A DNA stretch of 64,000 bases. Origin: an uncultured Chroococcidiopsis sp. (GTDB taxonomy: Bacteria; Cyanobacteriota; Cyanobacteriia; Cyanobacteriales; Chroococcidiopsidaceae). The stretch covers positions 1-64,000 of the forward strand of contig CAXTYC010000028.1 of NCBI GenBank assembly GCA_964248365.1. Reading direction: 5' to 3'. Both the position numbers and the translations under genes were made by a program. The notes under the pieces are model-generated. The model was given only the letters and a program-made list of their open reading frames with translations, searched no databases and had not been told where the DNA came from. The stretch's first letter is position 1. The number at the start of each line of letters is the position of its first letter. Positions 1 to 64,000 of the stretch are shown here, in pieces.

Positions 1-518
1 TGACCCTTTTGAGGTCGCGCGTTTTTCTTCGTTCCCTTGGTTGGATTGTTTCGTTTCGTTAGGTGGAACCAATTTAACCACTGGATTCCCTGGACTCTTT
101 GCCGATAACGAAAGAATATTTCGGCGGGAATTTTCTCCTTGTGGGAGTTTTTCTCCAGTAAAGTCGGGTCTTTTTGTTGTGTCCCGCTTCCGCTTAGGTC
201 GCTTTTTCAGGCTCTGTTTCACCGTAGGGACTCCCCGTTAGCATGAGAGATTTGGGGGAGAATAATTCTTCCCCAAACTCTCTCGCCAGTGTCACCCCGC
301 AACGGATGTCTGATTGCGCCCCCATCCCAGCTTCACCCTCCAGAAACCGAGTCTGGTCAGTGTGGGCAGATAGGGAGTCACATCTGAGTCGGATGGGCAG
401 GGCTTTCACCTGCATCAGACCAAGAGTTCAACCGTACTTTCGTACTTGCTCTGGACGAGCTAGGTTGGTGAGGTTATTTACGGACTGAATACCGTGATTC
501 GCTCACAACGAATCGCAC
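1..518 (-). mobile_element. Group II intron, 5' part (domain I; IIB/chloroplast-like class); RT ORF and domains V/VI would lie beyond the left edge
   Basis: Minus strand begins GTGCGATTCGTT at 518 (GUGYG consensus); contains GGTGAAAGCCC, CTAACGGGGAG, an EBS2-like hairpin CGCAA-tcagACATCcg-TTGCG (298-318), an EBS1-like hairpin GGAATCCAGT-GGTTAA-ATTGGTTCC (65-89) and AACCAAGGGAACGAAGAAAAACGC near the domain I end. Confidence 0.85.
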
Positions 519-554
519 TTAAGGGTTACATCGGTTTCCCTGGAAGAGCCGACA

Positions 555-852
555 TAAAAATGAGGGCGCGGGAGGCTATCTTGTGAAAAATAAGGGAAGC
601 TTCAGACAAAATCCTTCACCTACTATGCACCCTGGACAACTCAAAAAAGCTTCCCTTATTTTTTGTCGCCAATTTCATGCCTATGATTGGGTTGTCTGTC
701 GGTATTAGGGGAGATCGCATTTGTTGGCAAGGAAGTAGCCTTGAAAAAATAGGAGAGCTTTTTTGAGTAGTATGTTGTGCAGAATGAATAGTCTGTGTTG
801 TATGAAGCTCTCCTATTTTTTTGGGCGTTGCGCTCCCACGCCCTCATTTTTA
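555..852. repeat. ~298-bp nested palindromic (MITE-like) element
   Basis: 20-bp terminal IR TAAAAATGAGGGCGYGGGAG (555-574/833-852, 1 mismatch); two internal 17-bp stems (586-602/647-663 and 744-760/805-821); flanked by direct repeat GGTTACATCGGWTTCC (524-539, 855-870). Confidence 0.75.
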
Positions 853-856
853 GTGG

Positions 857-1819
857 TTACATCGGATTCCTTATCATGCTTGCTTCTAAACTTTGATGTG
901 ATTCTAAACCCCAAGCTTGTGCTGCAACAGATTCTATATAGTCTGCATCCCCTGTTTCTATGCGCTTAATAATTCCCAGCGTAATGTCATCACCACTGCC
1001 TTGTTGCGAGGTATCGCTGAGGATGTTGGGCAGTTGTTGCGTCACAAAATCCATTCCTCTCGACCGAATCATCTCCTGATAGTCTTGACCGATTTGAAGA
1101 AAGTCTGTCTCTGAGCGAAAGGAATTCGAGTAGCCATCCGTAGAAACTAGAATCAGTGAAGGTGAGTTTTCTGAATGCGGTACTAGGCGTAATCGCACTT
1201 CTCGCCACGCATCTTCTGTGCAAAGAGAAGTTGTTTGATTAGCGATTAATCTTTCATCTAAAGCAAAAGGTCGTGTTGTTTTTCCACGATCTACACAAAG
1301 AATGTCACCATCGCCCAGTTGCAGGTAAAGAATGAACTCGTCTGTCACGACAACAGCTAAAAGCGTTGTTCCATAAGCTAGAAATGGATTATTTACTAAA
1401 GCGTCCTGTGCCTTTGTACCTTCCTTTTTCTCCAGTAATGCCCAATCTTCATGGGTAAAAGGAACTTCTTGCCTGTGGTGCTCGACAGCTTTGAGCCACT
1501 GGCTAACAATTATTTTCGGTAATTGTGTTTGTACTGCAACAGCGTCGCGCTGGTTATTCTCAAGCACAAAATTCTTAATTTGTTTCGTCGCCTGTTCGAC
1601 AGCAATTTTCGCTCCAATATGGCTGCGAAAACTCTTAGCACTACCGTGACCGTCGGATATAGTTAGAATTAGAGGCGAACCCGATCCAGATTCCGGCAAC
1701 CACCAAAGAGCGTCCTGATTAGGCAATCCTGCCCTTATGTGGGAGGCTCCTCGAACAGTTTTACCGCTACAGCGCCAATACGATCTGCGCTTTTGTTCCA
1801 CTGTTAACCTCCCTACCAC
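857..1819 (-). CDS. PP2C-family Ser/Thr phosphatase (YegK/TerY-P type)
   Basis: Motifs GASH..PNQDA, SDGHGS, GTTLL, QLGDGD, STDG, GDDIT; overlaps upstream vWA gene. Confidence 0.9.
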   Translation of the reverse strand: MVGRLTVEQKRRSYWRCSGKTVRGASHIRAGLPNQDALWWLPESGSGSPLILTISDGHGSAKSFRSHIGAKIAVEQATKQIKNFVLENNQRDAVAVQTQLPKIIVSQWLKAVEHHRQEVPFTHEDWALLEKKEGTKAQDALVNNPFLAYGTTLLAVVVTDEFILYLQLGDGDILCVDRGKTTRPFALDERLIANQTTSLCTEDAWREVRLRLVPHSENSPSLILVSTDGYSNSFRSETDFLQIGQDYQEMIRSRGMDFVTQQLPNILSDTSQQGSGDDITLGIIKRIETGDADYIESVAAQAWGLESHQSLEASMIRNPM

Positions 1820-2526
1820 ACATCATCGACGTTAGGGGGAGTAAAATCGGGTGGCTGGGGAATTGGCACATTTGTCCGCAGAGATTGGTTATATGCTCGA
1901 CTTGGTGGCGCAGAAGTTGCTTCTAAAACTACAGTAGAAACCCATCTAATCCGCCCAATCAAATCTTCTGGCTGGTTTGCTTGCAAGGGCTTAATTTCTG
2001 AGTGACCGATAAACTTCTGCAATACCTCATAATCGGCATCGTGACCGATTGCGATCGCAATGCGTGCTGCTTTTTTTCCCCAAGGTTGATCCATCAGTGC
2101 TTGGAGTCCGCTAGCAAAATCGTCAGTTGGCTGTCCGTCAGAAATCAGCACTAAGACGGGAGGTAGGGCGCGGTCAGTCATCGGTGGCATTTTTAATTGT
2201 TCTGCTACCAAAGCAAGAGCTTTGCCCATATCCGTAAGCCCCTCAGCATATAAATCAGACCACTGAAAGCTTTCAACGGGAGTCGCTTGTGCAATATGCC
2301 ACCACGCGCCATCGGAGAACCTAACTGCACGCACAAACACTTGAGCGTTGGGATTATCAATCGCGGCTTCTTGCATATGGGGAATCGCTTCTCGAATTGC
2401 TCTGTTAAGAGTCTGGATTTTACCGCTAATCGCCATAGAACCAGAGCAATCGCAAATCCAAATAAAATGCAGCGGTCGAGTTGATAGCTGTCCTCCCGGT
2501 CGTCTAACGAATGTCGGATTTGTCAT
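1813..2526 (-). CDS. vWA domain protein (TerY/YegL type)
   Basis: MIDAS DCSGSM, GLTDMGKAL, LISDGQPTD; RRPGG N-terminus typical of TerY-like vWA. Confidence 0.9.
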   Translation of the reverse strand: MTNPTFVRRPGGQLSTRPLHFIWICDCSGSMAISGKIQTLNRAIREAIPHMQEAAIDNPNAQVFVRAVRFSDGAWWHIAQATPVESFQWSDLYAEGLTDMGKALALVAEQLKMPPMTDRALPPVLVLISDGQPTDDFASGLQALMDQPWGKKAARIAIAIGHDADYEVLQKFIGHSEIKPLQANQPEDLIGRIRWVSTVVLEATSAPPSRAYNQSLRTNVPIPQPPDFTPPNVDDVW

Positions 2527-2566
2527 ATTTTCAGACCTTTGTTATTTGAATTTCTTCAATCTCCTA

Positions 2567-3496
2567 TTATTTTTTGACAACTAAACAGCCAGCTATCATG
2601 TCATGAAGAGCTTGTTTTTTCTCGGTAAATCCTGCCATGATAAAGCCAATGCACAAAATTGCTCCAGAAATGAACTTGCTAAAATGTCTGGCAGTTGCTC
2701 TACCAAAAGAAATTCTATTTCCATTCAAGTCAGTAACAATAATTCCTAGTGCTTGTTTTCCAAGTGTTGCTCGTTGTCGGGAACTCTCCATCAGTGCAAA
2801 GTAAAGCCAACCAAGAATTAGACCTAAGAAAAAGCCGACAACTCTAGATCCTTCCGCCGTGCCGCTAGCAGATCCATAGGCAATACCGATAATAAAGCCA
2901 ATAACAGAACCAAAAATATAGAGAATAACTCCATCTAATATGTACGCTAGAAACCTTTTCCAAAAACCTGCGTACTCTCTTGTCTTAACTTCAGCTTGAA
3001 ACGAATCTGATTGAACAAATCCTGATGCTTGTGGTTGTACGTTCCAGCTAGGATTGGGTACTGCCGAAGATGAATATTGTGCTGGAATTTCTTGGCGATA
3101 TTGCGGTTGAACAGATGGCGGTTGATGCTCAAATGAGGCATTTAAATTAGGTACGCTCATCTGTAGCTGATAAGAATCGTCGGGAGCACAAATCATCCCT
3201 AGCGCCAGCGCCCAAGATTCCACTCCCCATTTAGCAGCATCTTCTGTTAAAGCCAGGTTGTCATGCAGCCTTTTAGTCAGACGCGCTAGCAGCACTGTTT
3301 GCGGTACGCTATTTTGAGATGCTAGCAGATCGGCAGCGACTCCCTCGCGTAGCGCACCTACTAAAACAGCAATTTCTGGACGATATTGACCGTAGCTATC
3401 TTTGAGTAAAGCCTCGCAGCGACGGGGGTCGTCGCACAAGGAGCGACCATAAGTGGCGATGAGTTGATAAAGCTGTTGTCGTGGTAGATAATTCAT
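2567..3496 (-). CDS. RDD-family membrane protein with an uncharacterised ~100-aa N-terminal domain
   Basis: YAGFWKRFLAYILD...ATLGKQALGI...QALHDMIAG RDD signature; N-terminus paralogous to 3717-5048. Confidence 0.85.
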   Translation of the reverse strand: MNYLPRQQLYQLIATYGRSLCDDPRRCEALLKDSYGQYRPEIAVLVGALREGVAADLLASQNSVPQTVLLARLTKRLHDNLALTEDAAKWGVESWALALGMICAPDDSYQLQMSVPNLNASFEHQPPSVQPQYRQEIPAQYSSSAVPNPSWNVQPQASGFVQSDSFQAEVKTREYAGFWKRFLAYILDGVILYIFGSVIGFIIGIAYGSASGTAEGSRVVGFFLGLILGWLYFALMESSRQRATLGKQALGIIVTDLNGNRISFGRATARHFSKFISGAILCIGFIMAGFTEKKQALHDMIAGCLVVKK

Positions 3497-3716
3497 AAAT
3501 TAATTTTTTAGGATCAAAATTTTTGGTTAGCATCGATAGTTAGCACTTCTTTGTTGGACTCATTCGGGCCAGCTACTAAGGTTGCCTTGAGTTTTGTTTA
3601 CTCGTGGTCTAGGCACATAACTTCCTGGTGGTTTAATAACAGTGCTTGCTGGGGTTCTAGCAACCCTGCGTGGTAATGGACTTGCTTTTGGATTATCTGC
3701 AAAGCTTGTCTCCTCT

Positions 3717-5048
3717 CTAAGGATGCTTACCAACGCAACGGGAATTTAGCGGGAACCGCTGACACAAAATGCGCTGGGCTTCTGGTGAAAGAGGTCTTGG
3801 TTGATCTTGAACTGGTTTTGCTGGATACAAAACTGGCGGTCTTGGTTGAGGCTGAGCGGGTCGAGGTCTTGATCGACGTTGAACTGGTTCTGCTGGATAC
3901 AAAACTGGTGCTGGAATGGTTTTTAGTGGAGGATTTTGGGGTGCAGGGAATTCTGGCTGTTTTCTTGGAGGTTGCGGTTTAGGTGCTGCTATTTGAGACT
4001 CGGCTTTCTGAATAATTGGCTCTATCCGCTCTTGCCAGTAGGAATGATTTGTTACCTTATTGGCTTCGCTAATTGCACTTTGCCATTTACCTTCATCTAA
4101 AGCTTTTTGCGCTGCTTGTAAGTAAGATTGATTCTTTTGCCACTCTTTATTCCATTGCTGAATCGTTCCTTGTGCTTTTGGGTAAACAGAACTACTTTCA
4201 GGAATGCTTTTAGCTGTAGCAATTGCATCGCTGAGTTTGCCTGACTGATATTTTTTACTAGCAATTTCAAGAATGCTGTCAGACCACTCGCTAATACGTT
4301 GTTGTGCCTCTGGATATCCAACAGAATTGTGGAGAATTTTAGCCGCTTCAGTAATTGCCACTGCAAAGTTGTTATTTGCTGCTAATTGCTTAGCTAGGGA
4401 AAGCTGACACTGTTGAAGAAGGGTTTGAGCTTCGGTATAAATGCGCGAATTTTGAGGAATTGCTGTGGCTTGCTCCACGCATTCTTGGTAGTTTCCTTGT
4501 GCAATTTGAGTTTTAATCTGCTTTAGAGAACTTGTACCAAGCTGCCTGTAGAGCGCGTAAACTCCCAATGTACCAATCGCAATAGTGGTAATACTAGCTC
4601 CAATCAGTAAGCGGCGCTGTTTGGGCTTGCCAGGAATAGTAGAGATTTGAGGTTTTGGTAGAACACCAATTGCAGAAGACAGGCTTACTGTCTTTTCTGG
4701 AGGTTCTGGCTTTGGCTCAGATTCATCAGTACTTGGGATAACCCCTAAAGCTAGCGCCCAAGATTCTACCGCCCACCTAGCCGCATCTTCTGTCAAGGCT
4801 AGGTTTTCGCGTATTCTTTTGATCAGACGCGCTAGCAGCACTGTTTGCGGCATGTTTTTCTGAGATGCTAGCAGTTCGGCTGCAACTTTCTCCTTCAGCG
4901 CACCCACTAACACAGAAACTTCTGGTCGGTACTGAGCGCAGAGATCTTTGAGCAAAGCTTCGCAGCGGCGCGGGTCATCGCATAAAGAAGGGCCATAAGT
5001 AGCAATCAGTTGATAAAGCTGTTGTCGCGGTATGTTGTTCATCGGCAT
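3717..5048 (-). CDS. Membrane protein: shared N-terminal domain, single TM helix, TPR-like helical repeats, Pro-rich tail
   Basis: PRQQLYQLIATYG..LCDDPRRCEALLKD N-terminus; hydrophobic LLIGASITTIAIGTLGVYALY; AI..A..IP.S..Y..AQ repeats; PVLYPA repeats. Confidence 0.75.
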   Translation of the reverse strand: MPMNNIPRQQLYQLIATYGPSLCDDPRRCEALLKDLCAQYRPEVSVLVGALKEKVAAELLASQKNMPQTVLLARLIKRIRENLALTEDAARWAVESWALALGVIPSTDESEPKPEPPEKTVSLSSAIGVLPKPQISTIPGKPKQRRLLIGASITTIAIGTLGVYALYRQLGTSSLKQIKTQIAQGNYQECVEQATAIPQNSRIYTEAQTLLQQCQLSLAKQLAANNNFAVAITEAAKILHNSVGYPEAQQRISEWSDSILEIASKKYQSGKLSDAIATAKSIPESSSVYPKAQGTIQQWNKEWQKNQSYLQAAQKALDEGKWQSAISEANKVTNHSYWQERIEPIIQKAESQIAAPKPQPPRKQPEFPAPQNPPLKTIPAPVLYPAEPVQRRSRPRPAQPQPRPPVLYPAKPVQDQPRPLSPEAQRILCQRFPLNSRCVGKHP

Positions 5049-5608
5049 GTCTTCCCCATCTCCCGATTTTTTGATCTACACCAGCAGTTAGAAGAATTTA
5101 GGAGAGAGCAGCCCTTTGGCTTGCAAAGTTTTGCGATCGCATCGGAAAGAAGGGGCGATGATGGTATTGATATTTGCCCGACATAACTTTATCTCTAGCT
5201 CTAATTTTTTCGTAGCAAATTTACGATAAGTACTTCTGGTGGCTCAACTTTTTAACAACCATTCATAAATGGAAGCTGTTATACGGTAGCGCGATCGTGC
5301 CAAACCATGCTACCGTTTTCGGTTAGGCAAGCTACAAATGCATACTCGAAAAAGTGCTTGGTAGCAAGAGGTTTTCAACCCAAAATCCAAAATTCGCGCA
5401 TTGGTAGCGATCGTATAGAAGTACTAAAAAAACAATTTAATTTGAAAATTTAACCTAGTAAATTAGCCAAAAGTCTATTCAATAACCAGTAATAGGGTTG
5501 TGTTGCAAAAACGGCTGTGTTGCAAAAAATGGTAGGGTGAAATAGTTTCACCAGATAAAATTTATTGCCTGCTTTGATGACTTCTCAGTTCCCCTTGGGC
5601 GAAAACTG

Positions 5609-5756
5609 TAGAAAATTGGGCAATCGGGCGCAAAAAAGTTGCCGCCCTTTTATCAACAAGCAAGATCAATTGCAAATACGGCAACTTTTTTGCCCACCAT
5701 CAGCTCTTTATAAGGAGTCCAAACGTTAACCGTAAAGAGGATTGCCCAATTTTCTA
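5609..5756. repeat. Multibranch inverted-repeat structure
   Basis: Stems 5609-5625/5740-5756 (17 bp), 5630-5644/5679-5693 (15 bp), 5704-5710/5733-5739. Confidence 0.7.
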
Positions 5757-5874
5757 TAATTTCACGATTACCCTTCAAATAACAGATAACCTAAATAAGG
5801 TTGCCCATGTTTCTAGGCAAACTTCAACGGAAGAGGCACTGCCAAAGTCCTATGAAGCAGAGTTAGTAGAAGAG

Positions 5875-6343
5875 ATGATTTCACTAATGTCTTCATTAGC
5901 AGCTAAAATGCCAGATCTGGTGAGCAATTTAATATTAGTAGACAGTACAGGGATACCTGTAGATCCTATACCAAAAGTGTTAGTTCAAAGAACAATTGAA
6001 ATGACGCCTCACACGCCACAAATAAAATTTCCTCAAATCCAACAAGTTTTTCAAGGCTTTGCTTACAATCTTTTTTTAAAACTCAAAATACTATATATAT
6101 ATTATTACTATCATTAACAAAAGATTTAAAATCAGTTTTACCACAAATACAATCTCCTTGTCTAATTGTTTGGGGAGCTAAGGCTCTGACAACTCCCTTT
6201 AGTACTGGTAAGGAATTTTATCGACTTATTAAAAATTCAAAGTTAGTAGTTGTGGAGGAAGGTTATCACGAGTGGTGTATTTTCTTAGTGGGGAAATTTA
6301 CAAAAATTGTTTTTGATTTTCTTGATGAAAAGATTATGCATTA
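5875..6343 (+). pseudogene. Alpha/beta hydrolase C-terminal fragment, frameshifted
   Basis: AAKMPDLVSNLILVDSTG, then in another frame DLKSVLPQIQSPCLIVWGAK...EGYHEW; N-terminal half absent. Confidence 0.7.
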
Positions 6344-6423
6344 GTTAGGGTTGAAGGCAATCAACTTACTACTCTAAAATTTGTATAGGGAGGGTGGTTA
6401 ATAGCAGTCAATTTACTAGTACA

Positions 6424-6582
6424 CGAGTTACGCACTTGAAATCTGAAATCTCGATTCCCCCTAGTCCACGGACACTTTGCTCAAGTCGGGAAACCCTTAC
6501 CCCACAAGTGTCCTCCCCTTTTTAAGGGGGGACTCAAAGCCCCCTTAAAAACTCTGTTGGGGGATCAACTACGTAAGTCCTG
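6424..6582. repeat. Cyanobacterial small dispersed repeat/MITE (ACTTACGCA...CGTAAGTCCTG type with CCCCTTTTTAAGGGGG core)
   Basis: GAGTTACGCA start, TACGTAAGTCCTG end, internal CCCCT/AGGGG palindromes. Confidence 0.55.
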
Positions 6583-6676
6583 TAGTAATGGCGATCGCCC
6601 GATCATAAAAAAGCACTTGAAGGGAAGGATTTCGAGGAAGAGAAGATAGCGATCGCTCTACTCAATGTTTAAATTG

Positions 6677-7969
6677 TTACGCTACTATCTCTTCTTCTGC
6701 CTGGTCTTTTGATTCATCTCTAACTTTAAAATACCAGTAGAGGTTAGCAACAGCCAAATCTGAAGATTGTTGTAAATTGGAAAGGATTAATGCTTTATAA
6801 CCAACAGATGCTGCTTGCTTAGTAATATATAATTCAGCCTCTTTACGTAGCTTGGGCTGCATCATAAATATAATTTGATCGCACAAAGATAGGAAATGAG
6901 ACTTGTGTTTTAAATTTTCATATAGTAATTGTTCTGGCGGTGCTGGTAAGGCACTTGTAGTTTCTTTGGCGTTGGTATCTGAGCTACTAAAATCTGAGCT
7001 TAGCAACATTTTTGCATCTTCTGGAGATAAAGAACGCCTCCAATCAATGTGATTTTGCCTGGAGTTTAATACAGCTAGATCGTGGTCGTGAATTCGTTGG
7101 ATTTCAGGGAAGAGAAAATCAAGTTCATCCTCTGATTCACAACAATCAATAATATTGATAGTATCTTGGCGGATTTGGTGTTGTAAGTGGGAGAGGCGAT
7201 CGCTTACTGCTGCAAACTTATTTTGCACCTGATATGTTGCAATAATTGATTGGTCAATTGCCCAAGCACATTCTAGCCTGCGAAGTTGTCCAGCCGCGCA
7301 AGTTTCTTCTAATAAGTGAGGATTAGTGTAGTCTGCTAAAGCCTGAAATAACATTCCTCGTGCAGCATCAATTTCTGCATTTCTGCGGTTGATATCTTGC
7401 AACTTCAATGCCATTTGAAAACGGTGAAGCGCTTGAGTAAATAAGCCATAAGCTCGAACTAAAACCAAGCGATGCTGCTCAAACTTTACGTCATGGGCAA
7501 TTTCCAAAATCATTTGCTTAATTTCTGCCCCTTGATCCTTCAAGGCTTGTTCCAAGTTTATAAACCCGTTTTCTACTCTAACCTCCAGCCTTTCTACCGC
7601 CTTTCTTAGTTTCAGCGTTTGATACAAGTTCACTGCTGAAAGCGCTACACCAGCAGCAACACCGACACCAATTACAGCAGTGGTTGCTTGTAGAACTCCT
7701 ACACTCGTTTGGAGAGCATCGAGCATTCTATAGGTTTTTTGAAACCCCATGTGGGTTTGCATCATTTGTATGCCACCCAATGCAAACTGTGTAGGAGCAA
7801 CTAATGGTAACAGAGGGTTATTATTAACTACAGCACCAATTGCATGAGCGACGAAGTGTCCAGTAACTCGATCTCTCGCCATGCCAATTGGCACTCCATT
7901 GGAATAGACTTGCACATATTTGCCAGCGTCGATAGCAGCCTGAACAGCAGGTGTAAATTGAAATAGCAT
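6677..7969 (-). CDS. Hypothetical helical protein with hydrophobic segment, divergent from dynamin gene
   Basis: 430-aa ORF; VIGVGVAAGVALSAVNL hydrophobic stretch followed by coiled coil. Confidence 0.75.
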   Translation of the reverse strand: MLFQFTPAVQAAIDAGKYVQVYSNGVPIGMARDRVTGHFVAHAIGAVVNNNPLLPLVAPTQFALGGIQMMQTHMGFQKTYRMLDALQTSVGVLQATTAVIGVGVAAGVALSAVNLYQTLKLRKAVERLEVRVENGFINLEQALKDQGAEIKQMILEIAHDVKFEQHRLVLVRAYGLFTQALHRFQMALKLQDINRRNAEIDAARGMLFQALADYTNPHLLEETCAAGQLRRLECAWAIDQSIIATYQVQNKFAAVSDRLSHLQHQIRQDTINIIDCCESEDELDFLFPEIQRIHDHDLAVLNSRQNHIDWRRSLSPEDAKMLLSSDFSSSDTNAKETTSALPAPPEQLLYENLKHKSHFLSLCDQIIFMMQPKLRKEAELYITKQAASVGYKALILSNLQQSSDLAVANLYWYFKVRDESKDQAEEEIVA

Positions 7970-8105
7970 ATTCTGAAAATTATAAGCTTATATATTCGAG
8001 CTTAACTAGTCTTTTTCAGTCAAGATAACCGTATTTACTCGGTACTCGTTTGTGTTGAATCCAAGCATACTGGACGACAAGTATAACTGTAGAATTACAT
8101 ACATT

Positions 8106-10049
8106 ATGAATACTTGGCAGGGACTTGAGCGGAGCAAACGCGATCGACAACAACTTGAAGTAGCTTGTAATAATCTTGCTCAAATTATCCAAAACTGTAC
8201 TAAGCGCGGTGTAATGCCTGAAACTTTAGTAGGAGAAGTAGAAGAAACACTTCAAAAATTAAAGTCTGAAAAATTTCGAGTAGCAATTGTAGGTGAGTTT
8301 AGCAAAGGCAAATCAACCTTAATTAATGCCCTGCTAGGTGAAGAAATCCAACCTGTGAGGGCAATTGCTTGTAGCGGTACGATTACAGTTTTGAGATACG
8401 GACAGCAAAAACGAGTAGTTTGTCGCTATAAGAATGGACGAGAAGAAGAAATTCCCTTCGAGCAATATCAAGTTAAAGCAGCTATTTCTGAAGAAGCAGC
8501 AATTGAGTATCGCAGTGATGAGCTAGGACGTTCTGAAATTGAAGAGATTATTTTTGAACATCCTGATTTAGAATTATGCCGCAATGGTGTTGAAATTGTT
8601 GATTCTCCAGGTTTAAATGAACATCCTGATCGTACTGCAATTACCTCAAAGCTTCTAAAAAATACTGATGCAGTTATTTTCTTAACTAGCGCATTACAAG
8701 TATTAACGGAAGCAGAACGCCACCTACTGAATGTTGTTTTGAAACCTCAACTAAATGGTGGTAATGAAAATGAACCTGCTAATAATCTTTTTGTAGTAGT
8801 CAATTTCATCGATCAACTACGGCGCGAAAAGGATAAGCAGCAAGTACAGCAACTAGTTGAAAAGTTTGTGCAGGGTCAAAATCCCATTATTCACGGTGAA
8901 AACCGCATTCATTTTATTTCTGCCCAAGCAGCGCTAGATGCAATTTTGGATGGAATTGAAGATGATTATCTGAAATTATTTGAATTTTTCTGCCAGTCTC
9001 TTGAGAAGTTTTTAACAAACGAACGTGGTTTAATCAAACTTCAGCAATCTGTTACAGACATTACGATATTAATTCAGTTGTGTCTATCCGAATTTTATCA
9101 AGCTAATAATAAGCTGGATGAAAAAGTAAAAGATTCGGAAGCAGAAAAGCAGAAAATATTAGAGCAAATTGGGGAAGCCAGTGGACGTGATGTGAGAATT
9201 AAGGATCTGGCAATCCAACTGGTAGATGAAGCATTCGCTCAAGCTATTGATTCTTTCGAGCAATGGTGTGAGAGCTTAATTGATCGGATGGTAGAAAAAA
9301 GTGAATACTGGCATTCAGAGCATTCACACATTTGGAGTCAAGATAAGCTAATCAAAGACTACGCCAATCAATTTATTCGAGATTTCCAAACAGAAATAAA
9401 CGATTGGGGTAATAGCCAGCTTAAAAATGTAATTTTGAAGCAAAGCATCAAAAAAATCAACCAAGTAATTATTCAAGAATTACAGGGGATTCAAAACAAT
9501 TTGAAGCTTATCGAACTGCAAACAAATACAAAATTCAGTCAACAGACTAACTTCAATATTAGTGGAATTGAGGGTGATATCACGGGTGCTGGTGGTTTTA
9601 TGGGTGGTATAGGTGCTGGTGGTGCTTTAGCAGCTGGATTATTCGCTTTTACAGGGATTGGTCTTATCCCAATCATCATAGGCGCTGTAGCAACTGCTAT
9701 TGCTGGCTCATTTGGACTGGGGTTGTTAGACGTTGATGGGATTCACGACCAAATCAAAGCCAAAGTTCTTGAGCAAGGCTTTGAGAAGTTTAGTGAGTCT
9801 ATTGACAAAATAGGAAATAGGTTAGAGGAAATTATTATTTCAGCCTTCGATAGCCAAGTTGAAGCAGCTGAAGAAGCTATCAAACATTTTATCTCGTCTT
9901 ATGAAAAATTGCTCGAACATCAGGAGAAAGCCCAAAAAGAAATAATGGCAGAAAGTAAGGCTGAAAAAGCTTTTATCTATCAAAAATGTCAGGAACTTGA
10001 GCAGGTGCAAAAGCGTATTGAAGCAATTTTAAATCAATCTGTTGAATAG
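8106..10049 (+). CDS. Bacterial dynamin-like GTPase (BDLP/Dynamin_N)
   Basis: G1 GEFSKGKS, G3 DSPG, VVNFID, FISA; Gly-rich hydrophobic paddle near C-terminus; ATG 8106 preferred over GTG 8052. Confidence 0.9.
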   Translation: MNTWQGLERSKRDRQQLEVACNNLAQIIQNCTKRGVMPETLVGEVEETLQKLKSEKFRVAIVGEFSKGKSTLINALLGEEIQPVRAIACSGTITVLRYGQQKRVVCRYKNGREEEIPFEQYQVKAAISEEAAIEYRSDELGRSEIEEIIFEHPDLELCRNGVEIVDSPGLNEHPDRTAITSKLLKNTDAVIFLTSALQVLTEAERHLLNVVLKPQLNGGNENEPANNLFVVVNFIDQLRREKDKQQVQQLVEKFVQGQNPIIHGENRIHFISAQAALDAILDGIEDDYLKLFEFFCQSLEKFLTNERGLIKLQQSVTDITILIQLCLSEFYQANNKLDEKVKDSEAEKQKILEQIGEASGRDVRIKDLAIQLVDEAFAQAIDSFEQWCESLIDRMVEKSEYWHSEHSHIWSQDKLIKDYANQFIRDFQTEINDWGNSQLKNVILKQSIKKINQVIIQELQGIQNNLKLIELQTNTKFSQQTNFNISGIEGDITGAGGFMGGIGAGGALAAGLFAFTGIGLIPIIIGAVATAIAGSFGLGLLDVDGIHDQIKAKVLEQGFEKFSESIDKIGNRLEEIIISAFDSQVEAAEEAIKHFISSYEKLLEHQEKAQKEIMAESKAEKAFIYQKCQELEQVQKRIEAILNQSVE

Positions 10050-10132
10050 CGATCGCTCTACTTCTGCATAACTAATAATATTAAATGCGATCGCCCTTCG
10101 GTAATTAAGGTAAGGTGAGGTGCGATCGCACT

Positions 10133-10489
10133 TCAAGGGTATCGAACAACAATACCCAATGCCAATACAATTTCTTCAAGTGTCGTTTCTTCCACCACAC
10201 CTACTTTATCAGTGAAACCCTCCAGAGAAACAGAGCGGGTTTGTAAAGGATTGGCAGCAGAAACTTTTGTTAAACCGTTTTGTGGTGTGGGAGTAATTTG
10301 CACTAACCAAGCAATGTTAGCAAAAGCTGATTTCCAAGCTGTTATCGGGACAACTAAACGTAGCCTCAATCCTGCTAATCCATCTGCACTGATAACAACT
10401 GCTGGGCGTGTTTTCTAAATTTCGCCGCCTCTAGTTGGATTAAACTGAACTCGCCAAATTTCACCCCGCCGAGGCTGGCTATTGCTCAT
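10133..10489 (-). pseudogene. mazF: MazF/PemK toxin with in-frame TAG at codon 25
   Basis: MSNSQPRRGEIWRVQFNPTRGGEI*KTRPAVVIS...VVPIT...NGLTKVS; TAG at 10415-10417. Confidence 0.85.
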
Positions 10490-10718
10490 CCGAGATGTCA
10501 TCATCTATAAACTCATCTGTCCATTCCATACCCTCTGCACCAGGAAGAAAGTATTGAGCTACTGTAGCAACTTGTTGAGCAAGTATTGCATCGCGTTGTT
10601 CAACTGGTAGTTTCAAGAAAGCCCTTCGATCAATTGCTTGAAATTCAGATGAATTAGATGTTAGTGCAGGCGAGTGTTGGGTATCCTTGGTAGAAATGAA
10701 TTCTTGATCCTTACTCAT
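10479..10718 (-). CDS. Putative antitoxin
   Basis: Small acidic-tailed ORF overlapping the mazF start; RAFLKLPVEQRDAILAQQ. Confidence 0.6.
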   Translation of the reverse strand: MSKDQEFISTKDTQHSPALTSNSSEFQAIDRRAFLKLPVEQRDAILAQQVATVAQYFLPGAEGMEWTDEFIDDDISDEQ

Positions 10719-10862
10719 AGTCAACACCTACCGACTATCGGACGTTGATTAGATTTTATCTTTGCTAGTGATGTTCGCAAAGCATATTGTAGCCGATTGG
10801 CTAAATTTATCAGATGCGATCGCCTGATAATAAGTATTGGCGCTTTATTTAATTCCACTGAT

Positions 10863-11552
10863 ATGAGCCAAATATCCCTCAATTTAATTGCTATTTCTAT
10901 TTTTGTAATCACATTTTCGACTCTGCTGGAACCATTATTCAACTTGTCGCCAACTATTCCGGCGATCGCCACCTTTAGTTTACTAGGACTTGCTACCCTG
11001 GATAATTTCGGCTTCGGGGGTAAGGGAGGTAACTTATTGTTAGATACGCTTGGTAGTTTCTCACCTCAACACCGCGATCGCATTATCCGTCACGAAGCGG
11101 GACACTTTTTAGTCGCTCACTTGATGGGAATTCCTGTCACTAGCTATACTCTCAGTGCTTGGGAAGCGCTAAAGCAGAAACAACCAGGACTAGGTGGCGT
11201 AAGTTTTGACGATCGGGAATTAGCATCGCAGTTAGAAAAGGGTACTCTCTCAGCCCAAATGTTAGATCGTTATTGCACTGTTTGGATGGCTGGCGGTGTA
11301 GCTGAAGACTTAGTTTACGGTAATACTGAAGGCGGAACCGACGATTTACAAAAAATTAGAACTGTCTTGACACCTTTAGGATTTTCTGCTAAAGCCCAAG
11401 AGCAAAAGCAAAGATTCGCAGCATTACAAGCTCGTACCTTAATACAAAATAATTGGTCAGCTTATGAAGCTTTAGTTAATACTATGAGACAACGGGCTGA
11501 TGTATCTGAATGTTGTCGGGCGATTGAACAAGCTGAAGGGCTGGGAGCCTGA
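10863..11552 (+). CDS. Conserved cyanobacterial M41-like Zn-protease-domain membrane protein
   Basis: Two N-terminal TMs, HEAGH, AG.VAE.LVYG..EGG.DD. Confidence 0.85.
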   Translation: MSQISLNLIAISIFVITFSTLLEPLFNLSPTIPAIATFSLLGLATLDNFGFGGKGGNLLLDTLGSFSPQHRDRIIRHEAGHFLVAHLMGIPVTSYTLSAWEALKQKQPGLGGVSFDDRELASQLEKGTLSAQMLDRYCTVWMAGGVAEDLVYGNTEGGTDDLQKIRTVLTPLGFSAKAQEQKQRFAALQARTLIQNNWSAYEALVNTMRQRADVSECCRAIEQAEGLGA

Positions 11553-11576
11553 AAAGTATAAAGTATGAAGTATGAA

Positions 11577-11660
11577 GGAGTCAGGAGTCAGGAGTCAGGA
11601 GTTCTGCCCCTCTGCCCCTCTGCTCTTTCCCTAGCCCCCAACCCCTAGCCCCTAGCCCCT
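11577..11660. repeat. Short tandem heptamer repeats (STRR)
   Basis: (GGAGTCA)n and (CTAGCCC)n. Confidence 0.8.
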
Positions 11661-13160
11661 TTGATCGCACTGCTGCAAAAATCGCGCCGCAATTTCTGGG
11701 TGTTCGCCAAAATGTAGATGAATGTAGGAAGCATGAAGGTGAGGCGATCGCCATCCTTCTGAGGTTGTAGATGAGCTTTTATCAGCTCCTCTTGTTTGAA
11801 ACAATGGCTGTGTGGGCATTATAGACAGGTGTGAGCGATGAAATTCATGTCCCCAAACTATATCCCCAGCTTTCACCAATGGACTATCTTGCAAAGCAGT
11901 TGCCTGTCGATAACCTAATGTTAGACGAGAACCCATTACAGCCTCTGTTGCGATCGCTCCCACCATTGACCAGGACTTACTATCAAAGTCTATAATTTGC
12001 TCAGACAGATACATTAACCCGCCACACTCTGCCAAGGTCGGCATTCCAGCTTGAATGGCTGCTTGCACAGATGCAATAGCCTGGGTATTTGCTGCCAATT
12101 CTGGGGCAAACACTTCGGGGAAGCCACCACCAAAATATAATCCGTGTACGTTTTCGGGTAAACCAGAGTCAACAAGCGGACTCCAAGGAACTAATTCAGC
12201 CCCCAGTTGTTGCAACAAATCCAAATTGTCTTGGTAGTAGAAACTAAAAGCGCGATCAAGAGCAATTGCCAAACGGAGGGGTGAGGAGTGAATTTGTAGG
12301 GGCAGGTTTTTCTGAGTTATCTGTGTGATTACAGGTATGTCTGGTAAACCCGCCCGTACAGAGTGTGAATTTGTAGGGGCGGGTTTTTCTGAGTTATCTG
12401 TGTGATTACAGGTATGTCTGGTAAACCCGCCCGTACACAGTTGTGAATATCCCTTGTCTTCTGTCTTCAAAAGTGGTAATAAGCGTTCCCAGTCAAAGCA
12501 CGTATCACCTAAAGTCGCTAGCTGATCTATTAATGTATCCAGTTGACTCAGTTCGGCTGTGGGTACTAAACCGAGATGGCGATCGGGAATTGTGATATTA
12601 TCAGATCGTCGCAAGACTCCCACAATAGGGATTTGCAATGGTTCTAAAGCATCCTTGAGTAATTGCAGATGGCGATCGCTTCCTACTCGATTTAGCACCA
12701 CGTGGGCTATTTTTACGTTGGGATCGAATGAGCGATAACCGTGTGCGATCGCTGCTACAGATCCAGATAACCGACTACAATCAATTACTAAGACTACAGG
12801 TAAATTAAGTAACCTAGCAATGTGAGCCGTACTGGCAAAATCAGTCATTTGATCTTGTTCGACAAATGACGAAATGCCATCAAATAGCCCCATAACCCCT
12901 TCTACCAGGGCATATTCACTCACCTGGGTATGACGAGCGAAACATTGCTGAACATAAGCCTGGGAGGTTAACACTGGGTCTAAATTCCGACAAGCACGTC
13001 CAGTGACGTACTGATGAAACATCGGATCAATATAATCTGGACCCACCTTAAAAGATTGCACCTGCAAACAGCGACGGCGCAAAGAAGCTAACAGGGTGAG
13101 CGTCACAGTTGTTTTGCCCACCTGGCTACGTTCTCCAGCAATTACTAATGTCATAGCCAC
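11652..13160 (-). CDS. cobB: Cobyrinate a,c-diamide synthase with repeat-derived linker insertion
   Basis: SQVGKTT, FKVGPDYID, EGVMGLFDG, RHLGL, ECGG, GHEFH. Confidence 0.95.
   Translation of the reverse strand: MAMTLVIAGERSQVGKTTVTLTLLASLRRRCLQVQSFKVGPDYIDPMFHQYVTGRACRNLDPVLTSQAYVQQCFARHTQVSEYALVEGVMGLFDGISSFVEQDQMTDFASTAHIARLLNLPVVLVIDCSRLSGSVAAIAHGYRSFDPNVKIAHVVLNRVGSDRHLQLLKDALEPLQIPIVGVLRRSDNITIPDRHLGLVPTAELSQLDTLIDQLATLGDTCFDWERLLPLLKTEDKGYSQLCTGGFTRHTCNHTDNSEKPAPTNSHSVRAGLPDIPVITQITQKNLPLQIHSSPLRLAIALDRAFSFYYQDNLDLLQQLGAELVPWSPLVDSGLPENVHGLYFGGGFPEVFAPELAANTQAIASVQAAIQAGMPTLAECGGLMYLSEQIIDFDSKSWSMVGAIATEAVMGSRLTLGYRQATALQDSPLVKAGDIVWGHEFHRSHLSIMPTQPLFQTRGADKSSSTTSEGWRSPHLHASYIHLHFGEHPEIAARFLQQCDQRG
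12288..12441. repeat. Two tandem 77-bp REP-like (GTAG-family) units inside cobB
   Basis: GTAGGGGCRGGTTT...AAACCCGCCCGTAC starting at 12296 and 12373; related copy at ~13180-13266. Confidence 0.85.
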
Positions 13161-13298
13161 AGATGGTAATTGGTAATTGGTAGGGGCGCTCTTTAAATCA
13201 AGTAGGGGCGCACTTTAAATGAGTTATCTTGCGCCTCACAAGTATGTCTGATAAACCCGCGCGTACGGTAGTTGGTGAAAGGTTAAATCAATTACCCA

Positions 13299-14666
13299 TT
13301 ACCCATTAGCTAATTTGAGCATTCCAGCTGTAACGGCAAGGCTTTCTTCATATAGCACATCGCGCCCCCAGCGTTGTAGTTGCTGTGAGAGTAATTCTTC
13401 TGCACTTTGATCGGAAAGAGAGCTTACTTGCACAAAGCGACAATTTTGAGCGCCGCCACCTAGTTCCATTCGCATACAACCAGTTGTTTCAGAACACAGA
13501 ACTGTACAACAGTCTGCCTCTTGATTGGTCGAGTTCAAGCGCAGAGCAATTAAATCGCCTGGAATATCGCCTGAATTAGCTGTGGGAACTCCAGCTACTT
13601 CTGCTTCTACTTGCCGCCCGTCTGAGGTAACAAAGTGGATGCACTTGATGTTATAATCCCCCTCTTCCTGTTGATAGCCAGAAGGATGCCAATTTAACCG
13701 ACTTGCCAACCACCCCAAAAACATCAGTGCTTGTGATGGATTGCCTTTTTCGTAATCTATCGTTACTCTGTCAACTTCCTTAAGAGCTGCTCGACGCTGA
13801 GGAGGATCGAAAGCTTCAGCAGTCAACTCTTGCCATGCTGCCAATCGACTCCAGTTTAAGTCATTTACTGGTACACCCGCTTCTATGAGTTCTTGAATAT
13901 TCAGCAAATTTTGTTCTACTTGAGTAAAGCCGCTAGAATCAAAGATTACAGAATTGCAAACTGCTGATAGTCGCTTGAATATCCCATTGTTGGGATCGGG
14001 CGTTGCTTTCCACCAGAGAAACTTCGGCAAATCGCCAATTAATAACGCTGGAACCATGCCCCCCACTCTTTCCAAGGCTTCAACAGTTCCCGTGAGGGTG
14101 ATGTACTCGCAGCATACAAGTGTAGTTGACGACTGCTTTTGAATAGGGCAATAAGCAGATACTTGTGCCTTTACGCCTTCGTCATCCCCAGTTACTGGAC
14201 ACAGGGCAATAATGCGGCAAGGGTTGCGACTAGCGATCGCATCGGCAATTGTTGGGCTTTTCGTATCCAAAGCATAAGACAAACTTGCCGTGCCGTCTAC
14301 ACTCGTAGCACCACGACGTTTAACAAGTTCTTCCCGTAGAAGGTCAAGCAATTGGGGGGTTGGCTTCCCAGTTGTCTCTAATCCATAAGCTTTCTGTGCT
14401 TCTCGCACAGCAGTGGCGGTGCGCGGTCCTGGAATACCATCTATTGGACCACTGTAAAATCCCAAAGCTGCTAACAGGTGTTGAGTTTGTTCTGGTTCGT
14501 AAACGAGCAAACTAAAGGTTTTTGCCCGTGTTGCGGCGGGTATTCCCCCATTATCGCCTGCTAGTCCGTAACTTTGCCAAATCTGATTAAGTTCCGCTTC
14601 AATTTCACCGACTGAAATATCCTTGGGAGCCTGAAGCGAAAAAATTGGAGGAGATTGAGTAGCCAT
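13299..14666 (-). CDS. opcA: Glucose-6-phosphate dehydrogenase assembly protein OpcA
   Basis: Downstream of zwf; SAYCP, CCEYITL, DLNW.RL..WQE. Confidence 0.95.
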   Translation of the reverse strand: MATQSPPIFSLQAPKDISVGEIEAELNQIWQSYGLAGDNGGIPAATRAKTFSLLVYEPEQTQHLLAALGFYSGPIDGIPGPRTATAVREAQKAYGLETTGKPTPQLLDLLREELVKRRGATSVDGTASLSYALDTKSPTIADAIASRNPCRIIALCPVTGDDEGVKAQVSAYCPIQKQSSTTLVCCEYITLTGTVEALERVGGMVPALLIGDLPKFLWWKATPDPNNGIFKRLSAVCNSVIFDSSGFTQVEQNLLNIQELIEAGVPVNDLNWSRLAAWQELTAEAFDPPQRRAALKEVDRVTIDYEKGNPSQALMFLGWLASRLNWHPSGYQQEEGDYNIKCIHFVTSDGRQVEAEVAGVPTANSGDIPGDLIALRLNSTNQEADCCTVLCSETTGCMRMELGGGAQNCRFVQVSSLSDQSAEELLSQQLQRWGRDVLYEESLAVTAGMLKLANG

Positions 14667-14775
14667 AAAAAAAGTGTGAAATAGGAAGTTTAAAGTATGA
14701 AGTAGGAAGTATAAAGTATGAAGTAGGAAATTTAATGTTTATTCTTTACACTTCATCCCTTATCCTTCTTCATTT

Positions 14776-16305
14776 TTACAGTCTGCGCCAGCGACGACCA
14801 TCTCGTTCGATCAGAAGTTCCGCTTCCGCAGGTTCCCAAGTGCCAGCTTCATATTGTGGAATCGATGCAGGATCTGTTGGTGCATCCCAAACGCTCAGTG
14901 CTGGAGTCACCACCTGCCAAGCTGCTTCTACCTCATCTGCTCGTGTAAACAAGGTTTGGTCGCCTATCATACAATCGATCAACAGGCGATCGTAAGAATC
15001 CGCAGATCCTATCCCAAAAGCAGATCCGTAACTAAAGTCCATTTCTACCGAACGACTGCGTAGTTCTGGTCCTGGCATCTTCACTTCAAACCGCAGCGAA
15101 ATTCCTTCATTCGGCTGAATTCGCATTGCTAAAATATTAGCATTTGCCTGTTTGGTAGCTGATTGAAAGATCAGATACGGCACTTCACGGAAGTGGATCG
15201 ATATTTCACTCACTTTTTTCGGCAGGCGTTTACCAGTACGTAGATAAAAAGGTACACCTTGCCAACGCCAGTTATCGATCGCAAACTTCATCGCTACATA
15301 AGTCGGTGTAGTCGAGTTGGGATTAACTCCAGGTTCCTCCCGATACCCAGGCACACGTTTACCTTTCATCCAGCCAGCACTATATTGACCGCGCACTGCC
15401 GACCGCTCTAGGTTTTGCAAATCTGCCAAATGAGTAGCTTGCAGTACTTTCAGTTTTTCTGTGCGGATGCTATCGGCATCTAAAGCGTTGGGTGGTTCCA
15501 TCGCGGTGAAGCAAAAAATTTGCATCAGGTGATTTTGCAACATATCCCGCAATGCACCAGAGGATTCATAGTATCCTGCTCTGTCTTCTACGCCTACTGT
15601 CTCTCCTACAGTGAGCTGAACATGATCGACAAATTGGCGATTCCACAATGGTTCAAAAATCGCATTGGCAAAACGAAATACCAATAAATTTTGTACAGTT
15701 TCTTTACCGAGATAGTGGTCAATGCGGTATACTTGTTCTTCTTTGCAAACTTGCTGTACTACTCGGTTAAGACTTCGCGCCGAAGCCAAGTCTCGCCCAA
15801 AGGGTTTTTCAATTACCAGCCGAGTCTTGGTTGGATCGGCTAGCATCTGCGCCCGTCCTAATTGCTCGATCGCTTCTGGAAAGAATTTCGGGGCGACAGA
15901 CAGGTAAAACACGCGATTGCCCCGCGTTCCTCGTTTGTCGTCCAATTCTGCCAAGAAGTCTTTTAATTTCTGGTAGCTTTCTGGATTGTCCATATCTCCA
16001 GAGCAATAGAAAAGACCTTGTGAAAAGTCTTGCCATAATTCCTCAGCACCAATACCGTCGGAAAACTGCTCTATCCCCTCACGCATCTGTTCCCGAAAGT
16101 AGTCGTCACTCCAGTCTCTGCGTGCTACTCCCACAATAGTGGTTTCTGGTGGAATACGGCGTTCTCGTCTGAGTTTGTAAAGTGCTGGTACTAATTTGCG
16201 CTGGGTTAGATCCCCTGATGCACCAAAGATCACCAAAATTTGAGGATCAGGAGTTTTTTGTTGTTGCAGCCCTACACGCAAGGGATTTTCTAGCAGCGTG
16301 ACCAT
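14776..16305 (-). CDS. zwf: Glucose-6-phosphate 1-dehydrogenase
   Basis: [20 protein letters not shown]. Confidence 0.98.
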
Positions 16306-16306
16306 A

Positions 16307-16500
16307 TTAGTGGTTAGTGGTTAGTGGTTAGTGGCGAAGCTAGAGGCTAGAGGCTAGAGGCTAGAGGCTAGAGGCTAGAGGAAAGCTGGGGGAGCTGAGG
16401 GAGATGAGGGGTTTGTTTATACCATATCCTTGCTTTCAAGTCAAGAAAGTTGAATGCACTTTCTCCCTCAGCCTCCTCAGCCTCCTCAGCCTCCTCAGCT
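16307..16500. repeat. STRR tandem repeats
   Basis: (TTAGTGG)4, (GCTAGAG)6, (CCTCAGCCT)n. Confidence 0.85.
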
Positions 16501-16503
16501 CTC

Positions 16504-17667
16504 CTAGACGGGTGACAACTGATTTATCTTCTCTTCCAAGGAGTTCATCAGCGACTGGAAGGGTTGAACAAACTTGTCAATTCCTTCCACGAGTAATTCA
16601 TCCATTACTTGATCTAAGTTGATGTTGATGTCTGGATCTTTGAGGTTTTCGAGCAATGTATATGCTTCTTCCACGCCAGTTTCAACACGATTGTCAGGAT
16701 CGCAGTGATCGGCGCAAGCCTCAATTGTGCTAGGTGGTAGGGTATTAACAGTGTCGGGTCCTACTAGCTCATCGACATACATCACGTCGCTGTAGTTAGG
16801 ATCTTTGGTGCTGGTGCTTGCCCACAGTAGCCGCTGTACATTTGCGTCTTTGGCTGACAAAGCTTTCCAGCGATCGCTTTGGATAATTTCTTTGTATTTT
16901 TGGTAAGCTACTTTAGCATTGGCGATCGCTACTTTGCCTTTAACCGCTCTCAGCTTTGCTTCAAAGGCAATATCATCAGTACCCTTTTTGAGTTTTTCAT
17001 CAATCAGCTTATCAATTTTGATGTCAATTCGGCTGAGGAAGAAACTTGCTACTGACGAGATTTTGCTGATGTCCTCACCTTTAGCCACCCGCTTTTCCAA
17101 TCCTCGAATATAAGTCCAGGCGGTTTCAACGTAGCTTGAGACAGCAAACAGCAGGGTGACATTTACATTGATACCTTCTGAGATTACTTGCTCAACCGCA
17201 GGTAAACCCTCATTAGTACCAGGTATCTTGATCATTACGTTTTCTTTACCAATTTCTTGGTAATAACGGCGGGCTTCCTTGATCGTTGCTTCGGTATCAT
17301 GAGCGATCGTTGGTGGTACTTCGATACTCACGTAACCATCTAATCCACCAGACGAGTCATATATGGGGCGTAAGATATCACACGCATGGCGAATATCTTC
17401 AAAAATCAAGGATTCGTAAATTTTATCAACTGGTAATCCAGCCCGTACCCCAGCTTCGATATCTGCGTCATACATGGCGTTACCCATCATCGCCTTTTCA
17501 AAAATTGCTGGGTTGGTGGTAATTCCACAAATCCCCCCATTCTCAACCAAGCCTTTAAGTTCACCCGATTGGATTAAATCACGAGTCAAATTATCCATCC
17601 AGATACTTTGACCGAATTGCTTGATTTCGATTAAATGGTTGTTTGGTTTAGTTGCTTGATCTGTCAT
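16504..17667 (-). CDS. tal: Transaldolase
   Basis: TTNPAIF, MIKIPGT, NVTLLF, LWASTSTK. Confidence 0.97.
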   Translation of the reverse strand: MTDQATKPNNHLIEIKQFGQSIWMDNLTRDLIQSGELKGLVENGGICGITTNPAIFEKAMMGNAMYDADIEAGVRAGLPVDKIYESLIFEDIRHACDILRPIYDSSGGLDGYVSIEVPPTIAHDTEATIKEARRYYQEIGKENVMIKIPGTNEGLPAVEQVISEGINVNVTLLFAVSSYVETAWTYIRGLEKRVAKGEDISKISSVASFFLSRIDIKIDKLIDEKLKKGTDDIAFEAKLRAVKGKVAIANAKVAYQKYKEIIQSDRWKALSAKDANVQRLLWASTSTKDPNYSDVMYVDELVGPDTVNTLPPSTIEACADHCDPDNRVETGVEEAYTLLENLKDPDININLDQVMDELLVEGIDKFVQPFQSLMNSLEEKINQLSPV

Positions 17668-17746
17668 CTTCTAAACTCCTATCAGTTATATTTGCCTTTC
17701 TGCATTATGGTCTTACCCTAGCCCCTAGCCCCTAACCCCTAGCCCC

Positions 17747-18829
17747 TTATTGAGGTACACGCGATCGCTCAATTAAGCTACGCTCATCTTGTGCTTTGAT
17801 CTGTTTTTGAATGAAAGACTCGACCAAAGCCACATCGTCTTTACTACCAATAATCAACGGTGTGCGCTGATGTAGCTTTTCTGGCACTACATCCAAAATT
17901 TCCCCACTTCCTGTACTTGCTCTTCCTCCTGCTTGTTCAATTAGGAAAGCTAGAGGTGCAGTTTCATACAGCAAGCGTAATTTACCTTCTGGTTTCTTAA
18001 CTGTGCCTGGGTACAGAAACACACCACCTTGAACCAAAATGCGATGGATATCGCTCACCATTGCTCCACTATAGCGAGCGGTATATCCTTCTGTACGATG
18101 AACATAGCGGATATATTCACGGATTGATTCATCCCATTGCCAGAAATTTCCCTCATTAACGCTATAAATTGCTCCGTGATTGGGAATTTGAATGTTTTCG
18201 TCTGAAAGGATAAACTCTCCTAAGCTGGGATCGAGCGTAAACGAATGAACTCCCTTGCCAATCGAATAGACTAGCATTGTGCTGGGACCATAAAGGATAT
18301 AACCAGCGGCGATTTGTTTACGTCCACTTTGCAAAATATCCTGGGCTGTTCCGTCGGGATCGTTTCCTTGTTGTTGTCTAATCGCAAAGATCGAACCTAA
18401 ACTGAGATTAATATCCGTGTTGGAAGAGCCATCAATCGGGTCATATAACAGAGTGTAGCGACCAATTGGGCAGTTTTCGGGAATGTAGTATGGTTTTTCC
18501 ATTTCCTCGGAAGCCAAGCGACAGACAAGACCGCTTTGCTTGAATACTGAGATAAAAACATCATTGGCATAGACATCCATTTTTTTGACGGATTCGCCTT
18601 GCACATTCACGCTACCAGTAAATCCAAGCACACCTTCCATTAAACCCGCACGGCTGAGGCGACGGGCAATCAGTTTGCCAGCCAAAGCAATGCGATTCAT
18701 CAAGGCACTTAAATCTTGGGCATCTGCTGAGAAACTCTGAAGTTGCTGTAGGACGTGACGGGATAGAGTTGTGCAATCATGCTCCAGGGCATTGTCATTA
18801 TCTAGTATTTGTTGCACATCGTCAGCCAT
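17747..18829 (-). CDS. fbp: Fructose-1,6-bisphosphatase class I
   Basis: [25 protein letters not shown]; start reassigned to ATG 18829. Confidence 0.97.
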
Positions 18830-19376
18830 TGTTTTCGTCCTTCCTTTAGAGTGGAACGGTTGGCACGGGATTGGCAATTGTGCTTAATACCCGCTTCTGC
18901 TTTCTATCTTAGAAACCCAATTAGTTTATGAAATCTGACTTTAGGCGAACTACAGAAATTATTACAAGATTGGCGTGGTTAGAAAGGAAGTAATACAGTA
19001 GATATCCTTGCTAAACGTGAACTTTAATGCTATTATACTCTTCTTTGCTAAGATGACGAGGAGCGATCGCACCTGTCGGCGGCAACTCTATAGCTGCTAA
19101 CAAGTGTCAAACAAACAAGTTCGCTTCGGAATAATCAATAATTGACAATTGATTAGTTACCACAGCTTTGTTTATTTTTGCAACAAAGTACTGGGTGAAA
19201 CAAGAGTTAAGATAAGCTGTAACTGGTCAAAGCCTTTCGCTATGCAACTTTATTAGGTAAAGGGGAAAGGGGCAAGGGAAAGAATAATCAATTATCAATT
19301 GATTATTGATTATTGCTCCGTAAAGCCCCTGAAGTTCCCTGAAGCTTTTCTTAGTCAAGGCTGTGGTGGGCGAAAG

Positions 19377-19673
19377 TTACTCTGCATATCTCCTTTGCCC
19401 ACCACCACCGCGCCGAAAGTTGTTGTTTTCTTCGCGTGGCTTGGCTTTATTGACTCTGAGCTGTCGCCCCATCCACTCAGCTCCATCTAATTCTGTAATT
19501 GCCGCCTCTTCTTGGGCATCCTCCATCATATCAACAAAGGCAAAACCCCGCATTCGCCCCGATTCTCTATCCATCGGTAAGACAATTCGTTTAATTGTGC
19601 CGTAATCTGTAAACACTTCTCTCAAGTCTTCTTCAGTAGCACGGTAAGAAAGGTTTCCAACGTAGATAGTCAT
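19377..19673 (-). CDS. rbp: RRM RNA-binding protein (Rbp family)
   Basis: IYVGNL (RNP2), RGFAFV (RNP1), Gly-rich tail. Confidence 0.95.
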   Translation of the reverse strand: MTIYVGNLSYRATEEDLREVFTDYGTIKRIVLPMDRESGRMRGFAFVDMMEDAQEEAAITELDGAEWMGRQLRVNKAKPREENNNFRRGGGGQRRYAE

Positions 19674-19998
19674 ATCGATCACGCAAGTCTGAACGAAAAG
19701 CATAAGTTCAGATCTAGATACAGACTACCAAGTTTGCAAACAAGAGCAAATTTTCGTCTGATTGACCAGTAATGAAGTTTAAAGGTTGACAACCACACAG
19801 GCAGCAGCTTCTAAAACTTAACCAGTAACAGGACTGAACTTACGCTTACCGTCTTATCATACCCCATCGGCTGGGTAGGTATTAGTCGCCTGTATTACAA
19901 ATACTCTAAACGATTAGCCAGTAGCGATTAGCGAGTAGCTGTAACTGGTAGTTGGTAGTTGGTAATAGCTAACAGCGCACCTGCTAACCGCTGACAGC

Positions 19999-20217
19999 TT
20001 AATCAATTGAAATCGTTTGAGGTCCAGCAGTTTTACCGTTGTGCGCCCCACTTGTCGAAGTAGTGTAGCTAGTCGAAGTCCTTTGCCCGTCGAGCCAGCT
20101 TTTCACAGGATCATCAGCTAGGCTGAGTCTCAGTACGCCAGAGACAAAGCCTCCTAAGAATGAAACGGGGTGCTGTGTCAATTCTTTGAAGAGCGGAGTC
20201 AATTCATCAAGAAACAT
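19999..20217 (-). CDS. Conserved small cyanobacterial hypothetical protein
   Basis: MFLDEL.P...HPVSFLGGFVSG.L.L.L.DDPVKSWL. Confidence 0.8.
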   Translation of the reverse strand: MFLDELTPLFKELTQHPVSFLGGFVSGVLRLSLADDPVKSWLDGQRTSTSYTTSTSGAHNGKTAGPQTISID

Positions 20218-20278
20218 ATAGAGTATCCTATGCCTTTGTATTCATTGTCTGTCGGAATTCTAGCGTGTGAATAGAGTA

Positions 20279-20435
20279 GTTAGGGAGTAGGGGCGTTTAA
20301 GAGGGACTAGGGGCTAGGGGCAAAGGGGCTAGGGAAAGAGGGACAACCCGACAAGGGGACAAGGGGAAACTACATCAATTCTCCCCCCTCCTGTTCTAGT
20401 TCCTCTAGCCCCTAGTTCCTTTGCCCCTAGCCTCT
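20279..20435. repeat. STRR plus dispersed repeat shared with ~58950-58990
   Basis: (GGGGCTA)n; AAGGGGACAAGGGGAAACTACAT.AATTCTCCCCC at both sites. Confidence 0.7.
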
Positions 20436-23400
20436 CTATTTTGATTGGGGATTTTGTTCGGGCATGATGCATTTGTCAGAGTCGCAACCGGATGGACCTG
20501 CTTCGGTTAATTCATCTAAATCATAGCGATTTAGTGCTGCCTGAAAATCAGCGGTTTTGCGTTGCTTTTCTACTTGTATGAGCAACTGCTCATACAATTG
20601 TTTTGTGATTGGCTCGAAAGGTAAGCGGGGAAAACTTTGATGAGCATCAAATCGTGCCAAAAGTGCAGCTGAAATATAACCTTCATCATCTTGGATAGTT
20701 TGATAAATTCTTTCGCCCAAAGCTTCTACTTCGTTTTCTCGTAGCTCAATTGTGGCTGAGGTGTTATGGGTGACGTAGAATTTTTGCACCTGCATATAAA
20801 AATCCATCTGTGCCAAGGCGCTAAACTTGCTGATATCAATTTCATCAGCACCTGGTAAGTCAGCCCAAGGAACAGCAACAGGGATTTCTACTAACCATTC
20901 TGTACAACGCGAGTCAAAGGGATCGTTTAACAGATTTCCGTTTTTATCTTTATCAGATTGAGAAGGAACAACGTTGTATCCATAGTCAATGCAAGCTAGT
21001 GCTACGGGGTCATTTTTGCGAAATGTGATGCGTCTAATGAAACGTTGCGCTTTGGGAGGATGCCAACCTGGAGATGCACCAGTAAGTAGGGATTTAGTGC
21101 CACTTGGTTGGACAGTGGTGCAGCGATTTGGACGTTTTATGTTGTGGCGATCGCAATAATCCCATACTACTTGCTGCACAATTTCTTTCCAGCGACTTAA
21201 ATATTCCTGTTCTTGCTGTTTAAATGCTCTTCCTTCTGGCGTTTCTGGTCTTCCAGCCTCCCACCATTGCAACCATTTTACTCCCAAAGCATGAACAAAA
21301 AAGTCAAATAAACCTGTAAAAGATACGCCGACAATTGGGTCTAATTCCCGTGATTTTTGGTAACGTTCTTCTCCAAATTTATGATTCAACAAAGATGCAA
21401 CAGATAGCGCTCCAGCCCTAAAAGCTTCCTCTTGTTCTTTATAGTTTTTCGGGTCAATTTGATTGAGGTGAATCTCCGAAAGATTGCAGTGGAAATTAGC
21501 ACCAATTATTTCACCGCAAGGATTCAAGCCATATCTTGAAAGTCTATGTTCTATTTCTTCATTTGATATTTTAGGAAAGTTATTCTGCACCCAAAAACGA
21601 GCTTTTTCTTTTGATGTTGCGTAAGTGAGGATAAACTCTTCCTTGAGTTCGGAACTATTCAAAATATCTGCATTAGCACGGGCGATGGCTTCACCAGCCC
21701 ATTGAATAGCACCTTCGCCAGAATAATATTGCGTGCGAACTGCTTCAATACATTCTTCTAAACTAGGTTTGTGGTGAAATACTCTTGTATGGTTTGCCAT
21801 CCTAAGCGCATCTCTTTGGGGATCTATGCGCCAGTTACCATTTTCATCTTGTTGCCAAAGATTACTTTTAGCTTGGGCAAATAGCTCATCTTCACTGGTA
21901 CTTTGACGCATACCAGCGCTGTTGTGGACGAGTAAACCATCAGCAATAAATTCGTGGTTGCCTTCAACTTCAATATCAAAAGTTTCAGCTTGACCAGCTG
22001 GTGCAATGAATTGTACTTCCATTGGTAGCCAATGAGGATTAACGGCATCTTCCACAATCAGCGCGTCCCAATTAGCATCTCTATACTTTTGATTGTTTTT
22101 GGACGGATGAATTAAATCCGACGGAAATTTCTTTACAGATGGTCGCCAACCTGCAACAGCAGCTTCTTGGACAAACTGATACGGTAGGGAAAGTCCGTTT
22201 TTCTTCCCAGTTTTTAATCTAAATCCATCATGAACAGCAAACTGATTAATTAGCGCCACTGCTAGGGCTTGTGACTGTAAACCACGAATGTGGAGCCAGT
22301 GACAACCTTCATAAACCAAATCCCGTCCTACAAGGGTTTTGGAGGAGCGCTCATGCACTCTAGTAGCGATCCCCAAAGATAGGGCTAGGCGCTGCACATC
22401 TCGCAAGAATTCCAATTTATTCGAGTTAAGCAGTACATTACGGGAAGGAGTGCCGTCTGCGTCACTTAGTCCTGCTAAAAATGCTGCTCGAATCTCACGA
22501 GAACCGCGCCAAACAAATTCAGGAATTACTGGTGTTCCCCACGCTTGTTTATACTGACCTAGTTCCAGCGCTAACTCCTTGCGGTAAATAAGGATATGAG
22601 CATAAGTTTCTTGAATATGCACTGCAGGGTTGTGACCCAAACTCGTCAAGATTCTTAAAATTTTTTGTCCTAGCCCACCATGTAGGCGGTTGGTTGAAAT
22701 AGCAAAGCTTACACTACCTCCGCCGCCATTGCGTTTTGTTGACTGGATATCTGCATGACCATCACCAAGGAAAAATCCAACCAGCCAAGCGTAATCTGTT
22801 GTAGAACAAGGTAAGCCTTTGGTATGAGGTACGCAAATCAGGCGATCGCCCTTTTGGAGTTCACAAGAGCGCTTCCATTTATATGAGCGCAACCCATCAT
22901 ACACAGCTACACGGTGGTTAGCTGTACAGCGGATTGAAGCAGCAGTAGTTCGGATTTCGAGAACATCTTGAACGCCCTGAATAAATTTGTTTAATACAGG
23001 GCGGTACTCGCCCGATGAAGTTAAAACCAAATCTCCAACTTGGATGTCTTGTATCGGCAGCATACCGTGAGCGGCACAAACCCTTGTCCCGTAAGCAATA
23101 CAGCGGCGGACGTTCCCAGCAACTACAACAACAGCAGCTTCATCAATTAACAGACAACATTCCACAGAATTGAGTTGTCTACCTACAGCTTTATTCAGAA
23201 TAGTTGCACAACGAGTATACAGTTCTGGTAATTTAACTGGGTTGGCAACGCCGCCAAATCCTTTGAGTTTTTCCCCAACTGGACGCACATCGCCCAAATC
23301 GATTTGAACAGTTACTTCTTTTGAAAATCGCTCATCTGTAGATAGTTCTAGTAAAGTTTGATAAGACTTTACCCAACCTCGGCGACTATCTCCAACGCGG

Positions 23401-23924
23401 ATTTTGACTGTATTACCTTCGATATTGATGCTGGTTTGTTCTTGCCGTTTACTCGCTTTCGTAGTGCCAATTTCACCTACAACAATAACATTGAGGTGAT
23501 TACGAATTGGTGGCAGAGAGTTGATGTATTGTGGTTCGAGGAGTGCACCTGTACCACAGCCCATCATTGCTAAATCCATCATCAAGCCAAAGGCTCGCCA
23601 GTCCACTACATTGGTCGAGGTACAATTGTATGCCCCAGAATAGTTTTCAGGCAGATCGATCCAATCGGTTCCGCCCACCCATAGCCATCGTCCGCTGGGT
23701 AGAGATTTCAGCTCGTGCTGCATTTTTTCTATGATGGCGGCTTCAGAGGGTGTAAGGAAGCCTAACTCGATTAATCCTCGCAAGGTGCGATCGCACACTT
23801 CTTCCCAAGTCTCACGCCGTCCTGATATCCTACGGCTGTAAGTCCTATAAAATACTGGGTTAGCTGCTGGGGCTGTCTGGGGAAACTGAACTGTTTGGCG
23901 TACCCGCTCTAAATCTCGCACCAT
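20436..23924 (-). CDS. nrdJ: Class II (adenosylcobalamin-dependent) ribonucleotide reductase with intein
   Basis: FYRTYSR, PSGRWLW, YNC, GNVRR|SA, NPCGEI, TVQPSGT, C-terminal CDSDKC. Confidence 0.95.
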   Translation of the reverse strand: MVRDLERVRQTVQFPQTAPAANPVFYRTYSRRISGRRETWEEVCDRTLRGLIELGFLTPSEAAIIEKMQHELKSLPSGRWLWVGGTDWIDLPENYSGAYNCTSTNVVDWRAFGLMMDLAMMGCGTGALLEPQYINSLPPIRNHLNVIVVGEIGTTKASKRQEQTSINIEGNTVKIRVGDSRRGWVKSYQTLLELSTDERFSKEVTVQIDLGDVRPVGEKLKGFGGVANPVKLPELYTRCATILNKAVGRQLNSVECCLLIDEAAVVVVAGNVRRCIAYGTRVCAAHGMLPIQDIQVGDLVLTSSGEYRPVLNKFIQGVQDVLEIRTTAASIRCTANHRVAVYDGLRSYKWKRSCELQKGDRLICVPHTKGLPCSTTDYAWLVGFFLGDGHADIQSTKRNGGGGSVSFAISTNRLHGGLGQKILRILTSLGHNPAVHIQETYAHILIYRKELALELGQYKQAWGTPVIPEFVWRGSREIRAAFLAGLSDADGTPSRNVLLNSNKLEFLRDVQRLALSLGIATRVHERSSKTLVGRDLVYEGCHWLHIRGLQSQALAVALINQFAVHDGFRLKTGKKNGLSLPYQFVQEAAVAGWRPSVKKFPSDLIHPSKNNQKYRDANWDALIVEDAVNPHWLPMEVQFIAPAGQAETFDIEVEGNHEFIADGLLVHNSAGMRQSTSEDELFAQAKSNLWQQDENGNWRIDPQRDALRMANHTRVFHHKPSLEECIEAVRTQYYSGEGAIQWAGEAIARANADILNSSELKEEFILTYATSKEKARFWVQNNFPKISNEEIEHRLSRYGLNPCGEIIGANFHCNLSEIHLNQIDPKNYKEQEEAFRAGALSVASLLNHKFGEERYQKSRELDPIVGVSFTGLFDFFVHALGVKWLQWWEAGRPETPEGRAFKQQEQEYLSRWKEIVQQVVWDYCDRHNIKRPNRCTTVQPSGTKSLLTGASPGWHPPKAQRFIRRITFRKNDPVALACIDYGYNVVPSQSDKDKNGNLLNDPFDSRCTEWLVEIPVAVPWADLPGADEIDISKFSALAQMDFYMQVQKFYVTHNTSATIELRENEVEALGERIYQTIQDDEGYISAALLARFDAHQSFPRLPFEPITKQLYEQLLIQVEKQRKTADFQAALNRYDLDELTEAGPSGCDSDKCIMPEQNPQSK
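21921..23102 (-). mobile_element. 394-aa intein with LAGLIDADG homing endonuclease
   Basis: Block A CIAYGTRV, block B CTANHR, WLVGFFLGDG and FLAGLSDADG, block G LLVHN followed by Ser+1. Confidence 0.95.
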
Positions 23925-24063
23925 AGAAAAAGTCTTGTTATTTAAAGACAGATTAAGAATATAAGCCCTGCTCTTAAATAGATCAAGACTGCCCAAATTA
24001 CATATATAGTGGTAAAGGGTGCAAATTTAATAAATCTGCCCTAGCTATAGGGGGTATACTAGT

Positions 24064-25206
24064 TCAACTTAATTGATGCCGGAACTGACGGATACTCAAA
24101 CTCATCAGCACGGCGGCGAAAATGAGTAAAATCACTACCTGATGCCAGAGCGTCTCTATACCAACTCCTTTGAGCAAAACTCCGCGACAGACTTCGATAA
24201 AATAGCGCATGGGATCAAGATAAGTCAACCATTGCATGAAGGTTGGCATAGAGGTAATTGGAGTAGTAGCTCCAGACAATAGAACTAAAGGTGGATTGAC
24301 AAAAAAAGCTGTTAATTGAGTCTGCTGTTCGCTTTTTGAATAGGTAGCAATGAGAATGCCGATGCTGATACCCACCCAGAAGTAAAGTATGGCAATAATC
24401 AGGAACACCAGTAAATTACCCCGCAGCGGTACACTAAACACTAGTCTTGCTAAAACAAGAGCGATTAAGACATCACTTGTAAGCAATACTAGTAATGGAC
24501 AGACCTTTGCAAGGATCACCTCTGTATTTGAGGCTGGAGTCATAATCAACTGCTCGATAGTTCCCGCTTCTTTTTCCCGTACTACCAATGAAGCAGCTGC
24601 TTGAGAACCGATTACCGTCAGCACCACTCCAATTAGACCTGAGACAATAAACCAAGAGGTTTCCAGCCCAGGATTATATAACACTGATGTCTGAACCTGC
24701 ACCCTTCGCTTTACAGTTGGCGCAAGGCGGGTATTGAGTTGACGCAAGTTGTAATCGTTGACTAATTGACTGACATAGCTCGAAGCAATTCTTGCTGTAT
24801 TGGCATCTACAGCATCGTACAGAGCCTGCACCGAAGCTGTGCGCCTGCGGGCAATGTCATTATCGAATTCTGGTGGAATCGTAATCCCGACTGTCAGCTT
24901 ACCCGTAGCTAAATCAGCAGCCATATCTTCTTGGTCGCTATAGTACCGACTAACCACAAAAGCATCAGTCTGTTGGAATATTTCAATAAACTCACGCGCA
25001 GCCCTGCTATTGCCACCGTCAGTGATGCCAACCTTCAAGTCTTGAAAATCAGGACTCAGAGCAAAGCCAAATACAATTAAAAAGACAGTGGGTGGAACCA
25101 ACAATTGAATTACTAGCTGACGATTACGAAATATCTGAGCAAATTCTTTTTTAAATAATGCCCAAAAGCGACTGCCCAAAATTGTGTCTATTAGTTGAGT
25201 AAACAT
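24064..25206 (-). CDS. ABC-2 exporter permease (YbhR-like)
   Basis: KEF.QIFR, YNP.L, REKEAGTIEQL. Confidence 0.9.
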   Translation of the reverse strand: MFTQLIDTILGSRFWALFKKEFAQIFRNRQLVIQLLVPPTVFLIVFGFALSPDFQDLKVGITDGGNSRAAREFIEIFQQTDAFVVSRYYSDQEDMAADLATGKLTVGITIPPEFDNDIARRRTASVQALYDAVDANTARIASSYVSQLVNDYNLRQLNTRLAPTVKRRVQVQTSVLYNPGLETSWFIVSGLIGVVLTVIGSQAAASLVVREKEAGTIEQLIMTPASNTEVILAKVCPLLVLLTSDVLIALVLARLVFSVPLRGNLLVFLIIAILYFWVGISIGILIATYSKSEQQTQLTAFFVNPPLVLLSGATTPITSMPTFMQWLTYLDPMRYFIEVCRGVLLKGVGIETLWHQVVILLIFAAVLMSLSIRQFRHQLS

Positions 25207-25216
25207 TAGGATCTCA

Positions 25217-25456
25217 CTTGATGAGTGGCAAGAGGTTACAGGAAGCGCGAGGAAATTAGATATATAACTTGAGTAAATGAGGCTCCGTCTCTATTTTTGG
25301 TGACAAGGCTAAGCCTTGCCTTTGAGGGTTAGGAGGCAAGAGCCTCCTGGCAATCTTGGCAGATGCAAGATATGAGTAAATCCAAGGCTCCAAAATCGCT
25401 TGACGAGTGGCAAGAGGTTAGAGGAAGCGCGAGGAAATTAGATATATAACTTGAGT
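25217..25456. repeat. 58-bp direct repeat (2 mismatches, period 182 bp) between the permease genes
   Basis: CTTGAYGAGTGGCAAGAGGTTASAGGAAGCGCGAGGAAATTAGATATATAACTTGAGT at 25217 and 25399. Confidence 0.85.
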
Positions 25457-25485
25457 TATTAGGAGCAAAAGGAGACAATTACGAA

Positions 25486-26598
25486 TTACGAACTAACTTG
25501 CATTTTTTGCAATTTGCGCCAAGCTAGGAAGAAAAAGAAACTTGTTAGTAGTGTCAAAGCCAGCATTTGAAACCAGACTCCCAACCAACCCACACCGCGA
25601 ACATAGGTATCGCGTGTCAACTCAATGTAGTACCTAGCTGGGATAATATTGGAAATCCAACGAATAGCAACGGGAATATTAGCTATTGGGTAGACGAAGC
25701 CGGATAACTGGAGTGATAACAAAAAGGCGGTGAAGGAAACTGCTTGGATTGCAGCACTCTGAATTTTGGTATTGCTGCCGATAAAGATGCCCCAAAATAC
25801 ACCACAAGCAATGTAAAGAGCCGAACCCAAAATCATGGGAGTGGGATCGCCTGCAAACCATAAACCGAAGAACAGCCATGCCTCTAGATTCACTAACAAC
25901 ACTTCTGCCATGCCCACTAGCCAGAAGGCAGCTGCTAACCCTAGCAAGTATTCAGTGCCTGAAAGGCTAGAGGCGTAAACCTGGATGATGGTTCCCTGTT
26001 CATGCTCTTTGGCTACAGCTAAGCTAGCAAGAAGAGGGGGAAATAAAGTGACAGTAAGCGCTAAAGCCCCAGGGCCAATGTATCTCAAGGTATCTAAGCC
26101 AGGATTATACCATAGGCGCGATTGGAGGCTTACGGGAAGCGTCTTATTGCCTTGCAAATTTTCCACAAATGTGTTATTGGTTGCTTTGGCATAGCCTCGG
26201 ACAATGTTGGCAGTGTTGGCATCAGTGCCATCTACTAAGATTTGTACTTGGGCGACACGTCCTAGTCGCTGTAAGTCGCGTGAAAACTCTGGCGGGATAA
26301 TCAATCCGGCTGAGATACTACCGCGATCTAGTAGTCGAGGTACATCCACTGTCGCACCTTGAGCAACTATTTTAAACTTGTTGGTGCGTTCAAACGTGGC
26401 AATATACTCGCGGCTAGTAGGTGTGCGATCTAGATCCTGAATGGCAAAGTTAATTTTGTTGACTTCTAGCGAGACGGCAAAGCCAAACAGCAGTAGAAGA
26501 ATTAATGGCAACCCTAATGCTAGGGTTAGGGTAAGGCGATCGCGCCCTAGTTGTGTTAGTTCTTTGATCGTCTGGGCAAAGATACGTTTTGGTCGCAT
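25486..26598 (-). CDS. ABC-2 exporter permease (YbhS-like)
   Basis: KEL.QL.RD, DGTDANTA, WYNP, KEHEQGT. Confidence 0.9.
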   Translation of the reverse strand: MRPKRIFAQTIKELTQLGRDRLTLTLALGLPLILLLLFGFAVSLEVNKINFAIQDLDRTPTSREYIATFERTNKFKIVAQGATVDVPRLLDRGSISAGLIIPPEFSRDLQRLGRVAQVQILVDGTDANTANIVRGYAKATNNTFVENLQGNKTLPVSLQSRLWYNPGLDTLRYIGPGALALTVTLFPPLLASLAVAKEHEQGTIIQVYASSLSGTEYLLGLAAAFWLVGMAEVLLVNLEAWLFFGLWFAGDPTPMILGSALYIACGVFWGIFIGSNTKIQSAAIQAVSFTAFLLSLQLSGFVYPIANIPVAIRWISNIIPARYYIELTRDTYVRGVGWLGVWFQMLALTLLTSFFFFLAWRKLQKMQVSS

Positions 26599-26673
26599 AC
26601 TGATTTGAGTTTTTAGATTTATGTCGCGCCTCGACGCAAAGGCGCTAAGGAAGGAAGGGAAGGAAGAGGGGGT

Positions 26674-28650
26674 TTAATTGGTTGGTATGTCTAAGCCACG
26701 TTGCCGCGCTTGCTCTACTACACTGATAAATACGTCTTCAAGTGAAAATTCAATTTCTCTGTGGCTTTTAACTGTTATGCCAGCCGCTTGAAGCCAGGTT
26801 TGGATGGCGGGAATTTGGATACGTGGATCTTCTAAAATGGTGTGCAGGCGAGAACCGAAGATGGAGACTCGCCAAGGAGCGAATTTTTCTTTAAGAAGAT
26901 CGGATGCTTTTTGTAGTGGGCTACACTCCCATTCCACTAATTGCCCAGGTTGCTCATCTTTGACTGATCGCGGTGTTCCTTGCGCCACGAGTTCTCCTGC
27001 TACCATAAATCCTAAGCGGTGACACTGTTCGGCTTCTTCTAGGTAGTGTGTAGTCACTAGAATAGCCATACCTTCACGGGCGAAATAATTTATCCAGCGC
27101 CAAAATTCTCTTCTTGCTAGAGGATCAACGCCGGATGTTGGTTCGTCTAGAAACACGACTTTCGGCTCGTGCATCACTGCTGCACCAAAAGCTACTCGCT
27201 GCTTCCATCCTCCTGGTAAGTCACCAGTCAGCCTATCTTCTTGACCTATTAAATCACTCATTTGGAGTACCCAGTTTTTCTTCGCTCGTCGATAACGACG
27301 AGGTATGCCATAAACGCCGCAGTAAAACTCTAGGTTTTGTCCAATTGTTAGATCATCATAGAGGGTGAATTTTTGCGACATATAGCCGATTTTCTGTCGC
27401 ACTTTTGCACTACGTAATTGCCCTGTTTCCCCTGCCAAGCTTAATTTACCGGAACTGATTGGTAGTAAACCACAGAGCATTTTAATTGTGGTTGTCTTCC
27501 CAGCACCATTTGCTCCCAAAAGACCAAATACTTCACCATATTTAATGTCTAAATTAATATCTTTGACGGCGTGAAAATTACCAAAAACTTTATTTAAGTT
27601 TTGCGCCCCGATCGCTGTTTGGGTAGATTGTTCCTCGTTATAAATTCGCGGAAAATTAGCCGCCTTACTATCACCCTTGAGTTCCCGCAACCGAGCAACA
27701 AAGGTGTTTTCAAGAGTTGGGGTATCGGTGGTAATGTGTTCAATTGGAATTTGTTGCTGCTGCAAGATGCACTCAATGCGATCGCCTGTTTCTTTGGGTT
27801 GTGGTGTCAACACATCCAAGCGATCGCCAAAGCGTTGCACGTCAGAGACTACATCCTGCAAATCAGCATTACTTTTGAGGATGTCTCCAGCTCGATCTAA
27901 CTGTGCTACAGGTAGATAAACTTCTAACCTTTGCACCCCCAAACTAGCTTTCACTTGCGCTGGTGTGTCACACTGTTGGATTTTGCCGTCATACATCAAA
28001 GCAATCCGCGAACAGCGCTCTGCTTCGTCTAGGTAAGGGGTAGCGACTACCCCAGTCATGCCTTCCGCTGTCAGTTGTGCCAAAATGTCCCAAAACTCCC
28101 GCCGCGATACCGGATCTACACCTGTAGTTGGCTCATCTAACAGCAAGATTTGCGGTTGATGAATTAGACAACAGCACAAAGCAAGTTTCTGCTTCATTCC
28201 CCCTGAAAGTTTTCCGGCTAGACGGTCTTTAAATTGTGCTAAATCTAGTAATTTGAGGTAGCGATCGCTACGAGTTCTAAACGCCCCCTCACTTACTTCG
28301 CGCAAACCTGCTGCATAGCGCAAATTTTCCCAAATGCTCATATCTAGGTAAAGACTGAAGCGCTGGGTAAGGTAGCCAAGAAAGGGGCGCACATCGAGGG
28401 GACTCGCGCCCAGAACTTGGACAATGCCAGCTTTTTGAGGCATTACACCGGAAAGAATCTGAAATGTTGTAGTTTTTCCGGCTCCATCTGGTCCAATTAG
28501 TCCAAAAATCTCACCTTGATAAATATCTAAGTTAATTCCGGCTACGGCTTCAAGATTTTGCTTACCGTAGGAGTGCCGCAGATCCCGGATAGAAATTACG
28601 GGTGCTTGGGGGCGCTCGGTTTTATTAGCTACCAGTTGAGTTGCGGTCAT
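26674..28650 (-). CDS. ABC exporter dual ATPase (YbhF-like)
   Basis: Two Walker A motifs (GPDGAGKT, GANGAGKT), LSGGM, LDEPT. Confidence 0.95.
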   Translation of the reverse strand: MTATQLVANKTERPQAPVISIRDLRHSYGKQNLEAVAGINLDIYQGEIFGLIGPDGAGKTTTFQILSGVMPQKAGIVQVLGASPLDVRPFLGYLTQRFSLYLDMSIWENLRYAAGLREVSEGAFRTRSDRYLKLLDLAQFKDRLAGKLSGGMKQKLALCCCLIHQPQILLLDEPTTGVDPVSRREFWDILAQLTAEGMTGVVATPYLDEAERCSRIALMYDGKIQQCDTPAQVKASLGVQRLEVYLPVAQLDRAGDILKSNADLQDVVSDVQRFGDRLDVLTPQPKETGDRIECILQQQQIPIEHITTDTPTLENTFVARLRELKGDSKAANFPRIYNEEQSTQTAIGAQNLNKVFGNFHAVKDINLDIKYGEVFGLLGANGAGKTTTIKMLCGLLPISSGKLSLAGETGQLRSAKVRQKIGYMSQKFTLYDDLTIGQNLEFYCGVYGIPRRYRRAKKNWVLQMSDLIGQEDRLTGDLPGGWKQRVAFGAAVMHEPKVVFLDEPTSGVDPLARREFWRWINYFAREGMAILVTTHYLEEAEQCHRLGFMVAGELVAQGTPRSVKDEQPGQLVEWECSPLQKASDLLKEKFAPWRVSIFGSRLHTILEDPRIQIPAIQTWLQAAGITVKSHREIEFSLEDVFISVVEQARQRGLDIPTN

Positions 28651-28694
28651 AGGAGGGGTTAGAGGCGCTTAGGCTAGAGGTTAAGGGCTAGAGG

Positions 28695-30056
28695 CTAGAG
28701 GCTAGAGGCTAGAGGAAGCGCGAGGATTTTGGATTGAAATTTCTCCTGTGCCCCCCTCTTCCCCCCTTGCCCCTGCTCCCCTGAAAAGAGAATTCTGCCA
28801 TCAGCTGGCATTCCTGGTTTTGCAAAGCCCTGCGGATTTTTCAGCGTGAGTTCGACACCAAATACCTGAGTTACTCGATCTTTCTTGAAATAGATGTTTT
28901 CTGGGGTGAAGCTAGCTTTAGGATCTACCCGCGTGACTGTTGCTTGTAGTGGGCGATCGGGAAATGTATCTAAATAAACTTTTCCTGGCTGACCGACTCT
29001 AACCATCCCGATTTCTCCTTCTGGAATGAAGCCACGCAGGTATAGATGATCGAGATTCACTAGTGTCAATAAAGGCGCACCAGCTGCTATCACTTCGCCT
29101 GGTTCTGCATCCCGCGTGATGACGTTCCCGCTCATTGGGCTATTAATCACCAAATAATTCAAATTCGCCTGAATTTCTGCCTGCGTCGCTTTGGCATCGT
29201 CTACTTCCTGTCTAGACACCGAGACATCTGTACGGGCTTGGGCAATCTGTTTCTGGATTTGCAGCGCCGCTGCTGCGCGAATTGGTGTATTGCTTAGGGT
29301 AGACAAGGCTTGAGTTAGAGTTCCCGTTGCTGATTGCACTTGCTGGCGAGCAGCTACAACTCTGGCGTTGGCAGCGTCTGCCCCAGCGTCATCGCGATCG
29401 CGTTGCTGGGCTGACACAACTCCTTGAGCAAATAAATCTCTCGTCCGGCGTTGGTTTGCTTGCGCTAGCTTCAAATCTGCCTGGGCTTCAACTAACTGGG
29501 CGCGAGCGGCAGCCAAAGCATTTTTTGCCTGCTCGACTCGCCCCTGACTGTCTTGCTTTGCTTGCTGTGTGGTTAGATTAGCTTGCTCTAGCTGCGCTTG
29601 TAGTACGGGCAACTGTTGACGCGCCTTCTGCAACCGCTCTTGTGCTGCACGTACCCTGGCGGCAGCCCCCCGTAATTGAGCGCGTAAGTCAGCATCGTCG
29701 ATTTTCACTAATAGCTGACGTGGCTTAACTACATCTCCTTCCCTGACGGCTACAGAGGCAATTCTTCCGCCAATCTTGGCTGATATATCTGTTTCATAAC
29801 CCTCGATCCGACCGCTTAAAAATACACCATTCGGTTCCGGCTGATAAAAGAATAGGCGGTAAACGCCATACCCTACCCCAGCTACAAGGGCGATCGCAAG
29901 CAAAATTAACAATGGTTTAGGAATACGTCGCTTCGGCTTCTGGGGAGGCGGTTGCGGCTCCCCAGTTTTGGGCTGCTGTATTAGGGTTTGCTCTTTCTCT
30001 TCAACACTGGGAGCCTGTTTAAAGTCATTGGTGGGATCGGTCTGCGTTTGTTTCAT
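28695..30056 (-). CDS. HlyD-family membrane fusion protein (YbhG-like)
   Basis: SGRIEG, V.VREGD.V, coiled coil, FTPEN, KPGMPAD. Confidence 0.93.
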   Translation of the reverse strand: MKQTQTDPTNDFKQAPSVEEKEQTLIQQPKTGEPQPPPQKPKRRIPKPLLILLAIALVAGVGYGVYRLFFYQPEPNGVFLSGRIEGYETDISAKIGGRIASVAVREGDVVKPRQLLVKIDDADLRAQLRGAAARVRAAQERLQKARQQLPVLQAQLEQANLTTQQAKQDSQGRVEQAKNALAAARAQLVEAQADLKLAQANQRRTRDLFAQGVVSAQQRDRDDAGADAANARVVAARQQVQSATGTLTQALSTLSNTPIRAAAALQIQKQIAQARTDVSVSRQEVDDAKATQAEIQANLNYLVINSPMSGNVITRDAEPGEVIAAGAPLLTLVNLDHLYLRGFIPEGEIGMVRVGQPGKVYLDTFPDRPLQATVTRVDPKASFTPENIYFKKDRVTQVFGVELTLKNPQGFAKPGMPADGRILFSGEQGQGGKRGAQEKFQSKILALPLASSL

Positions 30057-30137
30057 AACGACTCCTAATTGATCAAATCTATTTGATTGATTGGTTAATC
30101 AAAAATAAAATACAAAAAAAGTCTATATAGATATGTT

Positions 30138-30779
30138 TCATGAGTCTGTGCTAAAATCATTGGGAGAAACCTGCATCCCTTGTAGGAAGACTTCAACGGC
30201 AGTTGCTACCATTGTATCGGCGCTGATTTTTTGAGCATCTGGCTGTAAAAATACTTCACGCGTGAGCAGATAACCAACAAGAGAACCAACGAAACAACGC
30301 GCGGCGGCTCCCGGATGCATCGATTTGAGTACTCCAGTTGACATTTGCTGTTCCAAATAGCGAGTTAAGAAATCCACAGAACGGCTCGGACCAATGCTAT
30401 TAACCATTTGTGCGACGTGTGGTTGTCGGATCGCTTCTCCTAATACCAACTTAAATAGGGCGATCGATGTTGGGTTTTCTGCGATTTTGAGAAAAGCATG
30501 ACCAAAGATGGTTAGTACATCTTGTGGTGGTTTAGTCATGATTTCATCACTATGGTTTAGCAGTTGCAGTAAAGGTAGGCGTTGCTCAACTACTTGTCGA
30601 AACAAGTCTGCTTTATCCTTGAAGTAGTGGTAAATTAGACCAGGTGAGCCAATTCCGGCGGCGGCGGCAATATCCTTATTGGTCGCCTTGTCAAAGCCTT
30701 TACTAGCAAAGACTTGCAACGCACCATCGATAATTTGCTGTCGCTTGACTTCAAAGTCTTGCTCGTCGCGCTTAGGCAT
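30138..30779 (-). CDS. TetR/AcrR transcriptional regulator
   Basis: IIDGALQVF..KG...T.KDIA...GLIYHYF.DK. Confidence 0.95.
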   Translation of the reverse strand: MPKRDEQDFEVKRQQIIDGALQVFASKGFDKATNKDIAAAAGIGSPGLIYHYFKDKADLFRQVVEQRLPLLQLLNHSDEIMTKPPQDVLTIFGHAFLKIAENPTSIALFKLVLGEAIRQPHVAQMVNSIGPSRSVDFLTRYLEQQMSTGVLKSMHPGAAARCFVGSLVGYLLTREVFLQPDAQKISADTMVATAVEVFLQGMQVSPNDFSTDS

Positions 30780-31072
30780 AGTTCGTTTTGAGTTGAATAT
30801 TTTTCGACGCGATCACAGGGGAGCAGAGGATAAAATCATCAATGCGCGAATTTCAAATTCCGAATTTCGAATTATTGATGATTGATTGGTTAATCTAAAG
30901 TGTAACATAACCTTTGAGGAGGGCAACAGCTAGGGTGAAATATTGTTACGGTAGGCAATCTCAATACTTGTGGCAGAAGTTGCTTTTAGTTTGACAAGCT
31001 GTCTTTTGACAGAAAGAATCTACCCACTCAAAATCATACGAGTATAAAAAATATTAAGCGTGGGGAAAGTTC

Positions 31073-33177
31073 GTGCATCAACTGCATTGGCTGAAGCATC
31101 TAGGTCTAGCTTCGGCTGTTGTAATGCTAGCGAATCAGCCAGTTCGCGCTGATGTAGCTCAGGTTACTAGCGTTAGGCTTAATTCAGCTGAGAGTGTTTT
31201 GCAAGTCATTCTGAACACCTCAAGTAGCAATCCCCTTGAGGTCTTTACCACCACCTACAATCAGACCTTAATTGCTGACATTCCCAATACCCAGCTACGT
31301 TTACCCAACAGTGGTACATTCCGCCAGGATAACCCCACTGCTGACATCGCATCGGTTAGTGTTGTCCGCTTAAATGCCAATAGCATTCGAGTGATGATCG
31401 TTGGTAAAGCAGGCGCACCAAAAGCACAGGTACAAAAGAGCGATGCCTCCGGCGGGCTTCGCCAACGCACTCTTGTTCTCAGCCTCACTCCAGTAGCAAA
31501 TAATACAGCAAATCAGCCCACGCCAGCCAGTCCTTAAATCCAGCCATCAGACGCAACCCCCGATACTGAGGAATCACAAGCAGAATCAGACGAGGCAATT
31601 GAAATTAAGGTGACAGGTGAGCGAGAAAATGGATATAGCGTCCCAGAAACCTCAACTGGGACGAAGATAGATGCCCCAAACCGTGACATTCCCAGATCCA
31701 TTCAGACAATCCCGCGTCAGGTGATTGAAGACCGTCAAATAGTACGTCCAGATGAATTAACAGACAATGTAAGCGCTGTCCAAAGGTTAGTAGGCTTAGC
31801 CTCATCTTCAGGCTTAGGTGCTGCGCTGGGTTACTATATTCGCGGTTTTTATAATTATGAAAGTGGGGCAATGGTTTTCGAGAATTTAGTCTTCTAAGTC
31901 CTCACGATCTCGCTAATGTTGAGCGGGTCGAATTTTTGAAAGGTCTTGCTGCTATTCTTTATGGCGGTGGTTTTTCCCCTGGAGGCGTAGTCAATACGAT
32001 AACAAAAAAGCCACTTGATACGCCTTTCTATCGTGCGACCATGACTGTAGGTAACTACAGCTTTTATCGCCCGACGCTTGATATCACAGGTCCACTCACA
32101 TCATTACCTATAACCTGGAACACAAATTCAGTGAGAATTGGAGATTTAGGCAGGGTTTTAACGCGCTCAATAGCGATTTAGAAATTGGCTCTCGTTTCTA
32201 CACTGGCACTTTGGAAGAGGATCGGCAGACACTCGATCGCATAACTTCAAAGGGACCACAAAACAATGAAAACTATACGTTGCAAAACGAATTTTATGGC
32301 GATTTTAATACAGGCTCTTTGCGTCACAAGCTTCTAGTAGGACTAGAGTTATCACGATTCCAATACGGCTATGAAGTTCTGGGTGCAGATTTAGCACCAA
32401 TTAATATTTTTCGCCCCAGATATGGCGCACGACCTGGAGTGTTCGCACCACTTTTAACTGGGGAATATATTTCAGATGACCTTGGGGTTTACGTGCAAGA
32501 TTTGATTGAGATTTTGCCTAATCTCAAGCTTTTGGCTGCTGGTCGGTTTGACACAACCGATTCAACTCTAAAAGATCGCATAGATGGTCCGACAGTTTTT
32601 AAGCAATCGAGCGATCGCTTCTTGCCATCAGTCGGTATTGTCTACCAACCCGTCGAATCCACGTCGCTTTATTTTAACTGGTCTAACTCTTTTTCTCTCC
32701 CGTTCCTGGGCAGAAGTCGGACAAACGAAGCATTCAAACTCAGAGGGCGAACAATTTGAAGTTGGGGTCAAGCAGGATTTGATCCAAGATCGGCTATCAG
32801 CGACTTTGACTTTTTATCAAATCACCAAACAAAACGTGCTGACACCAGATCCAGTCGCTCCGACTTTCAGCATCGTCACAGGCGAACAAAAAAGTCGTGG
32901 TGTCGAGCTGGATCTAGCCGGAGAAATTTTACCTGGCTGGAACATTATCGCCTTTTATGCATATACCGATGCTTTTGTCAACAAAGACATTGTTATTCCC
33001 GTTGGAGATCAATTAGTTGGTGCGCCGTATAATAGTGCCAGCTTGTGGACGACTTACGAGCTTCAAGAGGGGAATTTGCAGGGATTGGGGTTTGGGCTAG
33101 GACTTGTGTATGTAGGCGATCGCCAAGTTTCTCTACCCAATACATTCACCAGTCCCTCATATCTTAGAACCGATGCC
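31073..33177 (+). pseudogene. AMIN-domain TonB-dependent siderophore receptor, several stops/frameshifts, 3'-truncated by IS
   Basis: AMIN ORF 31073-31537, plug TGTKIDAP.RDIP.SI, ERVEFLKG, barrel fragments GEQFEVGVK and GEQKSRGVE ending YLRTDA at the IS end. Confidence 0.9.
31445..31465. repeat. 21-nt SDR5-type insert in a HIP1 site
   Basis: GCGAT-GCCTCCGGCGGGCTTCGCCAA-CGC, in frame (ASGGLRQ). Confidence 0.8.
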
Positions 33178-34464
33178 CTGAAGGGGTGACAGCCACCTCA
33201 AAAGGCTTGCCAGTTGGGCATGGGAGCAACTTATGGTAAAAAAAGATCGGTCTATTTTTGTCAATAAGACCGACCAGTTGAAAAATGTTGCCTCAATTTT
33301 ACATTACCTGCCTTCAAAGTCAACTTAGTTCTACTCAATTTCTTACCCTACAAATCCGGCGTTGGGATACTGCAATTTCACAAACAAGTGCGGATTGAGA
33401 GATTAGCAGCACTTTTCCCACAACCAATCCTTTTTGAGAGTCGTCGTCGCAGTCTGCAAAAATTTTTCATCTTGCCGCAACTAAGCATACCTCTACTCTG
33501 GTTCCCCATCATCAAATACCTTTTAAGAACCGAATTCAAGGAAAATAAGCCAATAATAATTGCAATTGATAGAACTCACGGGAAACAGAACAACTTATTT
33601 GTAGCTAGCTTAATTTGGGAGCAACGAGCGATTCCGATTTACTGGCAATTTTTGCCCAAGATTGGCAGTAGTAACATAGGCGAACAAAAAGCTTTACTCC
33701 GTCCAGTTATTCGCCTGTTCAGAGGTAATAAAATTATTGTAGTAGGAGAGCGTGAGTTTCGTAGTGTTGAACTGGCTAGTTGGCTTGGGCAGCAGAATGT
33801 GTACTTCGCCTTTAGGCAAAAAAAAGATACTTACATTCAACAAAGTGGTGAAGACTACCAAACATTGGAATCTTTAGGTTTAGCACCAGGAATGAAGATG
33901 TACCTGACTGGGATAAAAATTACCAAAAAACAAGGATTTGGTACTTTTAATCTTGCCGCCTACTGGAAGCGGAAATATCGGGGCAACGTGCCACAAGAGG
34001 GGTGGTACATCTTGACTAACCTGACAGATTTATCAACTGCACTTCAAGTCTTTAAAGCCCGCAGTGGCATAGAAGCAATGTTCAAAGACTGCAAAACTGG
34101 TGGCTAAACCAACGAAGGTTCCAAAGCTTCGATTGAGCGCCTAACTCGCGAGCGTTTTACTGATAGCAATTGCTTACACTTGTGCTGGGCTTAGCGGCAG
34201 AAAAATTAAACACTCAGGACAGCAAAAATATATTAGTCGTCTACAGGAACTAGGGCGGTTGCACAAAAGACACAGTAGTTTTTGGGTAGGCTTATACGGA
34301 CAACTGTGGATAGCTAGCATGGAGTTTTGGTCAGATAAAGCAACACAATTAATCCAACTTAAGCGCCAAAAGCTATCTAGCCAAAAGCTATCTAATTTTC
34401 AACGAGGTCTTCAAGCTATGACCTTTATCCAGTCTACTTTATAAGCTTCCTGCCACCCCGTCAG
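33178..34464 (+). mobile_element. IS4-family insertion sequence with degenerate transposase
   Basis: IRs CTGAAGGGGTGACAG (33178-33192) / CTGCCACCCCGTCAG (34450-34464); IAIDRT, GEREF, RSGIEAMFKDCKTGG; frameshifts and stops from ATG 33286. Confidence 0.88.
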
Positions 34465-34470
34465 CAGGAA

Positions 34471-35702
34471 CTAGTCTGTTTGAGAACGACGTAAAGCTTG
34501 CTGTAACCTACTTTGACTATCGGACGGGGCAGGTTGTGAGTTGTTGGTAGACTGAGTTTGTTGTTGTTGCTGTCTGGGTGCAGCTGCTTGGGAAGGACGC
34601 TGTTGTGAGGATGCATCCTCTTGCTGGCGTTTTCTACGTGCTTCTGTGCGTTTGCGACGTTCTTCTGCTCTGCGCGCTCTTTGAGATCCTTCGAGGGCAA
34701 AATCAACTTTGGCTACAACTTTTTGTGTTCCACCTTTTGGATTTTTTAGCTTCCAGCGCCTTGCTGTTCTGACTGCTTCTTCATCAAGATCGGAATCACC
34801 GCTTGATTGTGCTACCTTAACATCGGTAACATTACCTCTTTCATCAACTTCTAATTTGACTTTGATGCTACCTTCTATACCTCTACGTCGAGCTTTTTCT
34901 GGATACTTAGGTTTAGCACATTCGCGGCAAGCTAAACGACCGCTACCCGTACCTTCTGCATTGCCTGCACCGCTACCTCGCCCTTGAGGAGTTCCCCTCG
35001 TGGCACTTCCCGAACCAGTGCTATTATTGCCTGTACTCCTATCCGTACCAAAGGTGTTGCCCGTGCTGACTCTTGAACCAGTAGCAACGCTCGTTGATCC
35101 TTGTATATTACCAACAGGTGGGGCTGAAGGTGCTGTATTGGTAGATGTATTCGCTTGACTTGCTCTAGCTGCTCTTGCTTCTGCTAGGGTATCTTTTAAC
35201 TGTTGATTAGATACTGCGGTGGGTGCTGTTTGGACTGGCTTTGGTGTGGCAGCTATTTCTGGTGCTGGTTCCGGCTTCACGCTAGAGACAGGTTTTTGTA
35301 TAGGTTGCGGTGTTGCTTGAGGTTGTTTTTCCGCTACAATCGCTGGTGATGGAGCCACGCGCTAAAGGCGAGGGTATTTTAGTGGCAACTTTTGGCGCTG
35401 GGGACTGACTGCGAATTCTGCTATAACCTGGTGATTTAGTTACTGGTGCTTTTGATGGCTGCATTGGCTGTCGTTGAGGTTCCGGTTGTGGTTTAACTTG
35501 TTCCACTTTGGGAGGATCGACGATCGCAACTTCCATTGGCTTGTCTTCTAGATCCGGTGTTTTAGACAAAAAATTGCCTATACCCGAAGCTAGTAAACTA
35601 ATATGCAATGTTATTGAGCCAATTAGACTAAAAGCAAGAAAAGATTTGAGGGATGATCGCTTCTTTTTCTCGCTGCTGCACCGCGATGCTAGACAGGAAC
35701 AT
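34471..35702 (-). pseudogene. tonB: TonB energy transducer with two frameshifts
   Basis: MFLSSIAVQQREKEA (ATG 35702), then SLKSFLAFSLIGS..LH in another frame, then Pro-rich linker and KPKYPEKARRRGIEG TonB_C in a third segment; shifts near 35655 and 35358. Confidence 0.8.
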
Positions 35703-35919
35703 ACTCTACTGCCACTTATTTTCACTAATCTCCTGAGACTAAAATGTGGTAACAGCAAAAGTCAAGCTAAATTATTGAAAGTATTTCTTTTCTTAACGAA
35801 CTCAAAAAAACTACCTAATGCTTGTCTAGTCACACTTTCAGAGCAAAAATTTTTTCTATACATCTTGAAGTGAGTTGTGATAAACTGCTTGAGATTGATT
35901 TCCATTGGTAATACTTCTC

Positions 35920-35938
35920 TATTGAGAAGTAATATCAC
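35920..35938. promoter_or_regulatory. Putative Fur box between divergent tonB and exbB
   Basis: ATTGAGAAGTAATATCAC resembles the GATAATGATAATCATTATC consensus; iron-uptake context. Confidence 0.45.
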
Positions 35939-36000
35939 TTGAATAGCCGAGTTAGCTAGGAAACTGGCTGTGCCTAATTTGATTATTCTTGAACAAGTAC

Positions 36001-36654
36001 ATGAGAATTAATAATGTGTTTACAGCAGGCGGCGTAGTTATGTTTCCCCTGCTGGGGTTTTCAATATTGGCGATCGCGCTAATTGTCGAGCGTGTAACAT
36101 TTTGGGTGCGGATTACTAAACGACAGCGCCGAGTTGTGCGAGAAGTGTTAAATCTCTATCGGCATGATAACGTCGTATCAGCTATAGATTTGCTCAAACA
36201 CAATGCAGATTTGCCAATGGCAAGAATTTTTTTAGCAGCTTTAGAACTTGAGCAACCTAACCCAGAAGAATTTCGCCTCGCCTTAGAAAGTGAAGCACAA
36301 GCCGAAATTCCATTACTTAAAAGATTTAACAACATTTTTGAGACAATTATTAGCCTTGCACCCCTGTTGGGTTTACTTGGTACTGTTTTGGGATTGATTG
36401 CATCCTTTGCCTCTCTCGATATCGGGGATGTGGGAGGTAGCAAAACAGCTAGTGTTACATCTGGAATTAGTGAAGCTCTAGTTTCAACAGCATCAGGCTT
36501 GGTGGTTGCTATCTTTACGCTTTTATTTGCAAATACATTTCGGGGATTATACATCCGCCAAATTGCACAGATTCAAGAATACGGTGGTCAGCTAGAATTA
36601 CTCTACCGCCGTCGCTATGAACGAGGGGAAAAAACTTATGCGTCTACCAGATGA
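36001..36654 (+). CDS. exbB: ExbB (MotA/TolQ/ExbB family)
   Basis: GG.VM.PL, APLLGLLGTV.G, GISEALVSTA.GL. Confidence 0.95.
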   Translation: MRINNVFTAGGVVMFPLLGFSILAIALIVERVTFWVRITKRQRRVVREVLNLYRHDNVVSAIDLLKHNADLPMARIFLAALELEQPNPEEFRLALESEAQAEIPLLKRFNNIFETIISLAPLLGLLGTVLGLIASFASLDIGDVGGSKTASVTSGISEALVSTASGLVVAIFTLLFANTFRGLYIRQIAQIQEYGGQLELLYRRRYERGEKTYASTR

Positions 36655-37042
36655 ACCGGATATTCCAGCGCAGATCAACATCGTGCCGATGATCGATGTC
36701 ATCTTCGCAATTTTGACCTTTTTTATCATGTCAACGCTGTTTCTGACTCGTTCTGAGGGGCTGTCAGTCAATTTACCCCAAGCTTCCTCAGCAAAAGCTC
36801 AGCCGGCAGCTCCAATTACAATTACGATAGATGCCCAAGGAAAACTAGCATTAAATCGAAAGTCAATTCAACTCCAAGCGCTAGATGGTGAAGTACGGCA
36901 GATGATTAAGCCAAATCAGGAAGCGTTGGTAGTTTTGAATGCAGATAAGTCTGTAACTCATGGTCAAGTGGTGAGTGTAATGGATATATTACGACAAGTA
37001 CCAGGAGCAAAGTTGGCGATCGCCACGCAGAGGATTCGTTAA
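36638..37042 (+). CDS. exbD: ExbD/TolR
   Basis: INIVPMIDVIF.IL.FF, LNADKSV.HG.VV.VMD. Confidence 0.95.
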   Translation: MRLPDEPDIPAQINIVPMIDVIFAILTFFIMSTLFLTRSEGLSVNLPQASSAKAQPAAPITITIDAQGKLALNRKSIQLQALDGEVRQMIKPNQEALVVLNADKSVTHGQVVSVMDILRQVPGAKLAIATQRIR

Positions 37043-37071
37043 GAAAGATAGATTTTTCGTTAGGGCAGGCA

Positions 37072-37252
37072 GGGGGAGAGTGGGAGAGGGGGAGAGTGGG
37101 AGAGGGGGAGAGGAGAAAATCATCAATTTCCCTTTACCCTTTACCCTTTACCCTTTTTTCTAGCCTCCAGCCTCTAGCCTCTAGCCTCTAGCCTCTAGCC
37201 TCCAGCCTCTAGCCTCTAGCCTCTTGCCCCTAGCCCCTAGCCTCCAGCCCCT
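37072..37252. repeat. STRR tandem repeats
   Basis: (GGGAGAG)n, (CCTTTAC)n, (CTAGCCT)n. Confidence 0.85.
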
Positions 37253-37254
37253 GC

Positions 37255-38103
37255 TTAAGAATGAAATGGTACAGTTGCTAAAGGTAGGAATGCCAAGAGC
37301 AACCATAGTAATGACCACTTTAGTTGAGGCTGGGTGGTTGGTTCAGGGGAAGTTAGTAGGGCTTCGATGCGTTCTGTAAAGCGATCGCTTTGAGCAATGG
37401 CACTGAACGCAGCACAGAAGCTTGTCATCGGCATGATTGAAGAACGCACTACTAACACTAGAGACTCTGCCAACACTAGCGGATCTACTTGTTGTGCTGC
37501 CCAAGCGTCAGCTCGTATTTCCCGTAAAAGTAAGAGTTCTTGCCATAAGGCTTCTGTATTCGGCAACCAAGCGGTACAATTGCGTATCCAGCCAAGCCAG
37601 AAAAACCAGAAGGTATCTCGGTAATAGTAATGTGCTTGTTCATGGGCAATGACGGCTGATAATTGCTCTGGTCGGAGTGTGTGCAACAAACCGAGGCTGA
37701 CAACTAATTCTGGCTGCCAAAAACCAACTAATGCACTAAATAGGGCGTTCGTTTCCAGCACTCGACTGTTTCTATCACCCAGATTTTGCACAGGGTATGT
37801 ACGGGTTTTTTGTACAGAACGCCATCCCTCCCAGGCAAGTTTCAATCCTAAAAAGCCAACTATTGCAAACAAAAACCAAGTTAGCCAGTAGCTAAATCGT
37901 CCGACTTGCAACCCGATCATGGTTCCCTGGGTTCCCATGCAAAGCACTGCCAAGCCTGTGATGAATAGTAGCAGTGGCGGGAACAGAAAGAAAAATAGCG
38001 ATCGCCCCCAACGCCGATTCCAATTATCTTTAGTATCCGCACACCAGCTTTGTCGTACAGCGATTGCCATTGTCAATGCAGCCAAAATCATGAATAAATG
38101 CAT
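37255..38103 (-). CDS. M56-family (BlaR1-like) membrane metallopeptidase
   Basis: G.WQPELVVS, HEQAH..RD, E.RAD; paired with blaI. Confidence 0.9.
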   Translation of the reverse strand: MHLFMILAALTMAIAVRQSWCADTKDNWNRRWGRSLFFFLFPPLLLFITGLAVLCMGTQGTMIGLQVGRFSYWLTWFLFAIVGFLGLKLAWEGWRSVQKTRTYPVQNLGDRNSRVLETNALFSALVGFWQPELVVSLGLLHTLRPEQLSAVIAHEQAHYYYRDTFWFFWLGWIRNCTAWLPNTEALWQELLLLREIRADAWAAQQVDPLVLAESLVLVVRSSIMPMTSFCAAFSAIAQSDRFTERIEALLTSPEPTTQPQLKWSLLWLLLAFLPLATVPFHS

Positions 38104-38522
38104 TACTGTTCCTCCCTAGCGCGACGTGCGGCTTGAATTCGTTCGGCGATCGCTTCTAATTGTTCGCAGCTGGCATAATCAAGACTATCTGCAAATGCAG
38201 CTACCACATCTGGGTTGCCTACTGCTAAAAATTTGTGTAAATTTTCATGTGCAACGATCATCTGCGCCTGTTCTTTCGACACCAGTGGATGCCAATAAAA
38301 GGCACGTTCTTGTTTATCACACCTTAGCCAGCCTTTTTCAGTCAACCGACGTAGTACGGTAGTGACCGAGGTATAAGCTAATTCTCGATTGGGATCGGTG
38401 AGAATGCGATCGTGTACGTCCTTGACAGTGACAGAACCGAGTTCCCAGACTATATGCAAAATCTCTGTTTCTAGTGGACCTAAAGACAGTTGTTTAGGAC
38501 GGTAATCAGGCAGAGGAGCCAT
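38103..38522 (-). CDS. BlaI/MecI/CopY transcriptional regulator
   Basis: LGPLE.EIL..VW, LAYTSVTTVL.RL.EKG. Confidence 0.95.
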   Translation of the reverse strand: MAPLPDYRPKQLSLGPLETEILHIVWELGSVTVKDVHDRILTDPNRELAYTSVTTVLRRLTEKGWLRCDKQERAFYWHPLVSKEQAQMIVAHENLHKFLAVGNPDVVAAFADSLDYASCEQLEAIAERIQAARRAREEQ

Positions 38523-38567
38523 AATACTTAAATTAATTTATTTCAATCAACAACTAAGCTGATATTA

Positions 38568-40670
38568 TCAAGTTTCTATTAGCTTTTGTACTTGATTAAT
38601 CAACTCTGTCATCGGAAAAAGATATTTTCCGATTTCTGGATGGTCTTTTAAATTTTTCAAAACACGAGAGTTATCTGGAATAAAAAAGATGTGTTTGTAA
38701 GATACAAGTTCAGTTTTTTTTTCACTTAAATCAGAATCTTCACTTATTACCCACAAAATATTGCTAATTTTATGTTGATTGTAAAATTCATCTTCTGTCG
38801 TATAAGTCTGCTTCCATCTTTCACGCAAAGTTCTTTTTAAAGTTACTCCTATATACCATCCACTTTTCGTTTCAACCCAGTTATCTATTTCTAGCCCTGC
38901 CGTAAGCATAGGTTTTCCACCTGTTTTAATCCCAAAATAATTAAAAATGAATTCAATACTATTTTCTAAAGCTCTGCCTGCTCTAGTTTTTCTTTTTTGT
39001 GCAACTCTTTTTTCATACTCTTGGCATAATGCTGTTAATACAACATCCAAATCACTTTCACATATATTTTCATCAAAAATATTTAATCTTGCTCCCAAGT
39101 TTTCTTTTACACTTCTATATATTTCAACGATTAAATCTCGTTCTTTATTAATAGCCAGCATTCCTGTAAAATCATCCCACTCTCTAATCAATGTCACTAA
39201 ACCTTGCTCTTTTTTTGTATCAAGTATAGCTTTCGCATACTTTTTAACAAAGTCATTGGTTTCAGTTACTGGCACTTTTTCTAGTGCTGCATTAGTAGGG
39301 ATCATTAATTCTTTTATTGCTATTGCAAAAATCAAATAATCTTTAGGAGTTATTAAAATTTTTTCTAAATCTATTAACAATTTTTCATATTCAAGTCTAA
39401 TCCTACTATCTTCTACTAATTGCTCGAACAACGATTGCTCAAAAACAGAACGTAAAATTTTTAGTTGATTTTCTACTGTTTCTTCTCTTAAAGATGTAAG
39501 CTTATAGGTGGTTGTTAAAGTATTGTAGATTGTTTCAATGCGTTTAGTATCTTTTCCTAATTGTTTAGCGCCGCTTCTAATTATGTAGCGCAAATACCAG
39601 TAACATTTCTCCCAAACTGTTAAGTTAGTTACTGTTTTAAATCCTGCCTGTTGTAGTTCTTCTGGTCGATATGTCATGGTATCAAGTTTTTCCAAAATGT
39701 TTGCTGCTATTTTAACTACCACAGGTACAGCAACACCATTACCAAACTGCCTGTAAGCAGCAGCAGCACTTTCAGGCAGTATAAATTCTTCAGGGAAACC
39801 TTGTAATCTTGCACACTCACGGGGTGTCAACATTCTAGGGTTTTTACCTTCTTGTACAATTAAACATTCTTTTCCATCTTTGTAGTATCTTGAAACTAAA
39901 GTATTAGATGGTTTGTCCAAATTTGCTAATTGTACAACAAATCCAACTCCTCTTTCTTTATTTCTTTCTGAGCGTTTTTGATGTCCTGCCCACAGCTTGT
40001 CAGATATGGTAAATTTATCTGATACAGTTTCTTCTAGTATTGACCTTAAAGGTATCGCCACGCCTTGAATATCTGGAAACTCATAATTTAAATTTTCTCT
40101 AAAACAAACCATGTAAAATCTCTCTCGTCTTTGAGGAACAAGAGAGCTAGAGTCTATAATTTTGCAATGTAACGAATAATTTAATTTATTTTCAATAAGT
40201 TCTTTAACTATATTGAATGTTTTTCCTTTGTCGTGAGAAGGAAAATTTTTCACGTTTTCTAATAGTAATACTTTCGGTCTTTTTACCTGCGCTATTCTGA
40301 TAATATCAAAAAATAGATTTCCCTGCTCCAAATCATCAAAACCATGATTTTGACCCAGATAATTCCTGGCTGATACTCCGGCTAGACTAAAAGGTTGACA
40401 AGGAAACCCAGCAGTTAATAAATCATGTGAGGGAATAAGCTGGTCTAGTTGTTCATCTGATATTTCTATTTTTGTAAATTCTTTAATATCTCCACTCGGA
40501 CATTCACCAAAGTTTGTTTTATAGGTTCTTCTCGCTGTTGCATCAATTTCTGACGAGAATACACACTTTCCGCCAAGTGCTTGTAAAGCTATCCTAAAGC
40601 CTCCTATTCCGGCAAATAAATCTATGAATGTAAACTTTGGTTTTTCTGGTGGTGGGAATGGAATATTCAT
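38568..40670 (-). CDS. Dcm-like DNA (cytosine-5) methyltransferase fused to CCGG-family PD-(D/E)XK restriction endonuclease
   Basis: DLFAGIGG, GFPCQPFS, ENV, PQRRER, LQGFP, QFGNGV; then QKRKTRAGRALE and KRTLRERWKQ. Confidence 0.85.
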   Translation of the reverse strand: MNIPFPPPEKPKFTFIDLFAGIGGFRIALQALGGKCVFSSEIDATARRTYKTNFGECPSGDIKEFTKIEISDEQLDQLIPSHDLLTAGFPCQPFSLAGVSARNYLGQNHGFDDLEQGNLFFDIIRIAQVKRPKVLLLENVKNFPSHDKGKTFNIVKELIENKLNYSLHCKIIDSSSLVPQRRERFYMVCFRENLNYEFPDIQGVAIPLRSILEETVSDKFTISDKLWAGHQKRSERNKERGVGFVVQLANLDKPSNTLVSRYYKDGKECLIVQEGKNPRMLTPRECARLQGFPEEFILPESAAAAYRQFGNGVAVPVVVKIAANILEKLDTMTYRPEELQQAGFKTVTNLTVWEKCYWYLRYIIRSGAKQLGKDTKRIETIYNTLTTTYKLTSLREETVENQLKILRSVFEQSLFEQLVEDSRIRLEYEKLLIDLEKILITPKDYLIFAIAIKELMIPTNAALEKVPVTETNDFVKKYAKAILDTKKEQGLVTLIREWDDFTGMLAINKERDLIVEIYRSVKENLGARLNIFDENICESDLDVVLTALCQEYEKRVAQKRKTRAGRALENSIEFIFNYFGIKTGGKPMLTAGLEIDNWVETKSGWYIGVTLKRTLRERWKQTYTTEDEFYNQHKISNILWVISEDSDLSEKKTELVSYKHIFFIPDNSRVLKNLKDHPEIGKYLFPMTELINQVQKLIET

Positions 40671-40997
40671 CTAATTCAACGGTGAATTGTAAGCCCTGAC
40701 AAGAAGCGTTAGAGTTGCAAATATAGCATAGGTTATTTTTGGTTAACCTTGTGATGAGTCATTTATATTTATAGTTAACTGATTCAGTTGTGTAGCTTTT
40801 GTCTTGGAAAATATTGGGGAAGGCGTAGCCTTGCCAATTTTTCCGCTGGGCGTTGCGGGTACTTTCGCTTCAGTGCAATATTTAGGGCTATGTACGAACT
40901 TTGACAGGCTGTCTTTTGACTAAAACAGCAGGCTTGCCTAAAAATTAGGTTTGGCATTTTGTGCCAAATGCGCGTTTTTAAAGAAAGGAGAGCCACT

Positions 40998-41333
40998 GTG
41001 AAAAAGATTTTATCACTCCTACTGCTGGCTGTAGCGTTTTTTACCATCGCCTTCAGCCGTCCGGCTTTAGCTGCGGATGCAGCCAACGGAGCAAAAATTT
41101 TTAGTGCCAACTGTGCCGCTTGTCACATGGGTGGGCGCAATGTTGTCATGGCTGCAAAAACTTTGCAAAAAGAAGCCCTTGAAAAATACAACATGAACTC
41201 GCTAGAGGCGATTGTCAATCAAGTACACAATGGCAAAAATGCCATGCCTGCCTTCAAGGGTAAATTAAATGATCAGCAAATTGAAGATGTAGCAACCTAC
41301 GTACTGGAACAATCAGAAAAAGGTTGGAGTTAA
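40998..41333 (+). CDS. petJ: Cytochrome c6
   Basis: Signal peptide ending [16 protein letters not shown]. Confidence 0.95.
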
Positions 41334-41416
41334 GAAAATTCGAAATTCGGAATTCGAAATTCGAAATTGATGATTCTTTCCCTAGCAAGAGCGCCCCTAA
41401 CCCCTAGCCCCTATTT

Positions 41417-42025
41417 ATGAATTGCCTTTACCGTATCATTTTCATCTTCATTCTGGCAGCTGCCATGATGTTTTTGCCGCAGCCTATATCAATAGCAGCC
41501 ACGAATATTAACCACACAAATCAATTGAGCGCTGACGACTTGTTCAAACGCGGAGTATATGAGGCGCTAATTGGCAACTACAAGCTAGCAATTGAGGACT
41601 TTAACCAAGTGATTCAGATTCGTCCTAATGATGCTATAGCATACGCTAATAAAGGTTTAGCACGGGCGGCAACTGGAGAGCAACACGAAGCGATCGCAGA
41701 TTTTAACTCTGCACTACGCCTCAATCCTGATCTAGAAGTTGCTTACTACAACCGAGGTTATATTCGCTTTGAACTGCAAGACTATCAAGGAGCGTTGGCA
41801 GACTTTAATCAAGCAATTGCGATCGATCCCCAAAATGCAGATGCTTATCACTGTCGCTGTCTAGTTCGCCACCAACTTGGAGATATGCGGGGAGTAGTTG
41901 AGGATTTACATACAAGCGGTGAACTCTATTTAAAACGAGGAAAGCTAGATAAATACCAAAGTTTACTCGACGTAATTAAACAGTTGCATTCACCAACAAA
42001 AGCAAACTATTTTTCTATTTCTTAG
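41417..42025 (+). CDS. Secreted TPR protein
   Basis: Signal peptide; AI.DF.QAI..P..A.AY.NRG repeats. Confidence 0.9.
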   Translation: MNCLYRIIFIFILAAAMMFLPQPISIAATNINHTNQLSADDLFKRGVYEALIGNYKLAIEDFNQVIQIRPNDAIAYANKGLARAATGEQHEAIADFNSALRLNPDLEVAYYNRGYIRFELQDYQGALADFNQAIAIDPQNADAYHCRCLVRHQLGDMRGVVEDLHTSGELYLKRGKLDKYQSLLDVIKQLHSPTKANYFSIS

Positions 42026-42219
42026 AAAATGTCTGCGTAATTACATTAGCCAGTCGCCTGAGCATTAACCGTTCTATTATGAGCAGCTTAACAATAAATC
42101 TATAACACTACCGTATTATCAAAAGGGTCAGGGCTAGGTCGCATATCCTCTATATATTATAGCCTCTTGCCTCTTGCCTCTTGCCTCTAAACCTATCATC
42201 ACTAAAAATTAAATGTACA

Positions 42220-43934
42220 TCAGCTTATCTTTGTTGCAGCTTTGATACATTCAGCTTTGAGGAGAACTAAATTATCAGTCTTTATAACAGCACAAGCATC
42301 CATTAATGTCGATAAGATAGGGGGATTCTGTAAGTTATTAATCGCTTGTTGTGCTGCTGGCTGATATTGTTGCAACCAGTTATTATTAACTATATATTCA
42401 GACGTAAATGCAGAACGTTCTAACAACCAATAAGTAATGCGGTGTTTTTGGATGAAATCTTTAAGTTGGTTAATATTATGACTATATTGAGTGTTAATTA
42501 AATCAAGCATTCGCTGCTTGAATTGAGCGTAATATTTGGTATGGAAGGGTAAAGCGAATTCTTTACCTACCAAAACCGACCTGTTCGCAAAGATGGGAAT
42601 GTTATCTGCTTCTTCAGAAGTGGATGCAATGACAATATCTTGCGGTTGTTGCAGTAAAAACTCATACAATACAGGTACAGTACCCGTTACATAGGGAGTT
42701 TTGGGGAAAGATTTTAAAGTGCTAGGGTAAAAAATTAGCACAACACCAATAATACCTGCGCACCCGAAAGCGACAAATTGCCTTTTATTCGCTTTCGACC
42801 ATTGCACTACAGCATCCACAATTACAGTCAGCGCGATCGCACTAGCTAAAGCAAGTACCATCTTAAAGGTATGATGGGTGTACCGACTAGGCCAATGTAG
42901 CTTAAATGCGACGGCATGAGCAGTAAAAAACATCGTTAAACACGCTATTACTACCTGTGGCAAAATTTTGATATTATCTTTTACCTGCTTAACTAGGGGA
43001 AAGCGAGACGGGAACTTGAGGATAATTGGTAATAAAAAGCCGATTAATAGTTGCAAAGGTGCAATTAATGCCAAACAACCGCTATCTCTACCATCTAGCC
43101 AAAAACTAATAGTATTATGAGTAAAGTAACTGACTCTGCCTCCATGCCAATACTCTGGCATAGTTCGAGCGGAGGCAGCAGTAATTGTTGGTCCGAATTG
43201 ACCCGCTTGAATTGCATAAGGTAAAATTATTGCACCACAAATAATCACCGCAGCAGCGAATAGTCGAAAATCTTTGCGGTTTTGAGCAAAGCTGATTCTT
43301 CGATTATGTAAGCTAAATAACCTCAGAAATAAAATTAATAAATCTACGAAAGCTATTAAAGGATATATTAAAGCTTGGAGTGCGATCGCACTCAATGTAC
43401 CTAACCAAGAATTTCGTAATAAATAATATATAAATGCCAAAAATAGCGGATAAATAAAATCTCTAGGAGTGGCAGAAAATAAATCATCGTGCAAACCAAG
43501 ACTTTGGTTCAAAAGTAAGGTAGCCATAAATCCTGCCATTGGTACTGCGAGTATCTGCATACAGACTACAAAGCAATAGCTAGTTGTAATCGTTCCCACC
43601 ACTATTGGGAAAATTTTGCTAAACGAAATCGGGTCGATGCCAAGAAAAGTAGTTATTTTATAAATAAGACTATACCCAATTGGTGTAACTGACTGAAAAT
43701 AATCAGCAATCAAATCATTTGGAAATAAATTTTTGTTGAAGTAGCGATATACCCAAGGGAGATATTCTCGTGCATCATCGCTAACTACATACTTACTACT
43801 AAAACCTTGCCGCATTCCGATGACAATGTAAGTAATCGCAAAAGCTAGGCTTAAGCTGTACCAAAAAATCACAGCTGACCGAGATTTATTTTGTTGATTT
43901 TCTTGATTAATTGGTATTGTCGAAAATACTTGCA
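42220..43934 (-). CDS. Polytopic membrane protein, GT-C glycosyltransferase-like
   Basis: SDDAREY after the first TM, ~11 hydrophobic segments, soluble C-terminal domain. Confidence 0.65.
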
Positions 43935-44431
43935 TTTGGCTCTTACAGTAAAAACATAAGCCCACTTTACTATATTTGGTGTTGGTTATTACCTAACGAA
44001 CCGCAAAATATAAAAGTTTGTAACTACTCAGGTTGCAGAGGAAGAAAAACAGGGACTTCCATAAAAACTTGCAAGCTGTAAAAAATCCGTTGATGCCAGG
44101 CTGAGCCTGGAAATGAAGCATTTTCTACTCGCACTCAGGCTTAGCCCACAAGGCATAGGGCGCTCTGCTCCCTACCGTTTGCATACTCATAGGCATTACC
44201 AACCTTTCTGATTAAATACCACAGAATTAACTCCTAAATTCTTAAAGATTTTAAGTATTTCTTAAGTGATATTACTGATGACCCAAGTTAGCATGGCTAG
44301 GCTAACTTAGTACAAATAAATTCAGCCTTTGCAAGTTTCAAATCCCCATTTGAAGGGAAAGAAACTTTGCTATAAAGCTTGAATTATCTTCATCAATTCA
44401 GCAATTCATTTATAACTCATCTGTCTTTTCT

Positions 44432-45562
44432 GTGGCACTTCCAACAGTTACTCCAGGTCAATCACTTAGCCCTCAACAAAAAACGGGTTTAAATCTAGTT
44501 ACTCATTTACACAAAGGACGTGATGTTGTATTAGCAATTGACCTGACCGAGAGTGTAGGAATAAACAGCGAAGGTCGCATCCGCCTACGTCAGATTATAG
44601 AAGATAGCTTAAAGCCTGGGGATTCAGTATATGTTGTTCCTTTTGCATCTGATGTAAGTTCACTTGAGAGCGTATCAGATTCAAATCCATTGGGAACCCC
44701 GATCAATTTTGGTAGCAAAAGTCAAGACAATATTGAAAAAATTTTACAAAAAATACCACAATCAGCCGATTTAAAGCTGCAAAATACAGATATTCAACGA
44801 GCAGAGTTAACCGTTTATCAAGGTGTAGCTCAACTGAATCAAAATCGTCTGCAACAAAATCAACCAATCAAGCCACAATCAATTGTTTGGATTACTGATG
44901 CGCCACTTTTAGCTAATTCAGGTAAAGAGTGGATTGAAACTCCAGCTAATAGCCCTTTTAGAGTAAAAGATTCTCCAGAAAGTCAAGCTCGTCAGGCTTG
45001 GCTGAAAACTTTACCGTTGCATAAACGAGAGTTATTAATTAAGAATAACCATAAAGAATACAAAATTGCTGTTGTTGATATAGATCCAACCGTTCAAGAG
45101 TTTTGCACTATAGCACCCAGCGGTCAGGAAATTTGTAAAGTAAATTCTTACTTATTTGGGCAGTTATGGTTCCCTACATTAATATTATCTCTTGGATTAG
45201 CTTTTATCCCATTTTTACTGTGGTATTTGATTAGTCTTCGCAAAAAATGGCGGATTATAGTAACTTCTGATTTTAACGAAGATGAAAAAGAATGCCGTCC
45301 TCTACTACCTGGTAAATGTTACGCCATTGGTGCGGCAGACTCTAGGTGTGTAGATGAAATTGAGTGTCCTGGTTCAGAAGTAAGAGCTTATCTAGAACGT
45401 AGAGGCAATCAACTTTATTTAGTGCCTACTATATTAGCACCAATTCACTGGAATGGTAAAGAACTTATTAAGCGGACTCGCTTAACTGGTAATCGAATAA
45501 AACTGAATTGCCCCGACGAAAAAAGTGGTGATTTCTATATCGACCTCAAACTTAAGAAATAA
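44432..45562 (+). CDS. vWA domain + TM helix + FHA-like C-terminal domain
   Basis: DVVLAIDLTESVG (MIDAS-like), NTDI, WITDA; TM LWFPTLILSLGLAFIPFLLWYLI; beta-rich tail AIG...AYLERRGNQLYL...WNGKEL. Confidence 0.75.
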   Translation: MALPTVTPGQSLSPQQKTGLNLVTHLHKGRDVVLAIDLTESVGINSEGRIRLRQIIEDSLKPGDSVYVVPFASDVSSLESVSDSNPLGTPINFGSKSQDNIEKILQKIPQSADLKLQNTDIQRAELTVYQGVAQLNQNRLQQNQPIKPQSIVWITDAPLLANSGKEWIETPANSPFRVKDSPESQARQAWLKTLPLHKRELLIKNNHKEYKIAVVDIDPTVQEFCTIAPSGQEICKVNSYLFGQLWFPTLILSLGLAFIPFLLWYLISLRKKWRIIVTSDFNEDEKECRPLLPGKCYAIGAADSRCVDEIECPGSEVRAYLERRGNQLYLVPTILAPIHWNGKELIKRTRLTGNRIKLNCPDEKSGDFYIDLKLKK

Positions 45563-45582
45563 CTTTATAACGAAGGTAAATT

Positions 45583-48500
45583 ATGTACAATCAATCTTCG
45601 GCAAATGAAAGACAGTATCAGGGAATCAACCGTACTATTTGCATCGGCTTAGGAGGTACAGGTAGAGATGTATTAATGCGAATTCGTCGTCTAATTGTAG
45701 ACCAATACAAAGATTTGAGTAACTTACCCGTTGTTAGCTTTGTTCATATTGATACTGACAAAGAAGCAACTCAATCTGTTAGTTTGCGTACAGGTAACAT
45801 CTATCAAGGTGTTGACTTGGGATTTCAAGATGCAGAAAAAGTCAACGCTACAATGACGGCGCAGCAAGTTTCTGAGTTAGTTCAAGGACTAGAGCAATGT
45901 CGTTCTAACCGTCTTCAACCCAGTCCTTACGAACATATTGCTCAGTGGTTCCCGCCACAGCTTTTACGCAATGTCAGAGCAATAGATCAAGGTGCACAAG
46001 GTATTAGACCTGTAGGTAGATTAGCCTTCTTTCACAACTATCTGAAAATTAAGCAAGCTATTGAAATCGCAGAACAGCGGACAAGAGGACATGAGCAAGA
46101 TTTACTGCGAAATTTTGGTTTAATTGTTGACCCAGGATTGAATATTGTTGTTGTAGGTTCTCTGTGCGGTGGTACAGGTAGTGGCACATTTTTAGACATA
46201 GCTTATAGTCTTAGATATGCCTACCCTGATGTCAAACAACTTCTCGGTTATTTAGTTATTAGTCCTGAGTTATATGGTAACACTCCTAATATGTGTGCCA
46301 ATACTTACGCTGCTTTGATGGAACTTGACTATTATTCTAGCCCTGGTACAGAGTTTAAGGCTTGCTATAACCAGCAATATCTCACAGTTGTACAAGAAAA
46401 ACGTCCTCCTTTTGACTATACTTATTTAGTTTCTAAATCTACTGAGCAGGGTAATTATGTTATTGATAAACAGCGAAAGCTTTGTAATGTAATTGCTCAT
46501 AAGATTGCTCTAGATTTTTCGAGCGAATTGGCTCCCATTGTCAAGGGAATGAGAGATAATTTTGCTCAACATCTAATTCAGGAAGACGATCATCCTCGTC
46601 CTAATAGCCAAGGGTATCTAACATTTGGGTTAGCTGCTATTTATTTTCCACGCGATCGCATTTCCCAAATCACAGTAGCACGGATTAATTCAAAACTAGT
46701 TAATTTCTGGCTGATGGGAGAAGGACAAAGCCCAGATCCTGTTAAATTGCTAGATCAATTTCTAATTGAATATCGCTGGCACAGTAATTTAGACAAAAAA
46801 GATGGTCTAATTACGAAACTAGAAGCAACAACCCTAGAATCAGAAAAAAATTTCACTAACTTAATGAATGCTTGGAAAACTAAGCAAGAAAATAAAATTA
46901 GTGAATGCAAAAATAAAGACGATCGCTCTAGTTTGCTCCGACAACTACAAAGAGATTTCAAAGAGCAATTTTATAAGATTAAATTTGGAGAAACAGAAAG
47001 TAACAGAGGAATTTGGTTAACCAAGCTAATTAAGAGTCGTGCAAATTTAGCTTTGCAACTGCGGCAAGATATTGATAGTTACTTATCTGGTATACTTACA
47101 CCCAGTAACCAACACTTTTCTATTGCCAACGTTCGTAACTGGCTAGATACTCTTCAGACAGAGTTGAATACCTATCAATATGATTTAGAAGAAAAAATCA
47201 GAGGATTGAATAATTCCAGAAACCTGGAAGAACTAGAGAAGAAATGGGAACAGACAAACAAAACTATTCAAGACATTGAGGAAGAATTTAACTTACCAGT
47301 ATTCAGTAATAAAAACAGTCGTGTACAAGATGAAGCAAGAAAGGTAGCTAAAGAGACTGAAAATGCTATTAAACATAACTTTAATCTGGCTGTAGCACTT
47401 GAAGCTCTAGAAATCGTTAAGGTTTTACAACAGCACACGCAAATAAGAGCTAGTCAGTCAACCAACTTATATCGCCTAGTAGATGACTTAAAAAGTCACT
47501 ATGAGAAAATGCAAGCTGCGCTCAAACAATCAAATTCTGACGAAATGAGCGGCGAGGAAATCTTTTCTGATGAAGACCTTGATATTTGTTACAATGCTTT
47601 GTTGCCACAAAAAGAATACCGCTCTCAGGTTGTACAAATTACTCAGAAAATCTTAGAACCAATAGGAGTCGGACAATCTTTAGCAATTCTTTTAGATCAA
47701 AGTCTCACAAATACCGAACAGCTTAAACACGAAATTGACTCTACAGTTAACCATTTATTTGGTTCTCGTAGTGCTGATATTGTACAATCTGTAATCAAGC
47801 GCTTCACCCACAAATATCCGTCTTCAGAACGTGCAGTTCGGTTAGGACAAATTCTCCGCGAAGCTCAACCGCTTCTACCGCTTAACTTAACTGCTCCATA
47901 CTTTCACAATAATTCTGCTAAACAAAGTAAGCTGGTGGGTTTCAAAGTTACTGATGAGCCTGAAGTTAAACAATTCAATACTGTTTTAACAGACAAATTG
48001 GCAATTCCAGATAACGTACTCAAGCCTACTCAAGCAGAGGATAAAGTTGTAATTGTCAGTGAATATGCTGCTTTTCCACTTAGATTAATTGATGGTTTGC
48101 AGCAGTTGAAAGATCATTACTACCTGCAAAGAAAACATTCGGCTAATGCTCCACTGCATAACGAGCGCCGCGACGACATATTTACAGACATTATTCCACC
48201 AGATGTATCAGTCATGCAGGATTTACAGGATATTTTCTATCCTTGTCTTGCTTTTGAATTAATTCAACAGAACCAGGAAACACAGCAACTAGAGTTTCAA
48301 TATTTTGATGAATTCCGAGGTGTTTACAAAACAGATTCTCTTAGTCCAACTTGGAAACAAGGCCTTCAAGAATTGGTTAATAATTCTAACATGAGAGTGG
48401 CTCTCCAGCAATTACTTGATAGAGCCATTACAGACATAGAAAATCAACGGACAAAATGGCAGGGATACTACTTGCCTAAACTCCAAAAATTTGTTGATCA

Positions 48501-48861
48501 GGTTGATAATTTGCCAGATGACGATATTAATTATCCTTACCGTTTTATGGTAGTTGGTTCACGGGGAACTGATGACACTTCTGCTAAAGAAGGAGTTATT
48601 AACCGCTTTTATACACGAATGCAACAGCGAGTTAAAGCTTTACCAGAGCAAAATAAAGTTTTACCAGCAAGTACCCCAAGTCAAAAAGTTCTCACTGGCG
48701 AAGTAGTTGACGATTATGCAACAGATTCTGGTGACAATAGAACACGACGGCGGGTAGAACTGGAAAGGCTAAAACAGGATGTTGATGATGGCATTATTAC
48801 CCAAGAAGAGTATGAATACGAACGCCAGGAAATCCTGAATAAATATCCTTTGCGGAGATAA
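45583..48861 (+). CDS. Tubulin/FtsZ-like GTPase (Tubulin_2/FtsZl type) with long helical region and SHOCT-like C-terminus
   Basis: IGLGGTG (T1), HIDTD, GAQGIRPVGR (T3), SLCGGTGSG (tubulin signature); C-terminal ELERLKQDVDDGIITQEEYEYERQEIL. Confidence 0.9.
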   Translation: MYNQSSANERQYQGINRTICIGLGGTGRDVLMRIRRLIVDQYKDLSNLPVVSFVHIDTDKEATQSVSLRTGNIYQGVDLGFQDAEKVNATMTAQQVSELVQGLEQCRSNRLQPSPYEHIAQWFPPQLLRNVRAIDQGAQGIRPVGRLAFFHNYLKIKQAIEIAEQRTRGHEQDLLRNFGLIVDPGLNIVVVGSLCGGTGSGTFLDIAYSLRYAYPDVKQLLGYLVISPELYGNTPNMCANTYAALMELDYYSSPGTEFKACYNQQYLTVVQEKRPPFDYTYLVSKSTEQGNYVIDKQRKLCNVIAHKIALDFSSELAPIVKGMRDNFAQHLIQEDDHPRPNSQGYLTFGLAAIYFPRDRISQITVARINSKLVNFWLMGEGQSPDPVKLLDQFLIEYRWHSNLDKKDGLITKLEATTLESEKNFTNLMNAWKTKQENKISECKNKDDRSSLLRQLQRDFKEQFYKIKFGETESNRGIWLTKLIKSRANLALQLRQDIDSYLSGILTPSNQHFSIANVRNWLDTLQTELNTYQYDLEEKIRGLNNSRNLEELEKKWEQTNKTIQDIEEEFNLPVFSNKNSRVQDEARKVAKETENAIKHNFNLAVALEALEIVKVLQQHTQIRASQSTNLYRLVDDLKSHYEKMQAALKQSNSDEMSGEEIFSDEDLDICYNALLPQKEYRSQVVQITQKILEPIGVGQSLAILLDQSLTNTEQLKHEIDSTVNHLFGSRSADIVQSVIKRFTHKYPSSERAVRLGQILREAQPLLPLNLTAPYFHNNSAKQSKLVGFKVTDEPEVKQFNTVLTDKLAIPDNVLKPTQAEDKVVIVSEYAAFPLRLIDGLQQLKDHYYLQRKHSANAPLHNERRDDIFTDIIPPDVSVMQDLQDIFYPCLAFELIQQNQETQQLEFQYFDEFRGVYKTDSLSPTWKQGLQELVNNSNMRVALQQLLDRAITDIENQRTKWQGYYLPKLQKFVDQVDNLPDDDINYPYRFMVVGSRGTDDTSAKEGVINRFYTRMQQRVKALPEQNKVLPASTPSQKVLTGEVVDDYATDSGDNRTRRRVELERLKQDVDDGIITQEEYEYERQEILNKYPLRR

Positions 48862-48879
48862 GTATTTAGTGTTTTTTTA

Positions 48880-48900
48880 GGTGGGCAATGCCCACCCTAC
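48880..48900. repeat. REP-like palindrome; second copy at 57371-57391
   Basis: GGTGGGCAATGCCCACCCTAC. Confidence 0.8.
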
Positions 48901-48929
48901 GGATTTATCTAATTTGAGATTAAAAGTTT

Positions 48930-50510
48930 ATGGATATTTCACTTGCGAAATTTATAGCTTTATTGCCACCGTATTTAGTTATTCTTATTTTTGTATTGGT
49001 AATTTTACCATCTTTAGCAACTATTTGTTTACGCTTTGCTCTATATAAGCGTCTTGTTTTTTTAGAAAAGCGTGTCAGAAGACTAATTAATCGGGGAGAG
49101 CGAGGTAAGCAGCCAGAAATTATTGAAGAATTGGAAAGAAGGTTCAAGGAAGCTAGCAGCAACTTAGATCATGTTAATACAGCAGCATTAATAGAGCAAG
49201 TTTATAGCCGCGAGAAGGTTTTGTTTTTTTCTTGTGAACAAATTGATTACTTCTGCCGTAATCTACCTAATTTGCTAATAGCTTTTGGTTTGTTAGGAAC
49301 TTTTATAGGTATTACAGTAAATTTGACTTCCTTGAGTCAATCAATTAGTCAAACTAATAGTAACGATGTTACCAGTTTAGTGCGCGAACTACAGGAACCT
49401 TTAAAAGGTATGGGTATTGCCTTTACTACTAGCTTGACTGGTATATTCTGTAGTGCTTCATTAACAATATTTAATTTAATTTTCAATACCAATGTAACTA
49501 AGTATAAGCTGATTAGTGCTATTGAAGATTATCTAGATAATATTTATTTACCGAAAGTTCAAGGAAATAATCGCTTAGATAAAGCTGTCGATCGCTTAGT
49601 ATTTGAATTTAAAGATTTTTTGGGCAGATTTGGTACTACTGTACGCGATGCGGTAGAGTCATCGCTAGGGGCAAAAATTCAACAAATTGTTGATGTCAAT
49701 AAACAAGCAACTGATCTAGCTCGTCAAGTTTACACTGGATTTCAAGAATCTTCAGGCACAATATCTAGTTCTGCTAGTGAATTCAAATATGCTATTTCTA
49801 CTTTTGAGAATGCTGTAGCGGCGATGATTGCCAATACTGAGAAATATCAACAAGTGGCTAACTTATTTGAAAATAGTCAATTTCCTGAAAAATTATCAAA
49901 GGCTACAGACAAATTAGCTGATATACAGAATAGGTTTTCTCAGTCTGCTTTTAGTTTAGCTAACACGGCTGAATCTATCGAAACGGCAGTAATTGAAACT
50001 AGAAGCTCTAGTCAAAATATCACAAAGTTAGCAGAAGAAATCAGCAATATTAATCAAACCTCGATTCAAGTACTGGAGTTACATCAAAGCAGCCAGCAGT
50101 CTCTTGGTGAAATCATTCCACAACTGAAGGAAGGAGCGCAGAGTTTCCAATTAGCTGTTACCAAGCTTGATAAGCTAGAAAAACGAATTGCAGATAAACC
50201 CGATAGTTGGAGTGATGTACAAGTTGAGTTGGCGCAGTTGGTGGAGACTCTGAAAAATTATACAGAGCAGGTAAATTTGGGGATTGAGAACGTAGGCGAT
50301 CGCTTTGTAGAAAGTATTAGCAATCACACAGATAATAATAAACATCATCTTCTAGCTATTGAACAAAATCTTGAGCAATGTATTAATTCTTTACTTGATA
50401 CCAAATATGAAAATCGCTGGATGACACAATTAATAGAAAAACAGGAAGATACAAATAAATCTAGTAAGTCTGAGTTAAATAATTTATTTAATGGATTAAC
50501 TAAACAATAA
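48930..50510 (+). CDS. ZorA-like MotA/TolQ/ExbB channel subunit with ~300-aa coiled-coil tail
   Basis: Three TMs; PNLLIAFGLLGTFIGI and GMGIAFTTSLTG; long heptad-rich C-terminus. Confidence 0.8.
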   Translation: MDISLAKFIALLPPYLVILIFVLVILPSLATICLRFALYKRLVFLEKRVRRLINRGERGKQPEIIEELERRFKEASSNLDHVNTAALIEQVYSREKVLFFSCEQIDYFCRNLPNLLIAFGLLGTFIGITVNLTSLSQSISQTNSNDVTSLVRELQEPLKGMGIAFTTSLTGIFCSASLTIFNLIFNTNVTKYKLISAIEDYLDNIYLPKVQGNNRLDKAVDRLVFEFKDFLGRFGTTVRDAVESSLGAKIQQIVDVNKQATDLARQVYTGFQESSGTISSSASEFKYAISTFENAVAAMIANTEKYQQVANLFENSQFPEKLSKATDKLADIQNRFSQSAFSLANTAESIETAVIETRSSSQNITKLAEEISNINQTSIQVLELHQSSQQSLGEIIPQLKEGAQSFQLAVTKLDKLEKRIADKPDSWSDVQVELAQLVETLKNYTEQVNLGIENVGDRFVESISNHTDNNKHHLLAIEQNLEQCINSLLDTKYENRWMTQLIEKQEDTNKSSKSELNNLFNGLTKQ

Positions 50511-50568
50511 CTTCTAAAGAGGAACCGGAGTTTTCTAAGCCTCATAAATACTATTTGAGCTTTTTATT

Positions 50569-51363
50569 ATGCGTCATCGTTCACGATATGTTGAGTCGAA
50601 TGAAGACTTAAATATTTGGTCTGCTTTTACAGATTTAATGTCTAATGCTTTCATGATAGCAATCTTATTTTTATTACTAATGATCGTTAAATCTGTAGTT
50701 GCACAATCAACATTAGACAAAACTCTTAATAGTCTAGGTAATAGAAAAGATGAAGTGGGAACATTGGCTAGACAGGTTAAAGTTTTACAAGCGAAAGCAA
50801 ATAGAACTGATGAATTAGAGCGTCAAGTTGCAGTTTTACAAAAACAGCTATCAGGACAAAGAGAAACAGGCGCACCACCGATTATTGTGATTGAAGATGA
50901 ACAAGCCTATCGATTTGCTTCAGGTAGTGCAGAAATTCCGCCGCCAATGAAGACTTATATCAAAAATAAGATAGTACCTGAAATTGAACGCAATACGCAG
51001 CAATATCATATCAATGTGGTAGAGTTAATTGGTCACACTGACGGTCAGGCTAATGGCAGTGCAGCTAGTAATCTAGACGAGAATTTGGAGAAAGTAGCGA
51101 TCGCTCAAAATCCTGTTAGTAATCTGCATTCAGGCTCTAACGCAGATTTGGGACTGATGCGAGCGTTGGCAGTGGTAAGATTACTGCGTGACATCCAGAC
51201 GAAAACTGGACATCTAAAAGGGCTGAAATTTCGAGCCTATTCTGCTGCACAGCTAATTTTACCAAATGGAGAGTTTGCCTCTGTTAGTCGTCATCCAGAT
51301 GCAACCAGGCGACGGATAGAAATTCGTTTTACTCGTTTGGGTGAGGTGACAAGGGTTAGATAG
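50569..51363 (+). CDS. ZorB/MotB-like TM + OmpA-type peptidoglycan-binding protein
   Basis: WSAFTDLM (conserved TM Asp), FASGSAEI, GHTD, RALAV, RRIEIRF. Confidence 0.85.
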   Translation: MRHRSRYVESNEDLNIWSAFTDLMSNAFMIAILFLLLMIVKSVVAQSTLDKTLNSLGNRKDEVGTLARQVKVLQAKANRTDELERQVAVLQKQLSGQRETGAPPIIVIEDEQAYRFASGSAEIPPPMKTYIKNKIVPEIERNTQQYHINVVELIGHTDGQANGSAASNLDENLEKVAIAQNPVSNLHSGSNADLGLMRALAVVRLLRDIQTKTGHLKGLKFRAYSAAQLILPNGEFASVSRHPDATRRRIEIRFTRLGEVTRVR

Positions 51364-51624
51364 CAAGCGCGATCGCACAATCCGCAATAAACGTATACAC
51401 ACAAATGTTTTGTCGGGGCGGGTTTAGTCAAGCTACTTGGATAATTATGCCTTCAGTCGCTTAGGATGAATTTAAAAGTATAAAGGTGCTGTATTGAACC
51501 TCGCAGCAATTGTACAGGAGGTCTCATGGTGGCGCTCATGCTAAATGTTAAAGGGGCAAAGAAAATTCAATCCCTTTTCCCCTTTCCCTTTCCCCTTTTC
51601 CCTACGAGGCAAGAAGTCTATTGT

Positions 51625-52302
51625 ATGGCAGCCAGTCGCATAACTAATATTCCTCCACTCGAAAGTGGCGATCGCTTGACTTGCTCTGAATTTGAGCGTC
51701 GTTATCAAGCAATGCCACAGATTAAAAAAGCTGAATTAATTGAAGGAGTCGTGTACGTAGCTTCACCTGTACGTGCTAGCCGTCATGGTAGACCCCATGC
51801 TCAAATCGTCGGTTGGTTATTAGTCTACAGTGCCGCGACACCCCTAGTTGATGTCGCCGATAACGCCACAGTACGCCTGGATGCAAATAATGAGCCTCAA
51901 CCCGATGCTTTATTACGACTAGAGCCCCAAGCGGGAGGCTCCTCTCGCATTAGTGATGATGACTATATTGAGGGTGTACCAGAATTAATTGCAGAAATCG
52001 CTGCTAGTAGTGCCTCCTATGACCTGAATGACAAACTTAATGCTTATCGTCGTAATGGGGTTCGGGAATATATCGTCTGGCAAATTTACGAGAACCGCCT
52101 TGACTGGTTTTATCTAGATAATGGTCGATATGTTTCGCTGCAACCGGATGCTATAGGCGTAATCCGCAGTCAGATTTTCCCAGGATTATGGCTGGCGGTA
52201 AACGCCCTGCGTGAGGGAGATTTAGCCCAGGTGTTAGCAACCCTACAGCAGGGACTACAATCAGCAGAACATCAAAGTTTTGTGCAGCAATTGCGTCTTT
52301 AA
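51625..52302 (+). CDS. Uma2 (DUF820) family putative endonuclease
   Basis: PPLESGDRL, AELIEG.V, EPQPD, PELIAEI, Y.RNGVREY. Confidence 0.92.
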   Translation: MAASRITNIPPLESGDRLTCSEFERRYQAMPQIKKAELIEGVVYVASPVRASRHGRPHAQIVGWLLVYSAATPLVDVADNATVRLDANNEPQPDALLRLEPQAGGSSRISDDDYIEGVPELIAEIAASSASYDLNDKLNAYRRNGVREYIVWQIYENRLDWFYLDNGRYVSLQPDAIGVIRSQIFPGLWLAVNALREGDLAQVLATLQQGLQSAEHQSFVQQLRL

Positions 52303-52416
52303 CAGTTACCAGTTATCAGTTATTAGTTACCAGTTATCAGTTATCAATTTAAGGTCACTGTTTACTGTTCACTGTTTACTGTTTACTGTTCACTGTTCAC
52401 TGGTAACTGGTCACTG
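52302..52416. repeat. STRR, convergent inverted arrays
   Basis: (CAGTTAY)n followed by (CACTGTT)n. Confidence 0.8.
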
Positions 52417-54027
52417 TCAACTTAACTGCGCTACGACTTGATCTTGTAGCAAGGCTTGGTTTGTTAGCAAGTCTTCTACTGTCATGCGTAAAAAGCGCTG
52501 TTTGTCAACTTGAAACAATACTCTAATGCGATCGCTCCCTGGATAACCAGGCGGTGTCAAAGAGGCGATCGTTCTTGCACCTTCACGATCATTGAGTGGC
52601 TGCACTTGTTTTTTCCCGCTATCTAGACGCTTGGTGATTAGGCGATCGCCATCAAAATACACTTCTGTACCACCAGTTTCCGCCCCCAATTCGCCGATGA
52701 TTAATTCAATACTGGGCTGCTGATCCACCGATGCGCCTAAAACTAATTCTACAGGCGTATCCATTGGGTAAGGCTGTCCTTCTTTAATCAAAGGATGCCA
52801 GTTATGACAATTATTTCGCCTATCCCAGTAGCGGATACCGTAACTGTGGTAGAGAAAATCTTTCAGTTCCACACCTTGAGATATTTGCAACGCACCAAGG
52901 GCGATCGCTTCAAACGGACGTTCGCAACGAATTTTTTCAGGCTCAAAATACTGCTGTACCCATGTCTGCACAGCTGGCATTTGTGCTGTACCACCAACCA
53001 ACAACACAGCCTTAATATCTGTATTTTCTAATCCTTGTCGCCGTGCTTGTTGCAATAGCTGATTCATCGACTGATCTAGCTGCTCAAAAAACGAGTGTTC
53101 GGCGAGAATTTTTTCTAACTGATCGCGGTCTAATTCCAGTTCGTAGCTTTCAAATGTCTCATCATTAAAGTAAACTTCATTTGCCCCAGTTTGGGAAGAT
53201 AACTGAATCTTTAACCGTTCTGCTAGTCGAGTAGTCAAAGGAGTTGCCGCCAATCCTTGTCTAGTGGCAAAATAATCAACAATCCAGTTATCAATATCAG
53301 AACCACCTAAATTCTGCCCTGCTTTTGCTAATACACGGGCTGTTTTTACCTTCTGTCCTGATTTTTCCGCCAGGGATTTTTTACCCCATTTAAGTAGAAA
53401 CCCAGGCTGCTTCTTAGTCGCACCACCATCGAGCCGCACTAGAGAAAGATCGAGTGTACCGCCGCCGAAATCAATTACTAGCAAAATGTCCTGTTCTACC
53501 ATCCCATATCCCAAAGCAGCAGCTGTCGGCTCATCCAAAAGCCGCACCTGTTCTACTGGTAGCGATTGGCACACTTGCCCAAGCCAGAGACGGTAAGCCT
53601 CAAAGCTGTCTACTGGTACAGTCAAGATCAAAGATTCAGTAGGCGAGGTTGCAAGTTTGTCAATGATTTGGCTGAGGAACCATTGCCCGACTTGTTCAAA
53701 CGAGACAATTTGCCCGTCTAGCTCTGGCAAGAAGCCTTGAATATCTGCACCAATTCCTCTTTTGAAGCTGCGAAAAAATCGCGGATCTGTGGTTAAATCA
53801 AGCCCGCGATCGCGTACAGCCTGTCCTACTACTACCTTATTTTGTGCCGCATCTTCTACATATACCAAACTAGGGATCAGGGGAGGATTCTGCCCCAATT
53901 GCTCAGATAAACCAGGTAAACTTAGGGTTTCTGGTTGCTGGGTAACAGGGTTCCAACGGGCTATACAAGTGTTGCTAGTACCGAAGTCAATTGCGTAGGA
54001 TGAAGTCCTTGTCGTAGACATCGCCAT
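52417..54027 (-). CDS. Hsp70/DnaK-family protein
   Basis: AIDFGTSNT, DEPTAAALGY, DFGGGTLD, LLVGGTA. Confidence 0.92.
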   Translation of the reverse strand: MAMSTTRTSSYAIDFGTSNTCIARWNPVTQQPETLSLPGLSEQLGQNPPLIPSLVYVEDAAQNKVVVGQAVRDRGLDLTTDPRFFRSFKRGIGADIQGFLPELDGQIVSFEQVGQWFLSQIIDKLATSPTESLILTVPVDSFEAYRLWLGQVCQSLPVEQVRLLDEPTAAALGYGMVEQDILLVIDFGGGTLDLSLVRLDGGATKKQPGFLLKWGKKSLAEKSGQKVKTARVLAKAGQNLGGSDIDNWIVDYFATRQGLAATPLTTRLAERLKIQLSSQTGANEVYFNDETFESYELELDRDQLEKILAEHSFFEQLDQSMNQLLQQARRQGLENTDIKAVLLVGGTAQMPAVQTWVQQYFEPEKIRCERPFEAIALGALQISQGVELKDFLYHSYGIRYWDRRNNCHNWHPLIKEGQPYPMDTPVELVLGASVDQQPSIELIIGELGAETGGTEVYFDGDRLITKRLDSGKKQVQPLNDREGARTIASLTPPGYPGSDRIRVLFQVDKQRFLRMTVEDLLTNQALLQDQVVAQLS

Positions 54028-54273
54028 GAATAGTAAAGTCAACAGTCTTTGTAACTTAATGTTATCTTTACCAGCGGTCTATACTATTTTAGATTTTGGA
54101 GCCATAGATTTTGGATTGGAAAATCCAACTATAGCAATCCTATTTAACGAACCGCAAAGGCGCAAAGAACGCGAAGTGAAGAAGTAGAGGGAGGTTTACA
54201 AATCCTGCACGGAATGCTATATCAGGAGTTTTAGCAACATTTGTAGCAGTCAGAAAACCTTATGGTATAATAT

Positions 54274-55257
54274 CTAGCTTACCAACCACCCAGCTTGTAA
54301 ACGGGCGATCGCTTCTTCCTTTGCTTTTGCCTCAATTTCAATCCAGGGTGCTTCCCGATAAACACTTGGCATTACAGTAATGTATTCGCTGTGCTGTCTG
54401 TCATTGAAAGCTGATTCACCGTTAGAAATATGGACTAACTGCCATTCGGGGTTTTCCCAAGTTTCTCTTGCTGCATAAAACATTTCGGCTACCGATGGAT
54501 CTTCATAGCTATCAAGTCCTTCATGACAGATATGATGATGAGCATCAAACACCATTGGTACACCAGTACGCTGACAGACTTCTAAAATCTCCAGGGAACT
54601 ATAAGCATATTCATCATTTTCAAAAGTCAAGCGGTTGCGGATCTCCATTGGTAGTTCATTAACTACTTTGACAAGTTGATCTATCCTTTGAGATTTACCA
54701 CCATGTATATTCATTAAAGACCAAGGCGATCGCGGTAAACCTAACAAATCGAATGTTCGAGCGTGTCGTGCCAAAATATTGATACTATTTTGTACAACAG
54801 TAGGCGAATCAGAACTCAACACCACATATTGATCTGGATGTAGCACCATCCTAATCCCCAATTGATGCGATCGCTTACCAATATTACCCAGATCAGCACT
54901 CATTTCCTCTAAAATTCGCGCTCCGATTCCGTCTTCCATATCACTCAACGGAAACAATGCTGAGGAAATGCGATAAAGCCCAATTTGACGCTGCTGACAA
55001 AATGTTATCGCCGCATCCAACCGATTTAAATTACTAACATAAAGTTCCTTCAAAGCGGTTTCCCGTTCTGCTAAACTTAATTTAAGGTAGCGCGTCCGAG
55101 TCATAGCACGGAAACGTATTTCCTTAGAGAAAGTAATACAAACCAAACCCAACTGAGGGCGAACGCTATCTTTTGCTACAGACGTTCCTCGTACTTCCTC
55201 TATAGCAACATTGCTCTTAGCTAATAACTCCATATTACTTAAATTATTAGTATTCAT
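54274..55257 (-). CDS. uvsE: UV DNA damage endonuclease
   Basis: LGLVC, YRISS, HPDQ, IHGG, END, FDAHHH, IEAKAKE. Confidence 0.93.
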   Translation of the reverse strand: MNTNNLSNMELLAKSNVAIEEVRGTSVAKDSVRPQLGLVCITFSKEIRFRAMTRTRYLKLSLAERETALKELYVSNLNRLDAAITFCQQRQIGLYRISSALFPLSDMEDGIGARILEEMSADLGNIGKRSHQLGIRMVLHPDQYVVLSSDSPTVVQNSINILARHARTFDLLGLPRSPWSLMNIHGGKSQRIDQLVKVVNELPMEIRNRLTFENDEYAYSSLEILEVCQRTGVPMVFDAHHHICHEGLDSYEDPSVAEMFYAARETWENPEWQLVHISNGESAFNDRQHSEYITVMPSVYREAPWIEIEAKAKEEAIARLQAGWLVS

Positions 55258-55753
55258 AAACACTTAGTCTTGTGCATCAACAACACACCCTACTTCTAGG
55301 GTTGCCGCATCATATATAAAATTTAATCTTCAAAAGAGCGATCGCACATCTACACGTAGTCATAGCATTTCAACTTAGGGCGATCTTTACTACCTTAAAT
55401 TCTTCTTTTTTCTTCTCTTAGCGCCTTTGCGCCTTTGCGCGACATAAATCAAAACTCTCCTACCCTTCCTTAGATAGATGTATAAAAATGCCACCTATCT
55501 AATGACAGATATTAAAAACCACTCAAAATCAGCTTTTAGAGAGGCATCTGGAACTAATACCAGCCTACCTTAGAGCTAATTTAAATAGAGTAAAATTTGT
55601 CAAGTATCTGAAATACTTCTTTAGAATAATGGCAGGAAAAAAAACATTTCTTAACCTGTAAATGCATTGGGAGAGTAAGGCGTAAAAAACCGAACACCTG
55701 AAACCCTCATGACTACTTAATTACCAAATCGTCACCTCTAAGGGACTAGAAGC

Positions 55754-55972
55754 ATGGAAAACCGCCAAACATCAGAATCTTCGATATTTTTGGGTTCCCT
55801 TAAGAACGGAATTTGGTTAGTGGGAATTTCATCTTGGCTATTTGGTATCACCGATAGAAGCATTGCTTCTTTATCAGATGGCTACTTATCAGCATTAGAT
55901 ATAGCTCAGTTATTTACAGCTGCTTTCTTCTTTGTAAGCTGGCTGTTCTTAAAACCCACATCCAAGGTGTGA
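55754..55972 (+). CDS. Small two-TM hypothetical protein
   Basis: 72-aa ORF with two hydrophobic segments. Confidence 0.7.
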   Translation: MENRQTSESSIFLGSLKNGIWLVGISSWLFGITDRSIASLSDGYLSALDIAQLFTAAFFFVSWLFLKPTSKV

Positions 55973-56078
55973 ACGTATTACTGGGAAAAGATTATCCTAT
56001 GCCGCAAACATCGTTTTTCCTGGGGGGGTTAAGGTAAACTTAAAGGCAAAATTAGATTGGCTTAACTCCTAGCAAGCC

Positions 56079-57299
56079 ATGCATAAACGGCAAAGTGACT
56101 TTTATCCACCTCGACTAAATCTGAAGCTGGTAAATCTAGCACAGCGAATTGCTCCTCTAGCTGCTCACTGGTACTATCGCTTTGACTTGGTGGTTAGTCA
56201 GGAGGATTTAGACTGCTTGCGATCGCTCCAACACAAGCGTTTGCTACTGTTACCCAATCATCCCACATTTGACGACCCGATTGTAATTTTTCTATTGTCC
56301 GCTCGTCTAGGTATACCGTTTTACTACCTGTCAGCGCGAGAAACATTACTGGGGAAGCAAGGATATTGGTTGCAACGGTTAGGTGTATATTCGATTCGGC
56401 GGGGAATGGTTGACCGAGCGAGTTTTGCCCAAACTCTGGAAATATTAACTCAGAACAGTTGTAAATTAGTGATTTTTGCCGAGGGGGGCGTATCGTTCCA
56501 GAATGATACGGTGATGCCATTTCGAGTAGGCGCAATTCAAATGGCTTTTCAGGCGATGAATAAAGTACTCAAACAGGAAAAATCTGTGCCAGATCTCTAC
56601 GCCGTACCGATCGCTATCAAGTATCACTATACCGGAGATATGACAGCGGCGATCGCGCACAGCCTCAAGAAACTGGAACAAGCTCTACAGATTCAGCCGC
56701 AAGGGAACTTTTACCAACGACTGAGAACTGTTGCTGGAGAGGTTCTGCTTAGATGTGAACAAGAATATGGTTTACACAAACCGGAGGTAACAGACTGGAA
56801 TCAAAGAGTATTCAATCTCAAGGAACACGTTTTGCAACAGTGTGAGCAAAGATTGGGGCTAACTTCGTCACCTGGAGAACGAGGGCGCGAACGCACTTAC
56901 CGAATTCAACAAGCACTTGAAGAGGCTACAGACCAGGCAAGCCATTCTAATACTACATTAGATCAAATTTGGACATGGGAAGTGATGGCTAAGGCTGCTT
57001 GGCGGGTACTAAATTTTGATGCAATTTATGATGGTTATGTCGCAGCTTCGATTACGCCCGAACGTTTCCTAGATACCCTCATCCGCCTAGAACGAGATGT
57101 GTTTAATATCGATAAACCTCGGCCATTAGGTCATCGTCAGGCACTGGTACACGTTGCCGAACCGATAAATCTCAAAGATTGGTTTGCTGATTATCAGCAA
57201 AATCGGACGCTTACAGTTAACACTGTAATGCAAAAAATTCACCAGACGGTACAACAAAAGTTGGATTCGTTAGCTGGGCAAAATTACTTCTCCAATTAA
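56079..57299 (+). CDS. Phospholipid/glycerol acyltransferase (PlsC family)
   Basis: NHPTFDD (HX4D), SIRRG, IFAEG. Confidence 0.9.
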   Translation: MHKRQSDFYPPRLNLKLVNLAQRIAPLAAHWYYRFDLVVSQEDLDCLRSLQHKRLLLLPNHPTFDDPIVIFLLSARLGIPFYYLSARETLLGKQGYWLQRLGVYSIRRGMVDRASFAQTLEILTQNSCKLVIFAEGGVSFQNDTVMPFRVGAIQMAFQAMNKVLKQEKSVPDLYAVPIAIKYHYTGDMTAAIAHSLKKLEQALQIQPQGNFYQRLRTVAGEVLLRCEQEYGLHKPEVTDWNQRVFNLKEHVLQQCEQRLGLTSSPGERGRERTYRIQQALEEATDQASHSNTTLDQIWTWEVMAKAAWRVLNFDAIYDGYVAASITPERFLDTLIRLERDVFNIDKPRPLGHRQALVHVAEPINLKDWFADYQQNRTLTVNTVMQKIHQTVQQKLDSLAGQNYFSN

Positions 57300-57408
57300 A
57301 AATTACCTGTTGAGGTGGGCATGGGTGGCATACAAAATTACTTCCTTTTCAATTAAAGATTATCTGTTGCGGTGGGCAATGCCCACCCTACGTTATTGGT
57401 AACACCAC

Positions 57409-58830
57409 TTATGTGGAGACTAACTCTGGCTGTGGTTGCGCCTCTTGCACATTATCAGTGATGCCAAAAATCGAGTTGTACATTTTTATGTACTCTTTGG
57501 CGGATTGCTCCCAGCTAAAGTCTTGCTGCATACCGCGCACTTCAAGTGCTTTCCAGTCTTGTTTATAGCGGAAGCCTTCCCAGGCGCGAACCATGCAAGT
57601 ATATAAGTCTAGTGGTTCATAGCGATCGAAGCAGTAACCTGTACCTGTATGATTTGTTGGATCGTGGTGGAAAACGGTATCAACTAAACCGCCAGTACGT
57701 CTGACAATAGGTACACTACCGTAGCGCAGTGCCATCATTTGGCTAATTCCGCAAGGTTCAAAGCGGCTAGGCATGAGGAAGGCATCGCTACCAGCATAAA
57801 TCCGACGAGAAAGCGCGTCACTGTAGAGTAAGTAAGTTGACATCCGCCCAGGGAAACGAGATGCCATTTGCCACATTTGGGTTTCGTAATAGCGATCGCC
57901 TGTTCCCAATAATATAAACTGAGCATCGGTGTAAGATAGGAAGCGATCCATTGTTTGCAACACCAGATCAATTCCTTTTTGTTCCACCAGCCGTGTCACC
58001 ATACCAATCAAAAAGGCTTTGGCATTGACTTCTAACCCCAGTTCTTCTTGCAGAGCTACTTTATTAGCTTTGCGTTGATCTATGGTATCAGCAGTGAAGG
58101 TTTGAGCAATGTATTTATCATCAGCTGGGTTGTAAACTTCGGTATCAACACCATTAACAATCCCCCATAATTTACCACTGATGAAAGACATCAACCCTTC
58201 TAGAGTCTCGCCATACTCGGCTGTCTGAATTTGTTTGGCGTAGGTTGGGGAAACAGTGTTAACGCGATCGGCATACTGCACAGCCGCTGCCATTGTATTA
58301 TGTCCTTGCATATACCAAGGACACCAGGTAATCTTTTCTAGATACCACCGCCAAGGTCCTTGATAGGCAAGGTTATGAATTGTAAACACACTGCTGATAT
58401 CTGGATCTTGGTGCATCCAAACTGGTATCATACCTGTATGCCAGTCGTGGCAGTGAACTATTTGCGGTTTCCAGTAGTTCCAGCAAAATTCAGCCGCACC
58501 ATTGGCAAACAAAGTGAACCGCCAGTCTTCATCTTCCCCAGAATAAATTCGGCGGGGTGAAAAAGCTGGATGTCCGAATAAATACAAGGGGACATCTGTA
58601 CCAGGTAGAACACTCTCGTAAACCGAGAAATTTTGGAACATAGCAGATCCCGACCAGATGGGATCTGTAGGAATCTCCATTTTGTCTGGCAGGAAGCCGT
58701 AGTATGGTATGAAGATTCGCACATCATGTCCCATTGCTCGTAGTATTTTAGGCAAAGCACCCACTACATCTCCCATTCCGCCTACTTTGGCGATCGGCGC
58801 TGCTTCTGCGGCTACAAACAGAATTCGCAT
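57409..58830 (-). CDS. glgA: Glycogen synthase
   Basis: [31 protein letters not shown]. Confidence 0.97.
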
Positions 58831-59017
58831 CTATGTCCCCTGAATTATGTATTCTACTCTAAGCGAGTCTAGTACATTGTATAGGGGCGCAGGCGCAGGG
58901 GCTAGAGGCGAGAGGAACTAGGGGCGCTGGGGCTAGGGAAAGCTGGGGACAAGGGGACAAGGGGAAACTACATAAATTCTCCCCCCCTCTCCAAGTCTTC
59001 CCACTCCCCCCCTTCTC

Positions 59018-59998
59018 TTAAGCGCCTCTTTGAATTTGGGCAAAGATTTGCTCTAAAATCTCTGTAGCTCCTTGTTTACGTAATTTTTGAGCTAGTTCGA
59101 TTCCTAGCTGTTCGGCATCGCTGGCGCTACCTGAGACAGTACCTTTAACTAGTTTTTGACCGTCTACACTGACGACAATACCAGTTAAAGTTAGATTACC
59201 TTCGTTTAATTGGGTGTTAACACCAATTGGCACTTGACAGCCGCCTTCGAGTTCGCGCAAAAAGGCGCGTTCAGCTAATGCGCGATCACGTGTTGGTATA
59301 TGTTCAATTACCTTGAGTAGGGACAACACTTCTGTATCATCAGCCCTACATTCTATCCCCAACGCTCCTTGTCCGACTGCGTGTAAGGATACTTCATCTG
59401 GTAGGATTTGATGAATGCGATCGCTCATACCAAGTCGATGCAATCCAGCCACTGCCAAAATAATTGCGTCATACTCGCCAGCATCAAGTTTTTGCAGTCG
59501 TGTATTTAAATTTCCTCGAATATCTTTAAAAGCTAGGTGCGGGAAGTGATGGCGTAATTGAGCTAACCGTCGTAGAGAGGATGTACCCACTACTGATCCT
59601 GATGGTAAAGTGTCAATTTGCTTATCTTTATGCTTTTGATGCACAACCATTGCATCAGCCGGATTTTCCCGTTCGGTGACGCAACCCAAAATTAAACCCT
59701 CTGGTAAACGTGTCGGTAAGTCTTTGAGGGAATGTACTGCAAAGTCAATTTCCTGGCTTTGCATTCCGACTTCGAGTTCTTTGGTAAACAAACCCTTGTC
59801 ACCAATCTTGGCTAGGGCGACATCGAGAATTTTATCACCTTGGGTAGACATGGTGTGGACTTCAAACGTGCGATCGGGAAAGGCTTTTTGAAGTTGTTCT
59901 TTTACCCAATGTGTTTGAACTAAAGCAAGTTGACTTTTGCGGGAACCGATGCGGATAGTACGAGGAGGACTGGAAATTAGTGCAGCGTTCGGGGACAT
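59018..59998 (-). CDS. hemC: Hydroxymethylbilane synthase
   Basis: [34 protein letters not shown]. Confidence 0.98.
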
Positions 59999-60149
59999 AT
60001 AACAGTAGGATTAAAAGCGAAAATTAAATCACTTGATCTAGACTACCTCAGTGATTGTACAAAAAGGGACTAGAGGCTGGGGGCTAGGGGCAAGAATTGA
60101 GCAGGGATCGCTGTGGGGACCAGGGATCGCTGTGGGGGGAAAGGGAAAT

Positions 60150-61094
60150 TTAAGAATTGCGAATTACGATTTTGCCTACTGCACGTTCGGTTTCACTATA
60201 GGTATGAGCGGCTGCTATTTCTGACAAGGGGTAGGTGCGATCGACGATCGCTCGAATCTTCCCTGCTTCAACTTGCTCTTTCAGGTAAGCCAGATCTGAA
60301 CCCCTGGATTTTAATAATACTACTTTATATTTTTGACCAGGTGTGAGCCAAGTTAAGAAACTTTTGAGGTAATTTTCTGGGTAGGGTTGGGTTGTAATGT
60401 AAATTGCCTTGGGTTGCAGCACATTTTTGCACTCGGTTAAAGAACTGTTACCAACTACATCAAAGATAATGTCATATTTAGCTGTGTCCTTGGTGAAGTC
60501 CTGTTGCTTGTAATCAATAACGCGATCAGCACCCAAGCTTTTCACCAGTTCTACATTACTAGTACCACAAACCGCCGTTACCTCTGCTCCCAGCACCTTG
60601 GCAATCTGGACAGCAAAAGTACCTACACCCCCTGAAGCACCATTAATTAGTACCTTTTGCCCAGGCAAGAGATTCCCCTCATCTCTAAAAGCCTGCAATG
60701 CTGTCATAGCTGCTAGAGGCACAGCGGCAGCTTCTTCATAGCTCATAACAGTTGGTTTAGCCGCCGCAACCTTTTGTGAAACAGCAGCGTATTGCGCGTA
60801 AGCACCACCTGGCAAAGAGTTGAGGTGAGCATAGATTTGATCGCCCTTTTTGAAAGAGTTGACATTCTCCCCCACTTCTACCACTTCGCCTGAAACATCA
60901 AACCCCAATATCATAGGGAATTTGTTGCCCGTCAAAATTTTGAGCATTCCTGATCTTATCTTCCAGTCAATCGGGTTAACGCTGGTGGCGTATACTCTAA
61001 CCAGCATTTGGTCTGGTTGAAAACGCGGTTTTTCGACTTCTGTATATTGGAAGACTTCAGGAGAACCATAGCGATCGATAATTGCTGCTTTCAT
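60150..61094 (-). CDS. MDR-family NAD(P)H quinone oxidoreductase/alcohol dehydrogenase-like
   Basis: SVNPIDWK, LGFD.SG, GASGGVG. Confidence 0.92.
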   Translation of the reverse strand: MKAAIIDRYGSPEVFQYTEVEKPRFQPDQMLVRVYATSVNPIDWKIRSGMLKILTGNKFPMILGFDVSGEVVEVGENVNSFKKGDQIYAHLNSLPGGAYAQYAAVSQKVAAAKPTVMSYEEAAAVPLAAMTALQAFRDEGNLLPGQKVLINGASGGVGTFAVQIAKVLGAEVTAVCGTSNVELVKSLGADRVIDYKQQDFTKDTAKYDIIFDVVGNSSLTECKNVLQPKAIYITTQPYPENYLKSFLTWLTPGQKYKVVLLKSRGSDLAYLKEQVEAGKIRAIVDRTYPLSEIAAAHTYSETERAVGKIVIRNS

Positions 61095-61869
61095 AAAGTC
61101 TCTACAGGATCTAAAAAAGGTGCTAGTGGTAAGTGGGGGAGAGGGGGAGAATTCAAAAATTACGAATTACGTTGGGACTCTTTCATGCTGATTTAATCTG
61201 CTGCCAGAACAAATCTACCCGCAGGTGGAAGGAGGAAAGGTGTGTTTTGGCAGAGCTAATTGATTTGATGGAATAAAGGTGGCGAGCGCGCATTTCCTAT
61301 TCCTTTGTATTTATTATTACAAACCCATTCAGCATTTCTGTCTTGCGATAGTAAACTGCAATAAAGTAATGTATCCTCCGATAGAAGGAGGCGCTAGATA
61401 TTATTAGCTATCCATAAAGGCATATCCAAAACCGAACCTGCGATCGCTAAGAAACTACACCAAACTGATAAAAATAATAATTTCACAGCAGGAAACTTTC
61501 TCTAATGACGCGCTCAAAAATTCCTACTCTACTGGGGATGAATAGCTACGCCAACCATTAGATAACGTCTTTTGTAGTTAATTTAGTAACTCAAGATATT
61601 TTTGAAGGCGTTATCTCACTCATCATAGTTATTTTTATAACAAAATGTATCAAAAGATTTATTTTTCATAAAAAAATGTTTTATTCGTTACTTTATAATT
61701 GCCAAAATTGATCTGACTTTAGACAATACTTTGTACTCAAATATTTTAACTATAGATAGAGTTAGCAACAGCTTTTATTTGTAAAAATACAACTATAAAT
61801 TAGGTACTAGCTAATTTAAATATCTATTTGCATTACTAGCTCACTGATTTTTGTTAGGAGGATTTTGTC

Positions 61870-62106
61870 ATGTCTGATCAAATGTGTTGGCTTTCTATGG
61901 GAGCAGACAAAGAAAAAATATTGCATTTACGGAGGGAGCCGAATCAACCTTGGAAGCCCTATACAAGTTGCCCTGAATATGCTGTACCCGATTATAGAGT
62001 ACCTGGAGGTTCAAAAGGTTGGGCGACTTATCAAAAACTATTGAAGGCAGGTTGGACGATAGATCCCACTGCTCAAGCACAAGAGTCTTTATTAGTAATT
62101 TATTAG
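61870..62106 (+). CDS. Small hypothetical protein
   Basis: RBS AGGAGG upstream; 78-aa ORF. Confidence 0.7.
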   Translation: MSDQMCWLSMGADKEKILHLRREPNQPWKPYTSCPEYAVPDYRVPGGSKGWATYQKLLKAGWTIDPTAQAQESLLVIY

Positions 62107-62309
62107 TAGATAGGAGTAGAACTTAACAAAAATCAAATATCAAATTATTTTGATTTTTTGTTGTAATTTTTTGCTGAAAAGTTACATATCTAAATATAGC
62201 TGCTTCTAATGATTATTTTAAAATAAGTAAACCTATGCAGCTATTGATTATTCAGTTTCTCATCGAAGAGTTGTAAAAATAGCCACAGGCTTGGATATTG
62301 GAGACAAAT

Positions 62310-62540
62310 ATGAACAGCATTCAATGGGCAGAGCAAGAAAAGACATTACCCAGGTTCAATACAAATCAAATTGTTCACTTTGTTGGAGGCATCGGTACAA
62401 TTAAAAACTTACGTCCTGATTCAGGTACATGGACTTATGCTGTTGAAATGGAAATGGGTCCATTACCAGACGTGGGCAGAGTAGGTTTTGAAACAACAAT
62501 CCTCCTTCAAGAATCAGACATTCAGGGAGTAATAAAGTAA
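62310..62540 (+). CDS. Small hypothetical protein (SH3-like)
   Basis: GGAG RBS; P.F...Q.V.F.GG.G.I...W.Y.VEM.MG. Confidence 0.7.
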   Translation: MNSIQWAEQEKTLPRFNTNQIVHFVGGIGTIKNLRPDSGTWTYAVEMEMGPLPDVGRVGFETTILLQESDIQGVIK

Positions 62541-62911
62541 ATTCACCAATTCATTAATTCGCAGCGCTTAATTAACTAGCTAAAGTGCGATTGTGTTAAG
62601 TGATAACAGGAATACTCGTATTAATTTATACAAAAATACCTGATCCATTGGATTATATAGCAAGACGCATTAAGATTAGGATAAGTTTACCTGGCATTCG
62701 TTGTTGAGCTAAAAAAACCTTGAAAAAAGCTAATAGCTAATAGCTAGTAGCTAATTGCTATAGCAGTTATTGAAACGCGCGACCTTAGTTAGAGGAAATT
62801 GATGCAGGACTAATGTAAAACATGAGAAAGGGAGCGTGATTGAGTAGAGGCAAGCTATATCTTGCCCTTGGGCGTGGCTAAAAATAATCCGCATTCCTTG
62901 GAGGATAGATT

Positions 62912-63262
62912 GTGAAAGTTCCACCAGAGATTACTTATAGGGGTGTCGAGAAAACTGATGCGATCGCCACATTAGTTGATGACAAGATAGCCAAGCTTGA
63001 AAAAATTTGCAATTACATTAATAGCTGCCATATTGCAATTGAAAAGATTCACGATCGCCCGCGTCATGGTTCCCCGTATCGGGTGCGGCTCGATATTACT
63101 GTACCCCCAAATCATGAAATTGTGGGTGAAAATCATCACGCAGAAAGCAACCAGTACCAGCCAATTGATGCAGCCATTCGGGAAGCGTTCGATGCTGCTC
63201 GTCATCAGCTGACTAAACTTACCAAGCGACAGCACGAAAGCGATCAAGCCAAAACTCACTAA
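62912..63262 (+). CDS. HPF/RaiA ribosome-associated family protein
   Basis: ITYRGVE, K.AKLEK, YRVRLDITVP, AIREAFDAARHQL. Confidence 0.85.
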   Translation: MKVPPEITYRGVEKTDAIATLVDDKIAKLEKICNYINSCHIAIEKIHDRPRHGSPYRVRLDITVPPNHEIVGENHHAESNQYQPIDAAIREAFDAARHQLTKLTKRQHESDQAKTH

Positions 63263-63280
63263 ACGCAGGAGATAAAAGCT

Positions 63281-63520
63281 ATGCACCTTCACACTCCAGC
63301 TTTTTTCATTGGTGGCGCTATCCCCTTTAAATACACCTGCGACGGGGAAAATCTCTCTCCTCCCCTGCATTGGAATCAAGCACCAGATGGGACAAATAGC
63401 TTTGCCTAATTGTAGAAGATCCTGACGCACCCACCATAACTTTTACCCATTGGGTTCTTTACAATTTATCTGGCGATCGCCACGAACTACCACAAGCAGC
63501 TGCAAATCAAGCCACACTGC
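63281..63520 (+). pseudogene. YbhB/YbcL (PEBP) family pseudogene
   Basis: IPFKYTCDGENLSPPL.W, frameshift near 63407, then IVEDPDAP..FTHWVLYN; truncated. Confidence 0.8.
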
Positions 63521-63836
63521 ACTTGACTTTGTTCAACGGAGGAAACGAGGCACACAAGTGTCCTCGCCTACCTATAACTGATCGCAGTTCGCCTTAAAGC
63601 CGTCCTTTATTCATAAAAAACTGTTAACTTGCCTGATTAGACCGCAGGGGGGCTTGAGGTGCTTTATGAGAGGAATTTACCGCTTTTTCCCTATTTTCAG
63701 AATATGTACGTTAAGTGTGCGACAGCTTATTAAAAAACAGTTGGAGCAAATAATTTTTTAGTTTTTAATACTTATATAATTATACAATAAGCATAATTTA
63801 GTTTAGCTTACAAAGCTCAAATTGGAGAATAAAAAC

Positions 63837-64000
63837 ATGGTAATCGAACAAGAGTCTAATAACTTTGAAGAGCTTATTTCTAGCTCAGATTTACCAGTTT
63901 TAGGTTTTTTTTACGCCCCTACCAGTGGACCTGATCACCTGATGCTCTCAGTTATAGAGCAAGTAGATAACCAGATAAAAGAACAGCTACGGATTGTAAA
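63837..64000 (+). CDS. Thioredoxin-fold protein lacking CXXC (partial, runs off window)
   Basis: NFEELISSSDLPVLGFFYAPTSGPDHLM...LRIV. Confidence 0.7.
   Translation, partial: MVIEQESNNFEELISSSDLPVLGFFYAPTSGPDHLMLSVIEQVDNQIKEQLRIV

Follow-up and report, generated by a model that had tools for sequence, protein, structure and literature searches.

A cyanobacterial four-gene cluster encoding a ZorA/ZorB-like motor pair, a tubulin-like GTPase and a vWA-FHA membrane protein

The locus raises the question of whether a motor pair resembling that of Zorya anti-phage systems, encoded next to a tubulin-like GTPase and a membrane protein, belongs to a new defence system, to an envelope machine, or to two independent gene pairs lying side by side. 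The window (the whole stretch of DNA that was analysed, 64,000 nucleotides) carries the open reading frames (ORFs) g1-g2-g3-g4 on the + strand between positions 44432 and 51363, with intergenic gaps of 20, 68, and 58 bp (Table 1). The preliminary description of this DNA had reported four co-directional ORFs in an AT-rich block, and its coordinates and gaps proved exact, with a GC content of 0.34-0.40 in the four genes vs 0.425 in the window. GC3 is 0.24-0.28 in g1-g4 vs 0.34-0.40 in adjoining genes. It had also read the four products as a vWA+TM+FHA-like protein, a 1092-aa protein with a tubulin signature, a MotA-family protein with a tail of ~300 aa, and a MotB/OmpA protein; all four readings stood up to the searches described below, that of g3 as a ZorA-like protein with a predicted helical tail of ~310 aa.

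No terminator-like site was found on the + strand between the genes g1-g4. An RNA-library contig of a relative spans the g2-g3 junction, a weak hint of an operon only. Neighbors of the cluster in the window include a cytosine methyltransferase and a Uma2 nuclease-fold gene, and an Hsp70-like gene that adjoins the cluster was found in only 2 of 80 related loci.

Table 1. Positions of the four genes and of their predicted domains and motifs in the window.
Feature	Positions	Strand	Residues	Description
g1	44432..45562	+	376 aa	Predicted bitopic membrane protein; N-terminal vWA, one TM helix, C-terminal FHA fold
g1 vWA domain		+	~24-216	Structural matches of medium strength
g1 MIDAS-type motif	44540..44554	+	D37-L-T39-E-S41	D37, T39, and S41 invariant in alignment A1
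g1 TM segment	45152..45232	+	241-267	Kyte-Doolittle peak 2.2
g1 FHA-fold domain	45242..45559	+	271-376	Foldseek and VIA-align
g2	45583..48861	+	1092 aa	FtsZl1/Tubulin_2 protein; no TM segment; long helical middle
g2 Tubulin_2 GTPase domain	45637..46701	+	19-373	Pfam
g3	48930..50510	+	526 aa	ZorA-like A subunit; family 'B7' of 2010
g3 motor core	49248..49547	+		TM2-TM3 with P113, T124, and S168, then EDYLDNIY (199-206)
g3 cytoplasmic tail	49575..50507	+	216-526	Predicted helical/coiled-coil; ~310 aa; length varies among orthologues
g4	50569..51363	+	264 aa	One TM, coiled-coil linker, OmpA-like peptidoglycan-binding domain
g4 TM aspartate	50632..50634	+	Asp22	Start of TM helix (motif AFTDLMS); invariant in 25 sequences
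g4 putative peptidoglycan-binding motif	51139..51162	+	N191-x2-L194-x3-R198	S190-R198 invariant in alignment A3

Proteins encoded by the cluster

Searches of Pfam, PADLOC, and NCBIfam gave no match for g1, and its domains were identified in an AlphaFold model (pLDDT 75.8) and in an alignment of 25 sequences (A1; mean column identity 71%). The N-terminal domain gave middling matches to vWA structures (CLCA1 VWA, Z 7.4; ITIH1, Z 7.0; Ku80, Z 7.0), and across 25 orthologues each of its MIDAS-type residues (D37-x-T39-x-S41, T119, and D156) is either invariant or conserved at 90% or more. The MIDAS motif is described as DxSxS by Makarova and Koonin (2010; Biol Direct 5:33; PMC2875224), in whose supplement 5 orthologues of g1 are labelled COG2304 vWA. 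Foldseek matched the model of residues 271-376 to many FHA chains at a probability of 1.0 (6ccd, TMt 0.69), and VIA-align returned 32 chains at Z 10.2-8, nearly all of them FHA, including Rad53 FHA1 (Z 10.2, 96 aligned residues, rmsd 2.5). By eye in A1, the putative phosphate-binding positions read I-G-E/A and V-R-A-Y-L; canonical phosphothreonine-binding FHA domains carry G-R and S-x-x-H, of which the Arg, Ser, and His bind phosphate. Averaged over 25 orthologues, Lys and Arg number 1.40 per 15 residues before the TM segment and 4.36 after it, and the FHA side is therefore predicted to be cytoplasmic. Cys225 and Cys235, immediately before the TM segment, are invariant in A1. The protein has no signal peptide, and the topology predicted from charge would place the N-terminal vWA domain (240 aa) extracellularly, an unusual arrangement. 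As read from its sequence, g1 is predicted to cross the membrane once, with its vWA domain (MIDAS intact) and its FHA fold on opposite sides.

The tubulin signature of g2 was recovered by Pfam as Tubulin_2 (E=1.5e-101; 340.7 bits vs a cut-off of 27), and g2 is the single Tubulin_2 gene of the source genome. Its G-box GGGTGSG (residues 196-201; 46168-46185) is invariant in 23 orthologues, and the mean column identity of the g2 alignment (A4) is 76%. The predicted structure is poor (pLDDT 61.7 overall), with confident helix only at residues ~360-650. We take g2 to be a predicted soluble tubulin-like GTPase with its G-box intact.

For g3, matches were obtained to PADLOC ZorA1 (2e-14) and NCBIfam ZorA_1 (3.8e-12), with Pfam MotA_ExbB at just 0.0054. 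The NCBIfam scores lie far below all three curated ZorA cut-offs (ZorA_1, 45.3 bits, cut-off 190; ZorA_2, 43.6, cut-off 100; ZorA_3, 37.2, cut-off 250), and the MotA models of NCBIfam gave no match. The best solved relative of the family profile is Escherichia coli ZorA (8qyd, 5.1e-8), no MotA or PomA chain occurs among the best 60 of its 105 PDB matches, and BLASTP against an annotated plasmid ZorA gave 7e-11. Two hydrophobic segments were identified at residues 16-34 and 112-133, and a third, at ~160-183, aligns to TM3 of ZorA. In a HMMER alignment of profile A2 to 8qyd, P113, T124, S168, D203, and Y206 of g3 fall on ZorA P136, T147, S184, D217, and Y220, residues whose roles are described in PMC11946911. 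All five are invariant in the family alignment, as is EDYLDNIY; for the Thr/Ser ion filter, T124 in TM2 and S168 in TM3, this holds in 27 sequences. Orthologues range from 481 to 733 aa, with the indels in the tail, which gave profile matches to coiled-coil, apolipoprotein, and chemoreceptor chains and a match to SMC_prok_A (4.3e-8).

The partner subunit, g4, matched PADLOC ZorB1 at 3.2e-9, and its NCBIfam ZorB1 score of 17.1 bits is far under the cut-off of 400. Its family profile matched only MotB-related, PomB, and ZorB chains in the PDB (PomB at 2e-4 to 6e-3), and Pfam OmpA was matched by orthologues at two loci (L071, 8.8e-5; L073, 4.6e-6). In alignments with a plasmid ZorB and with 8vvn_B, Asp22 falls on their motif W-x-S-F-S-D-x-M-S; in ZorB, the TM residue Asp26 is essential (PMC11946911). 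By spacing and motif, not by alignment, we equated the N191-x2-L194-x3-R198 motif with Asn152/Leu155/Arg159, the peptidoglycan-binding residues of ZorB (PMC11946911). The pair thus retains the filter, the TM aspartate, and the peptidoglycan-binding motif, all essential in E. coli ZorAB. Judged by sequence, g3 and g4 carry each of the residues required for a ZorAB-type proton motor with 5:2 stoichiometry and a peptidoglycan anchor.

Earlier description and related systems

The preliminary description had proposed a candidate new system, and for the arrangement this does not hold. Makarova and Koonin predicted an FtsZl1-vWA-OmpA membrane-remodelling module and listed it gene by gene in supplement 5 (Ava_1847-1850, Cyan8802_4287-4290, MAE_58760-58800, and Tery_1709-1705), with the same families in the same order as g1-g4 (PMC2875224); in part, therefore, the cluster is an already described system. 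We found the Trichodesmium cluster again, at 44-53% identity for g1, g3, and g4, and in the window a Tubulin_2 gene scoring above its cut-off adjoins vWA and OmpA-family genes in one predicted operon, as in the 2010 module. The 2010 paper calls the g3 family 'B7, hypothetical', does not mention MotA in its main text, and reads the OmpA proteins as membrane transport proteins with no motor, Zorya being then undescribed (PMC2875224). The identification of 'B7' (g3) as a MotA/ZorA-type subunit is absent from that paper. The literature searched contained no paper linking such a motor to a tubulin and none naming Ava_1848/1849, Tery_1706/1707, or MAE_58770/58780.

Zorya types I-III combine ZorAB with ZorC/D, ZorE, or ZorF/G (Hu et al. 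2024; PMC11946911). With ZorA, g3 shares the Thr/Ser filter and the proline at the kink, and it has a long tail predicted to be helical; with ZorB, g4 shares the TM Asp and a peptidoglycan-binding domain. Unlike in Zorya, however, both score far under the curated cut-offs (45 bits vs 190 for g3, 17 vs 400 for g4), and they are accompanied by a tubulin-like GTPase and a vWA-TM-FHA protein, not by any Zor effector. The g3 tail is also shorter than that of ZorA (total length of E. coli ZorA, 729 aa), and g4 has a coiled-coil linker of ~50 aa between TM and wall-binding domain, which ZorB lacks. A proposal in Mol Biol Evol 2025 (PMC12204202) is that TM-tethered vWA proteins transduce the force of TolQR-like 5:2 motors, and a membrane-anchored vWA protein encoded beside a motor of predicted 5:2 type is common to both cases. 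In that proposal, however, the proteins have an N-terminal TM, a C-terminal periplasmic vWA domain, and TolQ-like motors, whereas g1 has its vWA domain before the TM and an FHA domain after it, next to a ZorAB-like motor. Kaur et al. (2020, eLife; PMC7159879) describe conflict systems that are built around GTPases and include tubulin, vWA, and HSP70 proteins; there too, the gene of a tubulin-family protein extended by C-terminal helices adjoins membrane vWA genes. Those systems center on GAP1-N2 GTPases of Firmicutes and Actinobacteria, none of which is present at the g1-g4 locus, and neither MotA nor Zorya is mentioned in the text of that paper. A Pfam scan of 14 ORFs (37255-57299) gave no GTPase family match.

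Linkage, distribution, and competing explanations

A search with g3 collected 80 cyanobacterial loci. Of these, 75 have g4, and in the 5 misses g3 lies at the end of the available sequence; g2 occurs in 55 and g1 in 52, the genes being invariably co-directional and ordered g1-g2-g3-g4, and other neighbors from the window recur in 0-2 loci. Among 401 cyanobacterial genomes sampled, 37 besides the source have a full-length g2 of the orthologue type, and g3 lies within ~750 bp of it in 36. The four genes co-occur tightly, and the recurrence of the row is far above chance, because the same genes in the same order are found in dozens of genomes. Within five genera, g3 occurs in 1/19, 2/5, 3/8, 2/5, and 8/9 genomes; one genome (G395) has a decayed copy with 5 stops, and 6 of the 37 genomes have a split or interrupted g2. 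This patchy distribution and the decayed copies favor an accessory role. The g3 tree largely tracks taxonomy.

At a probability of roughly 0.55, we read the cluster as a cyanobacterial form of the FtsZl1-vWA-OmpA module that includes a ZorA/ZorB-type motor, and thus as a four-part, envelope-spanning accessory machine. It is possible, if doubtful, that the cluster is instead a genuine phage defence, an additional Zorya type in which a ZorAB-like sensor-motor would detect phage attack on the envelope and, via the g3 tail, trigger FtsZl1 (with g1) as an effector that might seal the point of phage entry or halt the infected cell. The closest characterised relatives of g3 and g4 are ZorA and ZorB, known only from defence, and the patchiness within genera, the decay, the atypical GC3, and the methyltransferase and Uma2 neighbors agree with such a role, as do other tubulin and vWA modules read as conflict systems by Kaur et al. 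(2020; PMC7159879). However, as the preliminary description had noted, no known Zor effector is recognisable: PADLOC found no ZorC/D/E/F/G among 8 genes scanned (38568-54042), where its Zor models other than ZorA/ZorB had no match. The defence-island check lent the reading no support, since in 20 clusters and matched random places of the same genomes, a small sample from related genomes, PADLOC matches (E<=1e-8) were found in 23/166 flank ORFs vs 24/162 control ORFs (14/20 vs 13/20 by locus). Further, no relative was found in phage contigs, 72,556 plasmids gave only 3 weak matches, to other MotA/ZorA proteins, the tree largely follows taxonomy as described above, and conservation is strong in each of the four proteins, even in the vWA domain that would act as sensor.

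We give little credence to the view that a vWA-FtsZl1 pair and a ZorAB-like pair are simply neighbors and function independently, even though each half does occur by itself. A stand-alone A/B pair of the g3/g4 type was identified at 23 Oscillatoriales-type loci, some in housekeeping surroundings (pfkB and CbiJ at L071, HisRS at L051), and 4 of 5 such genomes tested have no Tubulin_2 gene; the motor can therefore do without FtsZl1. FtsZl1-vWA pairs without the motor are likewise common, in other lineages and in other cyanobacterial subtypes. Against this, g2 and g3 adjoin in 36 of the 37 genomes, separated by tens of bases, in families that share 31-59% identity, and the stand-alone pairs nest in a clade of the g3 tree (SH-like support 97) that includes four-gene rows, so the stand-alone state looks secondary. 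In addition, MotA/TolQ/ExbB and OmpA genes follow FtsZl1 in two Deinococcus genomes, according to the annotation of the 2010 supplement (PMC2875224).

That g3/g4 act in the manner of ExbBD/TolQR, energising outer-membrane transport or integrity, is very improbable, and the earlier placement of the pair with ZorAB holds, its matches being to ZorA/ZorB models only: the weak Pfam MotA_ExbB match of g3 (0.0054) reaches 16.9 bits, below the cut-off of 22.9 (as does plasmid ZorA, 19.2), g4 has no Pfam ExbD match and an OmpA-like domain with profile matches confined to MotB, PomB, and ZorB, and BLASTP found no similarity (g3, E=2; g4, E=1.4) to the true ExbB (121 bits) and ExbD (108 bits) of the source genome, which lie 12 kb upstream in a TonB-ExbB-ExbD set (34471-37042). 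To our knowledge, cyanobacteria lack flagella, which has no bearing on this question.

Proposed working of the machine

If the cluster is the envelope-spanning machine that we favor, g3 and g4 would assemble as A5B2, with the B subunit gripping the cell wall and proton flow then turning A around B. The g3 tail would relay the state of the motor to FtsZl1 in the cytoplasm, g1 may tether or nucleate FtsZl1 at the membrane via its predicted cytoplasmic FHA domain, and a tubulin-like polymer would assemble locally at the envelope. Such a machine could serve in immunity, in repair of the envelope, or in some other envelope process. In these cyanobacteria, a cell-wall-anchored ion motor of the Zorya kind would thus be linked, in its genes, to a giant tubulin-like GTPase and a membrane adaptor.

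Conservation and layout of the cluster

We identified g1 (vWA-TM-FHA protein), g2 (FtsZl1/Tubulin_2 protein), g3 (ZorA-like A subunit), and g4 (ZorB/MotB-like B subunit) as 4 co-directional ORFs separated by gaps of 20, 68, and 58 bp, in exact agreement with the layout reported in the preliminary description. The AT-richness reported there was also recovered, with GC of 0.34–0.40 and GC3 of 0.24–0.28 in g1-g4 against a window GC of 0.425 and GC3 of 0.34–0.40 in 4 neighboring genes.

To assess conservation, 1 genome per species was scanned with g3, giving 134 relatives, from which 80 loci, all cyanobacterial, were kept and their neighbors identified by tblastn. The g4 gene followed g3 in 75 of the 80 loci, the 5 misses being loci where g3 lies at the end of the available DNA. 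Upstream of g3, g2 was found in 55 loci and g1 in 52, with order and strand always the same; among the 3 loci having g2 without g1, L002 and L029 start inside or just before g2, and L003 carries truncated g2 and g3 ORFs. Because the other window neighbors recur in just 0–2 of the 80 loci, the unit was taken to comprise 4 genes. In 401 genomes forming an even sample of the phylum, full-length g2 of the orthologue type (31–59% identity) was present in 37 genomes besides the window's own, and g3 was located within ~750 bp of g2 on the same contig in 36 of these (exception: genome G079). The proposed co-occurrence of the 4 genes thus held up.

Between g1 and g4, no terminator-like sites were found on the plus strand, a weak result, since shuffles gave at least as many sites. 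Contigs of relatives, 90–99% alike, lay over all 4 genes in 3 public sequencing runs, each containing 0.09 of the sampled words; these contigs are silent on level, strand, and single transcript. In the one run made from an RNA library, the end of g2 and the start of g3 are joined by a contig, which hints weakly, and no more than that, at transcription in a relative.

Features of the cluster and its surroundings in the window
Feature	Position	Strand	Description
Receptor fragment	32584-33189		201-aa fragment of TonB-dependent receptor barrel
DDE transposase	33388-34107		ORF near receptor fragment
TonB	34471-35358	-	canonical set with ExbB and ExbD
ExbB	35989-36654	+	canonical set
ExbD	36617-37042	+	canonical set
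Peptidase	37255-38103	-	282 aa, M48/M56-type; BlaI/BlaR1-like pair
Repressor	38103-38522	-	penicillinase-repressor family (8.8e-30); BlaI/BlaR1-like pair
Methyltransferase	38568-40670	-	700-aa cytosine-5 DNA methyltransferase (DNA_methylase 3.1e-78; PADLOC DrmMII/MTase_II)
Membrane protein	42220-43965	-	581 aa, multi-pass, divergent from g1
g1	44432-45562	+	ORF
g2	45583-48861	+	ORF
g3	48930-50510	+	ORF
g4	50569-51363	+	ORF
Uma2-family gene	51526-52302		PADLOC PDC-S03 3.9e-15
Hsp70/actin-fold ATPase	52417-54042	-	541 aa, divergent (HSP70 1.6e-30, MreB 3.5e-13; far under DnaK cut-offs)

The receptor fragment lies beside the TonB-ExbB-ExbD set, and the DDE transposase ORF may have broken the receptor gene. 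The methyltransferase carries a C-terminal extension of ~370 aa with a weak EcoRII-C match alone (3.7e-4) and may be a fused methylase-nuclease. The 581-aa membrane protein had no Pfam, PADLOC, or NCBIfam match and is not conserved beside the cluster elsewhere (1 weak match in 80 loci). The Hsp70-like ATPase was considered as a fifth component and rejected, since just 2 of the 80 loci share it; the closest locus, L002, keeps the ATPase (89% identity) and UvdE (82%) beside g4, an arrangement not seen elsewhere. In 1 genome, a second OmpA/ZorB1-like gene (213 aa, PADLOC 2.2e-9) and a Uma2 gene were identified ~4.5 kb past the g3 end of the cluster (L093:1738-2974).

Properties of the encoded proteins

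The g3 protein matched 17 PADLOC ZorA models (best 2e-14) and 4 NCBIfam ZorA subfamilies (best 3.8e-12); no MotA, ExbB, or TolQ model was matched, and Pfam MotA_ExbB was reached at just 0.0054. A Pseudomonas plasmid carries a type I Zorya with an annotated ZorA, to which BLASTP aligned g3 (7e-11 across TM2-TM3), and this bona fide ZorA is likewise sub-threshold for Pfam MotA_ExbB (19.2 bits). Scores of g3 and g4 were all far below the curated ZorA/ZorB cut-offs (best g3, 45 bits vs 190), placing g3 outside every defined ZorA subfamily. In the PDB, the profile of the 27-member g3 family matched Escherichia coli ZorA first (8qyd, 5.1e-8) and second a 696-aa chain named MotA/TolQ/ExbB (8vvn_C), and the PDB chains matched by the g4 profile included MotB-related proteins, PomB, and ZorB, with no ExbD or TolR. 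The genome's own TonB-ExbB-ExbD set, 12 kb upstream, scored 121 (ExbB) and 108 (ExbD) bits in Pfam, and BLASTP found no similarity of its ExbB and ExbD to g3 and g4 (E = 2 and 1.4). Whether the A/B pair clusters with ExbBD/TolQR was answered by these comparisons in favor of the preliminary description.

Residues of E. coli ZorA were mapped through a HMMER alignment of the g3 family profile to 8qyd, with functional roles of ZorAB residues taken from Hu et al. 2024 (PMC11946911, section 7). ZorA Pro136, Thr147, Ser184, Asp217, and Tyr220 correspond to g3 P113, T124, S168, D203, and Y206, each invariant or at least 90% conserved in 27 sequences. ZorB Asp26 corresponds to g4 D22, invariant in 25 sequences, and, judged by motif and spacing, Asn152/Leu155/Arg159 correspond to N191/L194/R198, also invariant and identically spaced. 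The cyanobacterial genes listed as "B7" (the family of g3) and COG1360 are recognized here as a putative, residue-complete ZorAB-type motor, and the earlier ZorAB-like reading holds in the sense of "works like." An alignment of 25 g4 sequences showed a ~50-aa coiled-coil linker that separates the TM from the wall-binding domain in the window's g4; most Nostocales orthologues (215 aa) do not have this linker, and stand-alone pairs have a longer one. Linker length may track envelope geometry.

Membership of g2 in Pfam Tubulin_2 is unambiguous (E = 1.5e-101, 340.7 bits, residues 19-373), and g2 is the only Tubulin_2 gene in the genome. Neither the G-box GGGTGSG (196-201) nor the N-terminal GxGGTG varies among 23 orthologues, whose columns average 76% identity over all 1092 residues. 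Hydropathy indicated no TM segment. The AlphaFold model was poor (pLDDT 61.7), with a poorly modeled tubulin domain and confidence only in a long helical region at ~360-650. The C-terminal tail was considered as SHOCT-like and yielded no SHOCT in a Pfam search of residues 940-1092 at E ≤ 0.01, with DMAP_binding and GvpG as the only, weak, matches.

No match to g1 was found in Pfam, PADLOC, or NCBIfam. Its AlphaFold model (25 orthologues, pLDDT 75.8) has an FHA fold at residues 271-376 (Foldseek probability 1.0, TMt 0.69; VIA-align Z 10.2 with 96 residues aligned at rmsd 2.5), and residues ~24-216 matched vWA domains at middling Z (7.0–7.4), with D37-x-T39-x-S41, T119, and D156 invariant or nearly so. 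A single TM segment spans residues 241-267. As Lys+Arg averages 1.40 before and 4.36 after this segment (25 sequences), the FHA side is predicted to be cytoplasmic, and the vWA domain is consequently predicted to lie outside the cell despite having no signal peptide. The 2 invariant cysteines that immediately precede the TM would be compatible with a periplasmic position of the predicted outer side.

Earlier descriptions and related loci

FtsZl1 was defined by Makarova and Koonin 2010 (PMC2875224), who proposed a membrane-remodeling system made up of FtsZl1, a vWA-domain protein, a GTPase, and proteins of the OmpA family. [quoted passage not shown]" In 2 Deinococcus genomes of the supplement, FtsZl1 is followed by a gene annotated as MotA/TolQ/ExbB and by an OmpA gene. 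As a gene arrangement, the cluster is therefore not the new system it was first proposed to be. "MotA" has zero occurrences in the main text of that paper, so the arrangement has been described but the motor has not. Other tubulin+vWA+GTPase(+HSP70) modules have been read as conflict systems (Kaur et al. 2020, PMC7159879), in a text with zero occurrences of MotA or Zorya.

The open-access literature searched yielded no Zorya-tubulin link, no wording such as "ZorAB-like," "ZorA-like," or "ZorA/ZorAB homologs," no mention of Ava_1848/1849, Tery_1706/1707, or MAE_58770/58780, and no experiments on FtsZl1/Tubulin_2 proteins, known from genomes since 2010. Gene context is not discussed in an article naming PF13809. 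To our knowledge, phage sensing with recruitment of nucleases is the only role reported for ZorAB motors. What is fresh is the proposal that a ZorAB-type motor is coupled to a GTPase of the tubulin family.

The g3-g4 pair stands alone, with no g2 match and no tubulin-like or vWA gene nearby, in 25 of the 80 loci (L051-L058, L060-L065, L067, L068, L070, L071, L073-L078, and L080), which belong to the Oscillatoriales-type genera Moorena, Okeania, Trichodesmium, Dapis, Limnospira, Planktothrix, Lyngbya, and Limnoraphis. Housekeeping genes surround the pair at the loci examined, the A-B gap ranges from ~15 to 1750 bp, and no Tubulin_2 gene was present in 4 of 5 genomes tested; Trichodesmium carries a complete 4-gene cluster elsewhere in addition to its stand-alone pair. 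In Limnospira (L073), the pair is followed by an AAA_15/AAA_21 ATPase, a 263-aa ORF, and a 1920-aa alpha-2-macroglobulin. A 1015-aa protein beside a Moorena pair was considered as an alr2044-type protein, the partner in another FtsZl1 subtype, and rejected as unrelated.

In a FastTree phylogeny of g3 (79 rows; 4 of 82 available rows dropped as incomplete or short ORFs), the 23 stand-alone rows entered nest in a clade (SH-like support 97) with 5 four-gene rows, including that of the window, and the other clade consists of 49 Nostocales rows following taxonomy; the root is unsure, as the long branches of the outgroup and of L084 come together. From this nesting and the match to taxonomy, the stand-alone form looks derived and inheritance mostly vertical.

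Other cyanobacterial FtsZl1 subtypes are partnered by a vWA and a 1032-aa protein, by a TM-NMT1-OmpA protein, or by none at all. At L150 (7132-12166), a 1121-aa FtsZl1 27% identical to g2 is followed by a 554-aa protein (TM, NMT1-like periplasmic-binding region, C-terminal OmpA) and an ABC transporter set. The 554-aa gene was considered as ZorA-like and rejected, being the TM-NMT1-OmpA protein; at this locus, no motor accompanies the link of FtsZl1 to a wall-binding domain.

Proposed machine and alternative readings

We favor, with a probability of about 0.55, the reading that g1-g4 form a single accessory envelope machine of this motor-tubulin design, each part of which appears, from its sequence, equipped for activity. 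In such a machine, g3 and g4 would form an A5B2 complex, wall binding would gate proton-driven rotation, the g3 tail would carry the signal to FtsZl1, and the FHA domain would let g1 serve as a membrane tether. FHA proteins adjoin FtsZl1 in 2 planctomycetes (2010 table, PMC2875224), which fits an FHA-FtsZl1 link.

That the role of this machine is antiviral is a tentative suggestion, and equally doubtful is its specific form, a fourth Zorya-type immunity in which a wall-anchored ZorAB-like rotary sensor would trigger polymerization of a giant tubulin homologue, not a nuclease, with the vWA-TM-FHA adaptor holding the tubulin at the membrane. The nearest characterized kin of g3/g4 are ZorAB, a point in favor. 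ZorAB homology alone should not mean defense, because motors of the ZorAB-like kind are also encountered by themselves or beside partners foreign to Zorya. Distribution within 5 genera is patchy (g3 in 1/19, 2/5, 3/8, 2/5, and 8/9 genomes), a decayed g3 remnant with 5 stops was identified in 1 genome (G395:C1:4514078-4514383), and g2 is split in two or stop-interrupted in 6 of 37 genomes (G016, G040, G183, G273, G301, and G323), some of which may be assembly errors. The low GC3 of the 4 genes and the methyltransferase and Uma2 gene near the cluster in this window also speak for an antiviral system. In contrast, all 4 proteins are highly conserved, PADLOC at the locus found no Zor effector beside g1-g4, as the preliminary description had noted, and phage contigs and plasmids yielded no copy, with no g2 relative encoded on any phage contig and 3 weak plasmid matches that were all to other MotA/ZorA proteins.

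Defense-island enrichment was not observed. For each of 20 genomes, a 20-kb region centered on the cluster was taken, and its outermost 6.6 kb at either side were compared with the same layout from a region 50–500 kb away on the same contig (ORFs ≥130 aa; PADLOC E ≤ 1e-8). PADLOC-positive ORFs numbered 23 of 166 in cluster flanks and 24 of 162 in controls, and at least 1 match was present in 14 of 20 flanks and 13 of 20 controls, which shows no enrichment rather than proving absence, as the sample is small and the genomes related.

Independence of the two pairs, g1-g2 and g3-g4, set beside the stand-alone loci on one side and the close g2-g3 adjacency on the other, is improbable. An ExbBD/TolQR-like role for g3/g4 is extremely improbable.

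For the FtsZl1 and ZorAB fields alike, the single envelope machine offers the hypothesis that motor state governs a tubulin-like polymer at the envelope, with residues that make the coupling directly testable (g4 D22, g3 T124/S168, the g2 G-box, and the g1 MIDAS). Zorya-type immunity, if true, would for the first time link a prokaryotic cytoskeleton of the tubulin family functionally with a 5:2 ion motor and with antiviral defense, and would give the FtsZl1 family a role.
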